From Vicinamibacteria bacterium (GTDB taxonomy: Bacteria > Acidobacteriota > Vicinamibacteria > Vicinamibacterales > JAENWD01), in the NCBI GenBank assembly GCA_963697705.1, contig CAVOPA010000009.1, forward strand, positions 240,821 through 304,820: DNA of 64,000 nt, given 5' to 3'. Below the pieces are notes generated by a model. It saw only the letters and a program-made list of their open reading frames with translations. It had not been told where the DNA came from and did no database searches. The position numbers and the translations under genes are program-made. Below are positions 1 to 64,000 of the stretch, one piece after another; position 1 is the first letter of the stretch; every line of letters starts with the position of its first letter.

Positions 1-580
<580 letters not shown>

Positions 581-599
581 TCGGCCAGGTATCTGACGT

Positions 600-2030
<1,431 letters not shown>

Positions 2031-2037
2031 GGACGCC

Positions 2038-2586
2038 ATGGCGCACGAGGAAATCAGCGTCACCCCGTACGGCCTGATGGCCGAGTTCCCGAACGCCAGC
2101 GCGCTCGTCGCCGCCGCGCGCGCGGCGCGCGAGGCGGGCTACACGAAAATCGACGCCTACGCGCCGTACCCCATCATGGAGCTGGTCGACGCGCTGAAGC
2201 TGCCGCGGAACCGCGTGCCGATCGTGGTGCTGATCGGCGGGCTGCTCGGCCTCGCCGCCGGCTACGGGCTCGAGTACTGGGCAACGGTCATCGAGTATCC
2301 GCTCAACATCGGCGGCCGGCCGCTCCACTCGATGCCCCCGTTCATCGTGCCTGCCTACGAGACGACGATCCTCTTCGCCTCGCTCGCGGCGGTGATCGGG
2401 ATGATCGTGCTGAACGGGTTGCCGATGCCGTATCACCCGGTCTTCAACGTGCCGCGGTTCGCGGCGGCGTCGAGCGACGGCTTCTTTCTCACCATCGAGG
2501 CCACCGACCCGAAATACGACCTGCACGGCGCGCGGCAGTTCCTCGAGGGGCTTCATCCACTGGGAGTGTCCGACATTGCGGCGTAG
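2038..2586 (+). CDS. actD: Alternative complex III subunit ActD (DUF3341-type)
   Basis: 182 aa with a soluble N-terminal domain plus two TM helices. Conserved position between actC and actE. Paralog at 15599-16159. Confidence 0.85.
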   Translation: MAHEEISVTPYGLMAEFPNASALVAAARAAREAGYTKIDAYAPYPIMELVDALKLPRNRVPIVVLIGGLLGLAAGYGLEYWATVIEYPLNIGGRPLHSMPPFIVPAYETTILFASLAAVIGMIVLNGLPMPYHPVFNVPRFAAASSDGFFLTIEATDPKYDLHGARQFLEGLHPLGVSDIAA

Positions 2587-3232
2587 CATCGCGCCGGGAC
2601 TGACCTCCCGGCTCCAGATCGTGGTCGCGTGCGGCCTGGCGCTCCTGTCCGGCGCGGCGTGCCGGCAGGACATGCACAACCAGCCGAAGATCAAGGCCTA
2701 CCGCGAGGCGGACTTCTTCGCCGATCGCCGCGGCATGCGGCCCATCCCGGAGCACACCGTCGCGCGCGGGTTCCTCAACGACGACGACCATTTGTTCACC
2801 GGGAAGGTGAACGGCCAGTTCACCGACGAGTTCCCGTTCCAGGTCACGCGTGCCGTGCTGCAGCGCGGGCACGACCGCTTCGAGATCTACTGCACGCCGT
2901 GTCACGGACAGACCGGGATGGGCAACGGCATGGTGGTGCAGCGCGGGTTCCGGCCGCCGCCGTCGTTTCACACCGAGCAGATCCGCAAGCAGACGGTTGG
3001 CTACTGGTACGACGTGATGACCAACGGGTTCGGCGCGATGCCGCCCTACCGCGCGCAGGTCGCGCCCGAGGATCGCTGGGCGATTGCCGCCTACATCCGC
3101 GCCCTGCAATTGAGCCAGCGGGCGACGACGGCGGATGTGCCGCGCGACAAGGTGGCGGAACTCGACGCGCCGCACCCCACGACCGAGCCTGCGGTGAGTG
3201 AGTCCGGCGGCGAGCACGGCGCGGCGCACTGA
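2576..3232 (+). CDS. actE: Alternative complex III monohaem cytochrome c subunit ActE
   Basis: Single CxxCH motif (CTPCHG) and a GAMPPY distal-Met region. N-terminal signal with LLSGAAC. TTG start overlaps the actD end by 11 nt. Confidence 0.85.
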   Translation: MRRSIAPGLTSRLQIVVACGLALLSGAACRQDMHNQPKIKAYREADFFADRRGMRPIPEHTVARGFLNDDDHLFTGKVNGQFTDEFPFQVTRAVLQRGHDRFEIYCTPCHGQTGMGNGMVVQRGFRPPPSFHTEQIRKQTVGYWYDVMTNGFGAMPPYRAQVAPEDRWAIAAYIRALQLSQRATTADVPRDKVAELDAPHPTTEPAVSESGGEHGAAH

Positions 3233-3244
3233 GCAGGGATGGGC

Positions 3245-3376
3245 GCGGCCCACCTGAAGGTGGGCACTACGATGATTGCGGCCCACCTGAGGTGGGCACT
3301 ACGACTGATTGCGGCCACCTGACGGTGGGCACTACGAGGGATTGCGGGCCACCTGAACGTGGCCACTACGACGAGC
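3245..3376. repeat. Four tandem copies of a 33-bp unit, each carrying a short GC-rich hairpin (e.g. GCCCACC-tgaa-GGTGGGC)
   Basis: Copies at 3245-3277, 3278-3310, 3311-3343 and 3344-3376 were read directly from the sequence. In-frame stop codons appear in the + frames, so the array is not coding. It lies in the 237-bp actE-actF gap. Confidence 0.9.
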
Positions 3377-3469
3377 CGTCCCGCGCGGGGTGCAGGACGG
3401 CCGAGCGGGAACGACCGAGACGGATGACCGGGCGGCCGACGGCAGCACCGCCCTCGCGACAGAGACGAC

Positions 3470-4657
3470 ATGGTTGAGACCACCTACACCGCTCCGCCCC
3501 GCGTGGCCAGCTTCCAGCGGATCGCGATGGTCGTCGGCGTCGCCGGCCTGGCGCTCTGCGCGGCCGGCTTCGCGGCAGACCGCGAGCACTTCTTCAAGTC
3601 GTACCTGCTGGCGTACATGTTCTGGATCGGGATCGCGCTCGGTTCGCTGGCGCTGTCGATGGTGCACCACCTGTCGGGGGGCGCCTGGGGCGTCGTCATT
3701 CGCCGGGTGCTCGAAGCGGCGAGCCGCACGTTGCCCTTCATGGCGCTGCTCTTCCTGCCCATCGTCTTCGGGATGCACGAGCTGTACATCTGGACCAATG
3801 CCGACACCGTGGCTCACGACATCATCCTGCAGAAGAAGGCGCCGTACCTGAACGTGACCTTCTTCCTCGTGCGCGCGGCCCTCTACTTCGTGCTCTGGTC
3901 GTCGCTGGCGTTGCTGCTCTCGAAGTGGTCGCTCGAGCAGGAGCGCGAAGGAGAACACGGCCAGTCGCTGCGGATGCAGCGTCTGAGCGGCGCGGGGCTC
4001 GTCATCTACGCCGTGACCATCCTGTTCATGTCGGTCGACTGGGTGATGTCGCTCGACCCGCACTGGTATTCGACGATGTTCGGGATCCTGTTCATGGGCG
4101 GACAGGGGTTGTCCGCCCTCGCGTTCTCGATCGCGGTGGTGGTGCTGCTGTCGCGCACCGAGCCGATGTCACGCGTCATCGCCCCGGCGCATCTTCACGA
4201 TCTCGGCAAGCTGATGCTCGCCTTCGTGATGCTGTGGGCGTACTTCTCCTTCTCGCAGTACCTGATCATCTGGTCGGCGAACCTGCCCGAAGAGATCCCG
4301 TGGTACTTGAAGCGGATGGGCGGCGGATGGCAATGGGTCGGCCTGGCGCTGATCTTCGGCCACTTCGTGCTGCCGTTCGTGCTGCTGCTGTCGAGCGACA
4401 TCAAGAAGAACGGCCGCACGCTCATCGGCGTGGCCATCGCCGTCATCGTGATGCGGGTCGTGGACCTGTTCTGGAACATCGGCCCGATGCACCACGACGC
4501 CAGCTTCGGCGTGACGTGGCTCGACGCGGTGGCGCCGCTCGCACTGGGCGGCGTGTGGGTGGCGCTGTTCCTGTGGCAGTTGCAGTCGCGATCGCTGCTG
4601 CCGATGGGCGAGCCCTATCTGGCCGAGGCACTCGAGCACGGCCGGCACGGGCACTGA
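3470..4657 (+). CDS. actF: Alternative complex III membrane subunit ActF
   Basis: 395-aa polytopic membrane protein with the block HLHDLGKLMLAF..WAYFSFSQYLIIWSANLPEE. Paralog at 16160-17374. Confidence 0.85.
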   Translation: MVETTYTAPPRVASFQRIAMVVGVAGLALCAAGFAADREHFFKSYLLAYMFWIGIALGSLALSMVHHLSGGAWGVVIRRVLEAASRTLPFMALLFLPIVFGMHELYIWTNADTVAHDIILQKKAPYLNVTFFLVRAALYFVLWSSLALLLSKWSLEQEREGEHGQSLRMQRLSGAGLVIYAVTILFMSVDWVMSLDPHWYSTMFGILFMGGQGLSALAFSIAVVVLLSRTEPMSRVIAPAHLHDLGKLMLAFVMLWAYFSFSQYLIIWSANLPEEIPWYLKRMGGGWQWVGLALIFGHFVLPFVLLLSSDIKKNGRTLIGVAIAVIVMRVVDLFWNIGPMHHDASFGVTWLDAVAPLALGGVWVALFLWQLQSRSLLPMGEPYLAEALEHGRHGH

Positions 4658-4671
4658 GGTCGAAAGAGACA

Positions 4672-5247
4672 ATGGCAGATCACGCGCAACCCAGGCCGGC
4701 TGTCACGCCGCCGCTCTCGCACGAGCTGAGCGACGCCGACCCGAGCCCGATTCTGAGGTTCCTGGTGTTCCTGGTGGTGACGACCTCTGTGATCGCCCTG
4801 ATGGTCGTCTACTTCTACAACTACCTCGAACGACGCGAGGCGTCGGAGAAGACGGCGCGATACCCGATGAGCCTGACCGGCGTCGAGCGCCCGGTGCCGC
4901 CACCGCCGCGGCTGCAGAACTATCCGTTCCAGGACATCAAGGAACTGCGGCGGAACGACAAGCCGCTGCTCGATAGCTACGAGTGGATCGACCGTGGCGC
5001 CGGCACGGTCCGGATCCCGGTGGATCGGGCGATGGACCTGCTCGCCGAGCGTGGGCTTCCGTATCGCAAGCCGGGGCAGCCCTCAGCGGCGCCGCCCCCG
5101 CCCGCACCGGGTGCGCAGCCACCCGGGGCTGCAGCAACCGGCGCGTCTCCCGGCGCGTCGGCGGCCTCCAGCGGTGCACAGACGCCGACGGGCAGTTCGA
5201 GTGGGCGTCAGCCAACGACGGCAAGTCCGCCGAAGCCGAAGCCGTAA
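4672..5247 (+). CDS. Single-pass membrane protein associated with ACIII/oxidase operons (possible extra Act subunit), with a Pro/Ala/Ser-rich C-terminal tail
   Basis: ATG at 4672 lies inside the longer track ORF 3925-5247. One TM helix (ILRFLVFLVVTTSVIALMVVYFY), then a conserved-looking block (RIPVDRAMDLLAERGLPYR), then a low-complexity tail. Function not recognised. Confidence 0.6.
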   Translation: MADHAQPRPAVTPPLSHELSDADPSPILRFLVFLVVTTSVIALMVVYFYNYLERREASEKTARYPMSLTGVERPVPPPPRLQNYPFQDIKELRRNDKPLLDSYEWIDRGAGTVRIPVDRAMDLLAERGLPYRKPGQPSAAPPPPAPGAQPPGAAATGASPGASAASSGAQTPTGSSSGRQPTTASPPKPKP

Positions 5248-5378
5248 CGGTCGGCTCCGGGCTCCAGACTCCTGGCCGCGTCTGGCTCCCGGCGACGACG
5301 ATGTAGTGCCCGACTTTAGCCGGGCAAAACAGTCAGACCGATGCAGGGACCGATTCAGTCGGGCAAAGGGCAAGGCAA

Positions 5379-6221
5379 GTGACATCCAGGGTTCTCACCA
5401 CCGCCGTCATAGTGGCGTGTCTCTCGGCAGGCTCGGCATGGGCCCAGAGCACACCGTCGCTCTACGAGCGTGAGTCATCGTCCCAGCCGCCGGCCAACAA
5501 ACTGCCCGAGCTGTTGACCGAGATCGGCCTCGACCAGAAGCTGAACGCGCAGGTGCCGCTCGAACTGCCATTCAAGGATGAAACCGGCCGCGACGTGCGG
5601 CTCGGCGACTTCTTCGGCAAGCGGCCGGTGATCCTCACGCTCGTGTATTACGAGTGCCCGATGCTCTGCACGCAGGTGCTGAACGGCCTGACGAGCGCGC
5701 TCGGCGTGCTCAAATTCAGCGTTGGCCAGCAGTTCGACATCGTCACCGTGAGCTTCGATCCGAAGGAGACCCCGGAGCTCGCGGCGGCGAAGAAGGCGGC
5801 GTACCTGCAGCGCTACAAGCGCGCGAACGCCGAGAGCGGCTGGCACTTCCTGACGGGTGACGAGAAGGCGATCGCGGCGCTGACCAAGGCCGTTGGCTTC
5901 CGCTACGCCTACAACGCGAGCATCGATCAGTACGCGCACGTCAGCGGCATCATGGTGCTGACGCCGGCGGGCAGGATGTCGCGCTACTTCTTCGGCATCG
6001 ATTACGGCCCGCGCGACCTCCGCCTGGCGCTCATCGAAGCCGCGGACCAGAAGATCGGCACGCCGGTGGACCAGCTGCTGCTCTATTGCTTCCATTACGA
6101 CCCGAAGAGCGCACGCTACAGCTTCGCAGTCATGCGGCTGGTCAGGGCCGCCGGCGTCACCACCGTGCTGGCCCTGGTCGCGGGAGTGCTCGTGCTACGG
6201 CGGCGGGAGCGGGTTGAGTGA
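5379..6221 (+). CDS. SCO1/SenC family copper chaperone (CuA assembly)
   Basis: Signal peptide, thioredoxin-like CxxxC motif (CPMLC) with a downstream His, and a C-terminal TM helix. Located just upstream of coxB. Confidence 0.85.
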   Translation: MTSRVLTTAVIVACLSAGSAWAQSTPSLYERESSSQPPANKLPELLTEIGLDQKLNAQVPLELPFKDETGRDVRLGDFFGKRPVILTLVYYECPMLCTQVLNGLTSALGVLKFSVGQQFDIVTVSFDPKETPELAAAKKAAYLQRYKRANAESGWHFLTGDEKAIAALTKAVGFRYAYNASIDQYAHVSGIMVLTPAGRMSRYFFGIDYGPRDLRLALIEAADQKIGTPVDQLLLYCFHYDPKSARYSFAVMRLVRAAGVTTVLALVAGVLVLRRRERVE

Positions 6222-6228
6222 TCCCGCA

Positions 6229-6317
6229 ATGCACAATGAAATGCTGAATGACACTCGGTCCGCGGCGCCGGCTGCCTGCTTCGGGCGCCTTTGTGCATCG
6301 TGCGTTGTGCATCGTGC
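6229..6317 (+). promoter_or_regulatory. Candidate operator/promoter repeats upstream of coxB: ATGCACAA (6229-6236) and two direct TTGTGCATCGTGC copies (6291-6303, 6305-6317)
   Basis: The direct repeat has a 14-bp period, and an inverted half-site lies about 55 bp upstream. All sit in the comparatively AT-richer 120-bp gap between the SCO1 gene and coxB. Confidence 0.3.
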
Positions 6318-6341
6318 ATTACACGTTTGTTGACACGATCC

Positions 6342-7367
6342 ATGCAGCCAGGAACCACATCCCTCTTTCCGGAGCAGGCCTCCACGATCGCCCCGCGCGT
6401 GGACAACCTGTATTTCTTCATCACGTCGGTCAGCGCGTTCTTCGCGGTGGTCGTGACGGTGCTGGTCATCATCTTCGCGATCAAGTATCGGCGGCGCCAT
6501 CCCGACGAGGTGGGCGCGCCGATTCACGGGTCTCTGGCGCTCGAGCTGATCTGGACGGGCATCCCGTTCATCCTGGCGATGGTGATGTTCGTGTGGGGGG
6601 CGAGCGTGTACTTCGCGATCGCCCGGCCGCCGTCCGAGACGCTCGACATCTACGCGGTCGGCAAGCAGTGGATGTGGAAGTTCCAGCACCGCGAAGGACA
6701 GCGCGAGATCAACACGCTGCACGTACCGATCGACACCCCGGTGCGGATGGTCATCACGTCCGAGGACGTGCTGCACGATCTGTATCTGCCAACGTTCCGC
6801 GTGAAGATGGATGCCATCCCCGGGCGCTACACGCAGCTCTGGTTCACGGCCACCAAGCTGGGAACCTATCACCTCTTCTGCGCGGAGTACTGCGGAACGA
6901 AGCACTCCGGCATGGTGGGATGGGTGACGGTGATGCCGCAGGAGGACTACCAGACGTGGCTGAGCGGCGGCGCGACGGAAGGCACGCTCGCCCAGACGGG
7001 CGAGAAGCTGTTCACGCAGCTCGCCTGCGTCACCTGCCACGCGGGCGGCGATACGCAGCGCGGACCCGTACTGAACGGGCTGTTCGGCTCGCAGGTGAAG
7101 CTGGCGAACGGGGAATCGATCGTCGCCAACAACGACTACATCCGCGAGTCGATCCTGAATCCGCAAGCGAAGATCGTGGCCGGCTTCCCCCCCATCATGC
7201 CGACCTTCCAGGGTCAGGTGAGCGAAGAACAGCTGCTCGCGCTGACCGAGTACATCAAGTCCCTGCCGGCGGGTAAGAGCGCACCCGGCGCCGGCGGGCA
7301 GGACTCGTCCAGTTCGACGCCGCCGGCCGGCACGCAGCCGGCCGCTCCGTCGCAGCCCAGGCAGTAG
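6342..7367 (+). CDS. coxB: Cytochrome c oxidase subunit II with fused C-terminal cytochrome c domain (caa3 type)
   Basis: CuA ligand pattern H...CAEYCGTKHSGM and a C-terminal CVTCH haem-c motif. The ATG at 6342 (MQPGTTSLFPEQAST) is preferred over the track start at 6291. Confidence 0.9.
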   Translation: MQPGTTSLFPEQASTIAPRVDNLYFFITSVSAFFAVVVTVLVIIFAIKYRRRHPDEVGAPIHGSLALELIWTGIPFILAMVMFVWGASVYFAIARPPSETLDIYAVGKQWMWKFQHREGQREINTLHVPIDTPVRMVITSEDVLHDLYLPTFRVKMDAIPGRYTQLWFTATKLGTYHLFCAEYCGTKHSGMVGWVTVMPQEDYQTWLSGGATEGTLAQTGEKLFTQLACVTCHAGGDTQRGPVLNGLFGSQVKLANGESIVANNDYIRESILNPQAKIVAGFPPIMPTFQGQVSEEQLLALTEYIKSLPAGKSAPGAGGQDSSSSTPPAGTQPAAPSQPRQ

Positions 7368-7373
7368 AGACTC

Positions 7374-9030
<1,657 letters not shown>

Positions 9031-9038
<8 letters not shown>

Positions 9039-9765
9039 CGCCGCTCTCGCGCACGCCGGCGCACACGGGGCGGCCGACGCCCACGGCCACATCCGGCTGC
9101 AGCATCATTTCGACACGCTCGGCCAGCAGAAGGCCGCCGCCAGCCTCGGCATGTGGGTCTTCATCGCCCAGGAGATCATGTTCTTCGGCGGGATGCTCGC
9201 CGCGTACCTGATCTACCGCCTGTGGTTCTACGCGGGTTACACCGCGGCGAGCCGGGAGCTCGATCTCGTGCTCGGCGGGATCAACACGGCAGTGTTGATC
9301 GGCTCATCCCTGACGGTCGCACTCGCGGTGCACGCGGCGCAGGAAGGGAAGCAGCGCCAGATCCTCGGCTACCTCGGCGCGACCCTGATTCTCGGCCTGG
9401 TGTTCCTCGGCATCAAGTACGTCGAGTACCATTCGAAGTTCGAACTGCACCACGCGCATCACGCCAACGCGATGATCCGGCTCTTCCCGATGCAGGGCTG
9501 GTTCCAGGTCGACGGCGAGCTGGCGCCGATCGCGAACCAGATGCGCATGTTCATGGTCCTGTACTTCGCGCTGACGGGCATGCACGCGCTGCACATGATC
9601 ATCGGCATGGTGCTGCTGCTCATGCTCATGAACATGGCCCGCAAGGGCGCATTCACGCCGCGATGGTACACGCCGGTGGAGCTGTTCGGCCTCTACTGGC
9701 ACTTCGTCGACATCGTCTGGATTTTCCTGTTCCCGCTGTTGTACCTCGTCAATCGTCACCACTGA
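9031..9765 (+). CDS. coxC: Cytochrome c oxidase subunit III
   Basis: Typical subunit III sequence (HHFD...[16 protein letters not shown]...[12 protein letters not shown]). TTG at 9031 is preceded by GGAGG (9020-9024) at 6-nt spacing. The in-frame ATG at 8992 is an alternative start. Confidence 0.9.
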
Positions 9766-9768
9766 GCC

Positions 9769-10107
9769 ATGTCGTCATACGAATTCGCCGAGCACGAGGA
9801 ATACGAGGAACACGTCGTCCCGAAGAGCGTGTACCTGGCGATCTTCGGCGCCCTGATGGTGCTGACGTTGATCACGGTGGCGGTCGCCTTCGTCGACCTC
9901 GGCAACCTGAACGTTCTCGTGGCGATGACCGTCGCGGTGGTCAAGGCCACGCTCGTCGTGCTGTTCTTCATGCACGTCAAGTACGCGTCGCGCATCACCA
10001 AGCTGGTGGTCATCTCGAGCATCGTGTGGCTCGGTTTTCTCTTCTGCATCACCCTCACCGATTACCTGACCCGCGGATGGCTGATGGCGCCGCCGCTACC
10101 GAGATGA
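9769..10107 (+). CDS. coxD: Cytochrome c oxidase subunit IV (small bacterial caa3-type subunit)
   Basis: 112 aa with three TM helices. Sits immediately after coxC. Paralog at 20741-21067. Confidence 0.75.
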   Translation: MSSYEFAEHEEYEEHVVPKSVYLAIFGALMVLTLITVAVAFVDLGNLNVLVAMTVAVVKATLVVLFFMHVKYASRITKLVVISSIVWLGFLFCITLTDYLTRGWLMAPPLPR

Positions 10108-10120
10108 GGGCGCGGCGGGG

Positions 10121-11161
10121 CTAGGACGTCCCGTACCCCCACCCCTGGAGCTGCTCGAGCGCGATCTCGGTCATCGCCGCAATCCATCGCGGCCGATCGT
10201 TCAGCCCTTTCACCAGCTGCAGCGTCTCGCCGCCGGCAGCCCGGAACTGCTCGAGTCCGACGTGCCCGATTTCGTCGATCGTCTCCAGGCAGTCGGCAAC
10301 GAAGCCTGGACAGATCACCGTCACGTCTCGAATACCGGCTCGCGCCAGTGCGACCAGGGTCTCGTCCGTGTACGGGCGCAGCCACGGCTCGCGGCCGGCG
10401 CGCGATTGATAGGAAAGCTGGTACGTGCCATCCGCCCACCCGGCCCGTGCGGCCAGCAACCTCGCGGTCGCCTCGCAGTGCGATGCGTACGGGTCGCCGC
10501 TATCGACGAACCGCTGCGGAATGCCGTGGAAGGAAATGAGGATCTTGCCGGGCCGCCGGGGCAGCGGCGTCATCGCCTCACGAGCCGATTCGGCGAGCGC
10601 CTCGACGTAAGCCGCGTGGGCGTAATAGGGCGGGACCACACGGAGTGCCGGCACGAACCGGGACAGCGACAGCTGCCGGAACACCTCGTCGTAGGTCGAT
10701 CCCGTCGTTGCGCTTGCGTACTGCGGGTAGAGCGGAAACAGCAGCAGCCGGTCCGCCCCCCAGGCCAGCAGCTCCCGCACGGCCGACCCGATCGAGGGAC
10801 TGCCATAGCGCATGCCCAACGCGACCTTGAACCGTCCCGGCTCCTCGCGATTGAGCGCGGCTTCGAAGGCGCGCGCCTGCGATCGCGAGATGACGAGCAA
10901 CGGCGAGCCCTCGCGCGACCAGATCCGCTGATAGAGCGCAGCCGACCGGTGGGGCCGGCGCGGTAATACGAGCAAGCGCAGGACGAACCACCACAGCACC
11001 CGGTTGCGCTCGACGACGCGAGGGTCGCTCAGAAACTGCCGCAGGTAACGACGAAGCGCCGCAGCGGTCGGCGCATCCGGCGTGCCGAGCTGCGCGAGCA
11101 GCACGCCGAGGCGGTCGTTGTTGTGCGCCAGCAGTGCCTCCACACGGCCTTCCTGCAACAA
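10121..11161 (-). CDS. hemH: Ferrochelatase
   Basis: 346 aa with typical blocks (GVLLAQLGTPDAPT, LRRYLRQFLSDPRVV, LFPLYPQYASATTGS, ISFHGIPQRF). Confidence 0.9.
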   Translation of the reverse strand: MLQEGRVEALLAHNNDRLGVLLAQLGTPDAPTAAALRRYLRQFLSDPRVVERNRVLWWFVLRLLVLPRRPHRSAALYQRIWSREGSPLLVISRSQARAFEAALNREEPGRFKVALGMRYGSPSIGSAVRELLAWGADRLLLFPLYPQYASATTGSTYDEVFRQLSLSRFVPALRVVPPYYAHAAYVEALAESAREAMTPLPRRPGKILISFHGIPQRFVDSGDPYASHCEATARLLAARAGWADGTYQLSYQSRAGREPWLRPYTDETLVALARAGIRDVTVICPGFVADCLETIDEIGHVGLEQFRAAGGETLQLVKGLNDRPRWIAAMTEIALEQLQGWGYGTS

Positions 11162-11532
11162 ACCGTGACAATCCGGAAGACCTTTCCTATCATAGCTGCC
11201 GCGTCACAGCCGGAGCCGGCGTGACCGGCACAGTCGGACGTGACGCCACTAGGCTCATGTCGCCCTCCCTCACGGTTCCCTGCGCCGCGCACAGCGTTCC
11301 GGTGCGACACGGGCTCCGGACTGGCGTCTGCTGGGATCGGCGTGAGCGAGGTTTCGGAGACTCCCATCGTGGCTGCATCAGAGCGACAAGGTGGCACCAA
11401 TCGATGCGCGCGGATCGAAGGCGGTGACGTACCGACCAGGGCGCGGCCTCTTCTCTCCAATCCCGCCGTAGCCTTCCGCCATCGCCGCCGGACGAAGCAG
11501 GCTGATCATCGTCCCGTCGTCTCGAGAGTTCG

Positions 11533-12729
11533 ATGAGGACAGTTACCGTGGTCGGCGGAGGGTTCTCCGGGCTCGCGACGGCGTACTACCTGTCGCAGGC
11601 GGGAATCTCCGTCGAGATCCTCGAGAAGACCGACCGGCTCGGCGGCCTGATTGCAACGCTCGAGACGCCACACGGCCCCGTCGAGACCGCGGCGATGGGG
11701 ATGAAGAACTGTGCGCGCGTCGACGCGGTGTGCCGGGACCTCGGGCTTCCGATGCTGTGCTCCACCCGAGCGTCCGGCCGGGCTCGTTACATCTACCGCC
11801 AGCGACCCAGGCGCTGGCCGCTGAACCCAGGCGAGTACCTGACGCTCGCGGCGCGGTTCGCGACGGCGACGGCGCGGGGCTCGCGGCGCCCTCGGCCGCT
11901 CGAGACGGTGGACGAGTGGGGCGCGCGTGTGCTGGGACGGCGGGCCACCCGGTGGCTGATCGGTCCAACCCTCCAGGGCATGTACGCCGGCGATCCGGCG
12001 CGCCTCAGCGCCTCGCTGGTGTTTGGCGCGCGGGAGCGGGCCGCGCCACCTGCACGGAAGGGCCTGATGGCACCCGCACGCGGGATGCAGCAACTCATCG
12101 ACGCGTTGGAATCCCGCCTGCGGGCGCGCGACGTGAGCATCCGCCTGAATACCCCGGCACGGCTGGATGGCTCGACGCCCGCGGTCATCTGCACATCGGC
12201 GCGCGATGCGGCGGAGTGCCTCCGGGACGTTGCCCCGGCCGCGAGCCAGGCGCTGTCGACCATTGACATGCTCCCCCTCGTCCGCATCACCGCCTTCTAC
12301 CCCGAGGACGACGCGCCGCAGCGGGCCCGCGGAATTCTCTTCCCGCGTGGTGGAGACATCCGCGCGCTCGGCGTGTTGTTCAACACCAACATCTTTCCCG
12401 ATCGCGCGGGGCAGTACTCGGAGAGTTGGATTTACGGCGGCGCCGCGGATCGTGATGTCGTCCACCTCGCCGAAGACGATTTGGCGGCGTTGATGGATCG
12501 TGACCGGCAGTTGCTCTGCGGGCGTTCGGTTGCACCCGCCGCACGAGTGGTGCACCGCTGGCGCGCGGCGCTACCGCATTACGACCTGCAGCTGGAATCG
12601 GTGCGGGCGGGCGGCTTCGACCTGCCAAGGGGCGTCTTTCTGGCGGGGAACTACGTGGGAGGCATCGGTGTGACGATGCTGCTCGAACAGGCCGCGGCCG
12701 TCGCCACCCGGGTACGCGAGATGGCGTAA
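11533..12729 (+). CDS. hemY: HemY-type FAD-dependent protoporphyrinogen/coproporphyrinogen oxidase
   Basis: N-terminal dinucleotide fold VTVVGGGFSGLATAYYL. Amine-oxidase-like body. Divergent from hemH. At 398 aa it is shorter than many family members. Substrate cannot be assigned from sequence. Confidence 0.75.
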   Translation: MRTVTVVGGGFSGLATAYYLSQAGISVEILEKTDRLGGLIATLETPHGPVETAAMGMKNCARVDAVCRDLGLPMLCSTRASGRARYIYRQRPRRWPLNPGEYLTLAARFATATARGSRRPRPLETVDEWGARVLGRRATRWLIGPTLQGMYAGDPARLSASLVFGARERAAPPARKGLMAPARGMQQLIDALESRLRARDVSIRLNTPARLDGSTPAVICTSARDAAECLRDVAPAASQALSTIDMLPLVRITAFYPEDDAPQRARGILFPRGGDIRALGVLFNTNIFPDRAGQYSESWIYGGAADRDVVHLAEDDLAALMDRDRQLLCGRSVAPAARVVHRWRAALPHYDLQLESVRAGGFDLPRGVFLAGNYVGGIGVTMLLEQAAAVATRVREMA

Positions 12730-12814
12730 TCGCGTGAGTGCCGAGACGTGCCGCAGTGCCGTTACGTCTGTGGCTCTCGGGTGTTCTGTCCGCAGCGCGC
12801 GAGGAGGAAGCTCG

Positions 12815-14023
12815 ATGTTCAGTCATCAACCGGATCCTGAGGTCCTCGTCGTCGGCGCCGGTCCCGTTGGTCTCGTCGCGGCCTTGTTCCTGCAGCAGTA
12901 CGGGGTCCGCGCGGAGATCGTCGATCTGCACCAGCGGACGACCCAATACAGTTACGCCCTCGCGATTCATCCCCGCACGCTCCGGATTCTCGACGAAGCA
13001 GGCCTCTCCGACGGGCTGATCGGCGCGGGCCGGAAGCTGACGACCGTCGCCTTCTACGAAGGACGGGAGAGGCGCGCCGAGATCGATTATGCGGCCCTCG
13101 CGTCCGACCACCCGTACCTGCTGGTCGTCCGCCAAAGCCTGCTGGAGAGGGCGGCGGAGGAGGCACTCCGTCGGCGGAAGCTCGAGGTCCTGTGGGGCCA
13201 CCGGCTGCAGGCCCTCACCGTGGACGGCACGACCGTCCGGGCGGAGGTGGCGACGCTCGATCAGGTCGCGACCGGCTACCCCGTCGCGCGAAGCGAGTCG
13301 GTCGTCGTGCGAACCGAGACCATGCGGCCGGCCTTCGTGATCGGCGCCGACGGGTACGACTCGGCCGTGCGGCGGATGTCCGGCATCGAGATGGCGGAGC
13401 ACGGCGTTGGCGAGGTCTTCTCCGTCTACGAGATCGAGGCGACGGGCGAGCTTCCCGCGGAAGTCCGCGTCATTCTCGATCCAGACCTGACGAGCGTCTA
13501 CTGGCCCCTCGAAGAGGGCCGATGCCGCTGGGGGTTCCAGATCCAGGACGCCTCCGGACACGAGGCATCGATGGCGCGGCTCGAACAGTTGATCGCCGCG
13601 AGGGCTCCCTGGTGCACGGCGCGGCCGACCCAGATTTACTGGTCGACGCTCGGCCTCTTCGAGCGCCGCCTGACGCGACGGTTCGGGAAAGGAGCCGTCT
13701 GGCTCGCAGGGGACGCGGCTCACCAGGCGGCTCCGGTCGGCGTGCACAGCATGAATTCGGGGCTGGTCGAAGCGCGCGAGCTGGCATCGCGCATGTCGCG
13801 GATCCAGCGCGCGGGGGCAGCACCCTCGCTTCTCCAGGAATTCGGGACCGAGACGCACGATGCGTGGGGACGGCTACTCGATGCCGGCCGCGCGGTGCGG
13901 GCGCTTCCGGAGGCGGCCCCGTGGGTGCGGCAGGCCGCGGGGCGGATCGTCGCCTGCATTCCCGCCTCGGGAGATGACCTCGAACCGCTGCTCAATCAAA
14001 TCGGCCTCACCGCCGCGCCGTAG
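12815..14023 (+). CDS. FAD-dependent aromatic-ring monooxygenase (UbiH/PheA-like)
   Basis: ATG at 12815 is preceded by GAGGAGG (12801-12807). GxGxxG fold ([17 protein letters not shown]) and a late GDAAH motif ([13 protein letters not shown]). Confidence 0.8.
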
Positions 14024-14048
14024 CTCGCGCGCGTTGCGTCTCGCGAGC
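14023..14048 (+). terminator. Candidate stem-loop terminator after the monooxygenase gene
   Basis: GCTCGCG (14023-14029) pairs with CGCGAGC (14042-14048) around a 12-nt loop. There is no T-tract, so support is weak. Confidence 0.3.
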
Positions 14049-14072
14049 GTAGGTGGCCGCGTAGGCGAACGC

Positions 14073-14101
14073 TTGACTCGCGCGATACACGCTGATAGAA
14101 A
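14073..14101 (+). promoter_or_regulatory. Candidate sigma70-type promoter for the second respiratory operon (TTGACT-17 nt-TAGAAA)
   Basis: The -35-like TTGACT is at 14073-14078 and the -10-like TAGAAA at 14096-14101, about 35 nt upstream of the proposed TTG start at 14136. Pattern match only. Confidence 0.3.
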
Positions 14102-14135
14102 TGGCCGTCCTCAACAGCTGACGCGGGGAACCGGC

Positions 14136-15602
14136 TTGGCCCAGACGGAAGCGGAACTGCTCGACAACCCTGTCGCCGGCCAGCCCACCCTGATCCTGGG
14201 CTCGCCGGACTTCCATTCGATCACCGAGGCCGTCGCGGCGCCGGTCGAGCGCGGGACACCGCTCGGCTGGTGGCTCCTCTTCCTCCCGTCCCTCGCGCTC
14301 CTCGGCCTGCTCGGCGTGGCGGTCTCGTGGCTGTTCTGGGAGGGGATCGGCGTCTGGGGCCTCAACGTCCCCGTCGGCTGGGCGTGGGACATCACGAACT
14401 TCGTCTTCTGGGTCGGCATCGGCCACGCCGGCACGCTCATCTCGGCGATCCTCTTTCTCTTCCGGCAGAGATGGCGCACCTCGATCAACCGTTCGGCGGA
14501 GGCGATGACCATCTTCGCCGTCATGTGCGCGATGACCTTCCCGGGGATTCATGTGGGACGCGTCTGGGTCGCCTACTGGATGTTCCCGATCCCGAACCAG
14601 ATGGGCGTCTGGCCCAACTTCAGGAGCCCTCTTCTCTGGGACGTCTTCGCGGTCAGCATCTACGGAACCGTCTCGGCCCTGTTCTGGTACGTCGGCCTGA
14701 TCCCGGACCTGGCGACGCTGCGCGATCGGGCGAAAACGCCGACGCGGAAATTCGTCTACGGCCTCTTCGCGCTCGGATGGCGCGGCTCCGTGCGGCAGTG
14801 GCATCACTACGAAACCGCCTACCTCATTCTCGCAGCCCTCGCGACGCCGCTCGTCCTGTCGGTTCACTCGATCGTCTCGATGGACTTCGCGGTCTCCCTC
14901 CTCCCTGGATGGCACACGACGGTCTTCCCGCCCTACTTCGTCGCGGGCGCGATCTTCTCCGGGTTCGCCATGGTGCTGACGCTCATGGTGATCTGCCGCA
15001 AGGCGTTCCGCCTCGAGCACATCATCACCCTCCGGCACTTCGACTACATGTCGAAGATCATGCTCGTGACCGGGATGATGGTCGGCTACGCCTATGCCAC
15101 GGAGTTCTTCACCGCGCGCTACAGCGGGAACCCCTACGAGATCTTCACGTTCCTGAACCGCGCGCTCGGGCCGTACGCCTGGGCCTACTGGATCATGGTC
15201 ACCTGCAACGTGATCAGCCCCCAGATCTTCTGGTTCAAGAAGGCGCGCACGAGCATACCGATCCTGTTCGTCGTGTCGATCGTCATCAACGTCGGCATGT
15301 GGTTCGAGCGGTTCGTGATCATCGTGACGTCGCTGCACCGTGACTTCCTGCCGTCGTCCTGGGGCTACTTCACGCCCACGATCTGGGACGTGTCGTGCCT
15401 GCTCGGAAGCTTCGGGCTCTTCTTCACGATGTTCTGCCTGTTCGTGCGCTTTCTTCCGATGGTGGCGACCGCCGAGGTCAAGACCGTCCTGCCGCAGGCC
15501 GATCCGCACTGGCAGCCCGGCCCCGAACGTGAGATCAGGGACCATCGGGCCGCGCCGCGGCCTCTCGGCGCGCCCACGCCCGCTGCCGAAGGTTCCTCTT
15601 GA
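14136..15602 (+). CDS. ActC paralog (NrfD-like membrane subunit) of a second, reduced ACIII-like module
   Basis: Aligns along its whole length with ActC (600-2030). The track ORF starts at 13860 but overlaps the upstream gene. TTG at 14136 gives an N-terminus equivalent to ActC, with a GGGGAA about 8 nt upstream. Confidence 0.85.
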
Positions 15603-16159
15603 TGTCGCTCCTCTTCTCGCGCCTGCCGAAGGGGCCGTACTACGGAATCCTGGCCGAATTCGCGACGCCGGCGGACCTCTTTCACGCGTGCGAGCGAGTG
15701 CGCGACGCGGGCTTCACCCGGTGGGACGCGCACAGCCCGTTCCCTGTCCACGGTCTCGAGGGAGCGATGGGGCTCAGGCGCTCTCCGCTTCCGTGGATCG
15801 TCCTCGCCACGGGGCTGATGGGGGCCACGCTCGGGTTCTGCCTGCAGTGGTGGGTCCACGCCGCCGCCTACCCGCTCGTGATCAGCGGCAAACCGTACTT
15901 CGCCTGGCCCGCGTACATTCCGATCACCTTCGAGGTCGCAGTGCTGTTCGGCGCGCTCGGCGCCGTCTTCGGCATGTTCGGCCTGAACCAGCTGCCCATG
16001 CACTACCATCCGCTCTTCAGGTCCCAGGTCTTCGAGCGGGTGACCGACGACGCCTTCTTCATCTCGATCGAATCGTGGGATCCCCGATTCGATCCGTCGG
16101 CGACGGGGAAGCTGCTGGAGTCGCTGGGCGCACGCAGCGTCGAGCTCCTGGAGGCCTGA
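15599..16159 (+). CDS. ActD paralog (DUF3341-type)
   Basis: [13 protein letters not shown]...[15 protein letters not shown] aligns with ActD. The start (TTG 15599 or ATG 15602) overlaps the upstream stop codon. Confidence 0.8.
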
Positions 16160-17374
16160 ATGATCCCCGAACGCGATCGCGTCGCGCTGCGGCCCGAGCA
16201 GGCCACGATTCCGCCGGGGCACCCGGCGAACCGCCTTCCGATCGTCGGCGTCGTCGCCGCCCTGCTGGGCGCTGTGGTGTGCGTGATTCTGGGGCCGGCC
16301 AATCCGAAGCAGTTCTTCTTCTCGTGGCTCGTGTCGTTCCTGTTCTTTCTCAGCCTGGCCGTCGGCGCGCTCTTCTTTGTGCTGATCCAGTACGCAGCCC
16401 AGGGCGAATGGGGGATCGTGCTGCGGCGGATCGGGGAGACGACCTTCGCGACGATTCCCGTGATGGCGGTCCTCTTCGTGCCGGTGCTCCTCGGCCTGCA
16501 CGATCTCTACCTGTGGAGTGTTCCGGGCGCGGCGGAGCATGATGCGCTGCTTCGCTGGAAGGCGCCTTATCTCAACGTGCCGTTCTTCCTGGTCCGGGCG
16601 GCGCTCTACTTCGGAAGCTGGTCCTTCATCGCGGTCTTCTACTACCGCAGCTCGCGCGGTCAGGACGTGACGGGGGATCTCCGGGTGTCGGCCCGCTTGC
16701 GCCGCCTCGCGGGTCCCGCCCTCATCGTCCTCTCGGTGACCTCGACCTTCGCCTCGTTCGACTGGATCATGTCGCTCACGCCGCACTGGTACTCGACCAT
16801 CTTCGGCGTCTATTTCTTCGCCGGGTCCTTCGTCGGGTTCATCGCGCTGCTCTCGGTCGTCGTGGTGGCGATGCGCGGGGCGGGACTGCTGGACACGGTC
16901 ATCAGCACCGAGCACCTGCACGATGTCGGCAAGCTCCTGTTCGCATTCACCGCGTTCTGGGCCTATATCGGCTTCTCCCAGTTCTTCCTCATGTGGTACG
17001 CCAACCTCCCGGAGGAGACGATTTGGTACAAGGCCCGGATGGAGGGGTCCTGGATGCAGGTCTCGCTGTTCCTGATGGCGGGGCATTTCGTGGCGCCGTT
17101 CTTCTATCTGATGGGGCGCACGGTCAAGCGGAAGGGAGCGACCCTGGCGGCCGGCGGAGCGTGGCTCCTCGCCATGCACTTCCTCGATCTCCACTGGCAG
17201 ATCATGCCGACGCTCCATCCCGACGGGTTCCGTCCGTCGGTGCTGGACGTCGCCGCGCTGATGGCCGTCGGCGGGTGCTTCGTGGCGGCGGCGAGCTGGC
17301 TGATGCGACGGCAGGCACTCGTGCCGCTGCGCGACCCGAGGCTCGCCGAATCTCTCGCTTTCGAGAACGCCTGA
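16160..17374 (+). CDS. ActF paralog (polytopic membrane subunit)
   Basis: HLHDVGKLLFAF..WAYIGFSQFFLMWYANLPEE aligns with ActF. The start is adjacent to the actD-paralog stop. Confidence 0.8.
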   Translation: MIPERDRVALRPEQATIPPGHPANRLPIVGVVAALLGAVVCVILGPANPKQFFFSWLVSFLFFLSLAVGALFFVLIQYAAQGEWGIVLRRIGETTFATIPVMAVLFVPVLLGLHDLYLWSVPGAAEHDALLRWKAPYLNVPFFLVRAALYFGSWSFIAVFYYRSSRGQDVTGDLRVSARLRRLAGPALIVLSVTSTFASFDWIMSLTPHWYSTIFGVYFFAGSFVGFIALLSVVVVAMRGAGLLDTVISTEHLHDVGKLLFAFTAFWAYIGFSQFFLMWYANLPEETIWYKARMEGSWMQVSLFLMAGHFVAPFFYLMGRTVKRKGATLAAGGAWLLAMHFLDLHWQIMPTLHPDGFRPSVLDVAALMAVGGCFVAAASWLMRRQALVPLRDPRLAESLAFENA

Positions 17375-17604
17375 GTTGATGACGGCGAGCTTACGGGGAT
17401 GCCAGCACGCAACCCGTCGTGGCGTGTGCCCGCGGGCCATGCGCAGCCACGCAACCGTGGGCCTGCCGCGCCGAAGCGCGCGACTTGTGCTGCGCGCGAA
17501 GGCGGGTGTACAGTCGGCTCGCAATCAAATTTCTGAGACGACAGCCCCGATGTGATCGCGCGCGGGAGCCGGCGTCTCGAAGACGAACAAGGAGGCGATG
17601 GACC

Positions 17605-18348
17605 ATGACCAAGGAGACGAGGATGCGCAGGATGGAGAAGAGGGTGTGCCTGGCGGCAGTGCTGGCCGCCGTGTCGGTCTGGCCAGGCGTCGCCATCGCC
17701 GCGTCGTCCATCAACGGAACCGTCACCTTCGACGGGAAAGCCCCCACTCTCAAACCGATCGCGATGGACGCCGACCCCGGGTGCGCCAAGAAGCACTCGG
17801 GACCCGTGCCGAACGAAATGCTGGTGCTCGGCAGCGGCAACACCATGGCGAACATCATGGTCTATGTCTCGAAGGGCCTCCCGGCCGGGAAGACCTGGCC
17901 CGTCCCGAGTACGCCGGTTGTCCTCGATCAGAATGGCTGTCAGTACAAGCCGCACGTGATGGGGATCATGGTCGGTCAGACCTACAAGATCCTCAACTCC
18001 GACGGCATCCTCCACAACATCCACACGCTGCCGCAGATCAACAAGTCGTTCAACCGGGCGATGCCGGCGACGTTCAAGGAGACGACAACGACCTTCGACA
18101 AAGCGGAGGCGATCTTCCACACCAAGTGCGACATCCACCCCTGGATGAGCGCCTACGTCGGTGTCTTCACCCATCCCTTCTTTTCGGTGACGAGCACGGA
18201 CGGGAAGTTCACGATTTCCGGCCTCGACCCTGGCACCTACGAGATCACCGCCTGGCACGAAAGGCTGGGGACGCAGACAGCTTCGGTCACGGTTGGCGCC
18301 ACCGATACGAAGACGCAAAACTTCAAGTTCGCCGTCCCCGCGAAGTAG
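17605..18348 (+). CDS. Secreted type-1 (blue) copper protein: amicyanin-like cupredoxin embedded in a beta-sandwich scaffold
   Basis: AAGGAGG lies 9 nt upstream of the ATG at 17605. Signal peptide VCLAAVLAAVSVWPGVAIA. Ligand pattern HNIH ... C-D-I-H-P-W-M (C-x2-H-x2-M, as in amicyanin CTPHPFM). Confidence 0.75.
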   Translation: MTKETRMRRMEKRVCLAAVLAAVSVWPGVAIAASSINGTVTFDGKAPTLKPIAMDADPGCAKKHSGPVPNEMLVLGSGNTMANIMVYVSKGLPAGKTWPVPSTPVVLDQNGCQYKPHVMGIMVGQTYKILNSDGILHNIHTLPQINKSFNRAMPATFKETTTTFDKAEAIFHTKCDIHPWMSAYVGVFTHPFFSVTSTDGKFTISGLDPGTYEITAWHERLGTQTASVTVGATDTKTQNFKFAVPAK

Positions 18349-18366
18349 TCATTCGGAGATCAGCGC

Positions 18367-20130
18367 ATGAGTGAGCCGGCAGCCGTCGCCGCATCCACGC
18401 CGCACGCCGCGCACGACGTCCATCACGAGGCGCTCGGCTTCTGGCGCACGTACGTCTTCTCCGTCGATCACAAGGTCATCGGCATCCAGTACGGCATCAC
18501 CGGTCTGCTGTTCCTGCTATTCGGCTTTTCGCTGATGATGCTCATGCGCTGGCAGCTCGCCTACCCTGGCGTCGCGCTGCCGCTCATCGGTAACCTCTTC
18601 GGCGAAGCGCGCATGCCGGGAGGCACGATGCTCCCTGAGTTCTACAACGAGCTCGGGGCGATGCACGGCACCATCATGGTCTTTCTCGGCGTGGTGCCCC
18701 TGGCCGTCGGCGGTTTCGGGAATTTCGTGCTCCCGCTCCAGATTGGAGCGCCGGACATGGCCTTCCCGCGGCTCAACATGGCGAGCTACTGGTTCTTCTT
18801 CCTCGGCGGCGTGACGATGCTGGCCAGCTTCCTCGTCCCCGGGGGAGCGGCGCAGTCCGGGTGGACCTCCTACGCGCCCCTCTCGGTCATCGCGGGTACG
18901 GGCCAGACGATGTGGCTCATCGGGATGATTTTCCTGATCACCTCGTCGCTGCTCGGGGCGGTCAACTTCATCACGACCACGATCCAATTGCGCGCCAAGG
19001 GCCTCACGTTCATGCGATTCCCCTTCTTCGTGTGGGCGCAGTTCGTGACCGCGTTCCTCCTGCTCCTGGCCTTCCCGCCGCTCGAGGCCGCGGGCGTCAT
19101 GCAGCTGATGGATCGTGTCGCCGGGACCAGCTTCTTCCTCCCGAGCGGCCTCGTCGTCAGCGGCCAGGTCCTGACGAATGCGGGCGGAGGCAACCCGCTC
19201 CTGTGGCAGCACCTGTTCTGGTTCCTGGCGCACCCGGAAGTCTACGTCCTGATCCTTCCGGCGATGGGGATCGTCGCCGAGATCATCGCGAACAACACGC
19301 GGAAGCCCCTGTGGGGCTACCGTTCCATGGTCTACTCGATCATCTTCCTCGGCTTCATGTCGTTCATCGTGTGGGCGCACCACATGTTCATGACCGGCAT
19401 GGGGACGGCGATGGCGGCGTTCTTCCAGACGACGACGATGATCATCTCGATTCCATCGGTCGTGATCCTCACGGCCCTGATCATCTCGCTCTGGGGCGGA
19501 TCGATACGTTTCAATACGCCGATGCTCTTCGCGGTCGCCTTTCTGCCGATGTTCGGCATCGGCGGGCTCACGGGGCTTCCGCTCGGCTTGAACGTCGCGG
19601 ACATCCCGCTGCACGACACCTACTACGTCATCGGCCACTTCCACTACGTCGTCGCGCCAGGGACGATCTTCGCCCTGTTCGCGGGGATCTACTACTGGTA
19701 TCCGAAGGCAACTGGAAGAAAGATGAACGAGACGCTCGGCAAGATCCATTTCGCCGGCTCGTTCGTCTGCATGAACGTCATCTTCATGCCGATGTTCCTC
19801 ATGGGCCTGGCCGGCGTCTCACGGCGGCTGTACGACGGTGGCGCGAGCTACGCGTTTGCGCAGCCGGTGCTGCACCTGAACGTCGTGTCGTCCTGGGGTG
19901 CGTGGATTATGGCGCTCTTCCAGATCCCCTTCATCTTCAACTTCTTCTGGAGCCTCCGGAAGGGAGAGAAGACCGACGCGAACCCGTGGCAGGCCACGAC
20001 AATAGAGTGGGCGGCGCCATCGCCCCCGCCGCACGGCAACTTCTCCGCGCCACCGGAAGCGTACCGGGGGCCCTACGAGTACAGCGTTCCCGGCGCGGCC
20101 AGGGACTTCGTGCCGCAGTCCGAGGCCTGA
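18367..20130 (+). CDS. coxA: Cytochrome c oxidase subunit I, second copy
   Basis: 587 aa with HCO blocks (WFLAHPEVYVLILPAMG, VWAHHMF, HDTYYVIGHFHY). Confidence 0.95.
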   Translation: MSEPAAVAASTPHAAHDVHHEALGFWRTYVFSVDHKVIGIQYGITGLLFLLFGFSLMMLMRWQLAYPGVALPLIGNLFGEARMPGGTMLPEFYNELGAMHGTIMVFLGVVPLAVGGFGNFVLPLQIGAPDMAFPRLNMASYWFFFLGGVTMLASFLVPGGAAQSGWTSYAPLSVIAGTGQTMWLIGMIFLITSSLLGAVNFITTTIQLRAKGLTFMRFPFFVWAQFVTAFLLLLAFPPLEAAGVMQLMDRVAGTSFFLPSGLVVSGQVLTNAGGGNPLLWQHLFWFLAHPEVYVLILPAMGIVAEIIANNTRKPLWGYRSMVYSIIFLGFMSFIVWAHHMFMTGMGTAMAAFFQTTTMIISIPSVVILTALIISLWGGSIRFNTPMLFAVAFLPMFGIGGLTGLPLGLNVADIPLHDTYYVIGHFHYVVAPGTIFALFAGIYYWYPKATGRKMNETLGKIHFAGSFVCMNVIFMPMFLMGLAGVSRRLYDGGASYAFAQPVLHLNVVSSWGAWIMALFQIPFIFNFFWSLRKGEKTDANPWQATTIEWAAPSPPPHGNFSAPPEAYRGPYEYSVPGAARDFVPQSEA

Positions 20131-20135
20131 TTGAG

Positions 20136-20726
20136 ATGGAAATTCCCTACACCGTAGCGATCCGCCGCGATACCGGCCTCAATAACGGCAAGATCGGGAT
20201 CTGGCTCTTTCTGGCGTCGGAGGTGATGCTGTTCGGCGCCCTGTTCGCGTCCTACATCCTGATCCGGACGGGGGCACCGACCTGGCCGCGGGGAGACACG
20301 ATCCTGAACGTGCCGCTCGCCACGTTCAACACGCTCGTCCTCATTTCGTCGTCGGTCACGATGGTCATGGCCTGGGCGTCGCTGATGCGCCACCGCATCG
20401 GGACCTTCCGGATCTACATGGGGACGACGATCCTGCTCGGGTTCGTGTTCCTCGTGGTGAAGTACTTCGAATACAGCCACAAGTTCCACGACGGGCTCTT
20501 TCCCAGCACCAACAACTTCCTCGCCATCTACTTCACGTTGACCGGCCTGCACATGCTCCACGTGGCCGGCGGGATGGCGGTGAACGCCTATCTGCTGGGT
20601 CCAGGCTCGAAGCTCTGGAAGACGAACCCGGAGTGGTTCACGAATCGGGTCGAGAACTCGGGTCTCTTCTGGCACTTCGTGGATCTGGTCTGGATCTTCC
20701 TGTTTCCGACGCTGTATCTTCTCTAG
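20136..20726 (+). CDS. coxC: Cytochrome c oxidase subunit III, second copy
   Basis: ATG at 20136 lies within track ORF 18861-20726. Sequence IGIWLFLASEVMLFGALF...LFWHFVDLVWIFLFP. Confidence 0.9.
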   Translation: MEIPYTVAIRRDTGLNNGKIGIWLFLASEVMLFGALFASYILIRTGAPTWPRGDTILNVPLATFNTLVLISSSVTMVMAWASLMRHRIGTFRIYMGTTILLGFVFLVVKYFEYSHKFHDGLFPSTNNFLAIYFTLTGLHMLHVAGGMAVNAYLLGPGSKLWKTNPEWFTNRVENSGLFWHFVDLVWIFLFPTLYLL

Positions 20727-20740
20727 CAGGGACGACGATC

Positions 20741-21067
20741 ATGACGAGCGATCACGTGAGCGTGACGAGCGACCACGCAGCTGACATCGACAAGCACGTC
20801 AGGATCTACATCACCGTGTTCGTCGCGCTCATGGCCCTGACACTGATCACGGTGGCGGTGTCTCGCGTTCACCTTCCCGTGCCGATCGCCGTGAGCGTGG
20901 CCCTGCTCGTTGCCACCGTGAAGGGAACGCTGGTGGCGTGCTACTTCATGCACTTGATCTCCGAGAAGAAGCTGATCTACGCGGTTCTCGCGATTACCGC
21001 TGTCTTCTTTGTCGCGCTGCTCGCCCTTCCGGCCATGACCGTCAGCAACGGCTACTGGATTCACTGA
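20741..21067 (+). CDS. Cytochrome c oxidase subunit IV-like small membrane protein, second copy
   Basis: 108 aa with three TM helices. Resembles 9769-10107 (LVACYFMHL versus VVLFFMHV). Confidence 0.7.
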   Translation: MTSDHVSVTSDHAADIDKHVRIYITVFVALMALTLITVAVSRVHLPVPIAVSVALLVATVKGTLVACYFMHLISEKKLIYAVLAITAVFFVALLALPAMTVSNGYWIH

Positions 21068-21267
21068 TGAACCTGCGGTCGGTCCACGCGCTGCTGATCC
21101 TCCTCTCCGCGGCGCTTGCGGTGATCTTCGGTCTCTGGTGCCTGGGCCGATACGGGCGGGAGGACGGTGTGGCGAGCCTGCTCGCGGCTATCGCGGCCTT
21201 CGCGGTGTCATTGGGTCTGGTCGTCTACGACTCATGGTTCCTGCGTAAGACGAGGACGCTGCGATGA
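21067..21267 (+). CDS. Hypothetical two-TM membrane protein (66 aa)
   Basis: The ATG overlaps the upstream TGA (TGATG), and the stop overlaps the next ATG (ATGA). Two hydrophobic helices. No recognisable family. Confidence 0.5.
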   Translation: MNLRSVHALLILLSAALAVIFGLWCLGRYGREDGVASLLAAIAAFAVSLGLVVYDSWFLRKTRTLR

Positions 21268-21629
21268 CCCGCCTCCACTCTTCCCCCTTCGCGCGTCGTG
21301 CTACGCCGGACAGGTCGCGCTTCGGCGCGGCAGGAAGCGCCGAGTCGCCGGCCCTCCGCTGGATTTTGCAGGCTTGCACGACGGCCGCGGCCGTGATCAT
21401 CGGCGGGGGCACGAGCGTCCTTGCCTGCCCCGTGTGCTTCGGGGCGGAGGAGAGCTCGATGATCGACGCGACGAAGCTCGGGGTCATCGTGATGCTGGCC
21501 ATCACGCTCGTGGTCCAGGGCGGGTTCGTGGGCTTCTTTCTCTACCTTCGCAGGCGCGCGAAGCGCATCGCAGACGTCGAGCTCGACACCGAGTGGTCGG
21601 AGCTCCAAGGGGCCTCGAGAACATCATGA
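21264..21629 (+). CDS. Hypothetical two-TM membrane protein with a CPVC motif in the inter-helix loop
   Basis: Arg-rich N-terminus, TM1, ACPVCFG, TM2. ATGA overlaps on both sides indicate translational coupling with coxB. Confidence 0.55.
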   Translation: MTRLHSSPFARRATPDRSRFGAAGSAESPALRWILQACTTAAAVIIGGGTSVLACPVCFGAEESSMIDATKLGVIVMLAITLVVQGGFVGFFLYLRRRAKRIADVELDTEWSELQGASRTS

Positions 21630-22426
21630 CTGAATGGCTCGGACTCCCGCCGCTCGCCTCGGCTCACGGCGGCCAGATCGACAGCTTGATTGGCTGGACG
21701 CACGTGTTCATGCTCATCCTGTTCGTCGGATGGGGAGCATTCTTCGCGTATACCCTGGTTCGCTTCCGCCGCTCGCGGCACCCGGTGGCGGACTACACGG
21801 GAATCAAGTCGCATGCCTCGAGCTATTCCGAGATCGGCGTGGCCATCGTCGAAGCGATTCTCCTGTTCGCGTTCTCGGTTCCGATCTGGGCCGCGAGAGT
21901 CGACCGCATTCCGCCGGAGAACCAGGCGCTGGTCGTTCGGGTCACGGGCGAGCAGTTCGCCTGGAACGTCCACTATGCCGGCCCCGACAGAGTATTTGGC
22001 CGCACCGACGTCAAGCTGATCGACCTGCAGTCGAACCCTCTCGGAGTCGATCGCTCCGATCCGGCTGCCAAGGACGACATCACCACGGTCAATCAGCTCT
22101 ACCTGCCCGTGAACAAGCCCGTGATCGTCAGGCTCAGGAGCAAGGACGTCATCCACAGCTTCGGCGTGCCCGAGTTCCGGGTGAAGCAGGACGCCATTCC
22201 CGGCCTCACGATTCCCATCTGGTTCATTCCCAACGTCACGACCGCCGAGATGCGGACCCGGACGGGGAAGGCGGACTTTCAGTACGAGATCGCCTGCGCG
22301 CAGCTCTGTGGGCTGGGCCATGCCCGCATGCGCGGATTCGTCACCGTCCAGACCGCAGACGAGTTCCAGAAATGGATGGACGCCCAGGAGGAACAGCTGA
22401 AGGGCGAATCCGACATCTTCCAGTAG
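21626..22426 (+). CDS. coxB: Cytochrome c oxidase subunit II without a cytochrome c domain
   Basis: Two N-terminal TM helices and the CuA pattern VIHSF...CAQLCGLGHARM. No CxxCH motif. ATG at 21626 lies within track ORF 21167-22426. Confidence 0.9.
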   Translation: MTEWLGLPPLASAHGGQIDSLIGWTHVFMLILFVGWGAFFAYTLVRFRRSRHPVADYTGIKSHASSYSEIGVAIVEAILLFAFSVPIWAARVDRIPPENQALVVRVTGEQFAWNVHYAGPDRVFGRTDVKLIDLQSNPLGVDRSDPAAKDDITTVNQLYLPVNKPVIVRLRSKDVIHSFGVPEFRVKQDAIPGLTIPIWFIPNVTTAEMRTRTGKADFQYEIACAQLCGLGHARMRGFVTVQTADEFQKWMDAQEEQLKGESDIFQ

Positions 22427-22476
22427 CAGGTCATTGGCGGTTCCCGCGGGCATCCCGTCACAGGATTTGGACGTGC

Positions 22477-22512
22477 GCTGGCTTTGTCGATCCGTTGGAT
22501 CGATGAGCCAGC
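22477..22512. terminator. Candidate bidirectional stem-loop between convergent genes
   Basis: Nested inverted repeat GCTGGCT-ttgt-CGATCC-gtt-GGATCG-atg-AGCCAGC. No T-tract. Confidence 0.4.
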
Positions 22513-22525
22513 GCCACCGCACACG

Positions 22526-22735
22526 TCAGCGCCGCAAGCCCTTCGCGTCGTCCACACCCGGCTTCGTGTAGCGAACGCCCACATCAGGTCCGATATCGCT
22601 GTGGCCGCGTGGCTTGAACCACGTGAACCGCGTGTGTCCGTGCGCCTTGCCCCGGCGGATTTCAAACACGAGGTATGGCACGAGGATCAGCAGAAACAAC
22701 CCGGCTACGATCATGAGCCCGGTGGTGAGATCCAT
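22526..22735 (-). CDS. Hypothetical single-TM protein (69 aa)
   Basis: The ATG at 22735 is preceded by GGAGGG on the minus strand. One TM helix (LMIVAGLFLLILVPYLVF). It is part of the longer track ORF 22526-22903. Confidence 0.5.
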   Translation of the reverse strand: MDLTTGLMIVAGLFLLILVPYLVFEIRRGKAHGHTRFTWFKPRGHSDIGPDVGVRYTKPGVDDAKGLRR

Positions 22736-22817
22736 GGCAGCCCTCCGTTGCAATCCCAGCTGCAAGGGCAAAGCCAAGGGCCGCCCTACTGCGTGATTTA
22801 CCAGATGGAGATGTTCA

Positions 22818-23285
22818 ATGGCACCAGAAACGACCGACCCGCACGTCAATCCCGCCGACGAGACCATCCGTCTGGGGCCGCTCGCCGTGCGCTTCTTGAT
22901 CACGGGTGCTGAGGCGAGTGGCAGCCTGGCGCTCTTCGAGCTGACTGTCCCCGCCAGTCAGCGCCTCACCGCTCCGGCGCACAGCCACGATCACTACGAG
23001 GAGACGGTTTACGGCATCGAGGGCCTGCTGACCTGGACCGTCGACGGCACACGGGTTGACGTCGGACCGGGGCAAGCCCTCTGCATCCGGCGCGGCGCCA
23101 TTCACCGGTTCGACAACAACGGCAGCCAGGATGCGAAGGCGCTCTGTGCCATCACACCAGCCGCGATCGGCCCGCAGTATTTTCGCGAGGCGGCCGAGGT
23201 GGTCAGGGCGGCGGCCGGTGGGCCACCCGACCCGGTCAGGATGGTCGAAATCATGCGCCGACATGGCCTCACCCCGGCGCCGTAA
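22818..23285 (+). CDS. Cupin domain protein
   Basis: 155 aa with the His-rich cupin motif PAHSHDHYEE...G..H.F. A paralog (about 82% identical by hand alignment) lies at 61435-61902. Confidence 0.8.
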   Translation: MAPETTDPHVNPADETIRLGPLAVRFLITGAEASGSLALFELTVPASQRLTAPAHSHDHYEETVYGIEGLLTWTVDGTRVDVGPGQALCIRRGAIHRFDNNGSQDAKALCAITPAAIGPQYFREAAEVVRAAAGGPPDPVRMVEIMRRHGLTPAP

Positions 23286-23486
23286 CGATGTCGTTCACGG
23301 AACGAATGCAGTTGGGCGACATCGAACTGACGATAGAGCGGGTCGGCGGGAAGACCGCGGCGTCGCGTCTCGAGCCGCTGCCTGGGCGGGAGTCTCGAGC
23401 ACGAGCACGCCGCACCGACCACGGGCGCGAGGATCCCCGGCGGCATCCAGCAAACCCTTTGGCCGCCGATTCCGTCAAATCGCCCG

Positions 23487-26065
23487 ATGCCTGAGATCTT
23501 TGCCGACCTGCGGTATGCATTACGCGGCCTGCGCCGGAGCCCGCTCTTTGCCGTCGTGGCCATCCTGTCGCTATCGCTCGGAATTGGCGCAAACACAGCG
23601 ATCTTCACGCTGATCGACCAGATTCTGCTCCGCAAGCTCCCGGTGAAGAACCCCGACGAGCTCGTCATGCTCTATCAGGAAGGGGCCAACAACGGCAGCA
23701 ATGCGGGCTCGCGGATGCATTCGTATCCGATTTACCAGGACTATCAGAAGCGCGCCGCCCCCCTGGCCGAGGTCGTGTGCCGGCGTCTGGTGCCCGCATC
23801 CGTCAGCATCGACAACCGGACCGAACGGCTCGAGGCCGAGCTCGTCTCCGGCAACTTCTTCACCATGCTGGGGGTCAGGCCCGCCGCCGGGCGCGTGCTC
23901 AACTCGAAGGAAGACGATCAGGTCTATCAAGGCCACCCGGTCGTCGTTCTCGCCTACGACTACTGGGTGAGCCGCTTTGCCCGTGACCCCAGGATCATCG
24001 GCAAGAAGATCCTCGTCAACGACTACCCCATGACGATTGTCGGCGTGTCTCAGGCGGGGTTTGCGGGGATCGATCCGGCACGGAGTCCCCAGATCCGCGT
24101 GCCGATCCTGATGAAGCCGGTCATGCTGCCCGACTGGGACTGGCTGAAGATCGGTGACCGCCGCGCGCGGTGGGTGCAGGTGTTCGCACGGCTCAAGCCG
24201 GGCTACACGGCGGAGTCGGCGAAGGCGCCGCTCCAGACGCTCTTTACGCAGATTCGGCGGCATGAGATGTCGCTGCCGGCGGCGAAAGACTGGTCCAAGT
24301 ACGAGCGCGGCGAATTCATGAAGGGGCGACTGCTCGTCGAGCACGCGGCCATGGGCTACTCCGGCCTGCGCAACGACTTCTCCACGCCCCTGGTCGTGCT
24401 CATGTGCATGGTCGGTCTCGTGCTGCTGATCGCCTGCGCGAACGTCGCCAACCTGCTGATTGCGCGCGGCTTCATGCGCCAGCGGGAGATCGCGGTGCGC
24501 CTGTCGCTCGGTGCGTCGAGGCGGCAGCTGGTGCGGCAGTTGCTCGTCGAAAGCCTCGTGCTGTCGTTCTTCGGCGGCATCGCGGGGGTATTGCTCTCGG
24601 TCGCGCTCACACGAGGTCTGCTGGCGTACATGCCGACTGATGGGACTCCGCTCCTCATCGCGCCATGGCCTGACGCCCGCATCCTCGGCTTCACGCTCGT
24701 CCTCACGCTGACGACGGGAATCGTGTTCGGTCTCGTGCCGGCGCTGCGCTCGAGCCGCCCCGACCCGTGGACGACGCTCAAGGACACGGTGGGCTCACTG
24801 GCAGGAGGCAGCGGTTCGCTGTTCCTGCGCAAGGGCCTGGTCACCGCGCAGGTGGCGCTCAGTTTCCTGCTGCTGTTCGGTGCCGGACTCTTCGTGCGCA
24901 GCCTGCAGAACCTCAAGACCGCCGAAACGGGTGTCGCGCTCGACAACCTGATCACGTTCCAGCTCGCGCCGTCGCTCAGCGGCTACGACGATCGCAAGGC
25001 CACGGACTTCTACAGCCAGCTGCTCGCACGTCTGCGCTCGGCGCCAGGCGTCGATTCCGCCGGCCTTGCCACCGTATCCATCCTGAGCGGCAACGAGTGG
25101 GACAGCAGCATGTCGGTCGAAGGTCATCACCCCGTCGACGGCGAAGACATGCAGGCCTTCATGAACGCGCTCTCGCCCGGATACTTCAAGACGATGCGCA
25201 TTCCGCTGCTCGAAGGGCGGGACTTCACCGATGCCGACGTCCAGAACCACGCGACGTTCTTCGCGACCCTGCTCGCCGACGAGAAGTCGGCCTCCGCTCA
25301 CACCGTTGCGATCGTCAACAGAAAATTCGCCAATCATTTCTTCAAGGGTCGCAGCGCCATCGGACGGCGCATCGGCTTCGGCACCGGACCCGACGCCAAG
25401 CAGAACATCGAGGTCGTGGGCGTTGTCGCGGATTCGCTCTACGAGGGTCCGCGCGAGGGCGTCCGGCGCCAGGTGTTCATCCCCAACTTCGGCAAGAACA
25501 GCGCGACGATCTATGTGCGGACGCACAACGCCTCCTCGTCCGCGTACAGCACGATGCGGAGCGTAGTGCGCCAGCTCGACGCAGCGCTGCCGATCTACGA
25601 AATGAAGACCGTCGAAGCGCAGCTCGACGAGACGCTGCTCACCGACCACCTCATCGCCACGCTCTCGGCCGGGTTCGGCTTCCTCGCCACGCTGCTCGCG
25701 TCGATCGGGCTCTACGGCGTGATGGCATTCGTGGTCGCGCGTCGTCGAAAGGGGCATTCGTGGTCGCGCGTCGTCGAAAGGAGCTCGGCATCCGACTCGC
25801 GCTCGGCGCTCAGCCGGGTCTCCTGATCTGGCTCGTGATGCGGGAAGTGCTGATACTGCTCGCGATCGGGCTCGCGATAGGCCTGCCATCCGCGCTCGTG
25901 CTCGGGCGATTCGTCGAGTCGCAGTTGTACGGCGTCAAGGCGCAGGACCCGACGATGGCCATTGCCACGGTGGTCGTCCTGTCGGTGGTGTCGGCGACGG
26001 CCGGGTTGATCCCGGCGCGAAAGGCCAGCCGGATCGACCCGATTCTGGCCCTTCGATACGAGTAG
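23487..26065 (+). pseudogene. ADOP-family duplicated FtsX/MacB-like permease, disrupted by a 29-bp tandem duplication
   Basis: The N-terminal 779-aa ORF (23487-25826) and the C-terminal FtsX helices in track ORF 24767-26065 join into one 849-aa protein if one repeat copy is removed. Typical LSLGIGANTAIFTL and RIDPILALRYE ends. Confidence 0.85.
25724..25781 (+). repeat. Perfect 29-bp tandem duplication (GGCATTCGTGGTCGCGCGTCGTCGAAAGG x2)
   Basis: Copies at 25724-25752 and 25753-25781 are identical. The insertion length is not a multiple of 3. Confidence 0.95.
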
Positions 26066-26092
26066 GCACCCACGATGCTACCTTCGGCGGGG

Positions 26093-26293
26093 ATTCATCG
26101 ACCCGGCTGTAGTCCCAAGCTCCAGGCCGATTTCCATCACCGGCTTCGGATTTCGTGTGCAGCCAGTACCGTCAGAGCGCGCGAACATTCATCGACCCGC
26201 CTATGAAGCCACAGCAAGCTCGAGGCGGCAGATTTCGCGATCATGCCGGCTTCGGATTTCGCGTGCAGCCAGTACTCGTCAGGGCGCGCGAAC
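26093..26293. repeat. Diverged tandem duplication of a roughly 95-107-bp intergenic unit
   Basis: Both units begin with ATTCATCGACCC and end with CCGGCTTCGGATTTCG(T/C)GTGCAGCCAGTAC(-/T)CGTCAG(A/G)GCGCGCGAAC (cores at 26140-26187 and 26246-26294). Confidence 0.7.
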
Positions 26294-26348
26294 ACACGCT
26301 CACTCATTGGTGAGTTACACTCAACGGCCTGGCAAAAAGGAGTTTCCG

Positions 26349-27353
26349 ATGTCTGACGCCGCAACCGTATCGCCCGAAGTTGTGTTCGACGCGCTGTTCG
26401 CGTATCAGCAGACCGCCGCGTTGAAAGCTGCCATCGACCTGGGTCTGTTTACAGCGATCGACGAGGGGACTCAGGATTCCGATACCCTCGCGCGGCATGT
26501 CGGTGCGTCCGCGCGTGGCGTCAGGATTCTGTGCGACTACCTGACGACCCTGAATTTCCTGACGAAGCAGGAGGGACGGTACAAGCTGTCTCCAACGGCG
26601 GCAGTCTTCCTGAGCCGGAAGTCGAGCGCGTACATGGGCACCATGGCGCAGTTCCTCACGCTGCCCGAGTTGAAGCGGAATTTCGACGATCTCACGGGAG
26701 CGGTGAAGCGGGGCGGTGTCGCGCCAGCGGGCAACACCGTCAGCGAAGCGAACCCGATCTGGGTGGAGTTCGCGCGCGCGATGGTGCCGATGGCGGTAGC
26801 GAATGCTCACGCCATCGCGGACGTGATCGACGTCCCCTCCGGAGCCCACGTGCTCGATATCGCGGCCGGTCACGGAATGTACGGCATCGTGCTCGCGCAG
26901 CGGAACCCGTCGGTCCGTGTCACGGCCGTCGACTGGGAGCCGGTGCTCGCCGTCGCGAAGGAACATGCACAGGCGGCGGGGGTTCACACGCGATTCGACA
27001 CACGCGCGGGTGATGCGTTCACCACGGATCTCGGCGGCGGCTACGGCCTCGCGCTGATCACGAATTTCATTCACCACTTCAACGCCGGCGAGAACACGAC
27101 CTTTCTCCGGAAGATCGCCACGGCTCTCGAGCCGTCCGGCCGCGTGGCGATCGTCGAGTTCGTGCCGAATCCCGATCGCGTGACGCCACCCATTGCCGCG
27201 CGGTTTTCACTGACGATGCTCGCCGGTACGCCGGAAGGCGACGCCTATACGCTGGCGGAACTGACGGAGATGCTCGATGCCGCCGGGTTCGGCCAGGTGC
27301 AGACGCACGATCTGCCGACCCCGCAGACGTTGCTGATCGCCACGCGTCGCTGA
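26349..27353 (+). CDS. Class I SAM-dependent O-methyltransferase (with an N-terminal dimerisation-type domain)
   Basis: AAGGAG lies upstream of the ATG at 26349. SAM-binding motif VLDIAAGHGMYG. Overall plant/bacterial OMT-like layout. Confidence 0.85.
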   Translation: MSDAATVSPEVVFDALFAYQQTAALKAAIDLGLFTAIDEGTQDSDTLARHVGASARGVRILCDYLTTLNFLTKQEGRYKLSPTAAVFLSRKSSAYMGTMAQFLTLPELKRNFDDLTGAVKRGGVAPAGNTVSEANPIWVEFARAMVPMAVANAHAIADVIDVPSGAHVLDIAAGHGMYGIVLAQRNPSVRVTAVDWEPVLAVAKEHAQAAGVHTRFDTRAGDAFTTDLGGGYGLALITNFIHHFNAGENTTFLRKIATALEPSGRVAIVEFVPNPDRVTPPIAARFSLTMLAGTPEGDAYTLAELTEMLDAAGFGQVQTHDLPTPQTLLIATRR

Positions 27354-27466
27354 TCGCGGCCGAATCGTCACACGCTGGCAGGATTCGCTCGGCTAGGGAA
27401 GGACTGGACCTCTCGTCACGCGGTTGACGGCTCGCCGAACGCCTGCGGAGAAGGGGGGGAGTCGTA

Positions 27467-28036
27467 GTGGCGAGAGGGGCAGAGTCCAGTCGGCTGATCG
27501 CGGCGTGGCGGACGAATAACCGTGCGACTGTGTACTTGATCGAGCATCTGCCCCCGTCTGTGTGGTGGAGCCGTGTCCCCGGTATTCCACGGCTCACGGT
27601 GTGCATGATTGCTGCCCACATTCACAACAGCCGGTGCAGGTGGATCAAGAGCCTCGGCGCACCCCATGGTGTCGAAGTGCCGCGCCTCGTCGACCTGCGT
27701 CGTGTCCGACCGGCGCAGCTCGTGAAGGCGCTGTCGCGAAGCAACGATGGGATGGTCAGTCTCATCGAGCTGGGCATCGCGAATGGCGGGCGCGTACCTC
27801 GCGCGACCTGGCAGAACTTCCCGACCGATATGGAGCACTTCCTGAGTTACTTTGCCGCGCACGAGGGTCACCACCGGGGTCAGCTGTGCATGGCCGCGCG
27901 CCAACTGGGGCAACGGCTTCCGCGAAGCGTGACCGAGGGTATCTGGCAATGGACCAGGCTCGCCCGGGAGACGCCCCGTCGCCGACATCAGCGCAGTCGT
28001 GAAGTTAGCCCTGAAGGTGATCGCGCACGAGGCTGA
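27467..28036 (+). CDS. DinB-superfamily protein
   Basis: Four-helix-bundle-type His triad context (AAHIHNSR ... FAAHEGHHRGQL). Confidence 0.75.
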   Translation: MARGAESSRLIAAWRTNNRATVYLIEHLPPSVWWSRVPGIPRLTVCMIAAHIHNSRCRWIKSLGAPHGVEVPRLVDLRRVRPAQLVKALSRSNDGMVSLIELGIANGGRVPRATWQNFPTDMEHFLSYFAAHEGHHRGQLCMAARQLGQRLPRSVTEGIWQWTRLARETPRRRHQRSREVSPEGDRARG

Positions 28037-28119
28037 CGCGTCCAGCCTCGAACGTTCATTCGCGAGGCGCAGGCCGCCTCCGCCCTCAACCCCCGAACAT
28101 CGTCACGGCCGCGCTGTGG

Positions 28120-30064
28120 TCAATCGCGCAGCGCAATAATCGGATCGACGGCCGCCGCGCGCCGTGCCGGCAGATACGACGCAGCGAGGGCAACGACGCC
28201 GAGCACGAGGGGGATGGTTGCGAACGTCAGCGGATCGTAGACGTTCGTCTCGAACAGTGTGGCCCGCAGGAGCCTCGTCGCCGAAATGGCTCCGGCCGCG
28301 CCGACCGCCAGACCGATCGCTACGAGCGTCATCCCCTCGCGCACCGTGCGACGAAGCACGCGGCGTGGCTGAGCACCAAGAGCCAAACGTACAGCGATCT
28401 CGCGCCGCCGCTGCGACACGGAGAATGCGAGCACACCGTACAGGCCGATCGCTGCGAGCAGCAACGCGACGATGCCGAAGCCGGAGATCACCAGGGCGCT
28501 GAAGCGCTGCGGCGCCGACCGATCACGCTCGAGCTTGACGCGTCCGGACTCGTAGCGTCGAGTCGCCAGCACGGTCGCCATCACTGGCCTTGTCGGCCGC
28601 GGACAGCGATGGCCGTGCGCCCGCGCAGATCGTCCTGGCCGTCGAAGGTGCGCGACGAGCCGACGCATCGATGCCGAACGCATCGCCGCGAGCGTCACGC
28701 GAGCGCTGGCGCTCACGGCCGTGACGCACGCCGCGTCGAGGTCGTCGCCGAGTAACGCGGATCGCACACCGGTCACGCGCCGTGCGCGTGAAGCTGCGGA
28801 TGAAGAGCCCGGCGCACACCAGGAGCATGAACGCGAAGGCGACGCTCGTGACGACGAGGCCAGCCTGAATGCGGTGCTGGCGCCGTCCGCCGGTCGCGCG
28901 CGAGGAGCCTTCTCGAAGCAGATCGTGCAGGTCGCGCCTGAGTCCTGCGGCGAGCGGCACCAGCGCGAACAGCGCGGCGCTGCCGAGCGACAACACGCTC
29001 GTGAACGCAACGACGCGCCAGTCGAGCGCGACCGTGCTGATACCCGGAAGGCTCGTCGTCAGCACGGCCGGAATCGCCTTAAGTGCCCAGTATCCGAGCG
29101 CCAGACCGAGCAGCCCTCCGCAACCGGAAAGGATCAACGCTTCGCTGAGCAGGACCTGGAAGAGCCTGAGGCGTCCGGCTCCGAGGGCGGCACGAATGCC
29201 GATGTCGCGCTGTCGCGTGACCGAGCGGCTGAGCACCAGGTTCGCCACGTTGGCGCACGTGACGAGCAGCACGAGGCCGACCGCCGCGAGCAGGATCATC
29301 AGCGGCCGACGCACCTGACCCGACAGGTCCTCGGTCAGCATCTGCGTGCCGATCGTCACTTGCAGCGCGTCGCCGAGACCGCCAGGGTAATTCTCCCTGA
29401 TGCGTGTGGCCAGCGCCGAGATCTCGGCGGCCGCTTGTGACGGCGACGTACCGTCGCGCAGCCGGCCGATGACGCTGTGCCTGTACATCATCCCGCGGCC
29501 CTGTTTTTCGAGCGGCGTGAAGATTAGCGGAAGCCAGACGTCCGCGGGAGTCGCGTTCGATGATGCGCCGCGGCGCGGGAATTCGAATCCGGCCGGCATC
29601 ACACCAACCACCGTGTACGGCTTGCGATCGAGGACGATCGCCGACCCGAGTGGCGAACGGCCGCCAAAGCGACGCGTCCAGAGCGCGTGGCTGATGATCG
29701 CGACGTTCGATTGCTGTTGATCCTCTTCGGGGAGAAAGGTGCGCCCCTCGGACGCGGCGACGCCGAGCGTGCCGAACAGCGACGACGTGATCTCGGCCGA
29801 GTCGATCTGTTCCGCCTGGCCTCCGCCTGACAGTTCTACGGTGAGGGTGCGGTACGCGCCAATTGCTGCGAACGAATGCTGATACTGGACGAGGTCGAGA
29901 TAATCGGGGGGCGATACGTCGAATCGTTCGACGCCCGATGGCGGGATCGCCTCATACACGAGCATGAGCCGCTCCGGATCGGCGAAACCAGGCGGACGCA
30001 TCAGCGCGGCGTTCACGAGCGTGAAGACCGCGCTGTTCGCGCCGATTCCCAAATGGGTCCGCAA
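28120..30064 (-). pseudogene. ADOP-family permease remnant: N-terminus missing, second periplasmic domain largely deleted or scrambled, frames broken
   Basis: Track ORF 28523-30064 begins at LGIGANSAVFTL with an in-frame stop just upstream and no first TM helix. The sequence degenerates after AGLFIRSF. The C-terminal FtsX helices are in another frame (track ORF 28120-29010, ending VDPIIALRD). Confidence 0.8.
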
Positions 30065-30075
30065 TCGGCCGGTTC

Positions 30076-30303
30076 GTGCTCACCGGCCTCGTCGTCCGAG
30101 GCGGTATGGGTATGGTCCATTCTGCCCGTGACCCCGACATCGGATCAGGCGTGTGGGTGGGCGGCGGCGCGATTATTCTCGGCGGTGTGCGGATCGGCTC
30201 GCGAGCCGTCATCGGAGCCGGCAGCGTCGGCACGCGCGATGTGCCCGAAACCGTATTCGCCGCGGGCAATCGGTGTCGAGTGATCCGCACGATCGGTGAG
30301 TGA
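30076..30303 (+). pseudogene. C-terminal fragment of a hexapeptide-repeat (maltose/galactoside-type) O-acetyltransferase
   Basis: Only about 75 aa are present: IGSGVWVGGGAIILGGVRIGSRAVIGAGSVGTRDVPETVFAAGNRCRVIR. The N-terminal two thirds of a normal enzyme are absent. It abuts the truncated permease. Confidence 0.65.
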
Positions 30304-30391
30304 GGATGAGGCCAGCTTCGGTGGTACGTGCACGCGTCTGATGGTTCGCACGGGAGGCCTTCCGCATCCTGAGGCCCGCGTACAATTCGCC

Positions 30392-30919
30392 ATGGCCGAT
30401 TATGCGATTCGACCGGCAACCCTCGACGACCTCGAGGCGCTGACCGACATCTACAATCACTACGTCGTCAATACGGCGATCACGTTCGATCTCCATCCGT
30501 TCACCACGTCCGAGCGCCAACCGTGGTTCCACGATCACAGTGACTCCGGGCCGCATCGTCTGCTCGTCGCCATTGACGACCAGGCCAGGTGCGTGGGATA
30601 TGCGAGCAGCAGTCGATGGCGTCCAAAGCCGGCGTATCACACGACGGTCGAGGCCAGTGTGTACTGTCATCCGGACACTGTGGGTCGCGGCTGTGGGACG
30701 GCGCTCTACACCGCGCTGTTCGCTGCGCTCGACCACGAGGACGTCCAGACGATCGTCGCGGGTGTCAGCCTGCCGAATCCCGGATCGCTGTCTTTCCACG
30801 AGCGGTTCGGCTTTCAACCGGTTGGTGTCTTCCACGCGGTGGGCCGGAAGTTCAACAAGTTCTGGGATGTTGCCTGGTTCGAACGCCCGCTTCGGCTCAG
30901 CGGGGACGAGGCGCGGTGA
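30392..30919 (+). CDS. GNAT family N-acetyltransferase (phosphinothricin-acetyltransferase-like)
   Basis: ATG at 30392 (MADYAIRPATLDDLEALTDIYNHYV). GNAT core VGRGCGTALY. Layout typical of the PAT subfamily. Confidence 0.8.
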   Translation: MADYAIRPATLDDLEALTDIYNHYVVNTAITFDLHPFTTSERQPWFHDHSDSGPHRLLVAIDDQARCVGYASSSRWRPKPAYHTTVEASVYCHPDTVGRGCGTALYTALFAALDHEDVQTIVAGVSLPNPGSLSFHERFGFQPVGVFHAVGRKFNKFWDVAWFERPLRLSGDEAR

Positions 30920-30967
30920 CGACGTGAATCACCCGGAAGAGCACGCAAGTTTCCGAAGGATGGCTAC

Positions 30968-33025
30968 ATGAGACGTTTTCTCCTGGCGACGGTGGTGTGC
31001 GCGTCGATCGTCTCGACGACAGCCCGGGATGTGTCGTTCGCGCAGGCGCCGCAGGGGCTCATGCCGGCGGACCTGCTGAAATGGCGCTCGGTCGGGGGAG
31101 CGAAGTTTTCCCCCGATGGCAACCTCGTTGCCTATACGGTGGACAGCAATGACGGCCCGGGACGACCCTACGGGCAGCTCTACGTGATGGACCTGCGCAA
31201 CGGCCATACGGCGCGCTTCAGCGAGGGACAGGAGGCTTCCGGCAGTCCGGAGTGGTCGCCCGATGGCCAGTGGATCGCCTACAGCGGCGCCGCCGGCGAC
31301 AAGCACGGAGTTGTCATTGCGCATCCCGATGCGAGTGGAACGCGCTTTCTCGCCGACGCCCCGGGGACCAACAGTCCGGAGCCCTACCAGGGACGCACGC
31401 TGGCCTGGTCGCCCGATGGGAAGAAGATCGCCTTTGTTGCCTCGGCCGAAGGACCGGAGACCCGCGACGCGACCGGCGATCCGGTGGTGATCACGCGCTA
31501 CCTCTATAAGCCGGACTACTGGGAGGGCAATGCCCACTTCAACGACAACCGGCGACTGCACATCTATGTCGCTGACGTGGCCACCGGGCAGGTGCAGCAG
31601 TTGACGACGGGCACCGGTTACGAGCACTCGGTGGACTGGTCGCCGGACGGTTCGCAAATCCTGTACGCCGCCGAGCACAATCCCGACGCCGACCGCTTCT
31701 TCAATTACGACCTGTTCACCGTCGGCATGCGCGACGGTTCCATTCGACAGTTGACCAGCACCGAGGGCGTCGAGTTCTCGCCCAGGTGGTCGCCCGATGG
31801 CAGGATGATCGCATTCCTCTCGACCAAGCGGGGTCTCACCGACCGCGAAACGAACATGGAGGATCCGCACGTCTGGGTGATGAACGCTGACGGTTCGAAC
31901 CGGCGCGAGATTGGCGGCGCGATGGACAACCGTCAGCTTGGAGCTGTCTGGGCCGCGGACGGCGCGGCGGTGCTCACCCAGGTGCAGGAGCGCGGCCACG
32001 TCCATCTGTACCGTCTGCCCGTGAACGGCGGAGCTCCCGAAAAGCTGCTCGGCGACATCGGATCAGTGTCTTCCTTCTCCGTTCGCAGAGACGGCGCGAT
32101 CGCGTACACCTACTCAGGGCCCAAGGACGCTCCCAACCTCTACCTGCGCCAAGGCGCGAACGCGCGCAATCTCACGGACGTGAACTCAGAGCTGCTGCGC
32201 GGCAGGCAGCTTGCCGATGTGGAGTCGTTCACCTTCATCAGCAACGACATGAAGTTCAACGTCGAGGCTTTCCTGACCAAGCCGGTGGGATGGACGCCGG
32301 GACAGACATATCCGCTGGTGCTCAACATCCACGGCGGCCCGCACGGGCAGCAGGGCCCGGCAATCAATACGCGCAACCAGATTTACGCCGCCCACGGCTA
32401 CGCGGTGCTCATGGTGAATTACCGCGGCTCCACCGGCTACGGGCAGCAGTTCGCCGACGCCGTCTTTCGCGACCAGGACGGCGACGAAGCGATGGACGTG
32501 TTGTACGGCGTCAACGCCGCCCTTCGGCGGTATCCGTGGATCGACCGCGACCGCATCGGCATCGAAGGCGTGAGCTACGGCGGACAGCTCACCAACTGGC
32601 TGATCACGCAGACCAACATCTTCAAGGCGGCCATCCCGATCGCCGGTATTTCGAACTTCATCTCGTACAACTACATGACCTACTACAACCAGTACGAGGC
32701 GATGGAGTGGGGTGCCTACCCGCACCAGGGAAACCTCATGGACGTGCTGTGGGAACGATCGCCGCTGAAGCACGTCGCCAAGGTCAGCACGCCGACGCTG
32801 CTGATGCACGGCGAAAACGATCCTGACGTGCCCATCGCCGAGGCCGAGCAGATGTACATCGCGCTGAAGGATGTCGGCGTGGAGACGGTATTCGTCCGAT
32901 ACCCGCGCGAGGGACACGGGCTGGCCGAGCCGAAGCACCAGGTCGACTCCATCCAGCGCGCCTTCGAGTGGTACGACCGCCATTTCGCCGGCCCGGCGAA
33001 GCGACCGACCGCATCGCTGCCGTAG
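30968..33025 (+). CDS. S9 family serine peptidase (beta-propeller plus alpha/beta hydrolase; acylaminoacyl/dipeptidyl peptidase-like)
   Basis: Signal peptide, repeated SPDG blade motifs, the nucleophile elbow GVSYGG, and late D/H residues (GENDPDV ... EGHGL). Confidence 0.9.
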   Translation: MRRFLLATVVCASIVSTTARDVSFAQAPQGLMPADLLKWRSVGGAKFSPDGNLVAYTVDSNDGPGRPYGQLYVMDLRNGHTARFSEGQEASGSPEWSPDGQWIAYSGAAGDKHGVVIAHPDASGTRFLADAPGTNSPEPYQGRTLAWSPDGKKIAFVASAEGPETRDATGDPVVITRYLYKPDYWEGNAHFNDNRRLHIYVADVATGQVQQLTTGTGYEHSVDWSPDGSQILYAAEHNPDADRFFNYDLFTVGMRDGSIRQLTSTEGVEFSPRWSPDGRMIAFLSTKRGLTDRETNMEDPHVWVMNADGSNRREIGGAMDNRQLGAVWAADGAAVLTQVQERGHVHLYRLPVNGGAPEKLLGDIGSVSSFSVRRDGAIAYTYSGPKDAPNLYLRQGANARNLTDVNSELLRGRQLADVESFTFISNDMKFNVEAFLTKPVGWTPGQTYPLVLNIHGGPHGQQGPAINTRNQIYAAHGYAVLMVNYRGSTGYGQQFADAVFRDQDGDEAMDVLYGVNAALRRYPWIDRDRIGIEGVSYGGQLTNWLITQTNIFKAAIPIAGISNFISYNYMTYYNQYEAMEWGAYPHQGNLMDVLWERSPLKHVAKVSTPTLLMHGENDPDVPIAEAEQMYIALKDVGVETVFVRYPREGHGLAEPKHQVDSIQRAFEWYDRHFAGPAKRPTASLP

Positions 33026-33166
33026 TTTTTGGCGAGTGTGCCGACTCCCGTGGCGCGACATCGTGGAGAACTGCTGCGTCGGGCGGTGAGCCGCGCGGTT
33101 ACACCCCGCGTGCCCGAGTTCAAGCGAGTGGCGGCCTCTAAACCCGCGCTTCACTTGTGTAGTCAT

Positions 33167-33227
33167 GTGGGGCAGGCCTTCAGGCCTGCTTGCGAGCGCG
33201 ATTTGCAGGGCTGAAGCCCTGCCCCAC
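33167..33227. repeat. Nested palindromic element with two hairpins and complementary flanks
   Basis: GCAGGCC-ttca-GGCCTGC (33172-33189) and GCAGGGC-tgaa-GCCCTGC (33205-33222). The outer GTGGGGCAGG is nearly complementary to CCTGCCCCAC. It lies between the peptidase and kinase genes. Confidence 0.6.
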
Positions 33228-33238
33228 GTGACTGATGG

Positions 33239-34363
33239 GTGACAACACAAGTGAGCACCGGATTAGAACGCCACAAAAGATATTCTCAGGTCATGCCCGA
33301 AGTGGCGACGACCGCGACGCCGGTCGGCATCGGTGTGAAGACAACCCGGCGCGTTGCCGTCGCGCTGGCGATGTCCATCGGTGTTGGCCTCCTGATGCTG
33401 CACGGCTGGAGAAGTGCACCATCCGCCCTCTTTCTTCGCACCATCATCCTCGGCCTGTCGGCGACGACTGCCTTTGCCCTTTTCGAGGTATGGCCGCGTC
33501 GTCTGCCGCTGTGGCTTCAGCGATGGGCGCTGCAGGTCGTTGCGGTCGGTGTGTTCATGCCGGTGACGACGGTGCTGATCTACGTTCTGTCCACCCCGCA
33601 GGGAGCGCCGCCCTTCTGGGAGAATCCCAGCCGCATGGACGGGTGGACCCATCTGACGTTCAGCGGCCTCCTTCTCGCGCCGTGGACGGCGCTTGCCGCC
33701 ATCGTCCGGCAGAAGGAAGCGTTTGCACGCGAACAGAGCCTGACCTTCGCGCTCGAGCGCAGTGAGCTCGAGCGGCAGGCGCTCGATGCGCGCCTGCACC
33801 TGCTGCAGGCGCAGGTCGCCCCGCATTTTCTGTTCAATACGCTCGCGAACGTACAGGCGCTCGTCGATACGGGCTCGCCGCATGCGTCGGCTGTGCTGCG
33901 GAGCCTGACCGCGTACCTGCGCGCGGCGGTGCCGCGGCTCCACGACTCCGACGCAACGATCGAGCGCGAGCTGCAGCTCGTTCGGCCCTATCTCGAGCTG
34001 ATGCAGATGCGCATGCCCGATCGCCTCCAGTACGCGATGAGCGTCGATCCGTCGGCGCTGAAGGTTCGCTGTCCTCCGACCACCGTGTTGACGCTGGTCG
34101 AAAATGCCGTGCGACACGGGATCGACCCCAGCGAAGAAGGAGGCCGGATCGATATCGACATCGAGCGCCTTGGCGACCGGTGTGTGGTCCGCGTCACCGA
34201 CACTGGCGCCGGCCTTCGACCTTCCGCGAGCAGTCTCGGCACCGGGCTCACGACTCTGCGCGAGCGGCTGCAGCTGATCTTCGGCGAGGCAGCGCAACTG
34301 CGCCTGAAGTCCGGCGCTCTCCGCGGCGTCGCCGTCGAAGTCGATATACCCGCACGAACATGA
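33239..34363 (+). CDS. LytS/YehU-type sensor histidine kinase
   Basis: Four or five N-terminal TM helices, the His_kinase block VAPHFLFNTLANV, and an ATPase domain. Start is uncertain (GTG 33239 or ATG 33293). Confidence 0.85.
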   Translation: MTTQVSTGLERHKRYSQVMPEVATTATPVGIGVKTTRRVAVALAMSIGVGLLMLHGWRSAPSALFLRTIILGLSATTAFALFEVWPRRLPLWLQRWALQVVAVGVFMPVTTVLIYVLSTPQGAPPFWENPSRMDGWTHLTFSGLLLAPWTALAAIVRQKEAFAREQSLTFALERSELERQALDARLHLLQAQVAPHFLFNTLANVQALVDTGSPHASAVLRSLTAYLRAAVPRLHDSDATIERELQLVRPYLELMQMRMPDRLQYAMSVDPSALKVRCPPTTVLTLVENAVRHGIDPSEEGGRIDIDIERLGDRCVVRVTDTGAGLRPSASSLGTGLTTLRERLQLIFGEAAQLRLKSGALRGVAVEVDIPART

Positions 34364-35151
34364 ACGCACCCCCGACCGCCTTGATTGCCGACGATGAACC
34401 GCTGCTGCGCGATGCGCTGCGGCGTCTGCTGGCGATCGTGTGGCCCGAGCTCGAGATTGTCGCCGAGGCGCGGAACGGACGGGAGGCGGTGCGGTTGTTC
34501 GACGAGCGTCATCCCGACATCTGCTTCCTCGACGTCCACATGCCAGGACTCTCCGGCGTCGATGCCGCGCACCACATCGGCCGGCGCGCGCATCTGGTGT
34601 TCGTCACGGCGTACGATCACTACGCCGTGCAGGCGTTTGCGCAGGGCGCACTCGATTACCTGCTGAAGCCGGTCGAAGAGGCGCGGCTCGCGGAAACCGT
34701 GAGCCGTCTCAGGGAACGAGTGCAGTCGTCGCGGCCGGCGATCAACACCGAGCAGCTATTGCGGCAACTGAGCGAGCAGCTCGCGAAGCTGCAGAGCGGC
34801 GGCAGCAGGAAGGAGGCGCTCCGATGGATTCGCGCGCAGTCTGGCAAGACCGTGCGCCTCATCGCCGTCGACGATGTCGATTACCTGCGCTCCGACGCGA
34901 AGTACACCATCGTCGCCTGGCGCGATGGTGGGAAGCCGGCCGAGGCGGTGGTGCGGACGCCCCTGAAGGAGCTGCTCGAGCAGCTCGACGGCGAGCAGTT
35001 CGCGCAAGTCCATCGGTCGGTGGTCGTCAATCTGCGCGCGATCAGCCATGTCAAGCGGCACGACAACGAAACGGCGGAGATTCACGTGAAGGGTCGAGAC
35101 GACGTTCTGCCGGTGAGCCGTAACTACCTGCATCTGTTCCGTCAGATGTAG
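34360..35151 (+). CDS. LytTR-family response regulator
   Basis: The ATG overlaps the kinase stop (ATGA). Receiver domain (ALIADDEP...FLDVHMPGLSG) plus a C-terminal LytTR DNA-binding domain. Confidence 0.9.
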   Translation: MNAPPTALIADDEPLLRDALRRLLAIVWPELEIVAEARNGREAVRLFDERHPDICFLDVHMPGLSGVDAAHHIGRRAHLVFVTAYDHYAVQAFAQGALDYLLKPVEEARLAETVSRLRERVQSSRPAINTEQLLRQLSEQLAKLQSGGSRKEALRWIRAQSGKTVRLIAVDDVDYLRSDAKYTIVAWRDGGKPAEAVVRTPLKELLEQLDGEQFAQVHRSVVVNLRAISHVKRHDNETAEIHVKGRDDVLPVSRNYLHLFRQM

Positions 35152-35249
35152 CCGCCGTTCGGCCCGGTGTAACTGTCTTTCGGCGGGGCGAATCCGCTCT
35201 TCGTCGCAAGCTCGTTGTTCGAGCGCACGCGTGCCGGCACGATGTAGCG

Positions 35250-35630
35250 ATGAAGCAAACCGCAACCTTGGTGGTCGCGTCTCTGCTCTCGATCCTCCTG
35301 CTGACGCTTCACGTTACCGACGACATCGTCCGTGGGATATCGAAGGCCGAGCCCTCGAACACTGCGCTGCTCGTCCTCGTGGTCTTTCTCTACGGCACGC
35401 TCGTGCTCGCCGAACGTCGAGCGGGGCACGTCATCATGCTGCTCGTAGGGTTGTTCGCAGCAGGGATGCCCATCATCCACATGAGGGGCGCCCATTACGC
35501 CGAGATCGCCAGGTCCACCGGCGGCTTCTTCTTCGTCTGGACTCTCTGGGCGCTCGGCGGGGTGGGGGGCCTCACCCTCATGCTGTCGGCGCGCGGACTG
35601 TGGAGTCTGCGACGCGGCCAGCCGAGGTAG
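35250..35630 (+). CDS. Hypothetical four-TM membrane protein
   Basis: 126 aa and hydrophobic throughout. Lies downstream of the LytTR pair. Confidence 0.55.
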   Translation: MKQTATLVVASLLSILLLTLHVTDDIVRGISKAEPSNTALLVLVVFLYGTLVLAERRAGHVIMLLVGLFAAGMPIIHMRGAHYAEIARSTGGFFFVWTLWALGGVGGLTLMLSARGLWSLRRGQPR

Positions 35631-35633
35631 CCC

Positions 35634-36368
35634 ATGCTCTTACCAATCCACATTGCCGCCGGCGGGCTCGCGATTGTGCTCGGCGCCGTCGCTCTCTCGG
35701 TGAAGAAGGGCGGGACTATCCACCGCCGCAGCGGGCTGCTGTTCGTCTACGCGATGCTGGTCATGGGCACCAGCGCCTCGATTCTGGGACTTCGTAGCGG
35801 TCTCATCGACGGGAACGTGATGGGCGGCCTCATGACGGCCTACTTTGTCGGCACGGCGTTGACGACCGTCAGGCCGGCGTCACCATGGACTCGGCGCATC
35901 AACGTCGTGGCGGTGACATTCGCGCTTGGACTCGCGCTCGTCGCGATCGTGGGCGGCGTCAAGGCCATCAACAGCACGCGCGTTTCCCCGGGCGGCGTCC
36001 CGTTTCGCACGATCGGTGTGATGTCCTTCATCCTGGCCACAGTCCTGCTGCTGGCGGCGGCGGGCGACGTACGCATCATGCGATTCGGTATGCCTCGCGG
36101 CGGGCCGCGCCTGGCGCGCCATCTGTGGCGCATGTGCTTCGCGCTCTTCATCGCGGCCGGTTCGTTCTTCTCGATCCGTGGACGCGTGGCGAGAGTCCTG
36201 CCCGAGCCGTTCACGACCGGGCCGATGCGCGCGCTGCCGATTCTGCTGCTGTTTGGCGCGATGTTCTATTGGTTGGCGAGAGTCCGCGGCCGTCGCCCGT
36301 TGCCCGTGCTCGTCCGACACGATTCGGTCACGCTACCAGCCCCACGGCCGACTACCCAGCACGGATGA
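35634..36368 (+). CDS. Hypothetical six-TM membrane protein
   Basis: 244 aa. Begins 4 nt after the previous stop. Family not recognised with confidence. Confidence 0.6.
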   Translation: MLLPIHIAAGGLAIVLGAVALSVKKGGTIHRRSGLLFVYAMLVMGTSASILGLRSGLIDGNVMGGLMTAYFVGTALTTVRPASPWTRRINVVAVTFALGLALVAIVGGVKAINSTRVSPGGVPFRTIGVMSFILATVLLLAAAGDVRIMRFGMPRGGPRLARHLWRMCFALFIAAGSFFSIRGRVARVLPEPFTTGPMRALPILLLFGAMFYWLARVRGRRPLPVLVRHDSVTLPAPRPTTQHG

Positions 36369-37037
36369 ACCAGGGTCGGAAATCCGAACACGCAGCCAGC
36401 GCATCCATTCGCGGCCTCGAGGCCCTCAGCATCAGCCAGCACAGCGGCGGCTGCGGCCAGAAACCAGCAGACGCTTCGGTCTTACTCATGGATCGAGAAG
36501 ACCGAACTCCTGCTCAAAGGCGAGGTCAAGGCCACCAAGGTCGACTCGTGCCGGTACGGACCGGACGGCACGGTGCAGAAGACCGCCGTAGTCACGCCAC
36601 CGCCGCCGCAGAAGAAACGGGGCCTGAAAGGCAAGATTGTCGCCAAAAAAACGGGCGAGATGAAGGAAGAACTGGAAAGTGCTGTCGCGCTCGTCCAGCA
36701 GTACCTGCCGCCCGAGCCTGACAAGATGCAGGTGGTGATGAATGCCGGCACGGCATCGCTGTCACAGGCGGGCCCTGGATTCGCCGCGTTGAAGTTTCCA
36801 GGCTATGCCAAGGCCGGCGACGCACTCACGCTGACGTTCGAGTCGGCAGTCAAGACGCTGCGGCAGGTCGAAGTCAACACATGGCTGGACAAGCCGGACA
36901 ATCCCGTGGCGCTCAAAGTGACGATGCACGCCCTCCCGGACGGGACGAGTTATCCCGGCAACGTAGTGCTGAGCATCCCGTCCAGCAAAATCGAAGTCCG
37001 GATTGCGAAGTCCAATTATCAGAGGCTCGCGCCGTAG
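36365..37037 (+). pseudogene. Hypothetical protein with an apparent +1 frameshift near an AAA run (about 36464-36466)
   Basis: The ATG at 36365 overlaps the upstream stop (ATGA). Third-position GC is about 84% in that frame up to about 36460, then about 85% in the frame of track ORF 36573-37037. That later frame is open back to 36369 but has no start codon. Confidence 0.5.
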
Positions 37038-37176
37038 GAGCTTAGCGAAGCGTGCCGAGTAGAATGGCGGCGACATCTTGCGTTGGCGACGAATACGGGA
37101 CGATCGACTGAGGCGCCTAGCGGTGCGTCTTCCAATACACGCGCATTTTCAAAGCGCCGATTTCAGCGAGGCCTTC

Positions 37177-39159
37177 ATGCGTCTGATCAATGTGGCCGCT
37201 CTCTTGATCGTAACGATGGCTTGCGGCGGGTCTCCGGCGCCTCAGCCGCAGCGTTCAGCATCACCGGCGAGCCAGCCCGAGGTGCTCGGTCCACCGGCGA
37301 CACTGCCGGGCACGACGCTCGCTGATTCCGGCCAGATCGAGCCGGCCGATCCGAGCAAGTTCAACAAGACGCCGGGCTATTCCCCGTATGCCGGTCGCAA
37401 GTATCCCGAGCGCGTCTATTTCGGGGACGAACACGTCCACACGGCCTGGTCGGTTGACGCGGGCGGCACCGGTACGACGCTCGGACCCGAGGAGGCGGTG
37501 CGGTTCGCGCGCGGGGAAGAAGTCGTGTCGACCAGCGGTCAACCCGTGAAGCTCGGCAAGCCGCTCGATTGGATCGCCGTCACCGACCACTCCGACGGCA
37601 TGGGCGTCATCACCGAGATCAAGTCGGGTAATGCCGAGATGATGGAAGACGCCACCATCAAGCGGTGGCATGACCTGTTCGCGAAGGGCGGCCAGGAGGC
37701 CAAGTCGGCCGTGATGGAACTGGTCGCGGCCCAGTCCAGCAAGAAGTTGCCGCCGCTGATCATGGACCCGAAGTTCGCCAAGGCGGTCTGGGACAAGAAC
37801 ATCGCGATCCAGGAGAAGTACAACGAGCCCGGCCGATTCACCGCGTTTATCGCCTACGAGTGGACGTCCAACGCCGGCGGCGGCGACAACCTGCATCGCA
37901 ACGTGATTTACCGGGACGGCAAGTCGAAGGCCGAGCAGGTGCTGCCGATGACGACGTTCCAGAGCGAAAACCCAGAGGACCTGTGGAAATGGATGGCGGC
38001 CTGGGAACAGAAGACCGGAGGCAAGCTGCTGGCGATTCCGCACAACGGCAACCTGTCCAATGGCCGCATGTTCCCGCTCACCACTTTCGCGGGCGACGCG
38101 ATGACCAGGCAATGGGCCGAGGACCGACAGCGATGGGAGCCGCTCTTCGAAGCGATTCAGATGAAGGGCCAGAGCGAGTCGCATCCGTCGCTCTCTACGA
38201 CCGACGAGTTCGCGGTGAACTACGAGCTCTGGGATCGCGGCAACCTGACACAGACGCCGAAGAAGCCGGGCATGATCCAGTACCAGTACCTGCGCGAAGC
38301 GTTGAAGAATGGCTTGAAGGTTGAACAGGACCTTGGAGCCAATCCGTTCAAATACGGGATGGCGGGTGGTACCGACACGCACAACGGGCTGGTCGCCGCC
38401 GAGGAGGACAACTTCTTTGCCAAATTTCCGTCGGCTGAACCGAACGCGGACCGCTGGAACGAAAACGCCATGAACTTCGACGGACGGATCGTCAAAGGCT
38501 GGGAGATGACCGCCGCCGGTTACACGGGTGTCTGGGCGACAGGCAATACCCGCGAGGAGCTGTGGGACGCGATGAAACGTCGCGAAACCTACGCGACCAG
38601 CGGTCCGCACATGATCGTCCGCTTCTTCGGTGGCTTCGATTTCACGAAGGCCGACATCTCCCGCACGCCGGCCGCGGTGGGCTACGCCAAAGGCGTGGCG
38701 ATGGGCGGCGATTTGAAGTCAGCTCCTGCCGGCAAAGCGCCGACCTTCCTGGTGGCCGCGCTGAAGGACGCGACCAGCGGCAATCTGGATCGCGTTCAGA
38801 TCATCAAGGGATGGCTCGACAAGTCCGGCAAGCCTCAGGAGAAGATCTACGACGTCGTCTGGGGTGACGCCGATCGTCGCCGGATCGTGAACGGCAAACT
38901 CACACCGGTGGGTAACACGGTTGATGTGGCGACCGCGTCGTGGACGAATACCATTGGCGACCCCGAACTGATCACCGTGTGGAAGGATCCGGATTTCGAT
39001 CCGTCGGCACGCGCGTTCTACTACGCGCGCGTGCTCGAGATTCCCACGCCGCGATGGACGGCTTACGACGCCGCGTACTTCAAGGTCAAGATGGATCCAA
39101 AAGTTCCGATGACGACGCAGGAGCGCGCGTTCACGTCGCCCATCTGGTACACGCCGTGA
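37177..39159 (+). CDS. DUF3604 domain protein (putative periplasmic metal-dependent hydrolase), probable lipoprotein
   Basis: ATG at 37177. Signal with LIVTMAC. Hallmark block YFGDEHVHTAWSVDAG, plus DHSDGMG and AIPHNGNLSNG. Confidence 0.85.
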   Translation: MRLINVAALLIVTMACGGSPAPQPQRSASPASQPEVLGPPATLPGTTLADSGQIEPADPSKFNKTPGYSPYAGRKYPERVYFGDEHVHTAWSVDAGGTGTTLGPEEAVRFARGEEVVSTSGQPVKLGKPLDWIAVTDHSDGMGVITEIKSGNAEMMEDATIKRWHDLFAKGGQEAKSAVMELVAAQSSKKLPPLIMDPKFAKAVWDKNIAIQEKYNEPGRFTAFIAYEWTSNAGGGDNLHRNVIYRDGKSKAEQVLPMTTFQSENPEDLWKWMAAWEQKTGGKLLAIPHNGNLSNGRMFPLTTFAGDAMTRQWAEDRQRWEPLFEAIQMKGQSESHPSLSTTDEFAVNYELWDRGNLTQTPKKPGMIQYQYLREALKNGLKVEQDLGANPFKYGMAGGTDTHNGLVAAEEDNFFAKFPSAEPNADRWNENAMNFDGRIVKGWEMTAAGYTGVWATGNTREELWDAMKRRETYATSGPHMIVRFFGGFDFTKADISRTPAAVGYAKGVAMGGDLKSAPAGKAPTFLVAALKDATSGNLDRVQIIKGWLDKSGKPQEKIYDVVWGDADRRRIVNGKLTPVGNTVDVATASWTNTIGDPELITVWKDPDFDPSARAFYYARVLEIPTPRWTAYDAAYFKVKMDPKVPMTTQERAFTSPIWYTP

Positions 39160-40010
39160 TCCGCCGGTTGCTCCGGGAACCGCTCCTGCACTTTGCGTTG
39201 CTTGGAGCGGCGATCTTCGGCGGCTATCGCCTCGTCGCGCCGCCCGCGGCCGATGCGTCTGAGATCGTGATTACGGCCGATCGAATCGCCTCGATCACCG
39301 CACAGTTCAGCGCGAGCCACGGCGGACGACCGCCTCACGAGAGCGAGCTGCGTGCGGCAGTCGACGCCTACGTGCGCGACGAGATGCTCTATCGGGAAGG
39401 CCTCGCCCTGGGTCTCGATCGGGACGATCCGGTCGTCCGTAACCGGATTCGCCAGAAGGCTGAGCTCCTCAGCGACGATGCCCTGACGCGCGAGCCGAGC
39501 GACCGCGATCTGGAAGCGTATCTCGCGGCGCACCAGGCGGAGTTCGACCTGCCGGGCCCGGTTCTCGTTTCAGCAGATCTACATCGATCCCGGCCGGCAC
39601 CGGGGCGATGACCTGACCCTGGTCGTCACTGGTGTCCGGAAGGCCCTGACACAGGGAAGGCAGCCCGGTACGCTCGGCGATCGCACGCTGCTGCCGGCGA
39701 CAATGACCGAGGTGTTGCCGCAGGACGTCGAGGCAGCGTTCGGCAACGACTTCGCCAGGCAACTGGCAGCAATCGACGGCGATGGCTGGCAGGGTCCGTT
39801 GACGACGAGTTACGGACTCCACCTCGTGCGCGTCACCCATCGCGCGAATCGACCCGCGCCACCTTGGCCGACGCGCGCGACGTGGTCACGCGTGAGTGGT
39901 CGCGTGCGCAGACCGCGAAACTGAAAGAAGAGTTCTACCGGATGCTGGCGCGGCGCTACACGGTCCGCGTCGCAGCCGACGCCAACGTCACACGGACGGC
40001 ACGGAAGTAG
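39156..40010 (+). pseudogene. PpiC/SurA-like peptidyl-prolyl isomerase family gene carrying two compensating 1-nt indels
   Basis: The GTG at 39156 overlaps the upstream stop. The frame is lost at the GGG run 39554-39556 (LPGP... instead of LPARFSFQQIYIDP). The middle 295 nt read in the +1 frame. The original frame is regained near 39850-39862 (TLADARDVVTREW...YTVRV). Total length is 855 nt. Confidence 0.7.
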
Positions 40011-40018
40011 GACGCACT

Positions 40019-41017
40019 GTGCTACGCCGATGGACGGTCGCGGTTGCGCTGATGCTGACGTGGGCGATCACGATTCGCGCCGATGTGTTCCGCCCGGCTT
40101 ACCTCGAGCTTCGTCAGACGAGCGCGGAGACGTACGACGTGATGTGGAGGGTGCCGGCGCAGGGCGATACGCTGCGTCTGGCCATCCACGTCGTCTTTCC
40201 GGCAGGCACCGTCAATCTCTCCGAGCCGCGCGGAAGTTTCACGGGCGACGGCTTCGTCGAACGATGGACCATTCGACGTCAGGGCGGCCTCGCCAATGTC
40301 AAAGTACGGATCGATGGGCTGCCAGGCACGATCACCGATGTGCTGGCACGCGTCGAACGTGAGGACGGCACAACGCAGGTGGCGCGGCTCCTGCCGGAAC
40401 AGCCTGCGTTTGTCGTCGAGCCGTCGGCGCACGCCGCGGGTGTCGCCTGGACCTACCTCGGACTCGGCGTTCACCACATCCTGGTCGGCATCGACCACTT
40501 GCTCTACATCCTGGCGATGCTCTTCCTGGTCAAGGGCTGGCGACGGATCGTGGCGACGATGACGGCGTTCACGATGACCCACAGTCTGACGCTGACCGCC
40601 GCGGCGCTCGGGTGGGTCCACGTCCCGCAGCCTCCCGTCGAGGCCTGCATCGCGTTGAGCATCGTCTTCGTGGCGCGCGAAATCGTCCAGACGCGTCGCG
40701 GTCAACCCGGACTCACTGCGCGGTGGCCCTGGGTGGTCTCGTTCAGCTTCGGTCTGATGCACGGCTTCGGCTTCGCCGGCGCGCTGGCGCAAGTAGGCCT
40801 GCCGGCGCGAGCGATTCCTGTCGCGCTGCTGTTTTTCAATGTGGGCGTGGAGATTGGTCAGTTGGTGTTTGTCACCGCCGTGCTCGGGCTGTTCTTCCTG
40901 GTGACGAAGATTCCGAAAGCGCGACCACGCTGGGCGGAAGCCGTGGCCGCATACGCGATTGGTACGGTTGCCATGTTCTGGGTAATCGAGCGCGTTGCCG
41001 CATTCGCAGCACCATAG
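40019..41017 (+). CDS. HupE/UreJ family metal (Ni/Co-type) transporter with an N-terminal periplasmic extension
   Basis: GTG at 40019. Signal/TM, an extracytoplasmic domain of about 150 aa, then HupE-like helices (GVHHILVGIDHLLYILAM, FGLMHGFGFAGAL, FNVGVEIGQL). Confidence 0.8.
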   Translation: MLRRWTVAVALMLTWAITIRADVFRPAYLELRQTSAETYDVMWRVPAQGDTLRLAIHVVFPAGTVNLSEPRGSFTGDGFVERWTIRRQGGLANVKVRIDGLPGTITDVLARVEREDGTTQVARLLPEQPAFVVEPSAHAAGVAWTYLGLGVHHILVGIDHLLYILAMLFLVKGWRRIVATMTAFTMTHSLTLTAAALGWVHVPQPPVEACIALSIVFVAREIVQTRRGQPGLTARWPWVVSFSFGLMHGFGFAGALAQVGLPARAIPVALLFFNVGVEIGQLVFVTAVLGLFFLVTKIPKARPRWAEAVAAYAIGTVAMFWVIERVAAFAAP

Positions 41018-41023
41018 CTTGCG

Positions 41024-41389
41024 ATGGCCAGACTGCTTCTCGTGACGGCTGTATTGGAAGGCGTGACGGGCTTGGCGCTCGTGGCGCTCCCGGCCCGGCT
41101 CACCACCCTTCTGTTGGGTTCATCGCTTGATGCACCTGCTGCGTTGACCCTTGCCCGTGTTGCCGGCATAGCGCTGGTCGCACTGGCACTCACCTGCTGG
41201 CTCACGCGTGAAGACTGCCAGAGCCGTGCCGCGAGAGGACTCGTGGCGGCGATGGCGCTCTACCACGCGGGCGTTGCCATCGTGCTCGCGTACGCGAATA
41301 TCGGACTCGCACTGTATGGCACGGGCCTTTGGCCCACCGTGCTCTTTCACACAGCCATGACGGCGTGGTGCCTGAAGACGCCGCGTTGA
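41024..41389 (+). CDS. Hypothetical four-TM membrane protein
   Basis: 121 aa and hydrophobic. Begins 7 nt after the HupE-like gene. Confidence 0.55.
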   Translation: MARLLLVTAVLEGVTGLALVALPARLTTLLLGSSLDAPAALTLARVAGIALVALALTCWLTREDCQSRAARGLVAAMALYHAGVAIVLAYANIGLALYGTGLWPTVLFHTAMTAWCLKTPR

Positions 41390-41745
41390 AGCACGACGTC
41401 TGAGTTCGTTTTTGTGTCTCGTTTGTCGGCTCCGGGAGCGCGGCGAGGGGCAGGCGCCCACACTTCGCCAGACGGTCTCATTCGGTCCCGCGCAGCCAGT
41501 ACGTCGTTACGGCCGTCTCCAGAATGTCTCCACGGCGCGGGGAGAATCGCGAGGATTTGGGTGGACGGCAGTGAACGAAACGGCGCGACGTAACCGCCTG
41601 TGACTCAAGCGCTTGAAACCAGAAGTCGCGCGCCATCACCACGTTGGAAACAGGCCTTGCTCCGAGTTCGAATCCCTGCCTCCCAGCCGGTCCAGCCTTG
41701 CGAAACGTGAGTCCCGGAAGACTCTAGAATCCCCGCTCACCTCGC

Positions 41746-43695
41746 TCAGACATCTCTAATCCAGATGTCACCTCTGAAGTTGCCCAGCACGAAGATGATC
41801 TGATCCGGCGCGGCGATGGGAGCGACGGACGTGACCATCGCTGGCACGATCATCTCGGTCAGATTCAAAATCGGGAAGGCCTCGCCTTCGACGCGGCCGC
41901 TTGACGGATCGAACCGCCGCGCCGCTACACGGTTGCGAATGTCCACGCTCGGCGTCGTCGGCAGGTAGTACAGCACGCGGCCGTCGCGGGACCAGAACGG
42001 ATGACTGGCCGATGCCGCGACGGAGACCCACTCGGTCTCCTCGCGGGCGGCTCTGCTGTCCAGGCGCGCGATCGCCACCGCCGGCGATCCGCCAGGCGTC
42101 GCCGCATCGAACGCCAGCCAGCGCCGGTCGGGTGAGACGCGAGGATTGGAAAGCCGGCGAGTCGTCGACGAGAGCAGCGGACGCTGGCTGCCGTCGCGGG
42201 TGTCGAGCGCGAGGAACGCGTTGAGCCCCGCACCGAATGTTTCGATCACCAGCGTCCGCTCGTCGAGCCACTGACGCGGGCGGCCGCCACAGTCCTCGCG
42301 GACCAGGCGCATCTCTCCAGTGGCGACGCTCGTGAGCAACACCGGACGCTGCACAGGCGGACCCGGCACCAGCGCGCTACACGCCATCCGCTCCCCGTCA
42401 GCCGAGATCACGGGAAACCCGCGTTCGGCGTCCGCGCCAATCACCGTGTCTGAGCCGCTCTCCAGGTCTCTCACATGCAGCTCGCCGCCGCTCGTCCGCG
42501 CGGCGAAATAGGCGAGTGACCGTCCGTCCTCCGACAGCGTCAGGTGACTGATGAACCCGGCGCCTCGCGTGAGACGGCGCAGCGGGCCGTGCGCTCTGCC
42601 GGTGCCGGCGTCGATCGCAATCGACCAGAGGTTGATGTCCGCGTGCGTCCCGACAAAACTCAGGCGCCCTCGAGCCGCCGTCGGGAAGAACGCCCAGTCA
42701 CCACCCGGTGTCATGACGTTCTGGCGCACCAATCGACTCGAGTGCCGGTGACACGCGTTGCCGCCAGACGCTGCACTCCCTGGCGCCCGGCTGCGGAATA
42801 GAAGATGGAATCTCCTGCCCACGCCGGCGGCATCGTGATGACGATCAAGCCCTGCTGTCGTCCTCGTCGGAACGACACCGGTGTCAACCGGCGTGCCACC
42901 GTCCACAGGCACGGCCCAGCAATCGAGGTCGACGGACGAATTCGGATGCGCGACCACGAGCAGGTGACGACTGTCGTCAGACCACCTGGCGGACGAGATG
43001 TCGACGAGGTCTGTCGCCAACGTGCGCTCTGCGCCACCGCCGGCAACTGGCGCGAGTCGAAGAGTGGCGCGCGGTGCGAGCGCGATATACGCCAACCACT
43101 TGCCGTCGGGCGAGAACCTTCCGTTTCGCGCCGCGCGCCTGATCACGCGCGGCGGTCCGCCCAACGCCGGAATCTCGTACACGTTCGGGGTCGATTCACC
43201 GGAGGCGCTGAACGCCACTCGCGTGTCATCGCCGAAAAAGCTCGGCTCGGCGCATTCGTGCAACCCTGACGTGAGCTGCACGGCAGCCCCGCCGATCTGT
43301 TGCAGCCAGAGCTGCGGCGCGCCGCCATCCTGGCCGGCATCCGAGACATAGACAACCATGCGCGCGTCCGACGACAGCGCCGGCCAGAACGTCGCAGCGG
43401 CCGTAATCGTGACGCGATCGACCCGTGCCTCGCTGTCAGTGCGTAGCGGTGTCTGCGGCGCTGGCTCGGCGTTGATCTGTCGGCGTTCCCACCACGCGCT
43501 CAGCTCGTTGGCGTGGGCAAAGACGCTGCCGCGGTGAGCGTGCGGCAGCCGGTGCACGGGTAACCCCTCTTCCCGTTCCCACCGTTGGACAGTGCGAATC
43601 CCACGGCCGAGGAAGGACGCGATCTCCTTCCATGAGTCCAGCCGGCGACTCTCGGCTGCGGAGTTCTGCGGGCGGCCTTCGGGACTCTCGGCCAT
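41746..43695 (-). CDS. Helix-turn-helix domain protein fused to a TolB-like beta-propeller
   Basis: The N-terminal block LDSWKEIASFLGRGIRTVQRWEREEGLPVHRL is followed by repeated S(P/A)DG-type blades. Preferred start is the ATG at 43695. An internal stretch of about 87 nt looks out of frame (see findings). Confidence 0.75.
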   Translation of the reverse strand: MAESPEGRPQNSAAESRRLDSWKEIASFLGRGIRTVQRWEREEGLPVHRLPHAHRGSVFAHANELSAWWERRQINAEPAPQTPLRTDSEARVDRVTITAAATFWPALSSDARMVVYVSDAGQDGGAPQLWLQQIGGAAVQLTSGLHECAEPSFFGDDTRVAFSASGESTPNVYEIPALGGPPRVIRRAARNGRFSPDGKWLAYIALAPRATLRLAPVAGGGAERTLATDLVDISSARWSDDSRHLLVVAHPNSSVDLDCWAVPVDGGTPVDTGVVPTRTTAGLDRHHDAAGVGRRFHLLFRSRAPGSAASGGNACHRHSSRLVRQNVMTPGGDWAFFPTAARGRLSFVGTHADINLWSIAIDAGTGRAHGPLRRLTRGAGFISHLTLSEDGRSLAYFAARTSGGELHVRDLESGSDTVIGADAERGFPVISADGERMACSALVPGPPVQRPVLLTSVATGEMRLVREDCGGRPRQWLDERTLVIETFGAGLNAFLALDTRDGSQRPLLSSTTRRLSNPRVSPDRRWLAFDAATPGGSPAVAIARLDSRAAREETEWVSVAASASHPFWSRDGRVLYYLPTTPSVDIRNRVAARRFDPSSGRVEGEAFPILNLTEMIVPAMVTSVAPIAAPDQIIFVLGNFRGDIWIRDV

Positions 43696-43877
43696 GCTGC
43701 CCGCAGGATAACCCTTCGGTGCCCTGTCCGCATTGCTGTCGCGGAGGTCCCGGCGGTGCGCCATCACGCGCCATCGCCGCGTTGGCGCCTGACTGCGCTT
43801 GAGCCTCCGGCAGGCGCACAGCACACTGCGACTGCGAGTTCATGTCGACTCGCCGCAACACGGAAAGAGAGGATTCC

Positions 43878-44388
43878 ATGGTTACGCATTCGACGGCATT
43901 GGCGTCGTTCTCAATTCTCGTGCTGACACTGATCGCCGGCATCAGCGTGACGCCGTTCGCGCAGGAGCCTGATGGCGGCGTTGCAAGGTGTCTGGCGAAC
44001 CGTCGAGGTTGTCGTTCCGGGTGCGCCCGCTCGCACGTACAGGCCCGACGCGACACTCGCCATCTTCCACGGCCGGCACTACAGCCGCGTCGAAGTGCAC
44101 ACCGAACAGCCGCGGCCGCTCCTGGCCGACCAGGCGGGCGCGTCAGCCGACCAGCTGCGCGCCGTATGGGGACCCTTCGTCGCCGAGGCGGGGACCTTTG
44201 AAGTGAGTGGCAACAACACGATCACGATGCAGGCGAGCGTCGCGAAGAATCCTGCGGCGATGCAGCCGGGCGCTCAGAGCGTCTGCACTTACCGCCGCGA
44301 GGGAGACCTGTTGATCCTCACGCAGCTGCGCACGCCCGCTGGCCCAAGCCCGAATCCCGTCACGATCACGTTGGCTCGCGTCGAGTGA
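43878..44388 (+). pseudogene. Secreted lipocalin-like/DUF-type small protein; signal peptide and mature domain are in different frames
   Basis: GAGAGGA lies upstream of the ATG at 43878. The signal MVTHSTALASFSILVLTLIAGISVTPFAQEP is in frame 0. The mature part (ALQGVWRTVEVV...) is in frame +1 (track ORF 43972-44388). Confidence 0.55.
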
Positions 44389-44412
44389 CGTCCGGATCAA
44401 GGAGTTGATGTC

Positions 44413-45293
44413 ATGACCGCATCGCGTCGCGCATCGCTGCTCGTCGTCTTCGCGCATCCCGACGACGAGATCTTCCATGGCGGCATGCTGATGCACCTCA
44501 GTCAGCGCGGCGTTCGAGTCACGCTCGTCTGCGCCACGAACGGGGAGGCGGGCAAAACGCATCCCTCGATCGGAGCGGTCGATGACATTGGCGAACTGCG
44601 CATCGAGGAGCTGACGGGTGTCCTGCAACAGGCTCGGCATCGACGCCGCCGGTGCTCCTCGGCTTTCACGATTCCGCGCGTGGTGAGCGCCAGCGGCACG
44701 ACGACCCTCGCGCGCTGGCGAACGTGGACATGCTGAAGGTGGAAGCCGCAATTCGACGCGTCATCGAGGACGTGACGCCGCACGTCATCCTCACGTTCGA
44801 TCCGCACGGCGGCTACTACCATCCCGACCATCTCGCCGTTCAGCGCGCCACGACGGCAGCCTTCTTTTCGAGTGGCGCGATGGGCGCTCTCGCACCAGGG
44901 CGGTTGTTCTACGCCACGATGCTGTCCGAGGTGTTCCGTGGCCTTGCCGTCAAGAGTCGAGGGCGCGGCATCGTCGACGGCCTGGATCCCGACGTGTTCG
45001 GCACGGCGTCAGACATGATCGCGGTATCGTTCGACGCCGCTCCATTTGTAGAACGAAAGTTCCTGGCACTGGCTGCCCATCGGTCTGCGTTCGGGGTCAC
45101 CGAGGAGATGCTGAGCCGCCCTCCGGCCGGTACACGCGAGATGCTCGATGCGTTCCGTCCGGTATTCGAGCGCGAAGTCTTCGTTCTGGGTGGGACGCGT
45201 ACTGCAACCTCGCGATGGCCCCTGAACGATTTTTTCGACGGCATCGCATCCGCCGAACTCGATCAGGCGAGCTCGAAAATCGCTTCCACATAG
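44413..45293 (+). pseudogene. PIG-L/LmbE family deacetylase with two +1 frameshifts within about 35 nt
   Basis: N-terminal VVFAHPDDEIFHGG. The frame changes near 44615-44620 and again near 44648-44652. The C-terminal part is track ORF 44652-45293 (LLGFHDS...FDPHGGYYHPDH). Confidence 0.75.
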
Positions 45294-45783
45294 CGTTCGA
45301 GCCTGTCCGAGGTTTCTATACATTTCCGGACAGAAGCACGCTCACGACTGGTCACCACGCTTGCTCGGCGAGCCATCGAGGCTGCGTTGGCCTCTGGTCA
45401 TGCACGTGCGTCGGCGGCGCCGGCTGACGGCAGGTTCCCGAGGACGTGCGCGGCCGATGCTCGCGCACGGACTTAGGGATGTCGGGTCTCAAGGTCGACG
45501 CGCCGGAGCTCGACGCGGCTCCGATCGATGGCGCAGCGTCGCGGAAGCCTGCTCGTGCACATGAATTCGAAGGTGGACTACGGACGCGTGGACGACCTGC
45601 CTCAGCGACGGCTCGGCGATCTTCGCGCGTTCAGCAGCATCCGATCGACCGCGACTCGTGTGATCGGTCGCTCTCGCGTGATCGCGAATGGCACTGCACA
45701 CACGGTCGCGTCCCATCCCACCGTGAACTTCGGCCGGCGCCGGTCAAACCGGTTTGAGGTCGGCAGATGACGGTCTCGTGCGG

Positions 45784-47226
45784 CTACCGGAAGAGCTTCG
45801 GCGTCGGCATCCGGGCCCGGATTCCCTCCAGCTCCTCGACCGTGACGCGGGCCACACGGTTCCTGCGGCAGGAATCCTCGACGGCCCTGACGACCATGCC
45901 CCGGACGAACGCGGGGATCTTCTTCATCCGCTCGGCCGCCGCATCGTCCCACGCGATGGTGGTCGGCGCTTCGGCGCCGTACTCAATCGTCTGAGGGCCG
46001 ACATCCGCCTGCACAGGACCAGAGCCTGCCTCGCTGAAGCCGCGGAGGGGCGACGTCGCGAGAAGGGGAGAGCCCGCGAACGTCCCAGGCGTGTGGGTGC
46101 AGAGCGGATCTTCGGCCATCACATCGCCGGTCATCCCGTAGGCCCGCGCGCGGCAACCGCCGCAGTGGCCGTTCATCTCGCATGCCCCGCACCGCCCGCC
46201 AAGCGAGGTGCGGCGGCGAATGTCCGCGAAGAGTGCCGAGGAGGTCCAGAGATCCGCGAGCGTGGCGCTCCGCAGAGATCCCGCGAACACCGGGAGATAC
46301 GGACACGGGGTGACGTCACCGTTCGGCCGGATCCCCATGTAGTGCGTCCCCGCCGGGCACCCGCCGGCCCCGCCGGAGTAGGTCCTGATCGGGGACGGAC
46401 CGGTCCACGAGGCGGTTCCCGCCGTTTCGGCGTCCGCCGGAATCGCGTCGATCCCGGCGCCGGCATGCTCCAGCACGGTCCTGATGTAGTGCGGCGCGCA
46501 CTTCGCGTTCACGAGCATCCGGCGGGCGTACTTCTGCTGGATGCGGTAGAGCGAGGCGAGAACCTCGTCGTACTGCGCGGGCGTGATGTCGGACACGAAC
46601 TGCCCGCGGCCCGTCGGGACCAGGAAGTAGAGGTTCCAGACCCTGGCGGCGAGGCGTTCGTGCGCGAAGTCGGCGATCGCGTCGAGCTCGCCGAGGTTGT
46701 GTGAGCCCGCGGTCGTCTGGACGATGAAGGGGAGCCCGGTCGCGTTCAGGATATTTGCTCCGTCCACCGTGTTGCGCCACGCGCCACGCACTTTCCTGAA
46801 GCCGTCGTGGCGATCGGGATCGAGGGCATCGAGGGAAAGCGAGAGTCCTCGTGCTCCGGCGTCAGCCAGTCGCCGCGCCAGGTTCTCCGTGATTCGTACG
46901 CCGTTGGTGCCGACGACGACCCAGAGTCCACGCTCCGCCGCGCGCCGGACGATCTCGAGGATGTCGCGCCGTAAGAGCGGCTCGCCGCCGGTCAGGATCG
47001 TCAGGCACTCAGGCGCGAAAGCGGCGATCTCGTCGATGACCCTGAAGCAGTCTTCGGTGCCGAGCTCGCTCCTGTCCGCGAAGTTCTCCGTGCCGACCAT
47101 GGGGGTGCCGCCGGCGTCGAGATAGCAGTGCTCGCAGGCGAGATTGCAGCGGTAGGTGAGGTTCCACGAGACGACATAGGGCCGGGCGAACGGGCTGGTG
47201 GTCGGAAGCGTCATATCGGTTTCCAT
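45784..47226 (-). CDS. Radical SAM/SPASM enzyme of the AhbD/NirJ-like type with a C-terminal helical extension
   Basis: CNLACEHC (CxxxCxxC). SPASM-type CGACEMNGHCGGCRARAY. The extra C-terminal segment WDDAAAERMKKIPAFVRGMVVRAVE is shared with the neighbouring small protein. Confidence 0.9.
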   Translation of the reverse strand: METDMTLPTTSPFARPYVVSWNLTYRCNLACEHCYLDAGGTPMVGTENFADRSELGTEDCFRVIDEIAAFAPECLTILTGGEPLLRRDILEIVRRAAERGLWVVVGTNGVRITENLARRLADAGARGLSLSLDALDPDRHDGFRKVRGAWRNTVDGANILNATGLPFIVQTTAGSHNLGELDAIADFAHERLAARVWNLYFLVPTGRGQFVSDITPAQYDEVLASLYRIQQKYARRMLVNAKCAPHYIRTVLEHAGAGIDAIPADAETAGTASWTGPSPIRTYSGGAGGCPAGTHYMGIRPNGDVTPCPYLPVFAGSLRSATLADLWTSSALFADIRRRTSLGGRCGACEMNGHCGGCRARAYGMTGDVMAEDPLCTHTPGTFAGSPLLATSPLRGFSEAGSGPVQADVGPQTIEYGAEAPTTIAWDDAAAERMKKIPAFVRGMVVRAVEDSCRRNRVARVTVEELEGIRARMPTPKLFR

Positions 47227-47235
47227 GACGCTGGA

Positions 47236-47748
47236 TCACATGCCGAAGAATTCGCGGGCCGCGTCGAGGATCTTCTCGTCCACTTCGAGGGCCCCTCTTT
47301 CCCGGGCGAATTTCTCGATGCCGGTCCGCGCCATGGGACGCACAAAAGCGGGGATGTTGGCGAGCCGCGCTTCGGCGGCGGACGTCCACCGTATGGGCAT
47401 CGACTCGGCAGGCTGGCCGGGTCGCGTGTCGACGTTACCTTCGACGCCAGCCATCATCGCGGGGAAAGGACATCGGGAGCCGGAGGCAGGAATGCCCGCT
47501 CCGGTATCGCTATCGGTGGAACGGCGCGCGTCTGCGCCGGCCGCCGCCGCGCCGCTCGACGCGCCGGCGTCGGGGCCGATCCGCACGCCCAGCGACTGGA
47601 CGAGCTGAGTCTCGTATGGATTGGTCAGCATCGCCATCTCGTAGCCGCACTCAGGACACGAGTAGACGACCGAGAGTGAGCCGCCCTGGGGCGCGCCGAC
47701 CGTTTGCAGCTTCATCGGGCTGTCGCAGGGGACGCAGAGGAACTTCAT
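47236..47748 (-). CDS. Zinc-ribbon protein with a C-terminal domain resembling the protochlorophyllide-reductase BchB/ChlB C-terminal ('PCP_red') fold
   Basis: N-terminal CVPC...CPEC, a low-complexity linker, then WTSAAEARLANIPAFVRPMARTGIEKFARE. The start overlaps the upstream gene by 4 nt. Confidence 0.7.
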   Translation of the reverse strand: MKFLCVPCDSPMKLQTVGAPQGGSLSVVYSCPECGYEMAMLTNPYETQLVQSLGVRIGPDAGASSGAAAAGADARRSTDSDTGAGIPASGSRCPFPAMMAGVEGNVDTRPGQPAESMPIRWTSAAEARLANIPAFVRPMARTGIEKFARERGALEVDEKILDAAREFFGM

Positions 47749-48779
47749 GGCGAAAGATCCTTGCCCGCCTCCGCTGAAGCGTCGGCGAGGCTCGCCGTAG
47801 TGCCTGCGGCGCGAAGGCGGCCGAGTCGTAGCTCACGTGAGTGATCCGCCGAGGCCGGCATCGTCGATTCGAGGCTGTCCAGCAGTTGCTGCGCAACATG
47901 CTCCAGCGCCCGTCCCACAGGTGTTTCGGGCAGTTCCGCGAGAGGGATCCCCCGATCGCAGTGGCGTGCCAGCTCGGGATCGAATGGGATCGTCCCGAGG
48001 CAAGGGATCTCGAGGCCCGGCGACTCCGCCTTCGCTGAAACTTCGGCGGACCCCCGTAGCGTTGGCGGAGGCTGGTCGAGTGAGACAAAGAGCGGCTTGA
48101 TGGCGTTGCAGTCACGGCAGTAGTAGCCGCTCATGTTCTCGACGTAACCGAGGACGCGATTGGAGCCCTTCGACAGCGCGGCCACCGAACGCGCGACCAC
48201 CCCGCGTGACACTTCGGAAGGGATCGTCACCAGCAGCAACGAGGTCCGCGCCCCGAGGAAGTCGGCGTACTGGACAGTCCGCTCGGCTCCCGGCGGCAGA
48301 TCGAACATCAGCAGATCGAGCGCTCCCCACTCGAACGATCCGAGAATCTCGGAGAGCAGCGCGAACTCCCGCGTGGCGCGCCAGGTATGTGACTCTCCCT
48401 GCGCCGCGCTCTCGAACTCGAGCGCCTCCGACTCCGGGATCAGCGAGCCCATCGAGAACACCGCGATCCCGTTGGTCGTCTTCGGGAGCGAGACCTTGTT
48501 GGTGCCGGGAACGAACACCGCACCCTGGACACCTGCCATCCGAGCCTGCGAGGGGCCGTTGAAGTCCGCGTCGACGATCCCAATCCGAAGCCCCCGGGCG
48601 CGCAGCGCGCCGGCAAGATGGAGCGTCAGCGTGCTCTTGCCGACGCCTCCCTTGCCGGAGCCGACGGCCACGAGATGACGAACGCCGGCGAGCCCGGCGG
48701 TGATGCGGGTGCGCTGCTCGGCGACCTGCTCGAGGACTCTCGACCCTCCGTCGCCGACGATGTCGTGGTAACTCTTCAC
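47745..48779 (-). CDS. Mrp/NBP35/ApbC-family P-loop ATPase (Fe-S cluster carrier type)
   Basis: Deviant Walker A GSGKGGVGKST. CxxC (YYCRDC). Preferred start is the GTG at 48779 (VKSYHDIVGDGGS). The track ORF extends to a GTG at 48869. Confidence 0.85.
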   Translation of the reverse strand: MKSYHDIVGDGGSRVLEQVAEQRTRITAGLAGVRHLVAVGSGKGGVGKSTLTLHLAGALRARGLRIGIVDADFNGPSQARMAGVQGAVFVPGTNKVSLPKTTNGIAVFSMGSLIPESEALEFESAAQGESHTWRATREFALLSEILGSFEWGALDLLMFDLPPGAERTVQYADFLGARTSLLLVTIPSEVSRGVVARSVAALSKGSNRVLGYVENMSGYYCRDCNAIKPLFVSLDQPPPTLRGSAEVSAKAESPGLEIPCLGTIPFDPELARHCDRGIPLAELPETPVGRALEHVAQQLLDSLESTMPASADHSRELRLGRLRAAGTTASLADASAEAGKDLSP

Positions 48780-48955
48780 CTGGCTGACGTTCCGAGGGGG
48801 ATAGCTTACAACGTCGCGCGCCGGCGGAGGGCCGAGGAGTTCTCGAGCCAACCTGCATCGCCCGGGCACACAATCCGGCCCACCTCACCCGGCTGTCGGC
48901 TCTGGCGCGCGGCTGGACGCCTGCGAACTCCTTTGCCGGATCGGTGTGGGCGTCT

Positions 48956-50191
48956 CTACATCACTCGCTTCACCGCTGGAATCAAGCGCAGCGCCGCACT
49001 CGTCGCCCAGCTCAGCGCCAAGGCTCCCACGACCACGATCGCGGCCTTCGGGGCCGCGCCGATGCCCAACGGCAGGAGCGAATACTGCAGCCAACTGACG
49101 AACGCGTAGTGAACCAGAAAGATCCCATAGGCGTTGTCACGAAGGCTGTCACCGATTGCATACGATCTACGCGCGAAGCGCAGGAACAGCGCGAGCATTG
49201 CACTGGAGGATGCCGCGCAGGACAGGACGAAACCGAACGCGCCGATCGCCTCCCAATGCCTTGTCGCACCGGGTGATGTGGCCGCCGAGATGGCGATACC
49301 GGCGGCAATCACGAAGGCGACGAGCGAGACGAGCGCCCAGACGGCCCACCGACGCGCCATCGGCCCGCCTTCTCGCACCACACTGCGTTCGAGACCGAAC
49401 GCGCCGAGTGCCACACCGACGAAGAAATAGAGCGCGTAGTGAAGGATCCGGCTCGTCTGCACGGTGAACGGACCGAACGCCCACCAGTGCATCGACCCGA
49501 ACGCCACGGCCATCGGCAGGTATACGGCAAGCGAACACGTCGCGAGCGCGGCGAAGAACGCGAGGCTGTTGTTGGACGTTCGTCCCCAGAAGTCCAGCCA
49601 TCGCTTCGCGACGCGGGGCATGTAGACGAGGAGCGTCGCCGCGAGGCAATCGAAGGCCAACAACACCCACACGAACCAGACCGGCCCCGAGAACCAGACG
49701 CCGAGCGACGTCCACTGCGCCCAGAAGCTGCCACTCGTCGCGCGAGCGGTCGTCTGCAGATAGGCCGGGCAGTACGCCAGCGGTGCCAGCAGCAGCGACG
49801 CGACTGCGAACGGCACACCAAGCCGCAATGCCCGCCCTCGCAGGAAGGAGAGCGGCCCCTTGCGCTGGACGCTGTGCCAGACGAAGAGACCCGACAGCAG
49901 GAACATCAGCGACATGAAGAACGTTTCGTTGAAGCCCACGATCAGGGTCGAACCCATTGATCGGTCTGGATCCACGACCGGGAAGGCAGGCCAGACTCGC
50001 GGCTCGACGACAAGGGACGCGCCGGGGGGTGGCGCGAACGGGTGATAGGCCAGCAGCGCATGGTGCAGCACCACGAGCACGGTGACGAACGCGCGAAGGT
50101 AGCCGATCGGCACATTCCGCGGGGCTCGAAGCGTCTCGCGGACAGTCGACGCCGACACGACGACCGGAGTGGACACACTGATGCTGGACAT
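48956..50191 (-). CDS. Acyltransferase family 3 integral membrane protein
   Basis: 411 aa with about 10 TM helices. Typical N-terminal YLRAFVTVLVVLHHA block. Confidence 0.8.
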   Translation of the reverse strand: MSSISVSTPVVVSASTVRETLRAPRNVPIGYLRAFVTVLVVLHHALLAYHPFAPPPGASLVVEPRVWPAFPVVDPDRSMGSTLIVGFNETFFMSLMFLLSGLFVWHSVQRKGPLSFLRGRALRLGVPFAVASLLLAPLAYCPAYLQTTARATSGSFWAQWTSLGVWFSGPVWFVWVLLAFDCLAATLLVYMPRVAKRWLDFWGRTSNNSLAFFAALATCSLAVYLPMAVAFGSMHWWAFGPFTVQTSRILHYALYFFVGVALGAFGLERSVVREGGPMARRWAVWALVSLVAFVIAAGIAISAATSPGATRHWEAIGAFGFVLSCAASSSAMLALFLRFARRSYAIGDSLRDNAYGIFLVHYAFVSWLQYSLLPLGIGAAPKAAIVVVGALALSWATSAALRLIPAVKRVM

Positions 50192-50239
50192 GGAGAACTC
50201 TTCCTGGAATCGCCGATGATTAGCGAACGATGATTCTGC

Positions 50240-51187
50240 CTACCTGGATGGAGAACGGACCAGGCGATAGATCTCCACCAGGACCTGTGCCATCGTGATG
50301 AGCGCGATCACGACGAGCACCAGCGTCGTCACATCGTTGATGCCCTTCACGAGCCGCAGGAGGTCCGGCTTGTCGTTCGCAGCGACCACGAGGTTGCCCG
50401 CGTTCATGGCGACCGAGATCACGAACAGCCCGGACAGGTTGACAGCGAGGGGGCGGAGCCGCACGAGCCACGTCCACGACGGCACGGTGAGCATGCCGAG
50501 CGCGGTGACGGTTGACACGATTGCCGGCACGAACATCGCCGGATACAGCCGCGACCACGACGGCGAGAAGTGCAGGAACGCCGCCGCCGGGCCGAGCATC
50601 AGGAATGGATACGACGGAACCGCCACCCACCACGCGAGGAAGATGATGTTCGCGACGATCTCGACGATCAGACCGCTCGACCTGGGATGCCGGGCAGGCG
50701 ACGCGACGCGCGGCAGCGACCGCGGCGACCACTTCTCGAAGAGCTTCAGCTTCGCCTGCCAGTAATCGGCGACCGCGAACGAGAGCGTCACCCAGAACAG
50801 CACGTGGAGCGCCACTCCAGGGAACGCGACGATGTGCGGCAGGATCCGCCCGGGCGCGTTCTGTGCCAGCCCGATCGAAAAGGCGACGATGACCTGAACC
50901 GCAAATGCCAGACCGATCGCGATCTTCAGCGCCGGGAAGTAGAACGGGAACAGCGCCGGCCCGATCAGGTACCGCTGCGGCCGATAGCGCATCGCAAGCA
51001 GGTAGGGATGGCCGTACTGCTTCAGGACCGCTTCCTGCTCGGTCTCGTTCAGCGGCCGTCCGAGCTCTTCTTCCTTGTCCCTGATTTGGGAAAGGATGTC
51101 ATCGGTCAGCTCGTTGACGATGTCGTCCTGCTCCTTCGCAGGAAGATTGCGCTTGACGGCGTAGACGTAACGATCGAGGAGGTCCAT
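50240..51187 (-). CDS. Membrane protein with a DUF1700-like N-terminal helical domain (PadR-associated sensor type)
   Basis: N-terminal LDRYVYAVKRNLPAKEQDDIVNELTDDILSQI...GHPYLLA followed by about 6 TM helices. It begins 10 nt after padR. Family assignment is from memory. Confidence 0.65.
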   Translation of the reverse strand: MDLLDRYVYAVKRNLPAKEQDDIVNELTDDILSQIRDKEEELGRPLNETEQEAVLKQYGHPYLLAMRYRPQRYLIGPALFPFYFPALKIAIGLAFAVQVIVAFSIGLAQNAPGRILPHIVAFPGVALHVLFWVTLSFAVADYWQAKLKLFEKWSPRSLPRVASPARHPRSSGLIVEIVANIIFLAWWVAVPSYPFLMLGPAAAFLHFSPSWSRLYPAMFVPAIVSTVTALGMLTVPSWTWLVRLRPLAVNLSGLFVISVAMNAGNLVVAANDKPDLLRLVKGINDVTTLVLVVIALITMAQVLVEIYRLVRSPSR

Positions 51188-51197
51188 CGCTCAGCTC

Positions 51198-51521
51198 CTA
51201 GAGAATCCGATTCATCGACGCGTTGAGGCCCTGCCACTCGGCCTCCAACTGCTGCAGCGTCTCTGCCCCGTCGCGTGAGAGGCGGTAGAAGCGCTTGTTG
51301 CGTTTGTCGTGCTCGCGCCACTCGCTGACGAGCAGGCCCTGGCTCTCGAGCCGCCGGAGGAGCGGATAGAGCGTGCTTTCATCGATCGCCAGCCCGAGGT
51401 CGGCCAGGGCTTTTCGGAGCGTGTAGCCGTACTGCTCGGTCTTGAGGTGCGCCAGGACGGCGAGAATCAGGCAGCCACGCCTGAGCTCGAGCCTGAGGTT
51501 TTGGAAGATGTCGGCATCCAT
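51198..51521 (-). CDS. PadR family transcriptional regulator
   Basis: Winged-helix block LILAVLAHLKTEQYGYTLRKAL...STLYPLLRRLESQGLL. The ATG at 51521 (AGGAG 11 nt upstream) is preferred over the track start at 51599, which would translate the repeat region. Confidence 0.85.
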   Translation of the reverse strand: MDADIFQNLRLELRRGCLILAVLAHLKTEQYGYTLRKALADLGLAIDESTLYPLLRRLESQGLLVSEWREHDKRNKRFYRLSRDGAETLQQLEAEWQGLNASMNRIL

Positions 51522-51553
51522 GAGGTCCACCGCTCCTGACGCGCTACGCGGCA

Positions 51554-51592
51554 TACACTGTAGCAAGCACACTGTATGACACACACTGTATG
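51554..51592. promoter_or_regulatory. Three direct ACACTGTA repeats at a 14-bp period (51555, 51569, 51583); candidate PadR operator
   Basis: Read directly from the sequence. The first copy is the 9-bp palindrome TACACTGTA. The repeats lie 34-70 nt upstream of the preferred padR start. Confidence 0.4.
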
Positions 51593-52200
51593 TTGTCAAC
51601 TATTTTTCGCGACCGCTCGAAGTGCTGAGGATCGCGACGTTCAACGCAGCGCGCGCGCTAGGGCGCGACGACGAATTCGGCTCGATGCGTCCGGCCTGCG
51701 CGCCGATCTCGTCCTGTTGTCTCGAAGAATCCGATCGATCGATCGACAACACACGTCGATTGAGGCAGTGATTCAGAATGGCGCGATCGTCAGCCGGCAG
51801 GATTGAGTAGCGGCTGAATAAGGACACGCGTGGCTCCTGCGCCTTCCGGCTGACTCCGGGAACACTCTCGTGCAATCGCCCGCGTCGGACGGGGACCGAG
51901 AGTCGTGCGATCAGGCCGATGGCGGAACTGGTGTAGGATTCCGCGGCGCGCATTCGGTTCACGTCGCAGATCCGACCGTCGCCGACAGGCCTTTCTCTCT
52001 GCGAAGCCGGTTGCGTGGCGGGCCACCGTGCAGGGAATCCGGAACGAGCAATCACGCTCGAACCCGGGTAGACTTTCGGCAGCCGAAATGCCTCATGCCT
52101 GTCGCGTTGGATTGGCGCTCTCCCGGTCCGGCTGCGTTCCATATTCCGCCGGTCACGCGCCGAGCAGGATCTCGACGACGAGCTGGCGTTCCACCTCGCG

Positions 52201-54831
52201 ATGCAGGCCCGCGCTGCTCGCGACGCGGGCGCGAGTGAGACCGACGCCATGCGCCGCGCGCGGCTGAATCTCGGAGGCGTGCTGCAAACGCGGGAACGCT
52301 GCCGCGACGCGTGGCCGCTGCGGTGGGCCGAAGACCTTCTCCAGGACGCGCGGTACGCGCTGCGGGGCCTTCGACGAACGCCGGCGTTCACTTGCGTCGC
52401 CGTCACCGTGCTTGCGCTCGGCATCGGCGCCAACACGGCCCTTTTCAGCGTCATCTCTGCCGTCCTGTTGCGGCCCCTTCCGTACGCGCACGCGGACCGC
52501 CTGGTGCGAATCTGGAGCGCCATGCCGGCGCAGGGGTATCCCCGAAGCGGGTCGTCGCTGCCCGACTATCGAGCATGGCGATCGGCGAACCACTCGTTCG
52601 AGGAGATGGGCGCATCGCACAACACCATCTACAACCTGACCGGCGCCGAGCGACCCGAGCGGCTGCTCGCGTCCCGCATGACCGCGAGCATGTGGCGGGT
52701 GCTGAGGCCGGAGCCGCTGCTCGGCACGGTGTTCTCCAGCGACGCCGAGCAGTGGGGGCGGCACCGGGTCGCCGTCCTGAGCGAGGGGCTGTGGACACGC
52801 CGTTTCGGTCGGGACGCCTCCATCCTCGGCCGAACCCTTCACCTGAACCGAGAGCCGTTTACCGTCATCGGCATCCTGCCACGCGCGTTTCAATACCCGA
52901 GTGGGGGAGCGACCGAATTGTGGACGCCGGTGTCGTATGCGCCCGGCGACGCGATGGACACCCGGTCGAATCACTTCGTCGACATGATCGGCCGTCTGAA
53001 GCCGGACGTGGCGGTTGCGCAAGCACAGGCCGATCTGGCGGTGATCGCCGCGCAGCTGAGAAGGCAGTTTCCGGAAAACGCCGGCGTGGCCGTCACGATG
53101 CGCAGTTGGCGCGATGACATCGTCGGCGACGTTCGTCCCATGCTGCTGCTGATGTGGGGCGCGGTCGCTGCCGTCCTGCTAATCGGTTGCACGAATGTCG
53201 CCAACCTGGTGCTTGCGCGGTCCATCGCGCGGCGTCAGGAGCTGACGATCCGCGTGGCGATTGGCGCCGGGCGCGGACGCCTCGCACGGCAGCTGCTGGC
53301 GGAAAACACGGTGCTGGCCTCCCTCGGCGCGATCGTGGGTGTCGGTCTCGCGTATCTGCTCGTCGACGCGCTGCGTGCGGTCGGTCCGGCCGCCATTCCC
53401 CGGCTTCAAGAGGTGACGGTGGATAGCGTCGCCGTCGCCTGGGCGGCAGCGCTGGCGGTGCTGACCGGCCTCGGATTTGGCGTGTGGCCGCTGCGTCATC
53501 TGCACCACGTCGATCTTGTGAACGACCTCAACGAGTCTGCACGGACGGCCGTGAGCGGACTGCGCCAGACCCGCCGCCGACAGGTGCTTCTGATCACGGA
53601 GATTTCGTTATCGCTCGTCCTCCTCACTGGCGCCGGGCTTCTGATTGCGAGCCTCGTCCGCCTGCAGCAGGTGGATCCCGGTTTTCGGCCCGATCACGTC
53701 CTCACGGCCAGCGTGGATCTGGCGGGCGCGCGATACGACGGTCACGAGCGGATTTCGTCGGTCGTTCGGGAACTGACCGAGCAGATCGCCGCAGTCCCCG
53801 GCATACAGGCGGCAGCCGCTGGCACGGGGATCCCGTTGGGTCACACAGGCTGGGGCAAGTTCTTCAGCATCGACGGACGTCCGACGCCGTCGTCGCTCGC
53901 GGAAATACCCAACGTCGAGTACCGCCAGGTGACCCCCGACTACTTTCGCGCCATGGGCGCGACGCTCAGCCGCGGTCGAGCCATGGGCGCGGACGACGAC
54001 GCGCGGCGGCCGCCCGTCGCGACCGTGAACGAGACGCTGGCCCGCCGGTTCTGGCCGAACGAGGATCCGCTCGGCCGGCGCGTATCGCTCGCGCCGCCCG
54101 AGCCGCTCATCGCTGCCGAACTCGCGGAGGGAATCGCCGCCGGGCAGCTGCCCGCGGGCTTCCGCGAGTTCCCCCGTTTCACGGTCGTGGGAGTCGTGCG
54201 GGACGTGCGTGAGCGCGGGCTCGACGCCGACGTCGCGCCGACCGTGTATGTCCCGTACGCGCAGGCCCTCCCGCCGAGTGAGGAGCCTTCCGGATCCTTC
54301 TTTCTCGTCGTTCGAACGGCCACCGATCCGCTCGCCTATCGAAAGCCGATCGAGGCGGTCGTGAAGCGGATCGACGCGGACCTGCCGCTCGCCGCGGTGC
54401 GAACGATGGACGACCGGCTCGCCGAGTCGCTGGCCCGTCGCCGGTTCGCCATGCTGCTGCTCGGTGCGTTCGCAGTCGTTGCGCTCGTTCTGGTCGTCGC
54501 GGGGCTGTACGGCGTGATGGCCTATGTCGTCAATCAACGGCAGCGCGAGTTCGGCGTGCGACTCGCGCTCGGCGCCACCCCCCGCGATCTGCTGGGCCAC
54601 GTGCTGTCGCAGGGCCTGCAGGTCACGGCGATCGGGATTTCCGTGGGGCTCGTGCTGGCCGGCGCGCTCTCGCGGCTCGTCGCGGGACAGCTGTTCGAGG
54701 TCAGGCCGCTCGATCCGACGATCTACGGTGCGACCGCGCTGCTGATGGCGATGGTGGCGGTGGCGGCGTGCGCGGTGCCCGCCCTGCGCGCCGCGCAGCT
54801 CGATCCCGCGACGACGCTGCGGCACGAGTGA
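52201..54831 (+). CDS. ADOP-family duplicated FtsX/MacB-like permease
   Basis: 876 aa from the first in-frame ATG. The family-typical N-terminus (LRSIFRRSRAEQDLDDELAFHL) continues upstream in frame to about 52099, with no ATG, GTG or TTG available (see findings). Confidence 0.85.
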   Translation: MQARAARDAGASETDAMRRARLNLGGVLQTRERCRDAWPLRWAEDLLQDARYALRGLRRTPAFTCVAVTVLALGIGANTALFSVISAVLLRPLPYAHADRLVRIWSAMPAQGYPRSGSSLPDYRAWRSANHSFEEMGASHNTIYNLTGAERPERLLASRMTASMWRVLRPEPLLGTVFSSDAEQWGRHRVAVLSEGLWTRRFGRDASILGRTLHLNREPFTVIGILPRAFQYPSGGATELWTPVSYAPGDAMDTRSNHFVDMIGRLKPDVAVAQAQADLAVIAAQLRRQFPENAGVAVTMRSWRDDIVGDVRPMLLLMWGAVAAVLLIGCTNVANLVLARSIARRQELTIRVAIGAGRGRLARQLLAENTVLASLGAIVGVGLAYLLVDALRAVGPAAIPRLQEVTVDSVAVAWAAALAVLTGLGFGVWPLRHLHHVDLVNDLNESARTAVSGLRQTRRRQVLLITEISLSLVLLTGAGLLIASLVRLQQVDPGFRPDHVLTASVDLAGARYDGHERISSVVRELTEQIAAVPGIQAAAAGTGIPLGHTGWGKFFSIDGRPTPSSLAEIPNVEYRQVTPDYFRAMGATLSRGRAMGADDDARRPPVATVNETLARRFWPNEDPLGRRVSLAPPEPLIAAELAEGIAAGQLPAGFREFPRFTVVGVVRDVRERGLDADVAPTVYVPYAQALPPSEEPSGSFFLVVRTATDPLAYRKPIEAVVKRIDADLPLAAVRTMDDRLAESLARRRFAMLLLGAFAVVALVLVVAGLYGVMAYVVNQRQREFGVRLALGATPRDLLGHVLSQGLQVTAIGISVGLVLAGALSRLVAGQLFEVRPLDPTIYGATALLMAMVAVAACAVPALRAAQLDPATTLRHE

Positions 54832-54920
54832 AGGCCGGCCGCCAGGCTGAAGCGCCTGGGATGCGCCTCCGAAAGCCCCACCTCCACGCTTCTCGGGCTC
54901 GCTCTCCTTCCGTTTGACGG

Positions 54921-54964
54921 TCGAAAGGAACTTGGCTATTCTTCTTTCGTCTATCGAAAGGAAC
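54921..54964 (+). promoter_or_regulatory. Direct TCGAAAGGAAC repeat (54921-54931, 54954-54964) with an embedded CGAAAG/CTTTCG inverted repeat; candidate operator upstream of padR
   Basis: Read directly from the sequence. The second copy also supplies the AAGGA ribosome-binding site for the GTG at 54968. Confidence 0.3.
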
Positions 54965-54967
54965 GAT

Positions 54968-55306
54968 GTGGCCAAGGAACGAGGCGATCTGCTTCAGGGC
55001 ACGCTCGACATGCTCGTGCTGAAGTCGCTGCAGCTCGAGCCGATGCACGGCTGGGGGATCACCGAACGCATCGAGCAGTGGTCGGAGCACGTGCTTCAGC
55101 TTGGACAGGGGTCACTCTATCCCGCGCTGTACCGGCTCGAGCGGCAGGGCTGGATCCGATCAGCGTGGAGGGTGACCGAGCACAACCGCCGTGCGCGCTA
55201 TTACTCGCTGACCCGCGAGGGGCGGCGCCAGTTCGGCGACGAGATCGCGCAGTGGCGGCGGATGTCCCGCGCAGTCAACCTGGTGCTCGACGCAACCATC
55301 GAGTGA
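54968..55306 (+). CDS. PadR family transcriptional regulator (Acidobacterial ADOP-linked type)
   Basis: DLLQGTLDMLVLKSLQLEPMHGWGITERI...GSLYPALYRLERQGWI. GTG at 54968 is preferred; the track ORF starts at a TTG at 54914. Confidence 0.85.
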   Translation: MAKERGDLLQGTLDMLVLKSLQLEPMHGWGITERIEQWSEHVLQLGQGSLYPALYRLERQGWIRSAWRVTEHNRRARYYSLTREGRRQFGDEIAQWRRMSRAVNLVLDATIE

Positions 55307-55322
55307 CGAGGTCGGAGGCTGT

Positions 55323-58034
55323 ATGAAGTGGGTGACAGAGGCCTGGCGTCGGATGAGTGCGCTGATGCGGCTTGGCGCTCTCGAACGCGGGCTCGACGAA
55401 GAGATCCGCTTTCATCTCGATCAGCAGACCGAGAAGAATCGTCGCGCCGGCATGCCGGCCGACGAGGCGCGGCGGCAGGCGCTCCTCAAGTTCGGCGCCA
55501 TCGATCGGACGAGAGAGGGTACGCGCGATCAGTTTCGTCCGGTTGCCTTCGACGACCTTTTTCGCGACCTGAGGTACGTCGTCCGCGCGCTGCGGCGGGC
55601 GCCAGCCTTCACCGCGACGGCTCTCATCACCCTCGCGCTGGGGATTGGTGCGACGACGGCGGTCTTCAGCGTCGTCTATGCGGTGCTGATCAAGCCGCTC
55701 CCCTATCCGCGCGCTGACCAGCTCGTGAGCCTCGAGCACACGAGGATGGGCGGCGACGTGTCGGGCGGTCATGTCCAGGAACTGTCGGCATCGATCTACT
55801 TCACGTACCTGGACGGGAACCGGACGTTTCAGACGCTGGGCCTGTGGTCCACCGGTACCGCCAGCGTCACGGGCTCCGGCGACCCGCAAGAAGTCCGGAC
55901 CCTGAGGGTGAGCGATGGCACGCTTCAGACGCTCGGCGTACAGCCGATGCTTGGCCGGTGGTTCTCGAAGGACGAGATGAGCGACGAGATCAGGACCGGG
56001 CCAGGCGACGCGGTCATGCTCGCCTTCGGCTACTGGCAGCGGCGGTGCGGCGGCGATAGCGGGATTGTCGGTCGTCGCGTGACGGTGAACGCGCGACCAC
56101 GGAGGATCGTCGGGGTGATGCCTGCCCGGTTCCGGTTCCTGGATCACGACGTGGACCTCATCCTGCCGGATCAGCCCGATCGCGCGAAGGTGCACCTCGG
56201 CGGCTTCGTCTATCACGGTATCGGGAGACTGCGGCCTGGCGTCACGCTGGCGCAGGCCAACGCGGATGCCACGCGCCTGATCCCCGTCTGGCTGAACGGA
56301 TGGCCCTCGCCTCCGGGCCTCGACCGGCAGCTGTGGGCGCGGATGCGCATGAGCCCCGCGCTGGTGCCGCTGTCGCAGTCCGTCGTCGGCACCGTCGGCG
56401 ACGTCCTGTGGGTCCTGCTCGCGACGATTGGACTGGTGCTCCTGATCGCGTGCGCCAACGTGACCAATCTGCTGCTGATCCGCACCGAAGGACGTCAGCA
56501 CGAGCTCGCGATTCGCGCCGCGTTGGGTGCCGGCCGGCGCCGCATCGCGCGCGAGTGTCTCGTCGAAAGCCTCGTCCTGGCACTCGCCGGCGGCTCCCTG
56601 GGGCTTGGGCTCGCGTTCGCCGCGCTGCGGCTCCTCGTGCTGATCGGGCCGGAGTCGCTGCCACGGCTCCGCGACATCGCCATCGATCCCACGGTCGTCG
56701 GGTTCACCGTGATCGTCTCGATTGCGTCCGGACTCCTGTTCGGCATCATTCCCGTCTTCAGGCAGGGCGCGTCGCAGGTCAGTCTTGCACTGAAGGGCGG
56801 CGGCCGCGGTGCCAGCAGCAGCCGCGAGCGGCACCGGACGCGGAACACGCTCGTCGTCCTGCAGGTCGCGCTCGCGCTGGTCCTGCTGGTTGCCTCGGGC
56901 CTGATGGTGCGGACCTTCATAGCCCTCCGTGCCGTTGAGCCCGGGTTCACCGCGCCTGAGCAAGTCCAGTTGGTGCGCGTCGCGATCCCGGAGACGCTCA
57001 TCGCAGACCCGGAGCGCGTCCTAGGTGAGCAGGCCGCCATGCGGGATCGGCTCCGAGCAATCCCTGGAGTTACCGCCGCCTCCTTCGCCGACGCCGCGCC
57101 GCTCGAGGGCGGGGCCGCCGAGATCACGTTCGCCGAACATGCGCCTTCCGGCGACACGGGTACCGCACCGATTAGGCGCCTCAAGCTCGTGGCGCCAGGG
57201 TTCCTCGGCGCTGTGGGGACGCCGATCGTGACCGGCCGCGACCTCACGTGGGACGACATCCATCAACACCGGCCGGTCGTGATGGTGTCGGACAGTTTTG
57301 CGCGTGAATACTGGCGGACGGCCGAAGCCGCGATCGGCCGGCGCATCCGTGAAAACCCGACCAGCCCATGGCGGGAGATCGTGGGCGTCGCCGCAGACGT
57401 CCACGATGACGGCATGCAGCTGCCGGCGCCGCCGATCGTCTATTGGCCAGTCCTGATGGAGAACTTCTGGGGCAACCCCATCAACGTTCCGCGCCGCGTC
57501 ACGTTCGTCATCCGCAGCAGTCGAACCGGCGATGCCGGGTTCCTGGACGAGATCCAGCGCGCGATCTGGACGGTCAACGGCAGCGTGCCGCTCGCGCGGG
57601 TCAGCACGCTGGGCGATCTGTACGATCGTTCCATGGCCCAGGCCTCGTTCGCGCTGGTGATGCTGGCGATTGCCGGCACCATGGCGCTCGTGCTCGGGGT
57701 CGTGGGTATCTACGGTGTCATCGGCTATGCCGTCGCCCAGCGGACACGCGAGATTGGGATTCGGGTGGCGCTCGGCGCCCCGCTCGGGGCGCTGAAGCGA
57801 ATGTTCGTGCGCCAGGGCCTCGGGCTCGCGGCTGTGGGAATCGCGTGCGGCCTGACCGCGGCCGTGGCGGCCACTCGCGTCATGGCGTTCCTCCTCTTCG
57901 GCATCAGCCCGCTCGATCCCGCAAGCTACCTCGCCGGCGCCCTCTTGCTGCTGATCGCCGCTGCGGTGGCCAGCTACGTTCCCGCCCGTCAGACCACGTC
58001 GGTCGATCCCATCGACGCGCTGCGCGCGGAGTAG
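55323..58034 (+). CDS. ADOP-family duplicated FtsX/MacB-like permease (intact)
   Basis: 903 aa. N-terminal LDEEIRFHLDQQ...FRDLRYVVRALRRAPAF, two periplasmic domains, two FtsX helix bundles, C-terminal VDPIDALRAE. Begins 16 nt after padR. Confidence 0.9.
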   Translation: MKWVTEAWRRMSALMRLGALERGLDEEIRFHLDQQTEKNRRAGMPADEARRQALLKFGAIDRTREGTRDQFRPVAFDDLFRDLRYVVRALRRAPAFTATALITLALGIGATTAVFSVVYAVLIKPLPYPRADQLVSLEHTRMGGDVSGGHVQELSASIYFTYLDGNRTFQTLGLWSTGTASVTGSGDPQEVRTLRVSDGTLQTLGVQPMLGRWFSKDEMSDEIRTGPGDAVMLAFGYWQRRCGGDSGIVGRRVTVNARPRRIVGVMPARFRFLDHDVDLILPDQPDRAKVHLGGFVYHGIGRLRPGVTLAQANADATRLIPVWLNGWPSPPGLDRQLWARMRMSPALVPLSQSVVGTVGDVLWVLLATIGLVLLIACANVTNLLLIRTEGRQHELAIRAALGAGRRRIARECLVESLVLALAGGSLGLGLAFAALRLLVLIGPESLPRLRDIAIDPTVVGFTVIVSIASGLLFGIIPVFRQGASQVSLALKGGGRGASSSRERHRTRNTLVVLQVALALVLLVASGLMVRTFIALRAVEPGFTAPEQVQLVRVAIPETLIADPERVLGEQAAMRDRLRAIPGVTAASFADAAPLEGGAAEITFAEHAPSGDTGTAPIRRLKLVAPGFLGAVGTPIVTGRDLTWDDIHQHRPVVMVSDSFAREYWRTAEAAIGRRIRENPTSPWREIVGVAADVHDDGMQLPAPPIVYWPVLMENFWGNPINVPRRVTFVIRSSRTGDAGFLDEIQRAIWTVNGSVPLARVSTLGDLYDRSMAQASFALVMLAIAGTMALVLGVVGIYGVIGYAVAQRTREIGIRVALGAPLGALKRMFVRQGLGLAAVGIACGLTAAVAATRVMAFLLFGISPLDPASYLAGALLLLIAAAVASYVPARQTTSVDPIDALRAE

Positions 58035-58089
58035 TCCGTACGGCAGCGTCCGAGGATCTGATCGACTCGTTCCTGTATGCGCGCCGCGG

Positions 58090-58857
58090 TCAGAACGGGT
58101 TCGAGAGCACGCGGCGAATCCTGTCGCCGTAAGTCCGCCCGGACTGCAGGCGCTGCCCGGACCGCAGCTCGATGACGTACTGGCCGTGCGCGAGCGACCA
58201 CAGCTGCGAGATGCGCTGGAGGTTCACGATGTGCGACCGATGGATGCGCAGGAAGCGCTCGGGATCGAGAACGCCCTCGACCGTGCTCATCGGCACGTGG
58301 AGCAGATGTGTCGTCTCGCCGATATGCAGCTGGACGTAGTTCTGGAAGGCTTCGATCCGGTCCACATCCTCAACGGGCACGAAGAGCGTCCGCTCGCCGG
58401 ACCGCACCGCGAACCGCGTGAGCCGCCGGGGCGGGCTCGCGATCGCTTCGAGCATCGCGACGACCTGGCGCGCCGTCTCGCCGTGCGGCGGCATCCGGAT
58501 CCGGCTGGACGCCCGCTCGAATGCGAGGGCGAAGCGTTCCTCGGTGACCGGCTTGAGCAGGTAGTCGAGCGCGGCGATCTCGAACGCGCGGATCGCATAC
58601 TGGTCGTGGCCGGTCACGAAGATCACCGCGGGCATGCGCTCCGGTCCGACCGCATGCACGACGGCGAACCCGTCCATCCGCGGCATCTGCACGTCGAGCA
58701 GCACCAGATCGGGCGGGCGCTCGCGGATGATCGCGATCGCCTCCCGCCCGTTTCGCGCTTCCGACACGGACTCGATACCTGCCTGGCGGCCGAGCAGCCG
58801 CTTCAACCCCTCGCGCGCCAGCGGCTCGTCGTCCACGACGAGCACTTTCACTCGCAT
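58090..58857 (-). CDS. LytTR-family response regulator
   Basis: Receiver domain (VLVVDDEPLAREGL...LLDVQMPRMDG) plus a LytTR domain (FLRIHRSHIVNL). Confidence 0.9.
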   Translation of the reverse strand: MRVKVLVVDDEPLAREGLKRLLGRQAGIESVSEARNGREAIAIIRERPPDLVLLDVQMPRMDGFAVVHAVGPERMPAVIFVTGHDQYAIRAFEIAALDYLLKPVTEERFALAFERASSRIRMPPHGETARQVVAMLEAIASPPRRLTRFAVRSGERTLFVPVEDVDRIEAFQNYVQLHIGETTHLLHVPMSTVEGVLDPERFLRIHRSHIVNLQRISQLWSLAHGQYVIELRSGQRLQSGRTYGDRIRRVLSNPF

Positions 58858-59981
58858 CCGGCCTCCTCAAGCATCGTCCGGAGGGGCAAGGTTATCGTCA
58901 CGCGGGCGCCGTGCGGGGCGGTGTTCTCAGCAACGAGACCAGCCCGATCGCCGTACAGTCGTCCGAGGCGGCTCCGGGTGTTGGCGAGCCCGATGCCCGA
59001 CTGCTCCAGGCGCGGCGGCTGCAAGCCAGGCCCGTCATCCGAAACGATCAGGGCGAGCGAGCCATCGCGCTCCGTCGCCCTCACGTCGATCGTGACCGCC
59101 TCTTCGCTCTGACCCAGCCCGTGACGGACCGCGTTCTCGACGATGGGTTGGAGCACCATGTGCGGCACGAGCGCGTCCGTCAGCCCAGGGTCGGCGGCGA
59201 TGTGCACCCGCAGGCGGTCTTCGAACCGAACCTCCTCGATCGACAGATAGAGGCGCAGGAACTTCAGCTCACGCCACAAGGGCACCTCCTGCGCATCCAC
59301 GTCGTCGAGCGCGAGGCGCAGCAGGTCGCCGAGCCGCGCGACCATCGCCTCGGCCTCGGTCGTCTTCTGCTGCTGGATGAGCACGATGATTGCGCCGAGC
59401 GTGTTGAACAGGAAATGCGGCTGCAGCTGCATCTTCAACGCGCTCAGGTGCGCCGCCGCCAGCTGCTGTGCGAGCTCGGACGCCTGCACCTTCAACTCGA
59501 ATGCCTCACGCTCACGAGTCTTGGAGTTCTCCTGCGACCGGTACACGGCCTGGAGCGCGATGACCGCCCAATACCGGATGACGCCCCCCTGGATGCCGTA
59601 CGAGAGCATCACTCTGATGCCGGCGACAACGGACGGAGGCGGGGACGCGGATGGAAAGACGCCGAGCCCCATCAGCAGCGGCACTTCGATGACGGTGGAC
59701 ACGATCGAGAAGACGACGCTGAAGCACAGATGGAACCCCGCGTGAGTGACGCGCCGCTCGGGCGGCCATCGGCCGCCAAGCCACAGGAGCGCCGGCGTGA
59801 GCGCGGCGCAGATGTACATGCCCGTCATCCAGCCGACGAACACGTACCTCCAGGGCACGGCCTCGCCCCGATAGAGGCGTGGCACCGAGTCCTGGGTGAT
59901 GTAGAACAGCCCGGCTACCGTCCAGGCGAGCCAGAGTCCCGCAATCTGCCCGATCCGCTCGCGCACCCGAGGTGAGATCAC
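58848..59981 (-). CDS. LytS/YehU-type sensor histidine kinase
   Basis: N-terminal TM helices, the block QPHFLFNTLGAI, and an ATPase domain. Overlaps the regulator gene by 10 nt. Confidence 0.85.
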   Translation of the reverse strand: MISPRVRERIGQIAGLWLAWTVAGLFYITQDSVPRLYRGEAVPWRYVFVGWMTGMYICAALTPALLWLGGRWPPERRVTHAGFHLCFSVVFSIVSTVIEVPLLMGLGVFPSASPPPSVVAGIRVMLSYGIQGGVIRYWAVIALQAVYRSQENSKTREREAFELKVQASELAQQLAAAHLSALKMQLQPHFLFNTLGAIIVLIQQQKTTEAEAMVARLGDLLRLALDDVDAQEVPLWRELKFLRLYLSIEEVRFEDRLRVHIAADPGLTDALVPHMVLQPIVENAVRHGLGQSEEAVTIDVRATERDGSLALIVSDDGPGLQPPRLEQSGIGLANTRSRLGRLYGDRAGLVAENTAPHGARVTITLPLRTMLEEAGCE

Positions 59982-60250
59982 GCGTTCATTCTGCCGTGGG
60001 TCGCCGTGACCAGCGCCAGCTTTTGACGAAGCGGCCGATCGCGAGGATCAACGGAGCGGACCTCCCGGCGCGCCGCTCCGGGCTCGACGCGCGCGACCCG
60101 CATCGGACCGCGAACAGTGCGGCGTTCGTCGGGCCCTCGGTCCGGTTCGGCATTCCGACAGGACAGTCTGTCAAAAACCCCTGTCGGTCCGCTCCCCGCC
60201 GTTCCAGGATCCACTCCGTGCTGCAAGCCACACGCGGTTCGGAAAGGACG

Positions 60251-60964
60251 ATGAATATGACTCGGTTGGGTGCGTTGGACCGCTATGCGACTCGTTGCGC
60301 GAATTCTGTACTCGTTGTGCCCCGCGTGGCGGTCCAGCCGCGCGTTCGCGCGGCAGAAGACACTGGCAACCAGCCTGGGGCTCGGCAGGGATGTCGATGG
60401 CCGAGCCCTTGGCTGGTTGGCGGGTGGTTGGTGATGACGGGTTCGTTGACGTGCGCGGCCGTGGCGCAGATACCGGCCGCGGACACGGCTCAGGTGCCGG
60501 GCATCGTGCCGAGCGGCTTCGGCGACGCCGTCGATCGCGATGTCACCAGAGTTCGCGACGCGACGGCTCGGCTCAATTCGACCGAGGCTGCCGAAGCGGC
60601 CGGCTACGCGCGCGTCAGCGACTGCGTCGAACATCAACCAGACGGTGCGATGGGCTACCACTTTCAGAACAACGCACTCCTCGACACGACGCTCGACGTC
60701 GACCATCCGGAAGTGCTGGTCTACGAGCGCAAGCCCGAGGGCGGGTTCAAGCTGAACGGCGTGGAGTTTCTCGTGCCGATCTCCGCCTGGACGGCCAGCG
60801 AGCCGCCGCGAATCATGGGTCAAGCCCTCAAGCGCGCAGACAGCTTAGGTATCTGGTACCTGCACGTCTGGACCTGGGAGCCCAGTCCGAGTGGGCTCTT
60901 TGCCGACTGGAATCCCCGCGTGAAGTGCGGAATCAGCGGCAGCGCCTCGGCGATGCCTCACTGA
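60251..60964 (+). CDS. Hypothetical exported or membrane-anchored protein
   Basis: GGAAAGGA lies upstream of ATG 60251/60257. A hydrophobic segment (WLVGGWLVMTGSLTCAAVA) is followed by a conserved-looking domain (GAMGYHFQN...PEVLVYE...GVEFLVP). Start is uncertain (60434 is also possible). Confidence 0.55.
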   Translation: MNMTRLGALDRYATRCANSVLVVPRVAVQPRVRAAEDTGNQPGARQGCRWPSPWLVGGWLVMTGSLTCAAVAQIPAADTAQVPGIVPSGFGDAVDRDVTRVRDATARLNSTEAAEAAGYARVSDCVEHQPDGAMGYHFQNNALLDTTLDVDHPEVLVYERKPEGGFKLNGVEFLVPISAWTASEPPRIMGQALKRADSLGIWYLHVWTWEPSPSGLFADWNPRVKCGISGSASAMPH

Positions 60965-61434
60965 GGGCGACAGCCACGACCAACGACGGTTGGACTCGTC
61001 GCGTGAACTGGCCAGAGGGAACGTGCGCGGCTGATACACCTAATGGCGCCACAGGCCTTTTCTCTCTGCACAGCCGCTTCGCGCCGCGGACGACTGTGCA
61101 GGAACTCCTCGACGAGGAGATCGCGCCCACGCCACGCCTGGAGGTTCACGCCGTGACTGACACCGAATCCCGGTTCGCCGCGCGCGCGCTGCGCAGAAAG
61201 CGGCTCTTTCTCGTGCTGTCGATCGCGGTGTGGTGATCGCCGCGGGTCTGACGGCGTACTACGTCGCGCGCTTGCGGCCGATCCCCATTTCCCGATCGGG
61301 CCGCGCGCCGCTATCATTGTGCTGATCCTCCTGAACGCGCGTCAGAACCTGCGTCAGTATCGCTTTGCGGGGATTCTCGAACAGCTTCTCCCCAAGGATT
61401 CCCCGTAGGCCCGCGATTTACCTTGAGGCTTGCC

Positions 61435-61902
61435 ATGGCACCGCAGACGACCGACCTCCACGTCAATCCCTCCGACGAGACCGTCCACCTCGGGCCGCTG
61501 GCCGTGCGTTTCCTGATCACGGGAGACGACGCGACTGGCAGCGTCGCCCTCTTCGAGCTCACGGTCCCGGCCGCGCAGCGGCTGGCGGCGCCGGCGCACA
61601 GTCACGATCACTACGAAGAGACAATCTACGGCATCGAGGGGGTGCTGACCTGGACCGTTGACGGCAAACCAGTTGACGTCGGGCCAGGGCAGGCTCTGTG
61701 CATTCGGCGGGGCGCCGTTCACCGGTTCGACAACGCCGGCAGCCAGACCGTGAAGGCCCTCTGTGCCATCACGCCCGCCGCGATCGGGCCGCAGTATTTT
61801 CGCGAGTCTGCCGCGGTGATCAACGCGTCCGCCGGCGGACCGCCGGACCGGGTCAAGCTGGCCGAGATCATGCGCCGCCACGGCCTGACGCCGGCGCCCT
61901 AG
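61435..61902 (+). CDS. Cupin domain protein (paralog of 22818-23285)
   Basis: 155 aa, colinear with the first cupin. Same PAHSHDHYEE motif. Confidence 0.8.
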   Translation: MAPQTTDLHVNPSDETVHLGPLAVRFLITGDDATGSVALFELTVPAAQRLAAPAHSHDHYEETIYGIEGVLTWTVDGKPVDVGPGQALCIRRGAVHRFDNAGSQTVKALCAITPAAIGPQYFRESAAVINASAGGPPDRVKLAEIMRRHGLTPAP

Positions 61903-61957
61903 CGTACGGAGAGCCGCACTCGTTCATCTCAGCGGAACCTGCTTCGATGTGGAGGGA

Positions 61958-62863
61958 CTAAGCGGACCGCGCGCTCGCGGCGTAGAGGCGATGCGCGCCG
62001 GCGGGTCGGAACCCCAGCGTCTCCAGCACCTCCTGTGAGATCTCCGACGGGTGCACCTTCGCGAGCCGGAATGCCATCATGCCCTGCGCCCGGAGTCGAG
62101 CGAGCAAGTGGCTCAGTCGTGCTCCACCGTCCTCGACGAAGGAGCGGAAGGAGAGAATCTGCACGTCCGGCGCGTCCGCCAGCGGACCCTCCTCGCCGAT
62201 CTCCTCCGGACCCGCTCCCCGCTTCACGTAAAGGACATAGGCCTCGATTCGCTCGTCCGAGGCGACGGCGAGTCCCGCGATGTCGTCCTTCCGTGCCGTG
62301 AGGGTCTCGACCGAGCGCTCCCAGCACACGCTCGCATCGGCATCCCCGAGGAGACCATTTGCGGCGAGATCGTCAATCGTGACGGGAATCACGAACCGGC
62401 CCTCGTCGGCGACCTCGCGCCGATCACTCTCCTCAGGCTGGAACACGTAGTCTGTCAGGAGCGCCTCCTGGACGTATCCGCTTGCCCTGAACAGCTCACA
62501 GGCCGGCGCGAGCGTCTCAGGGACCTCGGCGATCATTCGTGGCGGACCGAGAATCGCGAGCTTCGAGCCGAGTGAGGCGAGCAGGTGACGGCCATGCCCC
62601 TGTCGCCGATGATCGGGGTGGACGGCGATCCTGTGGACGAGGGTACCGGACGTTCGCTTCGCGCCGATCAGGACGCCGATCGGGTCTGAGCCCGAGAACG
62701 CGACCATGCAGCTGCTGCACCAGACCTGAAGGTCGCGGATCGAACGCTTGAACGCGGCCGCGGTCATCGGAGGCTCGTCGGGGAAATACGGCGCCCAGCA
62801 GCGATTGAGCGCGTCGACGAGCAGCGCGATGTCGTCGGAGCGGCAGAAGCGGTATGCGCTCAT
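61958..62863 (-). CDS. GNAT family acetyltransferase (possibly two-domain)
   Basis: Acetyl-CoA binding-type block IAVHPDHRRQGHGRHLL. 301 aa. Confidence 0.75.
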   Translation of the reverse strand: MSAYRFCRSDDIALLVDALNRCWAPYFPDEPPMTAAAFKRSIRDLQVWCSSCMVAFSGSDPIGVLIGAKRTSGTLVHRIAVHPDHRRQGHGRHLLASLGSKLAILGPPRMIAEVPETLAPACELFRASGYVQEALLTDYVFQPEESDRREVADEGRFVIPVTIDDLAANGLLGDADASVCWERSVETLTARKDDIAGLAVASDERIEAYVLYVKRGAGPEEIGEEGPLADAPDVQILSFRSFVEDGGARLSHLLARLRAQGMMAFRLAKVHPSEISQEVLETLGFRPAGAHRLYAASARSA

Positions 62864-62885
62864 CGTGTGCGGGTCTCATCCCTGG

Positions 62886-63251
62886 TCACGCCTCGGCACC
62901 GACGTCGGGTCCGTCCAGCTGACGCACTTCGCACTCGATGTCCCATTCGTCGCCGTGGATCTTCAGGAAATGCTTGGTGAGCTCGATCGCGTCCTGCATG
63001 GATCCTGCCTCGAGGATCGCAAAGCCGCCGACCACTTCCTTGGTCTCCGTGAACGGTCCATCGATCGTCGACAGTGTGCCGCGACGCTGGCGCACGCGCA
63101 CACCTTCCGCCGTTGGCCGAAGCCCGGCGGTGCTGATGAGCGTGCCCTCACGGGTCATGTGCTCGATGAGCTGGCCCATGTCGTTCATGAGCTGCTCGCT
63201 GGGCGTGTGACCGCTGTTCTCGTCGATGCGAATCAACGATAGGAATCGCAT
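62886..63251 (-). CDS. YCII-related (DGPF) domain protein
   Basis: 121 aa with TIDGPFTETKEVVGGFAILE, typical of the YCII/DGPF family. Confidence 0.8.
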   Translation of the reverse strand: MRFLSLIRIDENSGHTPSEQLMNDMGQLIEHMTREGTLISTAGLRPTAEGVRVRQRRGTLSTIDGPFTETKEVVGGFAILEAGSMQDAIELTKHFLKIHGDEWDIECEVRQLDGPDVGAEA

Positions 63252-63678
63252 GCAGTACCTCCTCGGCCGGCGCGGATGCGGACGCGAGCGTCAGACCCGG
63301 CCGTCCGGATGTCATCGCTCTCTGGTCGAACGAGAGACCGCCGGATCGACAGCCCCCCGGTCAAGGTGCTCAATTCGTTCTCGCCAGGTTCGACGCTCCC
63401 GGGTTACTGGACAGACCGCCTGAAGTAGCTCGGGGCGACGTCCGACGTGGTCCACTCGTGATCGTTCGTTCGTCAGCCCAACCTGGCCCGCGCTCATCAT
63501 TCCACCCGCCGTCGGCTGCAGGCCGATGTTGGGCTGACCTGTTAACCGCGCGGTCCACGATGGCGTATTCCTCTATGGGAGCCCGTGTTGTGACGGTCGG
63601 CACGATGGCCATTGGCCCACGTGAAGCCGACGCGGACGCTGACGCTGACGCGGACACTGACCCGAAAGGCGGTATGCA

Positions 63679-64000
63679 ATGACAACGAGACTTCTGATTG
63701 TCACTGCTCTCCTGATGCTGAGCGCGTCGGCAGCGATCGAAGCAGCTGATGTGACCGGAAACTGGGCAGTCACGATCACGACGGCCGACGGCAAGATAAC
63801 CGGCAAAGCGTCTTTAAAGCTGACCGGTGACAAAGTGACCGGTCAGATTGGGCCCAGTGACGATGCCACGATTCGGATCGACGGAGTGCTCACCGCGCAC
63901 AAGTTGACTCTGAAGACAAACCCACGGCCTGGCCGCACGGCCGCATTCGATCGCTGCGAGGTGACCGTCGGCGACGAGAAGATGATCGGCACCATCGAGG
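63679..64000 (+). CDS. Hypothetical secreted protein, 3' end outside the window
   Basis: Not in the ORF track because no stop is reached. The ATG at 63679 gives MTTRLLIVTALLMLSASAAIEAADVTGNWAVTITT..., a clear signal peptide. The frame is open to the window end. Confidence 0.6.
   Translation, partial: MTTRLLIVTALLMLSASAAIEAADVTGNWAVTITTADGKITGKASLKLTGDKVTGQIGPSDDATIRIDGVLTAHKLTLKTNPRPGRTAAFDRCEVTVGDEKMIGTIE

Follow-up and report, generated by a model that had tools for sequence, protein, structure and literature searches.

An optional ActC-ActD-ActF cassette near a cupredoxin and aa3 oxidase unit in Vicinamibacteria: a possible second membrane module for ACIII

Alternative complex III (ACIII) is the least understood quinol-oxidising respiratory complex, and the coupling between its membrane arm and its peripheral redox arm has yet to be explained. 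A locus in a soil acidobacterium of the class Vicinamibacteria bears on that question. Within the 64-kb stretch of DNA analysed here (the window), paralogs of ActC, ActD and ActF are encoded together, with neither ActA, ActB nor ActE beside them, upstream of a blue copper protein and an aa3 oxidase. A sequence-only reading of this DNA had offered two explanations, that the three proteins are an alternative membrane arm borrowing ActA, ActB and ActE from the canonical act locus, or that they are a non-redox proton-translocating or scaffold module, perhaps an iron-sparing isoform, for an oxidase fed by copper. With which redox partner, if any, would such a membrane arm work?

The three genes of the cassette (14136-17374, + strand) are real and intact, and their products are paralogous to ActC, ActD and ActF of the canonical locus at 600-4657. 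ActC2 (14136..15602, +; TTG start, 488 aa) is an NrfD-type quinol-binding membrane subunit (Pfam NrfD, E = 6e-23) with 58% identity to ActC1 over 436 aa. ActD2 (15599..16159, +; 186 aa), which shares 4 nt with the end of ActC2, is a two-helix ACIII subunit (Pfam ActD PF11821, E = 5e-67) with 40% identity to ActD1, and ActF2 (16160..17374, +; 404 aa), 42% identical to ActF1, is another NrfD-like membrane subunit, one that lacks a quinol site. These identities bear out the end-to-end likeness claimed by the sequence-only reading, and the shared blocks that it quoted, including HLHD.GKL..F...WAY..FSQ....W.ANLPEE., are found in the alignments. The profile-HMM searches that it had proposed returned NrfD and PF11821 for the first two products, and ActF2 was matched via chain F of the Rhodothermus marinus ACIII structure (6F0K_F, E = 3.7e-94, 320 bits); the same structure holds the closest solved relatives of ActC2 (6F0K_C, 688 bits) and ActD2 (6F0K_D, E = 1.6e-56, 194 bits).

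As had been claimed, no ORF between 14.0 and 22.4 kb resembles ActA, ActB or ActE, and across the 64-kb window such ORFs occur only at the canonical locus. No Fe-S protein ORF was found in 14.0-22.4 kb, a motif scan of the ten products encoded there found neither CxxCH nor CxxxCH in any, and there is no space in the cassette for actE, given that ActD2 ends at 16159 and ActF2 starts at 16160. The cassette encodes no redox cofactor carrier of its own.

The missing ActA, ActB and ActE, along with repeated loss of the cassette among related loci, might be expected if a second ACIII operon were in decay and its remains had no function, but the conservation data effectively refute this account and leave it a negligible probability. 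The cassette ORFs are intact in 48 loci, with a mean amino-acid identity to the window of 82-88%, and in-frame fusions of ActC2 to ActD2 are maintained in 12 of 48 related loci. The cassette is under purifying selection, with dN/dS of about 0.2 (ActC2 0.18, ActD2 0.19, ActF2 0.24; CoxA2 of the downstream oxidase 0.14). Its predicted sigma-70-like promoter, P1 (14073..14101, +; -35 TTGACT at 14073-14078, 17-nt spacer, -10 TAGAAA at 14096-14101), is nearly invariant as well, the pattern TTGACT-N17/18-TA[CG]AAA lying about 35 nt 5' of the ActC2 start in 35 of 42 related loci (chance 0.3% per 160 nt). P1 sits between ActC2 and a variable upstream companion, an FAD-dependent aromatic-ring monooxygenase-like gene (12734..14023, +; Pfam FAD_binding_3, E = 9e-47; no NCBIfam model at its cut-off) that stands ahead of ActC2 in roughly half the loci with the cassette, and the element is present with or without that gene.

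The sequence-only reading had pointed to the quinol pocket and the ActB-contact surface of ActC2 as places to inspect, and both proved to be conserved. R. marinus ActC is a 10-helix NrfD-like subunit with a quinol site formed by His139, Ser164, Asp169 and Asp253 (PMC5928083); the corresponding ActC2 residues H139, S164, D169 and D250 are all aligned and identical to 6F0K_C, and the pocket residues W82, I86, F89, P136, L166 and V247, plus S242, are likewise kept. The membrane coupling residue Glu122 of 6F0K_D aligns with E112 of ActD2, and Tyr284 of 6F0K_F with the Tyr of the ActF2 FWAY motif (roles of these and of the ActC quinol-site residues in PMC5928083). The five periplasmic, ActB-facing loops of ActC2 are 72% identical to the loops of ActC from R. 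marinus and from Flavobacterium johnsoniae; these two proteins were solved with ActB bound and share 73% identity in the loops, and ActD2 retains the ActB-contacting periplasmic loop YPL.ISGKP.F..P. In ACIII a distance of 10-12 Å separates the quinol site from FeS1 of ActB, which serves as primary acceptor (PMC5928083), so that an intact pocket calls for an ActB-like Fe-S partner.

One candidate for that partner lies nearby. The canonical ACIII genes (8..4657, +) comprise the ActB C-terminus (8-580), ActC1 (600-2030), ActD1 (2038-2586), ActE1 (2576-3232, one CxxCH) and ActF1 (3470-4657); the remainder of ActB, along with ActA, is encoded immediately 5' of the window (locus L084), so that the act operon, 10 kb upstream of the cassette, is complete. 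It is followed by a block at 5379..10107 (+) that begins with SCO1 (5379-6221) and encodes an oxidase (CoxB1 6291-7367, CoxA1 7374-9038, Cox3 8992-9765, Cox4 9769-10107) which, given the one CxxCH in CoxB1, is of the caa3 type. The conserved pocket, coupling residues and ActB-facing loops, together with this complete neighbouring operon, indirectly favour the first of the two earlier explanations, and from them we infer the assembly itself: the cassette may encode a second, optional membrane module of ACIII that works with the canonical ActA, ActB and ActE in trans, a proposal to which we assign a probability of about one half.

ActC1 is closest to Chloroflexus/Roseiflexus and ActF1 is likewise Chloroflexus/Roseiflexus-like, whereas ActC2 is closest to Rhodothermus and ActD2 and ActF2 belong to the Rhodothermus lineage. 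Given these different ACIII lineages, and periplasmic loops only 61.5% identical between ActC1 and ActC2, one ActB would have to fit both types of ActC. This mismatch invites the proposal that the partner is some other, unlinked periplasmic module, either an orphan Rhodothermus-type actAB(E) or an NrfC/PsrB-like Fe-S protein; orphan actABEG operons are known in Chloroflexus (PMC9316378), and the conserved ActB-facing loops would suit any ActB-like partner. On the other hand, ActB1 scores almost equally against its Roseiflexus (396 bits), Chloroflexus (383 bits) and R. marinus (372 bits) counterparts and thus is not clearly lineage-restricted, and the window holds no such genes. Nor did a search of the 10-kb flanks, on both sides, of 49 cassette loci find ActA, ActB, ActE or NrfC-like genes encoded with the orthologous cassettes, the only ones present being those of separate canonical act operons (divergently adjacent to the cassette in L043, L060 and L067). 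An unlinked partner is on balance unlikely, if a serious possibility.

The gene downstream of the cassette, Cup (17605..18348, +), encodes a secreted type-1 copper protein of 247 aa, comprising an amicyanin-like cupredoxin and a C-terminal CarboxypepD_reg-like beta-sandwich. The C-terminal domain alone was detected by Pfam, and the AF2 model is of moderate confidence (pLDDT 63), but the assignment as a blue copper protein made in the sequence-only reading is supported both by fold and by copper ligands. The top 30 Foldseek matches in the PDB were to amicyanin, plastocyanin, pseudoazurin and NirK, the best being to the first three, with E-values of 4e-4 or weaker. All of 32 cluster representatives with 35-52% identity to the window protein have H138, C176 and H179, at least 90% of them have M182, and the ligand set is invariant in 23 close orthologs; the copper loop, C-x2-H-x2-M, is amicyanin-like. 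C61 and C113 of the N-terminal segment are also invariant. JGI labels the protein 'plastocyanin'.

The adjoining oxidase (18367-22426) is, as judged from its subunits, an A-family haem-copper oxidase of the aa3 type. Subunit I, CoxA2 (18367..20130, +), is A1-type with an HPEVY motif (Pfam COX1 PF00115, E = 6e-134, 448 bits; also TIGR02891), and its closest solved relatives are the Paracoccus and Rhodobacter aa3 enzymes. Subunit II, CoxB2 (21626..22426, +; Pfam COX2 PF00116, TIGR02866), has a complete set of CuA ligands, H in DVIHSF and C..C..H..M in CAQLCGLGHARM, with neither CxxCH nor a cytochrome c domain, in agreement with the earlier description of the oxidase as haem-c-free. Subunit III, Cox3_2 (20136..20726, +; 196 aa), is short, covering positions 77-255 of the 258-position COX3 profile without the N-terminal helices; a five-helix subunit III of this short type makes the contact in the F. 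johnsoniae ACIII-aa3 supercomplex (PMC8361435). Cox4_2 (20741..21067, +) is a prokaryotic subunit IV (Pfam COX4_pro, TIGR02229). Two small conserved proteins without a match in Pfam or NCBIfam complete the set: s66 (21067..21267, +; 66 aa), with two hydrophobic segments and about 79% identity, occurs in nearly all related loci, and s121 (21264..21629, +) is a membrane protein whose invariant ACPxCFG motif and C-terminal half are conserved across 41 sequences.

All of these genes had been placed in one operon, with overlapping or near-adjacent start and stop codons throughout. The tight junctions (-4 to +18 nt) were found everywhere but between ActF2 and Cup, where 230 nt separate the stop (17374) from the ATG (17605). 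Within this gap lies a second predicted sigma-70-like promoter, P2 (17485..17514, +; -35 TTGTGC at 17485-17490, 18-nt spacer, -10 TACAGT at 17509-17514), and its consensus, TTGCNC-N17/18-TAGAGT, occurs 5' of the copper-protein gene in 32 of 47 loci with the cassette and 26 of 37 without it (chance 1.5% per 290 nt). Given the gap, the conservation of P2 with or without the cassette, and the fact that the two units also occur apart, the single operon is not supported; the copper protein and oxidase form a predicted transcription unit separate from the cassette, with a putative promoter of their own, although there may be read-through transcription into it from the cassette.

How closely the two units belong together was judged from related loci. 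The cassette was found in at least 49 Vicinamibacteria loci, and in 47 it lies directly upstream of the copper-protein gene. Of the 75 related Vicinamibacteria loci whose upstream sequence extends far enough to tell, it is present upstream of Cup and the oxidase in 44 (59%) and absent from 31. The synteny of ActC, ActD and ActF with cupredoxin and cox genes, which the sequence-only reading had proposed to look for in other genomes, does recur without ActA, ActB and ActE, but not in the 31 loci that lack the cassette. Clean hemQ-Cup junctions occur in 15 loci in all, and hemY-Cup junctions are also found where the cassette is absent. The scatter of the cassette over the CoxA2 tree, with the 31 absences, fits a redundant module, while the 59% adjacency may point to a tie with that oxidase beyond what redundancy alone would account for.

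That tie, with the cassette directly 5' of the copper-protein gene in 44 of the 75 informative loci, would also suit an Fe-S-free and haem-free quinol:cupredoxin oxidoreductase, in which Cup docks at the place of ActB on ActC2 and electrons pass from menaquinol to Cup and on to CuA. In its favour are the intact quinol pocket, the lack of any gene in cis for an Fe-S or haem protein, and the conserved parts that Cup has in addition to a minimal cupredoxin, namely its C61/C113 segment and its beta-sandwich. However, conservation of the copper protein (78%) and of the oxidase (about 90%) is equal with and without the cassette, their unit has its own promoter-like element, the copper-protein family (12,974 clusters at 50% identity) is far broader than the cassette, and in one locus (L087) the cassette occurs with no copper protein nearby. 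Moreover, the periplasmic loops of ActC2 resemble those of ActB-binding homologs rather than being remodelled, and we therefore hold direct transfer to Cup to be very unlikely.

The second of the earlier explanations, by which the cassette would serve the copper-fed aa3 oxidase as an accessory for proton translocation or scaffolding without redox activity, draws on the same 59% adjacency, on the likeness of Cox3_2 to the ACIII-contacting subunit III of F. johnsoniae and on the conservation of the putative proton-channel and coupling residues. It is weakened by the separate P2, by the 31 of 75 loci in which the oxidase, no less conserved, lacks the cassette, and by one locus in which the cassette lacks the oxidase. 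The fully conserved quinol pocket points to redox chemistry, pumping without quinol oxidation has no energy source, and little iron would be spared if ActA, ActB and ActE were still required; an accessory of this kind, iron-sparing or not, seems to us quite improbable.

Under the preferred proposal, then, the cassette would be an optional, Rhodothermus-type copy of the ACIII membrane module (quinol binding, proposed proton translocation) with its own promoter, and ActC2, ActD2 and ActF2 would assemble with the ActB (Fe-S) and the ActA and ActE (haem) of the canonical operon to give an ACIII isoform. Electrons would pass from menaquinol at ActC2 through the ActB Fe-S clusters to the ActA/ActE haems, and onward via the secreted copper protein to CuA of the adjacent aa3 oxidase, with which the complex may form a supercomplex. 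The copper protein and oxidase unit would also work without the cassette.

Literature searches found no described ActCDF-only system, in agreement with the earlier statement. As a membrane arm that is encoded by itself, naturally and widely, in an abundant soil lineage, the cassette offers a system for asking what that arm contributes, for example to pumping, to quinone specificity or to which oxidase serves as partner. The conserved cupredoxin and aa3 operon suggests that aerobic respiration in soil Acidobacteriota has a branch mediated by copper. Were the Fe-S-free route to prove true, it would be a copper-only link from the quinone pool to oxygen and the first NrfD-family module without an Fe-S partner, overturning the rule that NrfD-type subunits need one.

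Cupredoxin carriers to haem-copper oxidases include cyanobacterial plastocyanin, sulfocyanin SoxE of the Sulfolobus SoxM complex and AcoP of Acidithiobacillus. Like Cup, they are type-1 copper proteins that either share a locus with a CuA-containing oxidase or act on one; Cup differs in its two-part architecture, with the C-terminal CarboxypepD_reg-like domain and the invariant extra Cys pair. The R. marinus ACIII (ActABCDEF(H), PDB 6F0K), a complex found in association with a caa3 oxidase, shares its quinol-site, coupling and ActB-facing residues with the cassette, which also stands beside oxidase genes, but the cassette lacks ActA, ActB, ActE and ActH, has its own promoter and is optional, and the adjacent oxidase is an aa3 enzyme with a cupredoxin rather than caa3. 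The F. johnsoniae ACIII-aa3 supercomplex (PDB 6BTM, EMD-7447) likewise has an aa3 oxidase without a c-haem domain in subunit II and with a short subunit III contacting ACIII (PMC8361435); there, however, CuA receives its electrons from an additional haem domain on ActA, whereas here the gene for a secreted cupredoxin precedes those of the oxidase and no ActA is encoded in the cassette. In Chloroflexus aurantiacus, too, ACIII works with a blue copper protein, auracyanin, whose reduction by ACIII is established in Chloroflexi (PMC7439408, PMC10873879), and ACIII modules are split between loci, the Cr operon (actABEG, no actCDF) being proposed to rely on the Cp-encoded ActCDF, so that one module would serve two complexes (PMC9316378). 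The Vicinamibacteria cassette therefore offers a test of ACIII module interchange in vivo that complements Chloroflexus, where the peripheral arm is duplicated, the two being mirror splits: there the second locus carries actABEG without actCDF, and here it carries actCDF without actABE.

The three ORFs of the cassette, ActC2 (14136-15602), ActD2 (15599-16159) and ActF2 (16160-17374), align end to end with ActC1, ActD1 and ActF1 of locus 1, the canonical alternative complex III (ACIII) locus, as the sequence-only reading had claimed, with identities of 58%, 40% and 42%, respectively, and the sequence blocks that it quoted were found in the paralog alignments. Profile searches of the ten products placed the Pfam families NrfD, ActD, COX1, COX3, COX4_pro and COX2 on the expected genes; no Pfam family matched ActF2 or the two small ORFs, and ActF2 matched chain F of the Rhodothermus marinus ACIII with E = 3.7e-94. 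CxxCH is indeed absent from all ten products, and no ActA-, ActB- or ActE-like ORF was found in the region or elsewhere in the window outside locus 1; likewise, no other ORF rich in CxxCH or of the Fe-S type turned up anywhere in the window beyond the canonical locus.

Locus 1 enters the window, on the plus strand, at the end of the canonical ACIII operon, with the C-terminus of ActB (8-580), ActC1 (600-2030), ActD1 (2038-2586), ActE1 (2576-3232; one CxxCH) and ActF1 (3470-4657), followed on the same strand by SCO1 and, up to 10107, by the genes of a caa3-type oxidase: CoxB1, which has one CxxCH, CoxA1, Cox3 and Cox4. The same public contig (L084) carries ActA and the remainder of ActB immediately before the window starts, and locus 1 is therefore a complete canonical ACIII. 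Between the caa3 oxidase and ActC2 lie hemH (minus strand), hemY and an FAD monooxygenase-like gene. MacB/FtsX-type permease genes on the minus strand (23487-25826 and 28523-30079) carry an N-terminal motif typical of acidobacterial duplicated orphan permeases, and similar genes also flank the related loci L001, L086 and L087.

The complex closest to ActC2, ActD2 and ActF2 was the R. marinus ACIII, and that closest to ActC1 and ActF1 was the Chloroflexus/Roseiflexus one; the cassette is not a recent duplicate of locus 1. Given that the cassette and locus 1 belong to different ACIII lineages, it is quite possible, if on the unlikely side, that the cassette works with a different, unlinked Fe-S/haem partner. 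Recent horizontal transfer of the cassette was rejected, its GC content being in line with that of its surroundings (63-69% in the window).

All three cassette genes are intact in 48 loci, with mean identities to the window of 88%, 85% and 82% for ActC2, ActD2 and ActF2 and dN/dS values of 0.18, 0.19 and 0.24, comparable to 0.14 for CoxA2. ActC2 and ActD2, which in the window overlap by 4 nt (15599-15602) in different frames, are fused in frame into a single ORF of about 680 aa in 12 of the 48 (L007, L010, L011, L031, L032, L035, L037, L071, L081, L086, L089 and L090). Since the fusions are seen in short-read as well as long-read assemblies, they are not only a long-read artefact, and they provide Rosetta-stone evidence that ActC2 and ActD2 would act in one complex. 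The possibility that the cassette is a decaying remnant was rejected, being effectively ruled out by its conservation (a nearly invariant promoter-like element before ActC2, dN/dS of about 0.2, and in-frame fusions).

Inspection of the ActC2 quinol pocket found that Ser245, every one of the four quinol-site residues and those of the hydrophobic pocket are retained, and alignments to the R. marinus ACIII showed the same for the proposed coupling residues Glu122 in ActD2 and Tyr284 in ActF2 (residue roles, including the proposed coupling triad, from PMC5928083). On the ActB-contact surface, the five periplasmic loops of ActC2, delimited with a topology chosen so that all known quinol-site residues fall on the periplasmic side, are 72% identical to those of ActC from R. 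marinus and also from F. johnsoniae, and the same loops of these two structurally characterised, ActB-bound proteins are 73% identical to each other; the ActD2 periplasmic loop, described as an ActB contact, retains its conserved motif. This combination of an intact pocket with a conserved surface towards ActB would be expected if ActC2 still docks an ActB-type subunit, and would be unexpected had that surface been freed or re-used. We favour a reading in which the cassette would form an alternative ACIII membrane module using ActA, ActB and ActE supplied by a different locus, for which the canonical operon is the simplest candidate. A membrane arm that borrows these subunits had been one of two options offered from the sequence alone, and it is preferred here given the retained quinol pocket and ActB-facing surface and the nearby canonical operon, while assembly in trans is itself a step that we infer. 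The canonical act operon lies 10 kb upstream of the cassette in the window, and is divergently adjacent to it in L043, L060 and L067.

A single operon with tightly joined genes had also been proposed. The junctions are tight (-4 to +18 nt) apart from a gap of 230 nt between the stop codon of ActF2 and the ATG of Cup, the blue-copper protein gene (17605-18348), and the single operon gives way to two units. Comparative alignment of the upstream regions, where a simple consensus promoter/terminator scan gave nothing useful, revealed two promoter-like elements. P1 (consensus TTGACT-N17/18-TACAAA; plus strand, 14073-14078 and 14096-14101 in the window) is nearly invariant and is positioned roughly 35 nt ahead of the ActC2 start codon, TTG, in 35 of 42 loci (chance, 0.3%), with or without a preceding FAD monooxygenase gene. 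P2 (consensus TTGCNC-N17/18-TAGAGT; plus strand, TTGTGC at 17485-17490 and TACAGT at 17509-17514 in the window) is sigma-70-like and occurs upstream of Cup in 32 of 47 loci with the cassette and 26 of 37 without it (chance, 1.5%). Because such conserved elements precede both ActC2 and Cup, the region comprises two adjacent units rather than one obligate operon, although read-through may occur. Within 14079-14135 and the equivalent stretch of 35 loci, the P1 spacer is itself nearly invariant, with a tandem GCGCGAT GCGCGAT in the consensus, and a conserved CCACTTTTCAAAC follows the -10; together these features suggest that a regulator binding site may overlap the promoter.

When one genome from each GTDB species was scanned, 380 stretches encoded a Cup relative, and the best 80 of these 380 loci, nearly all labelled Vicinamibacteria or Acidobacteriota, were compared; the nearest relatives of the window in the scan were Vicinamibacteria MAGs of Acidobacteriota subdivision 6. 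Homologs among the matches listed, and in the genome scan, were confined to Vicinamibacteria-like relatives at identities of at least 73%. The anticipated synteny recurs in part: among the 75 loci with enough upstream sequence, the cassette lies directly upstream of the copper-oxidase unit in 44, but 31 have no cassette within 10 kb. Where present, it is found in the order hemQ-[FAD monooxygenase]-ActC2D2F2-Cup or, as in the window, hemH(-)-hemY-FAD monooxygenase-ActC2D2F2-Cup; hemQ (coproheme decarboxylase family) directly precedes Cup in 15 of all fetched loci, and hemY does so in one. From these gene orders the cassette behaves as a clean insertion or deletion, and the persistence of ActC1D1F1 would explain its repeated loss. 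The copper-oxidase unit directly follows a canonical ACIII-caa3 cluster in L009 and L023. In L087, neither the copper protein nor the oxidase comes after hemQ-FAD monooxygenase-ActC2-ActD2-ActF2, and the genes downstream are unrelated ones. A neighbour-joining tree of CoxA2 does not separate cassette-bearing from cassette-free loci, which are intermixed in it, and identity to the window is equal in both groups (78% for Cup, about 90% for the oxidase subunits).

This independence of the copper-oxidase unit from the cassette, and the conserved quinol and ActB-facing features, bear on two further explanations. Direct electron transfer from quinol to the cupredoxin is disfavoured on both counts and seems improbable; the non-redox module or scaffold for a copper-fed oxidase, the other option raised from the sequence, is disfavoured by the same evidence and seems equally improbable.

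The FAD monooxygenase-like gene (12734-14023; aromatic-ring hydroxylase-like, PF01494, with no NCBIfam model at cut-off) was rejected as a cassette member, since roughly half of the loci lack it and P1 lies downstream of it, and is treated as a variable neighbour; it is also present in L087, where the oxidase is absent, and a putative role in quinone modification is conceivable. The oxidase island is set among coproporphyrin-dependent haem biosynthesis genes: hemH (minus strand) and hemY in the window (10121-12729) and, in many relatives (L004, L016, L027, L039, L041, L051 and others), hemQ/ChdC (Chlor_dismutase family) directly upstream of the cassette or Cup. Downstream of CoxB2, several relatives carry a conserved minus-strand group absent from the window (L001, 14961-20750; L086, 16138-21215; L088, 16333-21215; L089, 19386-21215), which encodes a radical SAM/SPASM protein with a PCP_red domain, a small PCP_red protein, a ParA/CbiA-like ATPase and a Usp-PCP_red protein.

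Cup was correctly read as a blue-copper protein. Pfam detected only a C-terminal CarboxypepD_reg-like domain; a moderate-quality AlphaFold model (pLDDT 63) had amicyanin, plastocyanin and pseudoazurin as its top PDB matches, and the ligands H138 and C176-x2-H179-x2-M182 are invariant in 23 close orthologs and essentially invariant in 32 cluster representatives (35-52% identity to the window protein). As its sequence has a Sec-type signal peptide without a lipobox, Cup is therefore a secreted type-1 copper protein. The family is very large: clustering at 50% identity gives 12,974 clusters, with 1,529 at E <= 1e-30, and the cupredoxin-CarboxypepD_reg architecture is also met in tandem copies and at the C-terminal end of proteins 500-2,000 aa long (P0241, P0285, P0354, P0365 and others).

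The accompanying oxidase is likewise a haem-c-free aa3 enzyme, as all CuA ligands are present in CoxB2 (ending at 22426) and a c-haem domain is absent from it. Its subunit I, CoxA2, is of the A1 type and nearest to the Paracoccus and Rhodobacter aa3 enzymes, and CoxA1 is nearest to Thermus caa3. Subunit III also differs, Cox3_2 (20136-20726) having 196 aa versus about 257 for Cox3_1 (8992-9765) and aligning to no more of the 258-position COX3 profile than positions 77-255. Between Cox4 and CoxB2 (21067-21629) lie two small membrane proteins that are conserved but belong to no known family. One has 66 aa and two hydrophobic segments; the other, of 121 aa, has an ACPxCFG motif that is invariant and ends in a conserved ...LYLRKRAKRIAD.ELDTEWSELQ. 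They may serve as subunits of the oxidase or as factors for copper insertion.

For the adjacent oxidase, electrons would pass from ACIII to the cupredoxin and on to CuA, a chain that is plausible because reduction of the blue copper protein auracyanin by ACIII is established in Chloroflexi (PMC7439408, PMC10873879). In the literature searched, no ActCDF-only system or truncated ACIII cluster is described, as had been supposed. All of the parts belong to known families, and the mechanism is likely that of a known complex in a new genetic and modular arrangement, a less radical finding than the one first proposed, and one of use in understanding how ACIII works and how the abundant Acidobacteriota of soil respire. 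Contact in the ACIII-aa3 supercomplex of F. johnsoniae is made by a five-helix subunit III (PMC8361435), which the short Cox3_2 resembles, and a dedicated supercomplex could thus be the reason why cassette and oxidase are so often adjacent. For the sharing of subunits, the Cr operon of Chloroflexus aurantiacus contains actABEG and no actCDF, and proteomics suggests that the ActCDF of its Cp operon serves both (PMC9316378); the arrangement described here is its mirror image, actCDF being missing there and only actCDF being present here.

Follow-up and report, generated by a model that had tools for sequence, protein, structure and literature searches.

In the genome of a soil acidobacterium of the Vicinamibacteria, three tightly packed minus-strand open reading frames encode a radical SAM enzyme, a small protein and an Mrp-type ATPase, which raises the question of what reaction they serve. 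A first-pass annotation of the window (the whole 64,000-nucleotide stretch of DNA that was analysed) had seen in this trio a self-contained system, possibly an oxygen-independent coproheme decarboxylase. The domains, relatives and genomic company of the three proteins suggest that they are the central part of a haem b synthase (coproheme decarboxylase) that needs neither oxygen nor peroxide and serves the coproporphyrin-dependent (CPD) pathway, equipped with a dedicated Fe–S loader and tethered docking or electron-shuttle partners; we give this reading a slightly better than even chance.

Architecture of the radical SAM enzyme

45784..47226, minus strand: AhbD-lineage radical SAM/SPASM enzyme with C-terminal PCP_red, 480 residues (Pfam, NCBIfam, tree, AlphaFold)
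47125..47148, minus strand: CX3CX2C motif of the radical SAM [4Fe-4S] cluster (C27, C31, C34), invariant in alignment A2
46099..46500, minus strand: eight-cysteine SPASM region, predicted to hold two auxiliary clusters (cysteine spacing; alignment A2)
45958..46086, minus strand: disordered tether from SPASM to PCP_red, residues ~381–423 (AlphaFold pLDDT; A2)
45811..45957, minus strand: PCP_red domain of the enzyme, residues ~424–472 (PF08369; AlphaFold)

The open reading frame coordinates bear out the compact arrangement noticed in the first pass, the end of the Mrp gene overlapping the beginning of the small-protein gene by 4 nt (47745–47748) and a 9-nt gap (47227–47235) separating the small-protein gene from the radical SAM gene. 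The 480-residue enzyme is made up of the Pfam domains Radical_SAM, SPASM and PCP_red. Its AlphaFold model (overall pLDDT 76.8) has a SPASM radical SAM fold, the closest solved folds being PqqE, SuiB and SkfB.

Both cysteine motifs reported earlier, CxxxCxxC and CxxCx5CxxC, were found, the former at C27/C31/C34 and the latter at C346–C358 (C346GAC349EMNGHC355GGC358). The SPASM cysteines (C243, C290, C308, C346, C349, C355, C358 and C376), all eight of which are invariant in A2, are spaced X46-X17-X37-X2-X5-X2-X17. The full-SPASM motif published for AhbD is CX20-33CX17CX36-37CX2CX5CX2CX17-35C (PMC10452713), and the spacers X17, X37, X2, X5, X2 and X17 fit it exactly, including the unusual CX2CX5CX2C. 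The sole exception is the first spacer, X46, owing to a disordered insert at about residues 256–280 (pLDDT <50). This insert is specific to the acidobacterial trio-type lineage, occurring among A2 members in the window protein and P0090 only. The tether that follows the SPASM domain, with pLDDT values of 30–44 over residues 393–419, varies in length and sequence in A2 and leads to a helical PCP_red domain (pLDDT 81–87).

The enzyme lies on the AhbD side of the tetrapyrrole group

Judged by its sequence, the enzyme is a member of the lineage of AhbD (haem b synthase, EC 1.3.98.6; NirJ2), which acts in the siroheme-dependent pathway of sulfate reducers and archaea and has also been reported in some Gram-positive CPD organisms. 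The top NCBIfam models are AhbD (TIGR04545, 290 bits) and NirJ2 (TIGR04055, 274 bits), both scores lying below the equivalog cut-off of 500 bits but far ahead of NirJ (154 bits), AhbC (140 bits) and NirJ1 (133 bits), and ahead of the peptide maturases; the radical SAM/SPASM family TIGR04053 gave 263 bits against a required 395. The same ranking was obtained for seven other sequences, four with PCP_red and three controls without it. The other PCP_red-bearing members reached 300–325 bits with the AhbD and NirJ2 models, whereas controls from Desulfovibrio (584 bits) and Bacillota (532 bits) exceeded the cut-off; the cut-offs were likewise missed by an archaeal AhbD recognised from its synteny (376 and 353 bits), a fragment cut to 318 residues and hence with a lowered score. 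The enzyme is 35–40% identical to AhbD, and many of its homologues carry the JGI label ‘AdoMet-dependent heme synthase’.

In a neighbour-joining tree of the catalytic core (329 columns, 54 sequences, without bootstrap support), the PCP_red-bearing enzymes form one clade that adjoins archaeal and Bacillota AhbD and then sulfate-reducer AhbD, these groups being recognised by synteny with ahbA/B/C, with AhbC-like sequences outside. More distant relatives are fused to an AhbA/B-type siroheme decarboxylase. The earlier grouping with AhbC, AhbD and NirJ is upheld by these scores, controls and tree, specifically on the AhbD side, and neither the HMMs nor the tree placed the enzyme robustly in a non-tetrapyrrole subfamily. 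It shares with AhbD the CX3CX2C and eight-cysteine motifs, with AhbD spacing, in a sister clade, and probably also a two-step propionate-to-vinyl decarboxylation.

The small partner and the shared PCP_red domain

47236..47748, minus strand: small partner of 170 residues, with a four-cysteine Zn-ribbon/rubredoxin-like knuckle, a low-complexity linker of ~65 residues and PCP_red (PF08369)
47584..47748, minus strand: N-terminal ribbon MKFLCVPCD...CPECG (C5, C8, C31, C34; motif and cross-phylum conservation)
47464..47472, minus strand: conserved lone Cys-Pro-Phe (C93) in the linker, candidate haem-regulatory-motif-like ligand (CPF counts)
47254..47388, minus strand: PCP_red domain of the small protein, residues 121–165 (PF08369; structure alignment)

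The C-terminal segment had been described as common to the enzyme and the small protein and as reminiscent of the BchB/ChlB PCP_red domain, and both descriptions proved correct. The two copies are 36% identical over 47 residues (pairwise BLASTP, E = 2e-5) and pass PF08369 (gathering cut-off 32.5 bits) with 37.7 bits in the enzyme and 59.4 bits in the small protein. They align to the C-terminal ~55 residues of ChlB/BchB (2ynm_D 475–529) and to two stand-alone NMR structures (Asr4154 2l09, 2kru), representing the same helical domain of ~45–55 residues. As in dark-operative protochlorophyllide reductase (DPOR), PCP_red would here belong to a tetrapyrrole enzyme working with a P-loop Fe–S ATPase; unlike in BchB/ChlB, it is carried by radical SAM, Usp and Zn-ribbon proteins in non-phototrophs, and the ATPase is Mrp-type, not BchL-type. 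The literature found does not establish a role for PCP_red, even in BchB, which counts against the reading proposed here. An architectural parallel is offered by NifB with its NifX domain, likewise a radical SAM enzyme with a small C-terminal domain of which free-standing copies are encoded nearby; NifX/NafY-type domains traffic cofactor between partners in nitrogenase maturation. The parallel extends to architecture only, the domains being unrelated and the cofactor different.

The small protein has 6396 homologues and is conserved across phyla as a two-domain protein of 150–200 residues. Its four-cysteine ribbon, formed by the CVPC and CPEC motifs, is kept from Acidobacteriota to Poribacteria, Bacteroidota and Gemmatimonadota. 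A CPF motif upstream of PCP_red is present in 13 of 19 small proteins, compared with 0 of 60 of the enzymes’ own PCP_red domains, and is absent from the Gemmatimonadota small proteins; its Cys-Pro hints at a haem-type ligand.

This conserved lone cysteine, together with the position of the small-protein gene immediately upstream of the enzyme gene, would also suit a protein or peptide maturase that takes the small protein as its substrate and acts, for example, on the linker cysteine, in the manner of RiPP maturases or anSME. SPASM enzymes typically modify peptides or proteins, PqqE, SuiB and SkfB among the nearest folds included. We regard this as very improbable: the enzyme is nested in the tetrapyrrole AhbD/AhbC/NirJ group, its conserved two-domain partner, with a domain in common with the enzyme, is unlike a precursor peptide, and the small protein is missing from many loci (Nitrospira, Nitrospina, Proteobacteria), as is the CPF motif from the Gemmatimonadota versions. 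A Pfam search gave no PqqD/RRE match.

The Mrp-type ATPase

47745..48779, minus strand: Mrp/NBP35/NUBPL-type P-loop ATPase, 344 residues (PF10609; frame open up to 48869)

The ATPase frame was first called as 47745–48869, encoding 374 residues. The start is most likely the GTG at 48779 (VKSYHDIV...), as an orthologue in a related locus (L001) begins there (MKRYHDIV). Numbered from this probable start, the GKGGVGKS and CxxC motifs noted in the first pass are the deviant Walker A motif (KGGxGK[ST]) at residues 42–49 and the cluster-bridging CRDC at residues 221–224, which with the NUBPL-type P-loop are marks of the Mrp/NBP35/ApbC group. The named equivalogs were not reached (MrpORP, 152 bits, cut-off 450; ApbC, 106 bits, cut-off 348). 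Like MrpORP, Ind1/NUBPL, HCF101 and ApbC, the protein combines GKGGVGKS and CxxC and is encoded beside a specific Fe–S client; unlike them, it has no N-terminal DUF59-type domain, and its translation is coupled to that of a PCP_red protein, the putative adaptor. Its predicted role is that of an Fe–S cluster binder or donor.

Linkage of the accessory genes across genomes

The PCP_red form of the enzyme was found in 49 related loci, which represent about a dozen phyla. Among loci flanked by 5 kb or more in both directions, the Mrp ATPase is encoded near 16 of the 31 PCP_red-type enzymes and at none of the 21 classical AhbD loci (Fisher p = 3e-5). The small protein is present at 13 of these 31 loci and a further partner, UspPCP, at 20; any accessory gene is found at 25, compared with none at the classical loci. 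In all 18 loci where both were seen, the small-protein gene adjoins the Mrp gene, in most of them directly downstream (for example L006, L007, L009, L011, L036 and L043), with a spacing of 0.5–0.7 kb in three Poribacteria loci (L012, L017 and L025). The three genes therefore co-occur well beyond this genome.

The description of the trio as self-contained did not stand. In most lineages this UspPCP protein is a fourth component, of ~650–720 residues with the order Usp-Usp-PCP_red ×3-rubredoxin-like knuckle, which is not encoded in this window; in some lineages it is instead the enzyme that carries the additional PCP_red domains, in natural fusions with two to four copies. The complete operon of L086 comprises a Crp/Fnr-type regulator, Mrp, the small protein, UspPCP and the radical SAM enzyme. 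Compared with AhbD, the enzyme has an additional tethered PCP_red and a set of dedicated partners (the Mrp-type ATPase and the Zn-ribbon–PCP_red and Usp–PCP_red ×3 proteins).

The tight and specific linkage between ATPase and PCP_red proteins would also favour another reading, in which cluster donation is not the function of the ATPase, or not its only one: as an ATP-driven pump of the BchL/NifH kind, positioned by PCP_red, it would pass electrons to the radical SAM cluster. A reductase in the style of nitrogenase or DPOR would then have been recruited by a radical SAM enzyme. The Mrp/NBP35 and BchL/NifH proteins are related, both being P-loop dimers whose cluster lies where the two subunits meet. 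Outside this system PCP_red is known from BchB, which works with BchL, and this ATPase matches no housekeeping equivalog. It belongs, however, to the NUBPL/Mrp family (PF10609, 170 bits) and not to Fer4_NifH, no literature source was found showing the C-terminal domain of BchB in contact with BchL, and the enzymes of Nitrospira, Nitrospina and anammox bacteria have no ATPase within 10 kb. An electron pump seems unlikely.

Haem and respiratory genes around the system

10121..11161, minus strand: ferrochelatase hemH/cpfC, context and probable substrate supplier (TIGR00109, 279.7 bits, cut-off 124.6)
11533..12729, plus strand: HemY-family porphyrinogen oxidase, context (TIGR00562, 119 bits, cut-off 97.85)

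The first-pass annotation had leaned on hemH and hemY. Both are present in the window, about 33–35 kb from the trio with many unrelated genes between, a distance at which they say little. That these are the nearest haem genes, and that the immediate neighbours of the trio (acyltransferase, PadR and PIG-L) are unrelated, counts against the proposed reading. The informative context is that of the related loci. In L009 the order is cytochrome c, HemY, UspPCP, GNAT, Mrp, small protein, radical SAM enzyme and CtaB (haem o synthase), and the enzyme gene is directly followed by hemY in six proteobacterial loci and in L085. In L001 the trio adjoins cox genes and has ChdC and HemY encoded within 10 kb, and COX1-CtaA-CtaB-COX3-COX4 adjoins the system in L002, L034 and L057. 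COX1 lies within 10 kb of 11 of 31 PCP_red-type loci and 0 of 21 classical ones. Siroheme decarboxylase AhbA/B, by contrast, is encoded at 0 of 49 PCP_red-type loci and 7 of 35 classical loci. Unlike AhbD, then, the PCP_red-type enzymes never adjoin ahbA/B/C, and they adjoin hemY, ctaB and cox in oxygen-respiring diderm phyla. The proposal of an oxygen-independent coproheme decarboxylase is the best-supported function, through the L009 operon and the radical SAM–HemY pairs, with the chemistry itself inferred.

Adjacency to HemY fits equally well a reaction like that of CgdH/HemN, in which metal-free coproporphyrinogen III would be converted to protoporphyrinogen IX and the product oxidised by HemY, feeding the protoporphyrin branch. 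Alpha- and Gammaproteobacteria, in which the two genes are direct neighbours, as a rule use the protoporphyrin pathway. The characterised close relatives, in opposition to this, all take an iron-bound substrate, the acidobacterial relatives carry ChdC, a signature of the coproporphyrin branch, and the Cys-Pro of the partner faintly suggests a haem-type ligand. In chemical terms AhbD and CgdH carry out the same reaction, but the electron path proposed for AhbD passes through the substrate iron (PMC10114771). On balance we hold the metal-free substrate to be improbable.

The repeated proximity of cox, ctaA, ctaB and bd-like oxidase genes could instead indicate that another tetrapyrrole is modified for the terminal oxidases, for instance in an oxygen-independent haem o/a step or in some other modification of haem. 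A Vicinamibacterales genome with two tandem enzyme paralogues (L024), which may have different substrates, would accord with this. Such a role is doubtful, since the clusters in question already include CtaA and CtaB, the enzyme also occurs, alone, in anammox bacteria and Nitrospina, and its sequence is closest to AhbD.

A coproheme decarboxylase would share its net reaction, pathway and genomes with the peroxide-dependent ChdC (HemQ), from which it differs in fold and mechanism, ChdC requiring H2O2 and using neither an Fe–S cluster nor SAM. No chdC was found in this window; in relatives at 79–82% identity (L001 and L007) it lies about 8–9 kb from the trio. The enzyme there would accordingly be an alternative to ChdC, not its replacement, and aerobic haem synthesis would not strictly depend on it, a point against the main reading. 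In its favour, AhbD is recognised in reviews as what CPD organisms use in place of ChdC under anaerobic conditions.

Proposed mechanism

From the gene structure, domains, motifs, lineage, conserved linkage and genomic company described above we infer a substrate, a reaction and roles for the ATPase, the small protein and PCP_red. As a coproheme decarboxylase, the enzyme would cleave SAM at its CX3CX2C cluster, and the 5'-deoxyadenosyl radical would take a hydrogen from the propionate of ring A, then of ring B, of Fe-coproporphyrin III. Each propionate would become a vinyl group by oxidative decarboxylation, the leftover electron leaving through the two auxiliary SPASM clusters. The Mrp/NBP35-type ATPase would build [4Fe-4S] clusters at its CxxC dimer interface and load or repair the three clusters of the enzyme, which may be relevant as the organism also respires oxygen.

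PCP_red, which in the enzyme is held on a disordered tether of ~40 residues, would serve as a docking handle drawing partners to the enzyme. Through its own copy, the small protein might recruit the ATPase; alternatively, with its four-cysteine knuckle and conserved Cys-Pro, it could act as an electron shuttle or in haem or coproheme hand-off. The physiological electron acceptor of AhbD is acknowledged to be unknown (PMC10114771; PMC10452713), leaving room for a dedicated partner. A bolder and distinctly speculative extension takes PCP_red as a portable docking handle common to DPOR and this system. The Mrp ATPase and the rubredoxin-like PCP_red proteins would then form an ATP-gated machine for electron delivery and cluster repair, the long-sought redox partner set of AhbD with nitrogenase-like logic, enabling an oxygen-labile radical SAM haem synthase to work in oxygen-respiring bacteria.

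Implications

According to haem-synthesis reviews up to 2026, the oxygen-independent AhbD is confined to archaea, sulfate reducers and some Gram-positives, and no published description of the accessory module was found. The present analysis indicates that a distinct and very abundant enzyme of the AhbD lineage exists in Acidobacteriota, Nitrospira, Nitrospina and anammox bacteria, as well as in Poribacteria, Methylomirabilota, Gemmatimonadota and some Proteobacteria. Trait mapping cannot safely take PF08369 as a marker of phototrophy, and this orphan domain gains a testable role outside chlorophyll synthesis. The genetically linked genes provide concrete candidates for the electron acceptor and the cluster supply of AhbD. 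If the assignment is true, it would complete an aerobic/anaerobic pair, ChdC and a radical SAM enzyme, with which diderm bacteria finish the coproporphyrin pathway.

Gene trio and shared domain

The three genes are arranged on the minus strand as the first-pass annotation had described, with a 4-nt overlap (stop/start) and a 9-nt gap, and appear in the ORF listing as follows:

45784–47226, minus strand, radical SAM enzyme (480 aa)
47236–47748, minus strand, small Zn-ribbon–PCP_red protein (170 aa)
47745–48869, minus strand, ORF of the Mrp-type ATPase

GC3 values of 0.79–0.86 across the trio, in a genome of 65% GC, indicate that all three genes are coding; the likely start codon of the ATPase gene is the GTG at 48779, in agreement with its orthologue. 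Pfam assigns Radical_SAM, SPASM and PCP_red domains to the enzyme, PCP_red and nothing else to the small protein, and a NUBPL/Mrp P-loop domain to the ATPase. The C-terminus shared by the enzyme and the small protein was recovered at 36% identity over 47 residues (E = 2e-5), and its previously proposed resemblance to BchB holds, with both copies above the Pfam gathering score; every motif quoted earlier for the enzyme and the ATPase was found in the sequence. The PCP_red domain sits on a disordered tether of ~40 residues in the AlphaFold model of the enzyme, and on a low-complexity linker of ~65 residues in the small protein. The ATPase, whose gene is translationally coupled to that of the small protein, carries the cluster-bridging CxxC motif. 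No Rfam family reached its gathering score anywhere in positions 1–64000, and a promoter/terminator scan around the trio returned neither a sigma-70-like promoter nor a convincing terminator.

The disordered linker of the small protein contains a lone Cys-Pro-Phe (window 47464–47472) that is kept in 13 of 19 small proteins. Across loci L001–L043 from other genomes it occurs in Acidobacteriota, Poribacteria, Bacteroidota and Rhodothermales, and is missing from the small proteins of Gemmatimonadota and Anaerolineales. The motif could serve as a haem-type ligand, a role that would suit hand-off of a substrate or product.

Relationship of the enzyme to AhbD

HMM classification, which the first-pass annotation had proposed as a check, ranked AhbD (290 bits) and NirJ2 (274) first among NCBIfam models, followed by TIGR04053 (263), all below cut-off and all far exceeding the scores for NirJ, AhbC, NirJ1 and every peptide maturase. 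As controls, a Desulfovibrio AhbD (584 bits) and a Bacillota NirJ2-type protein (532 bits) lie above cut-off, an archaeal AhbD, named by its ahbA/B/C neighbours, scores only 376 and 353 bits (on a fragment cut to 318 aa), and further PCP_red-bearing enzymes reach 300–325 bits. So calibrated, the sub-cut-off score weakens a claim of AhbD equivalence and leaves AhbD chemistry possible.

The radical SAM cysteines of the enzyme are C27x3C31x2C34, and those of its SPASM domain are C243-X46-C290-X17-C308-X37-C346-X2-C349-X5-C355-X2-C358-X17-C376. This pattern equals the AhbD full-SPASM motif described by Fix et al. (PMC10452713) except in the first spacer, which holds a lineage-specific insert that is disordered in the AlphaFold model. 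The model itself shows a SPASM radical SAM fold (pLDDT 76.8); the PDB holds no AhbD or NirJ structure for comparison, and sequence and fold searches against it returned generic SPASM enzymes only (PqqE, SuiB, SkfB). With PCP_red removed, the catalytic cores give a neighbour-joining tree in which every PCP_red-bearing enzyme falls within one clade, neighboured by archaeal and Bacillota AhbD-type enzymes and then by AhbD of sulfate reducers, with AhbC-like proteins outside. Fusions to AhbA/B-like siroheme decarboxylase were seen in more distant relatives.

An AhbD-type reaction is on balance favoured, with modest confidence. This probable function is no surprise, since automated annotation names many homologues 'AdoMet-dependent heme synthase'. 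Assignment as NirJ (haem d1) was rejected for the lack of nir genes and the low NirJ score, a BchB-related chlorophyll function because the hosts are not phototrophs and no other bch genes lie nearby, and a RiPP maturase reading was likewise rejected. That the enzyme might instead mature the small protein is unlikely, as judged by phylogeny and by how patchily that protein is distributed.

Distribution and accessory proteins

Searches returned more than 7000 enzyme homologues at E ≤ 1e-10 and 6396 small-protein homologues at E ≤ 0.001. The best 120 of the more than 7000 enzyme matches are 78–87% identical, and all have the Radical_SAM–SPASM–PCP_red architecture; among acidobacterial copies, 78–87% identity equals the conservation of respiratory proteins in the same loci. 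The window derives from an acidobacterium; it encodes ADOP permeases and is closest to Vicinamibacteria MAGs. Another contig, titled 'uncultured Bifidobacteriaceae' (L007, CAYNUO010000021.1), carries an acidobacterial-type trio (79% identity) with cox genes and chdC, and is probably mis-binned or mislabelled.

A one-genome-per-species scan yielded 80 loci, to which six more were added, and these were analysed by targeted searches, using phmmer and an HMM made for PCP_red. Grouping the neighbouring ORFs by unsupervised clustering was set aside: in high-GC DNA the result was too noisy, with clusters fused by shadow ORFs and by the common PCP_red domain. The PCP_red-type enzyme is present in 49 loci and the classical form, lacking PCP_red, in the other 35 (archaea, sulfate reducers). 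The PCP_red-type loci span Acidobacteriota, Poribacteria, Brocadia, Scalindua, other Planctomycetota, Nitrospina, Nitrospira, Methylomirabilota, Gemmatimonadota, Rhodothermales, Bacteroidota, Anaerolineales, and Zeta-, Alpha- and Gammaproteobacteria; in some lineages, 2–4 copies of PCP_red are fused onto the enzyme.

Accessory genes were counted in the 31 PCP_red-type and 21 classical loci whose flanks reach 5 kb or more on both sides. The trio genes co-occur beyond the window genome: the Mrp-type ATPase lies near the enzyme in 16/31 PCP_red-type against 0/21 classical loci (Fisher p = 3e-5), and the small protein in 13/31 against 0/21. The description of the trio as self-contained did not hold, as it is part of a larger system that includes a fourth protein, UspPCP (~650–720 aa; two Usp and three PCP_red domains plus a rubredoxin-like knuckle), found in 20/31 and 0/21 loci, respectively. 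At least one accessory protein accompanies 25/31 PCP_red-type and 0/21 classical enzymes, whereas AhbA/B show the opposite trend (0/49 and 7/35). The full four-gene operon lies behind a Crp/Fnr-type regulator gene in L086 (193–5407); no UspPCP gene was found within the 64-kb window, and NCBIfam has no model for either the small protein or UspPCP. A separate Cys-Pro motif in UspPCP was rejected, its matches being the CPxC of the rubredoxin-like knuckle, except for two CPF linker motifs in the proteobacterial variants L042 and L046. In the Vicinamibacterales locus L024 (9986–15922), tandem enzyme paralogues with cores 41% identical occur in the order rSAM-B, UspPCP, Mrp, small protein, rSAM-A, the last being the orthologue of the window enzyme. 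One paralogue sits with UspPCP, the other with Mrp and the small protein, and the two may differ in substrate or divide the labour.

Haem and oxidase genes around the system

The genes found around PCP_red-type enzymes point to the last steps of haem synthesis. L009 (61% identity) shows this most clearly and reads cytochrome c, HemY, UspPCP, GNAT, Mrp, small protein, rSAM, CtaB, with HemY above the TIGR00562 and CtaB above the TIGR01473 cut-off. The order UspPCP–rSAM–HemY recurs in six proteobacterial loci and in L085, where cytochrome c, UspPCP, an enzyme with three PCP_red domains and a HemY-like gene occupy 2738–9284. This adjacency to HemY is also compatible with the same decarboxylation acting on coproporphyrinogen, in the manner of CgdH, which could be the case.

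In L001 (82% identity), COX2–COX4–COX3–COX1 and an ACIII module adjoin the trio, followed by HemY and the peroxide-dependent coproheme decarboxylase ChdC, which bears the YPFTK motif that defines active ChdC. COX1–CtaA–CtaB–COX3–COX4 adjoin the system in L002, L034 and L057. The enzyme could perform some other tetrapyrrole modification for terminal oxidases, but CtaA/CtaB are already in those clusters and the enzyme also occurs in anammox bacteria. Directly beside the enzyme in L012, L015–L017, L019–L021, L025, L027–L032 and L002/L003 (Poribacteria, Nitrospira and one other lineage; for example, L032 11249–11788) is a membrane protein with four helices that belongs to the CopD/HemJ (UPF0093) clan, 150–180 aa long with a conserved H..A..W.GG motif, possibly a partner that binds haem or resembles a porphyrinogen oxidase. 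None adjoins the window trio.

The haem-copper oxidase clusters, ACIII-like modules, hemH and hemY of the window lie 24–35 kb from the trio. Other features of the window are:

600–4657 and 14136–17374, paralogous ACIII-like modules
6291–9765 and 18367–22426, haem-copper oxidase clusters
12734–14023, FAD-dependent monooxygenase, in the syntenic place of chdC
23487–25826, ADOP permease, above the TIGR03434 cut-off

Both modules and both oxidase clusters, whose subunit I copies are ~37% identical, fall within one 22-kb stretch, and the second set shares synteny with the L001 cluster adjoining the trio. Relatives have hemY–chdC–ACIII (L001 18465–21455), whereas the window has hemY and the monooxygenase (11533–14023), then ACIII; relaxed tblastn (E ≤ 10) detected no ChdC in the 64 kb. 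The window also holds two more duplicated MacB/FtsX-type permeases. A PIG-L/LmbE-family deacetylase is split over overlapping plus-strand ORFs (44413–44736 and 44652–45293), with Pfam PIG-L residues 1–66 in one and 84–128 in the other. The break is a frameshift, reflecting a pseudogene or a sequencing error.

Proposed mechanism

By family precedent, SAM would be cleaved at the CX3CX2C cluster, the 5'-deoxyadenosyl radical would abstract a propionate hydrogen, and the propionate would be decarboxylated to a vinyl group, twice, with the surplus electron leaving via the auxiliary clusters to an acceptor. The anatomy of the partners suggests that PCP_red would be a mobile docking module common to all accessory proteins, and the most economical role for the Mrp-type ATPase would be that of a dedicated factor loading or repairing the three oxygen-labile clusters of the enzyme. 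The ATPase could alternatively be an ATP-driven reductase, a reading made attractive by the BchL/BchB parallel, but it is NUBPL-type and several lineages have no ATPase nearby. Next to a cluster-loading ATPase, the small protein may be its adaptor, or an electron shuttle using the 4-Cys knuckle. This architecture of enzyme and accessory proteins parallels that of NifB–NifX with free NifX carriers. These partner roles, read from sequence, are held with lower confidence than the AhbD-type reaction.

As ChdC is also present in relatives, analogy suggests that ChdC and the enzyme could be paired for aerobic and anaerobic conditions, respectively, as HemF and HemN are. Use of the system at low oxygen is hinted at by the Usp domains and by the Crp/Fnr gene of L086.

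Novelty and implications

Literature searches found no paper on the module (PCP_red/PF08369 with radical SAM; AhbD in Acidobacteria, Nitrospira or anammox bacteria) or on PCP_red outside DPOR. In reviews published up to 2026, Gram-positives are the only coproporphyrin-dependent organisms for which AhbD is mentioned, and no partners are named. PF08369 serves as a marker Pfam in a genome pre-screen for chlorophototrophy (PMC12815261); through the present system it occurs in many non-phototrophs, so false positives are possible at that step. What is new is a conserved PCP_red-based accessory module, its breadth over oxygen-respiring and nitrogen-cycling phyla, and its tie to oxidase and haem a/o genes.
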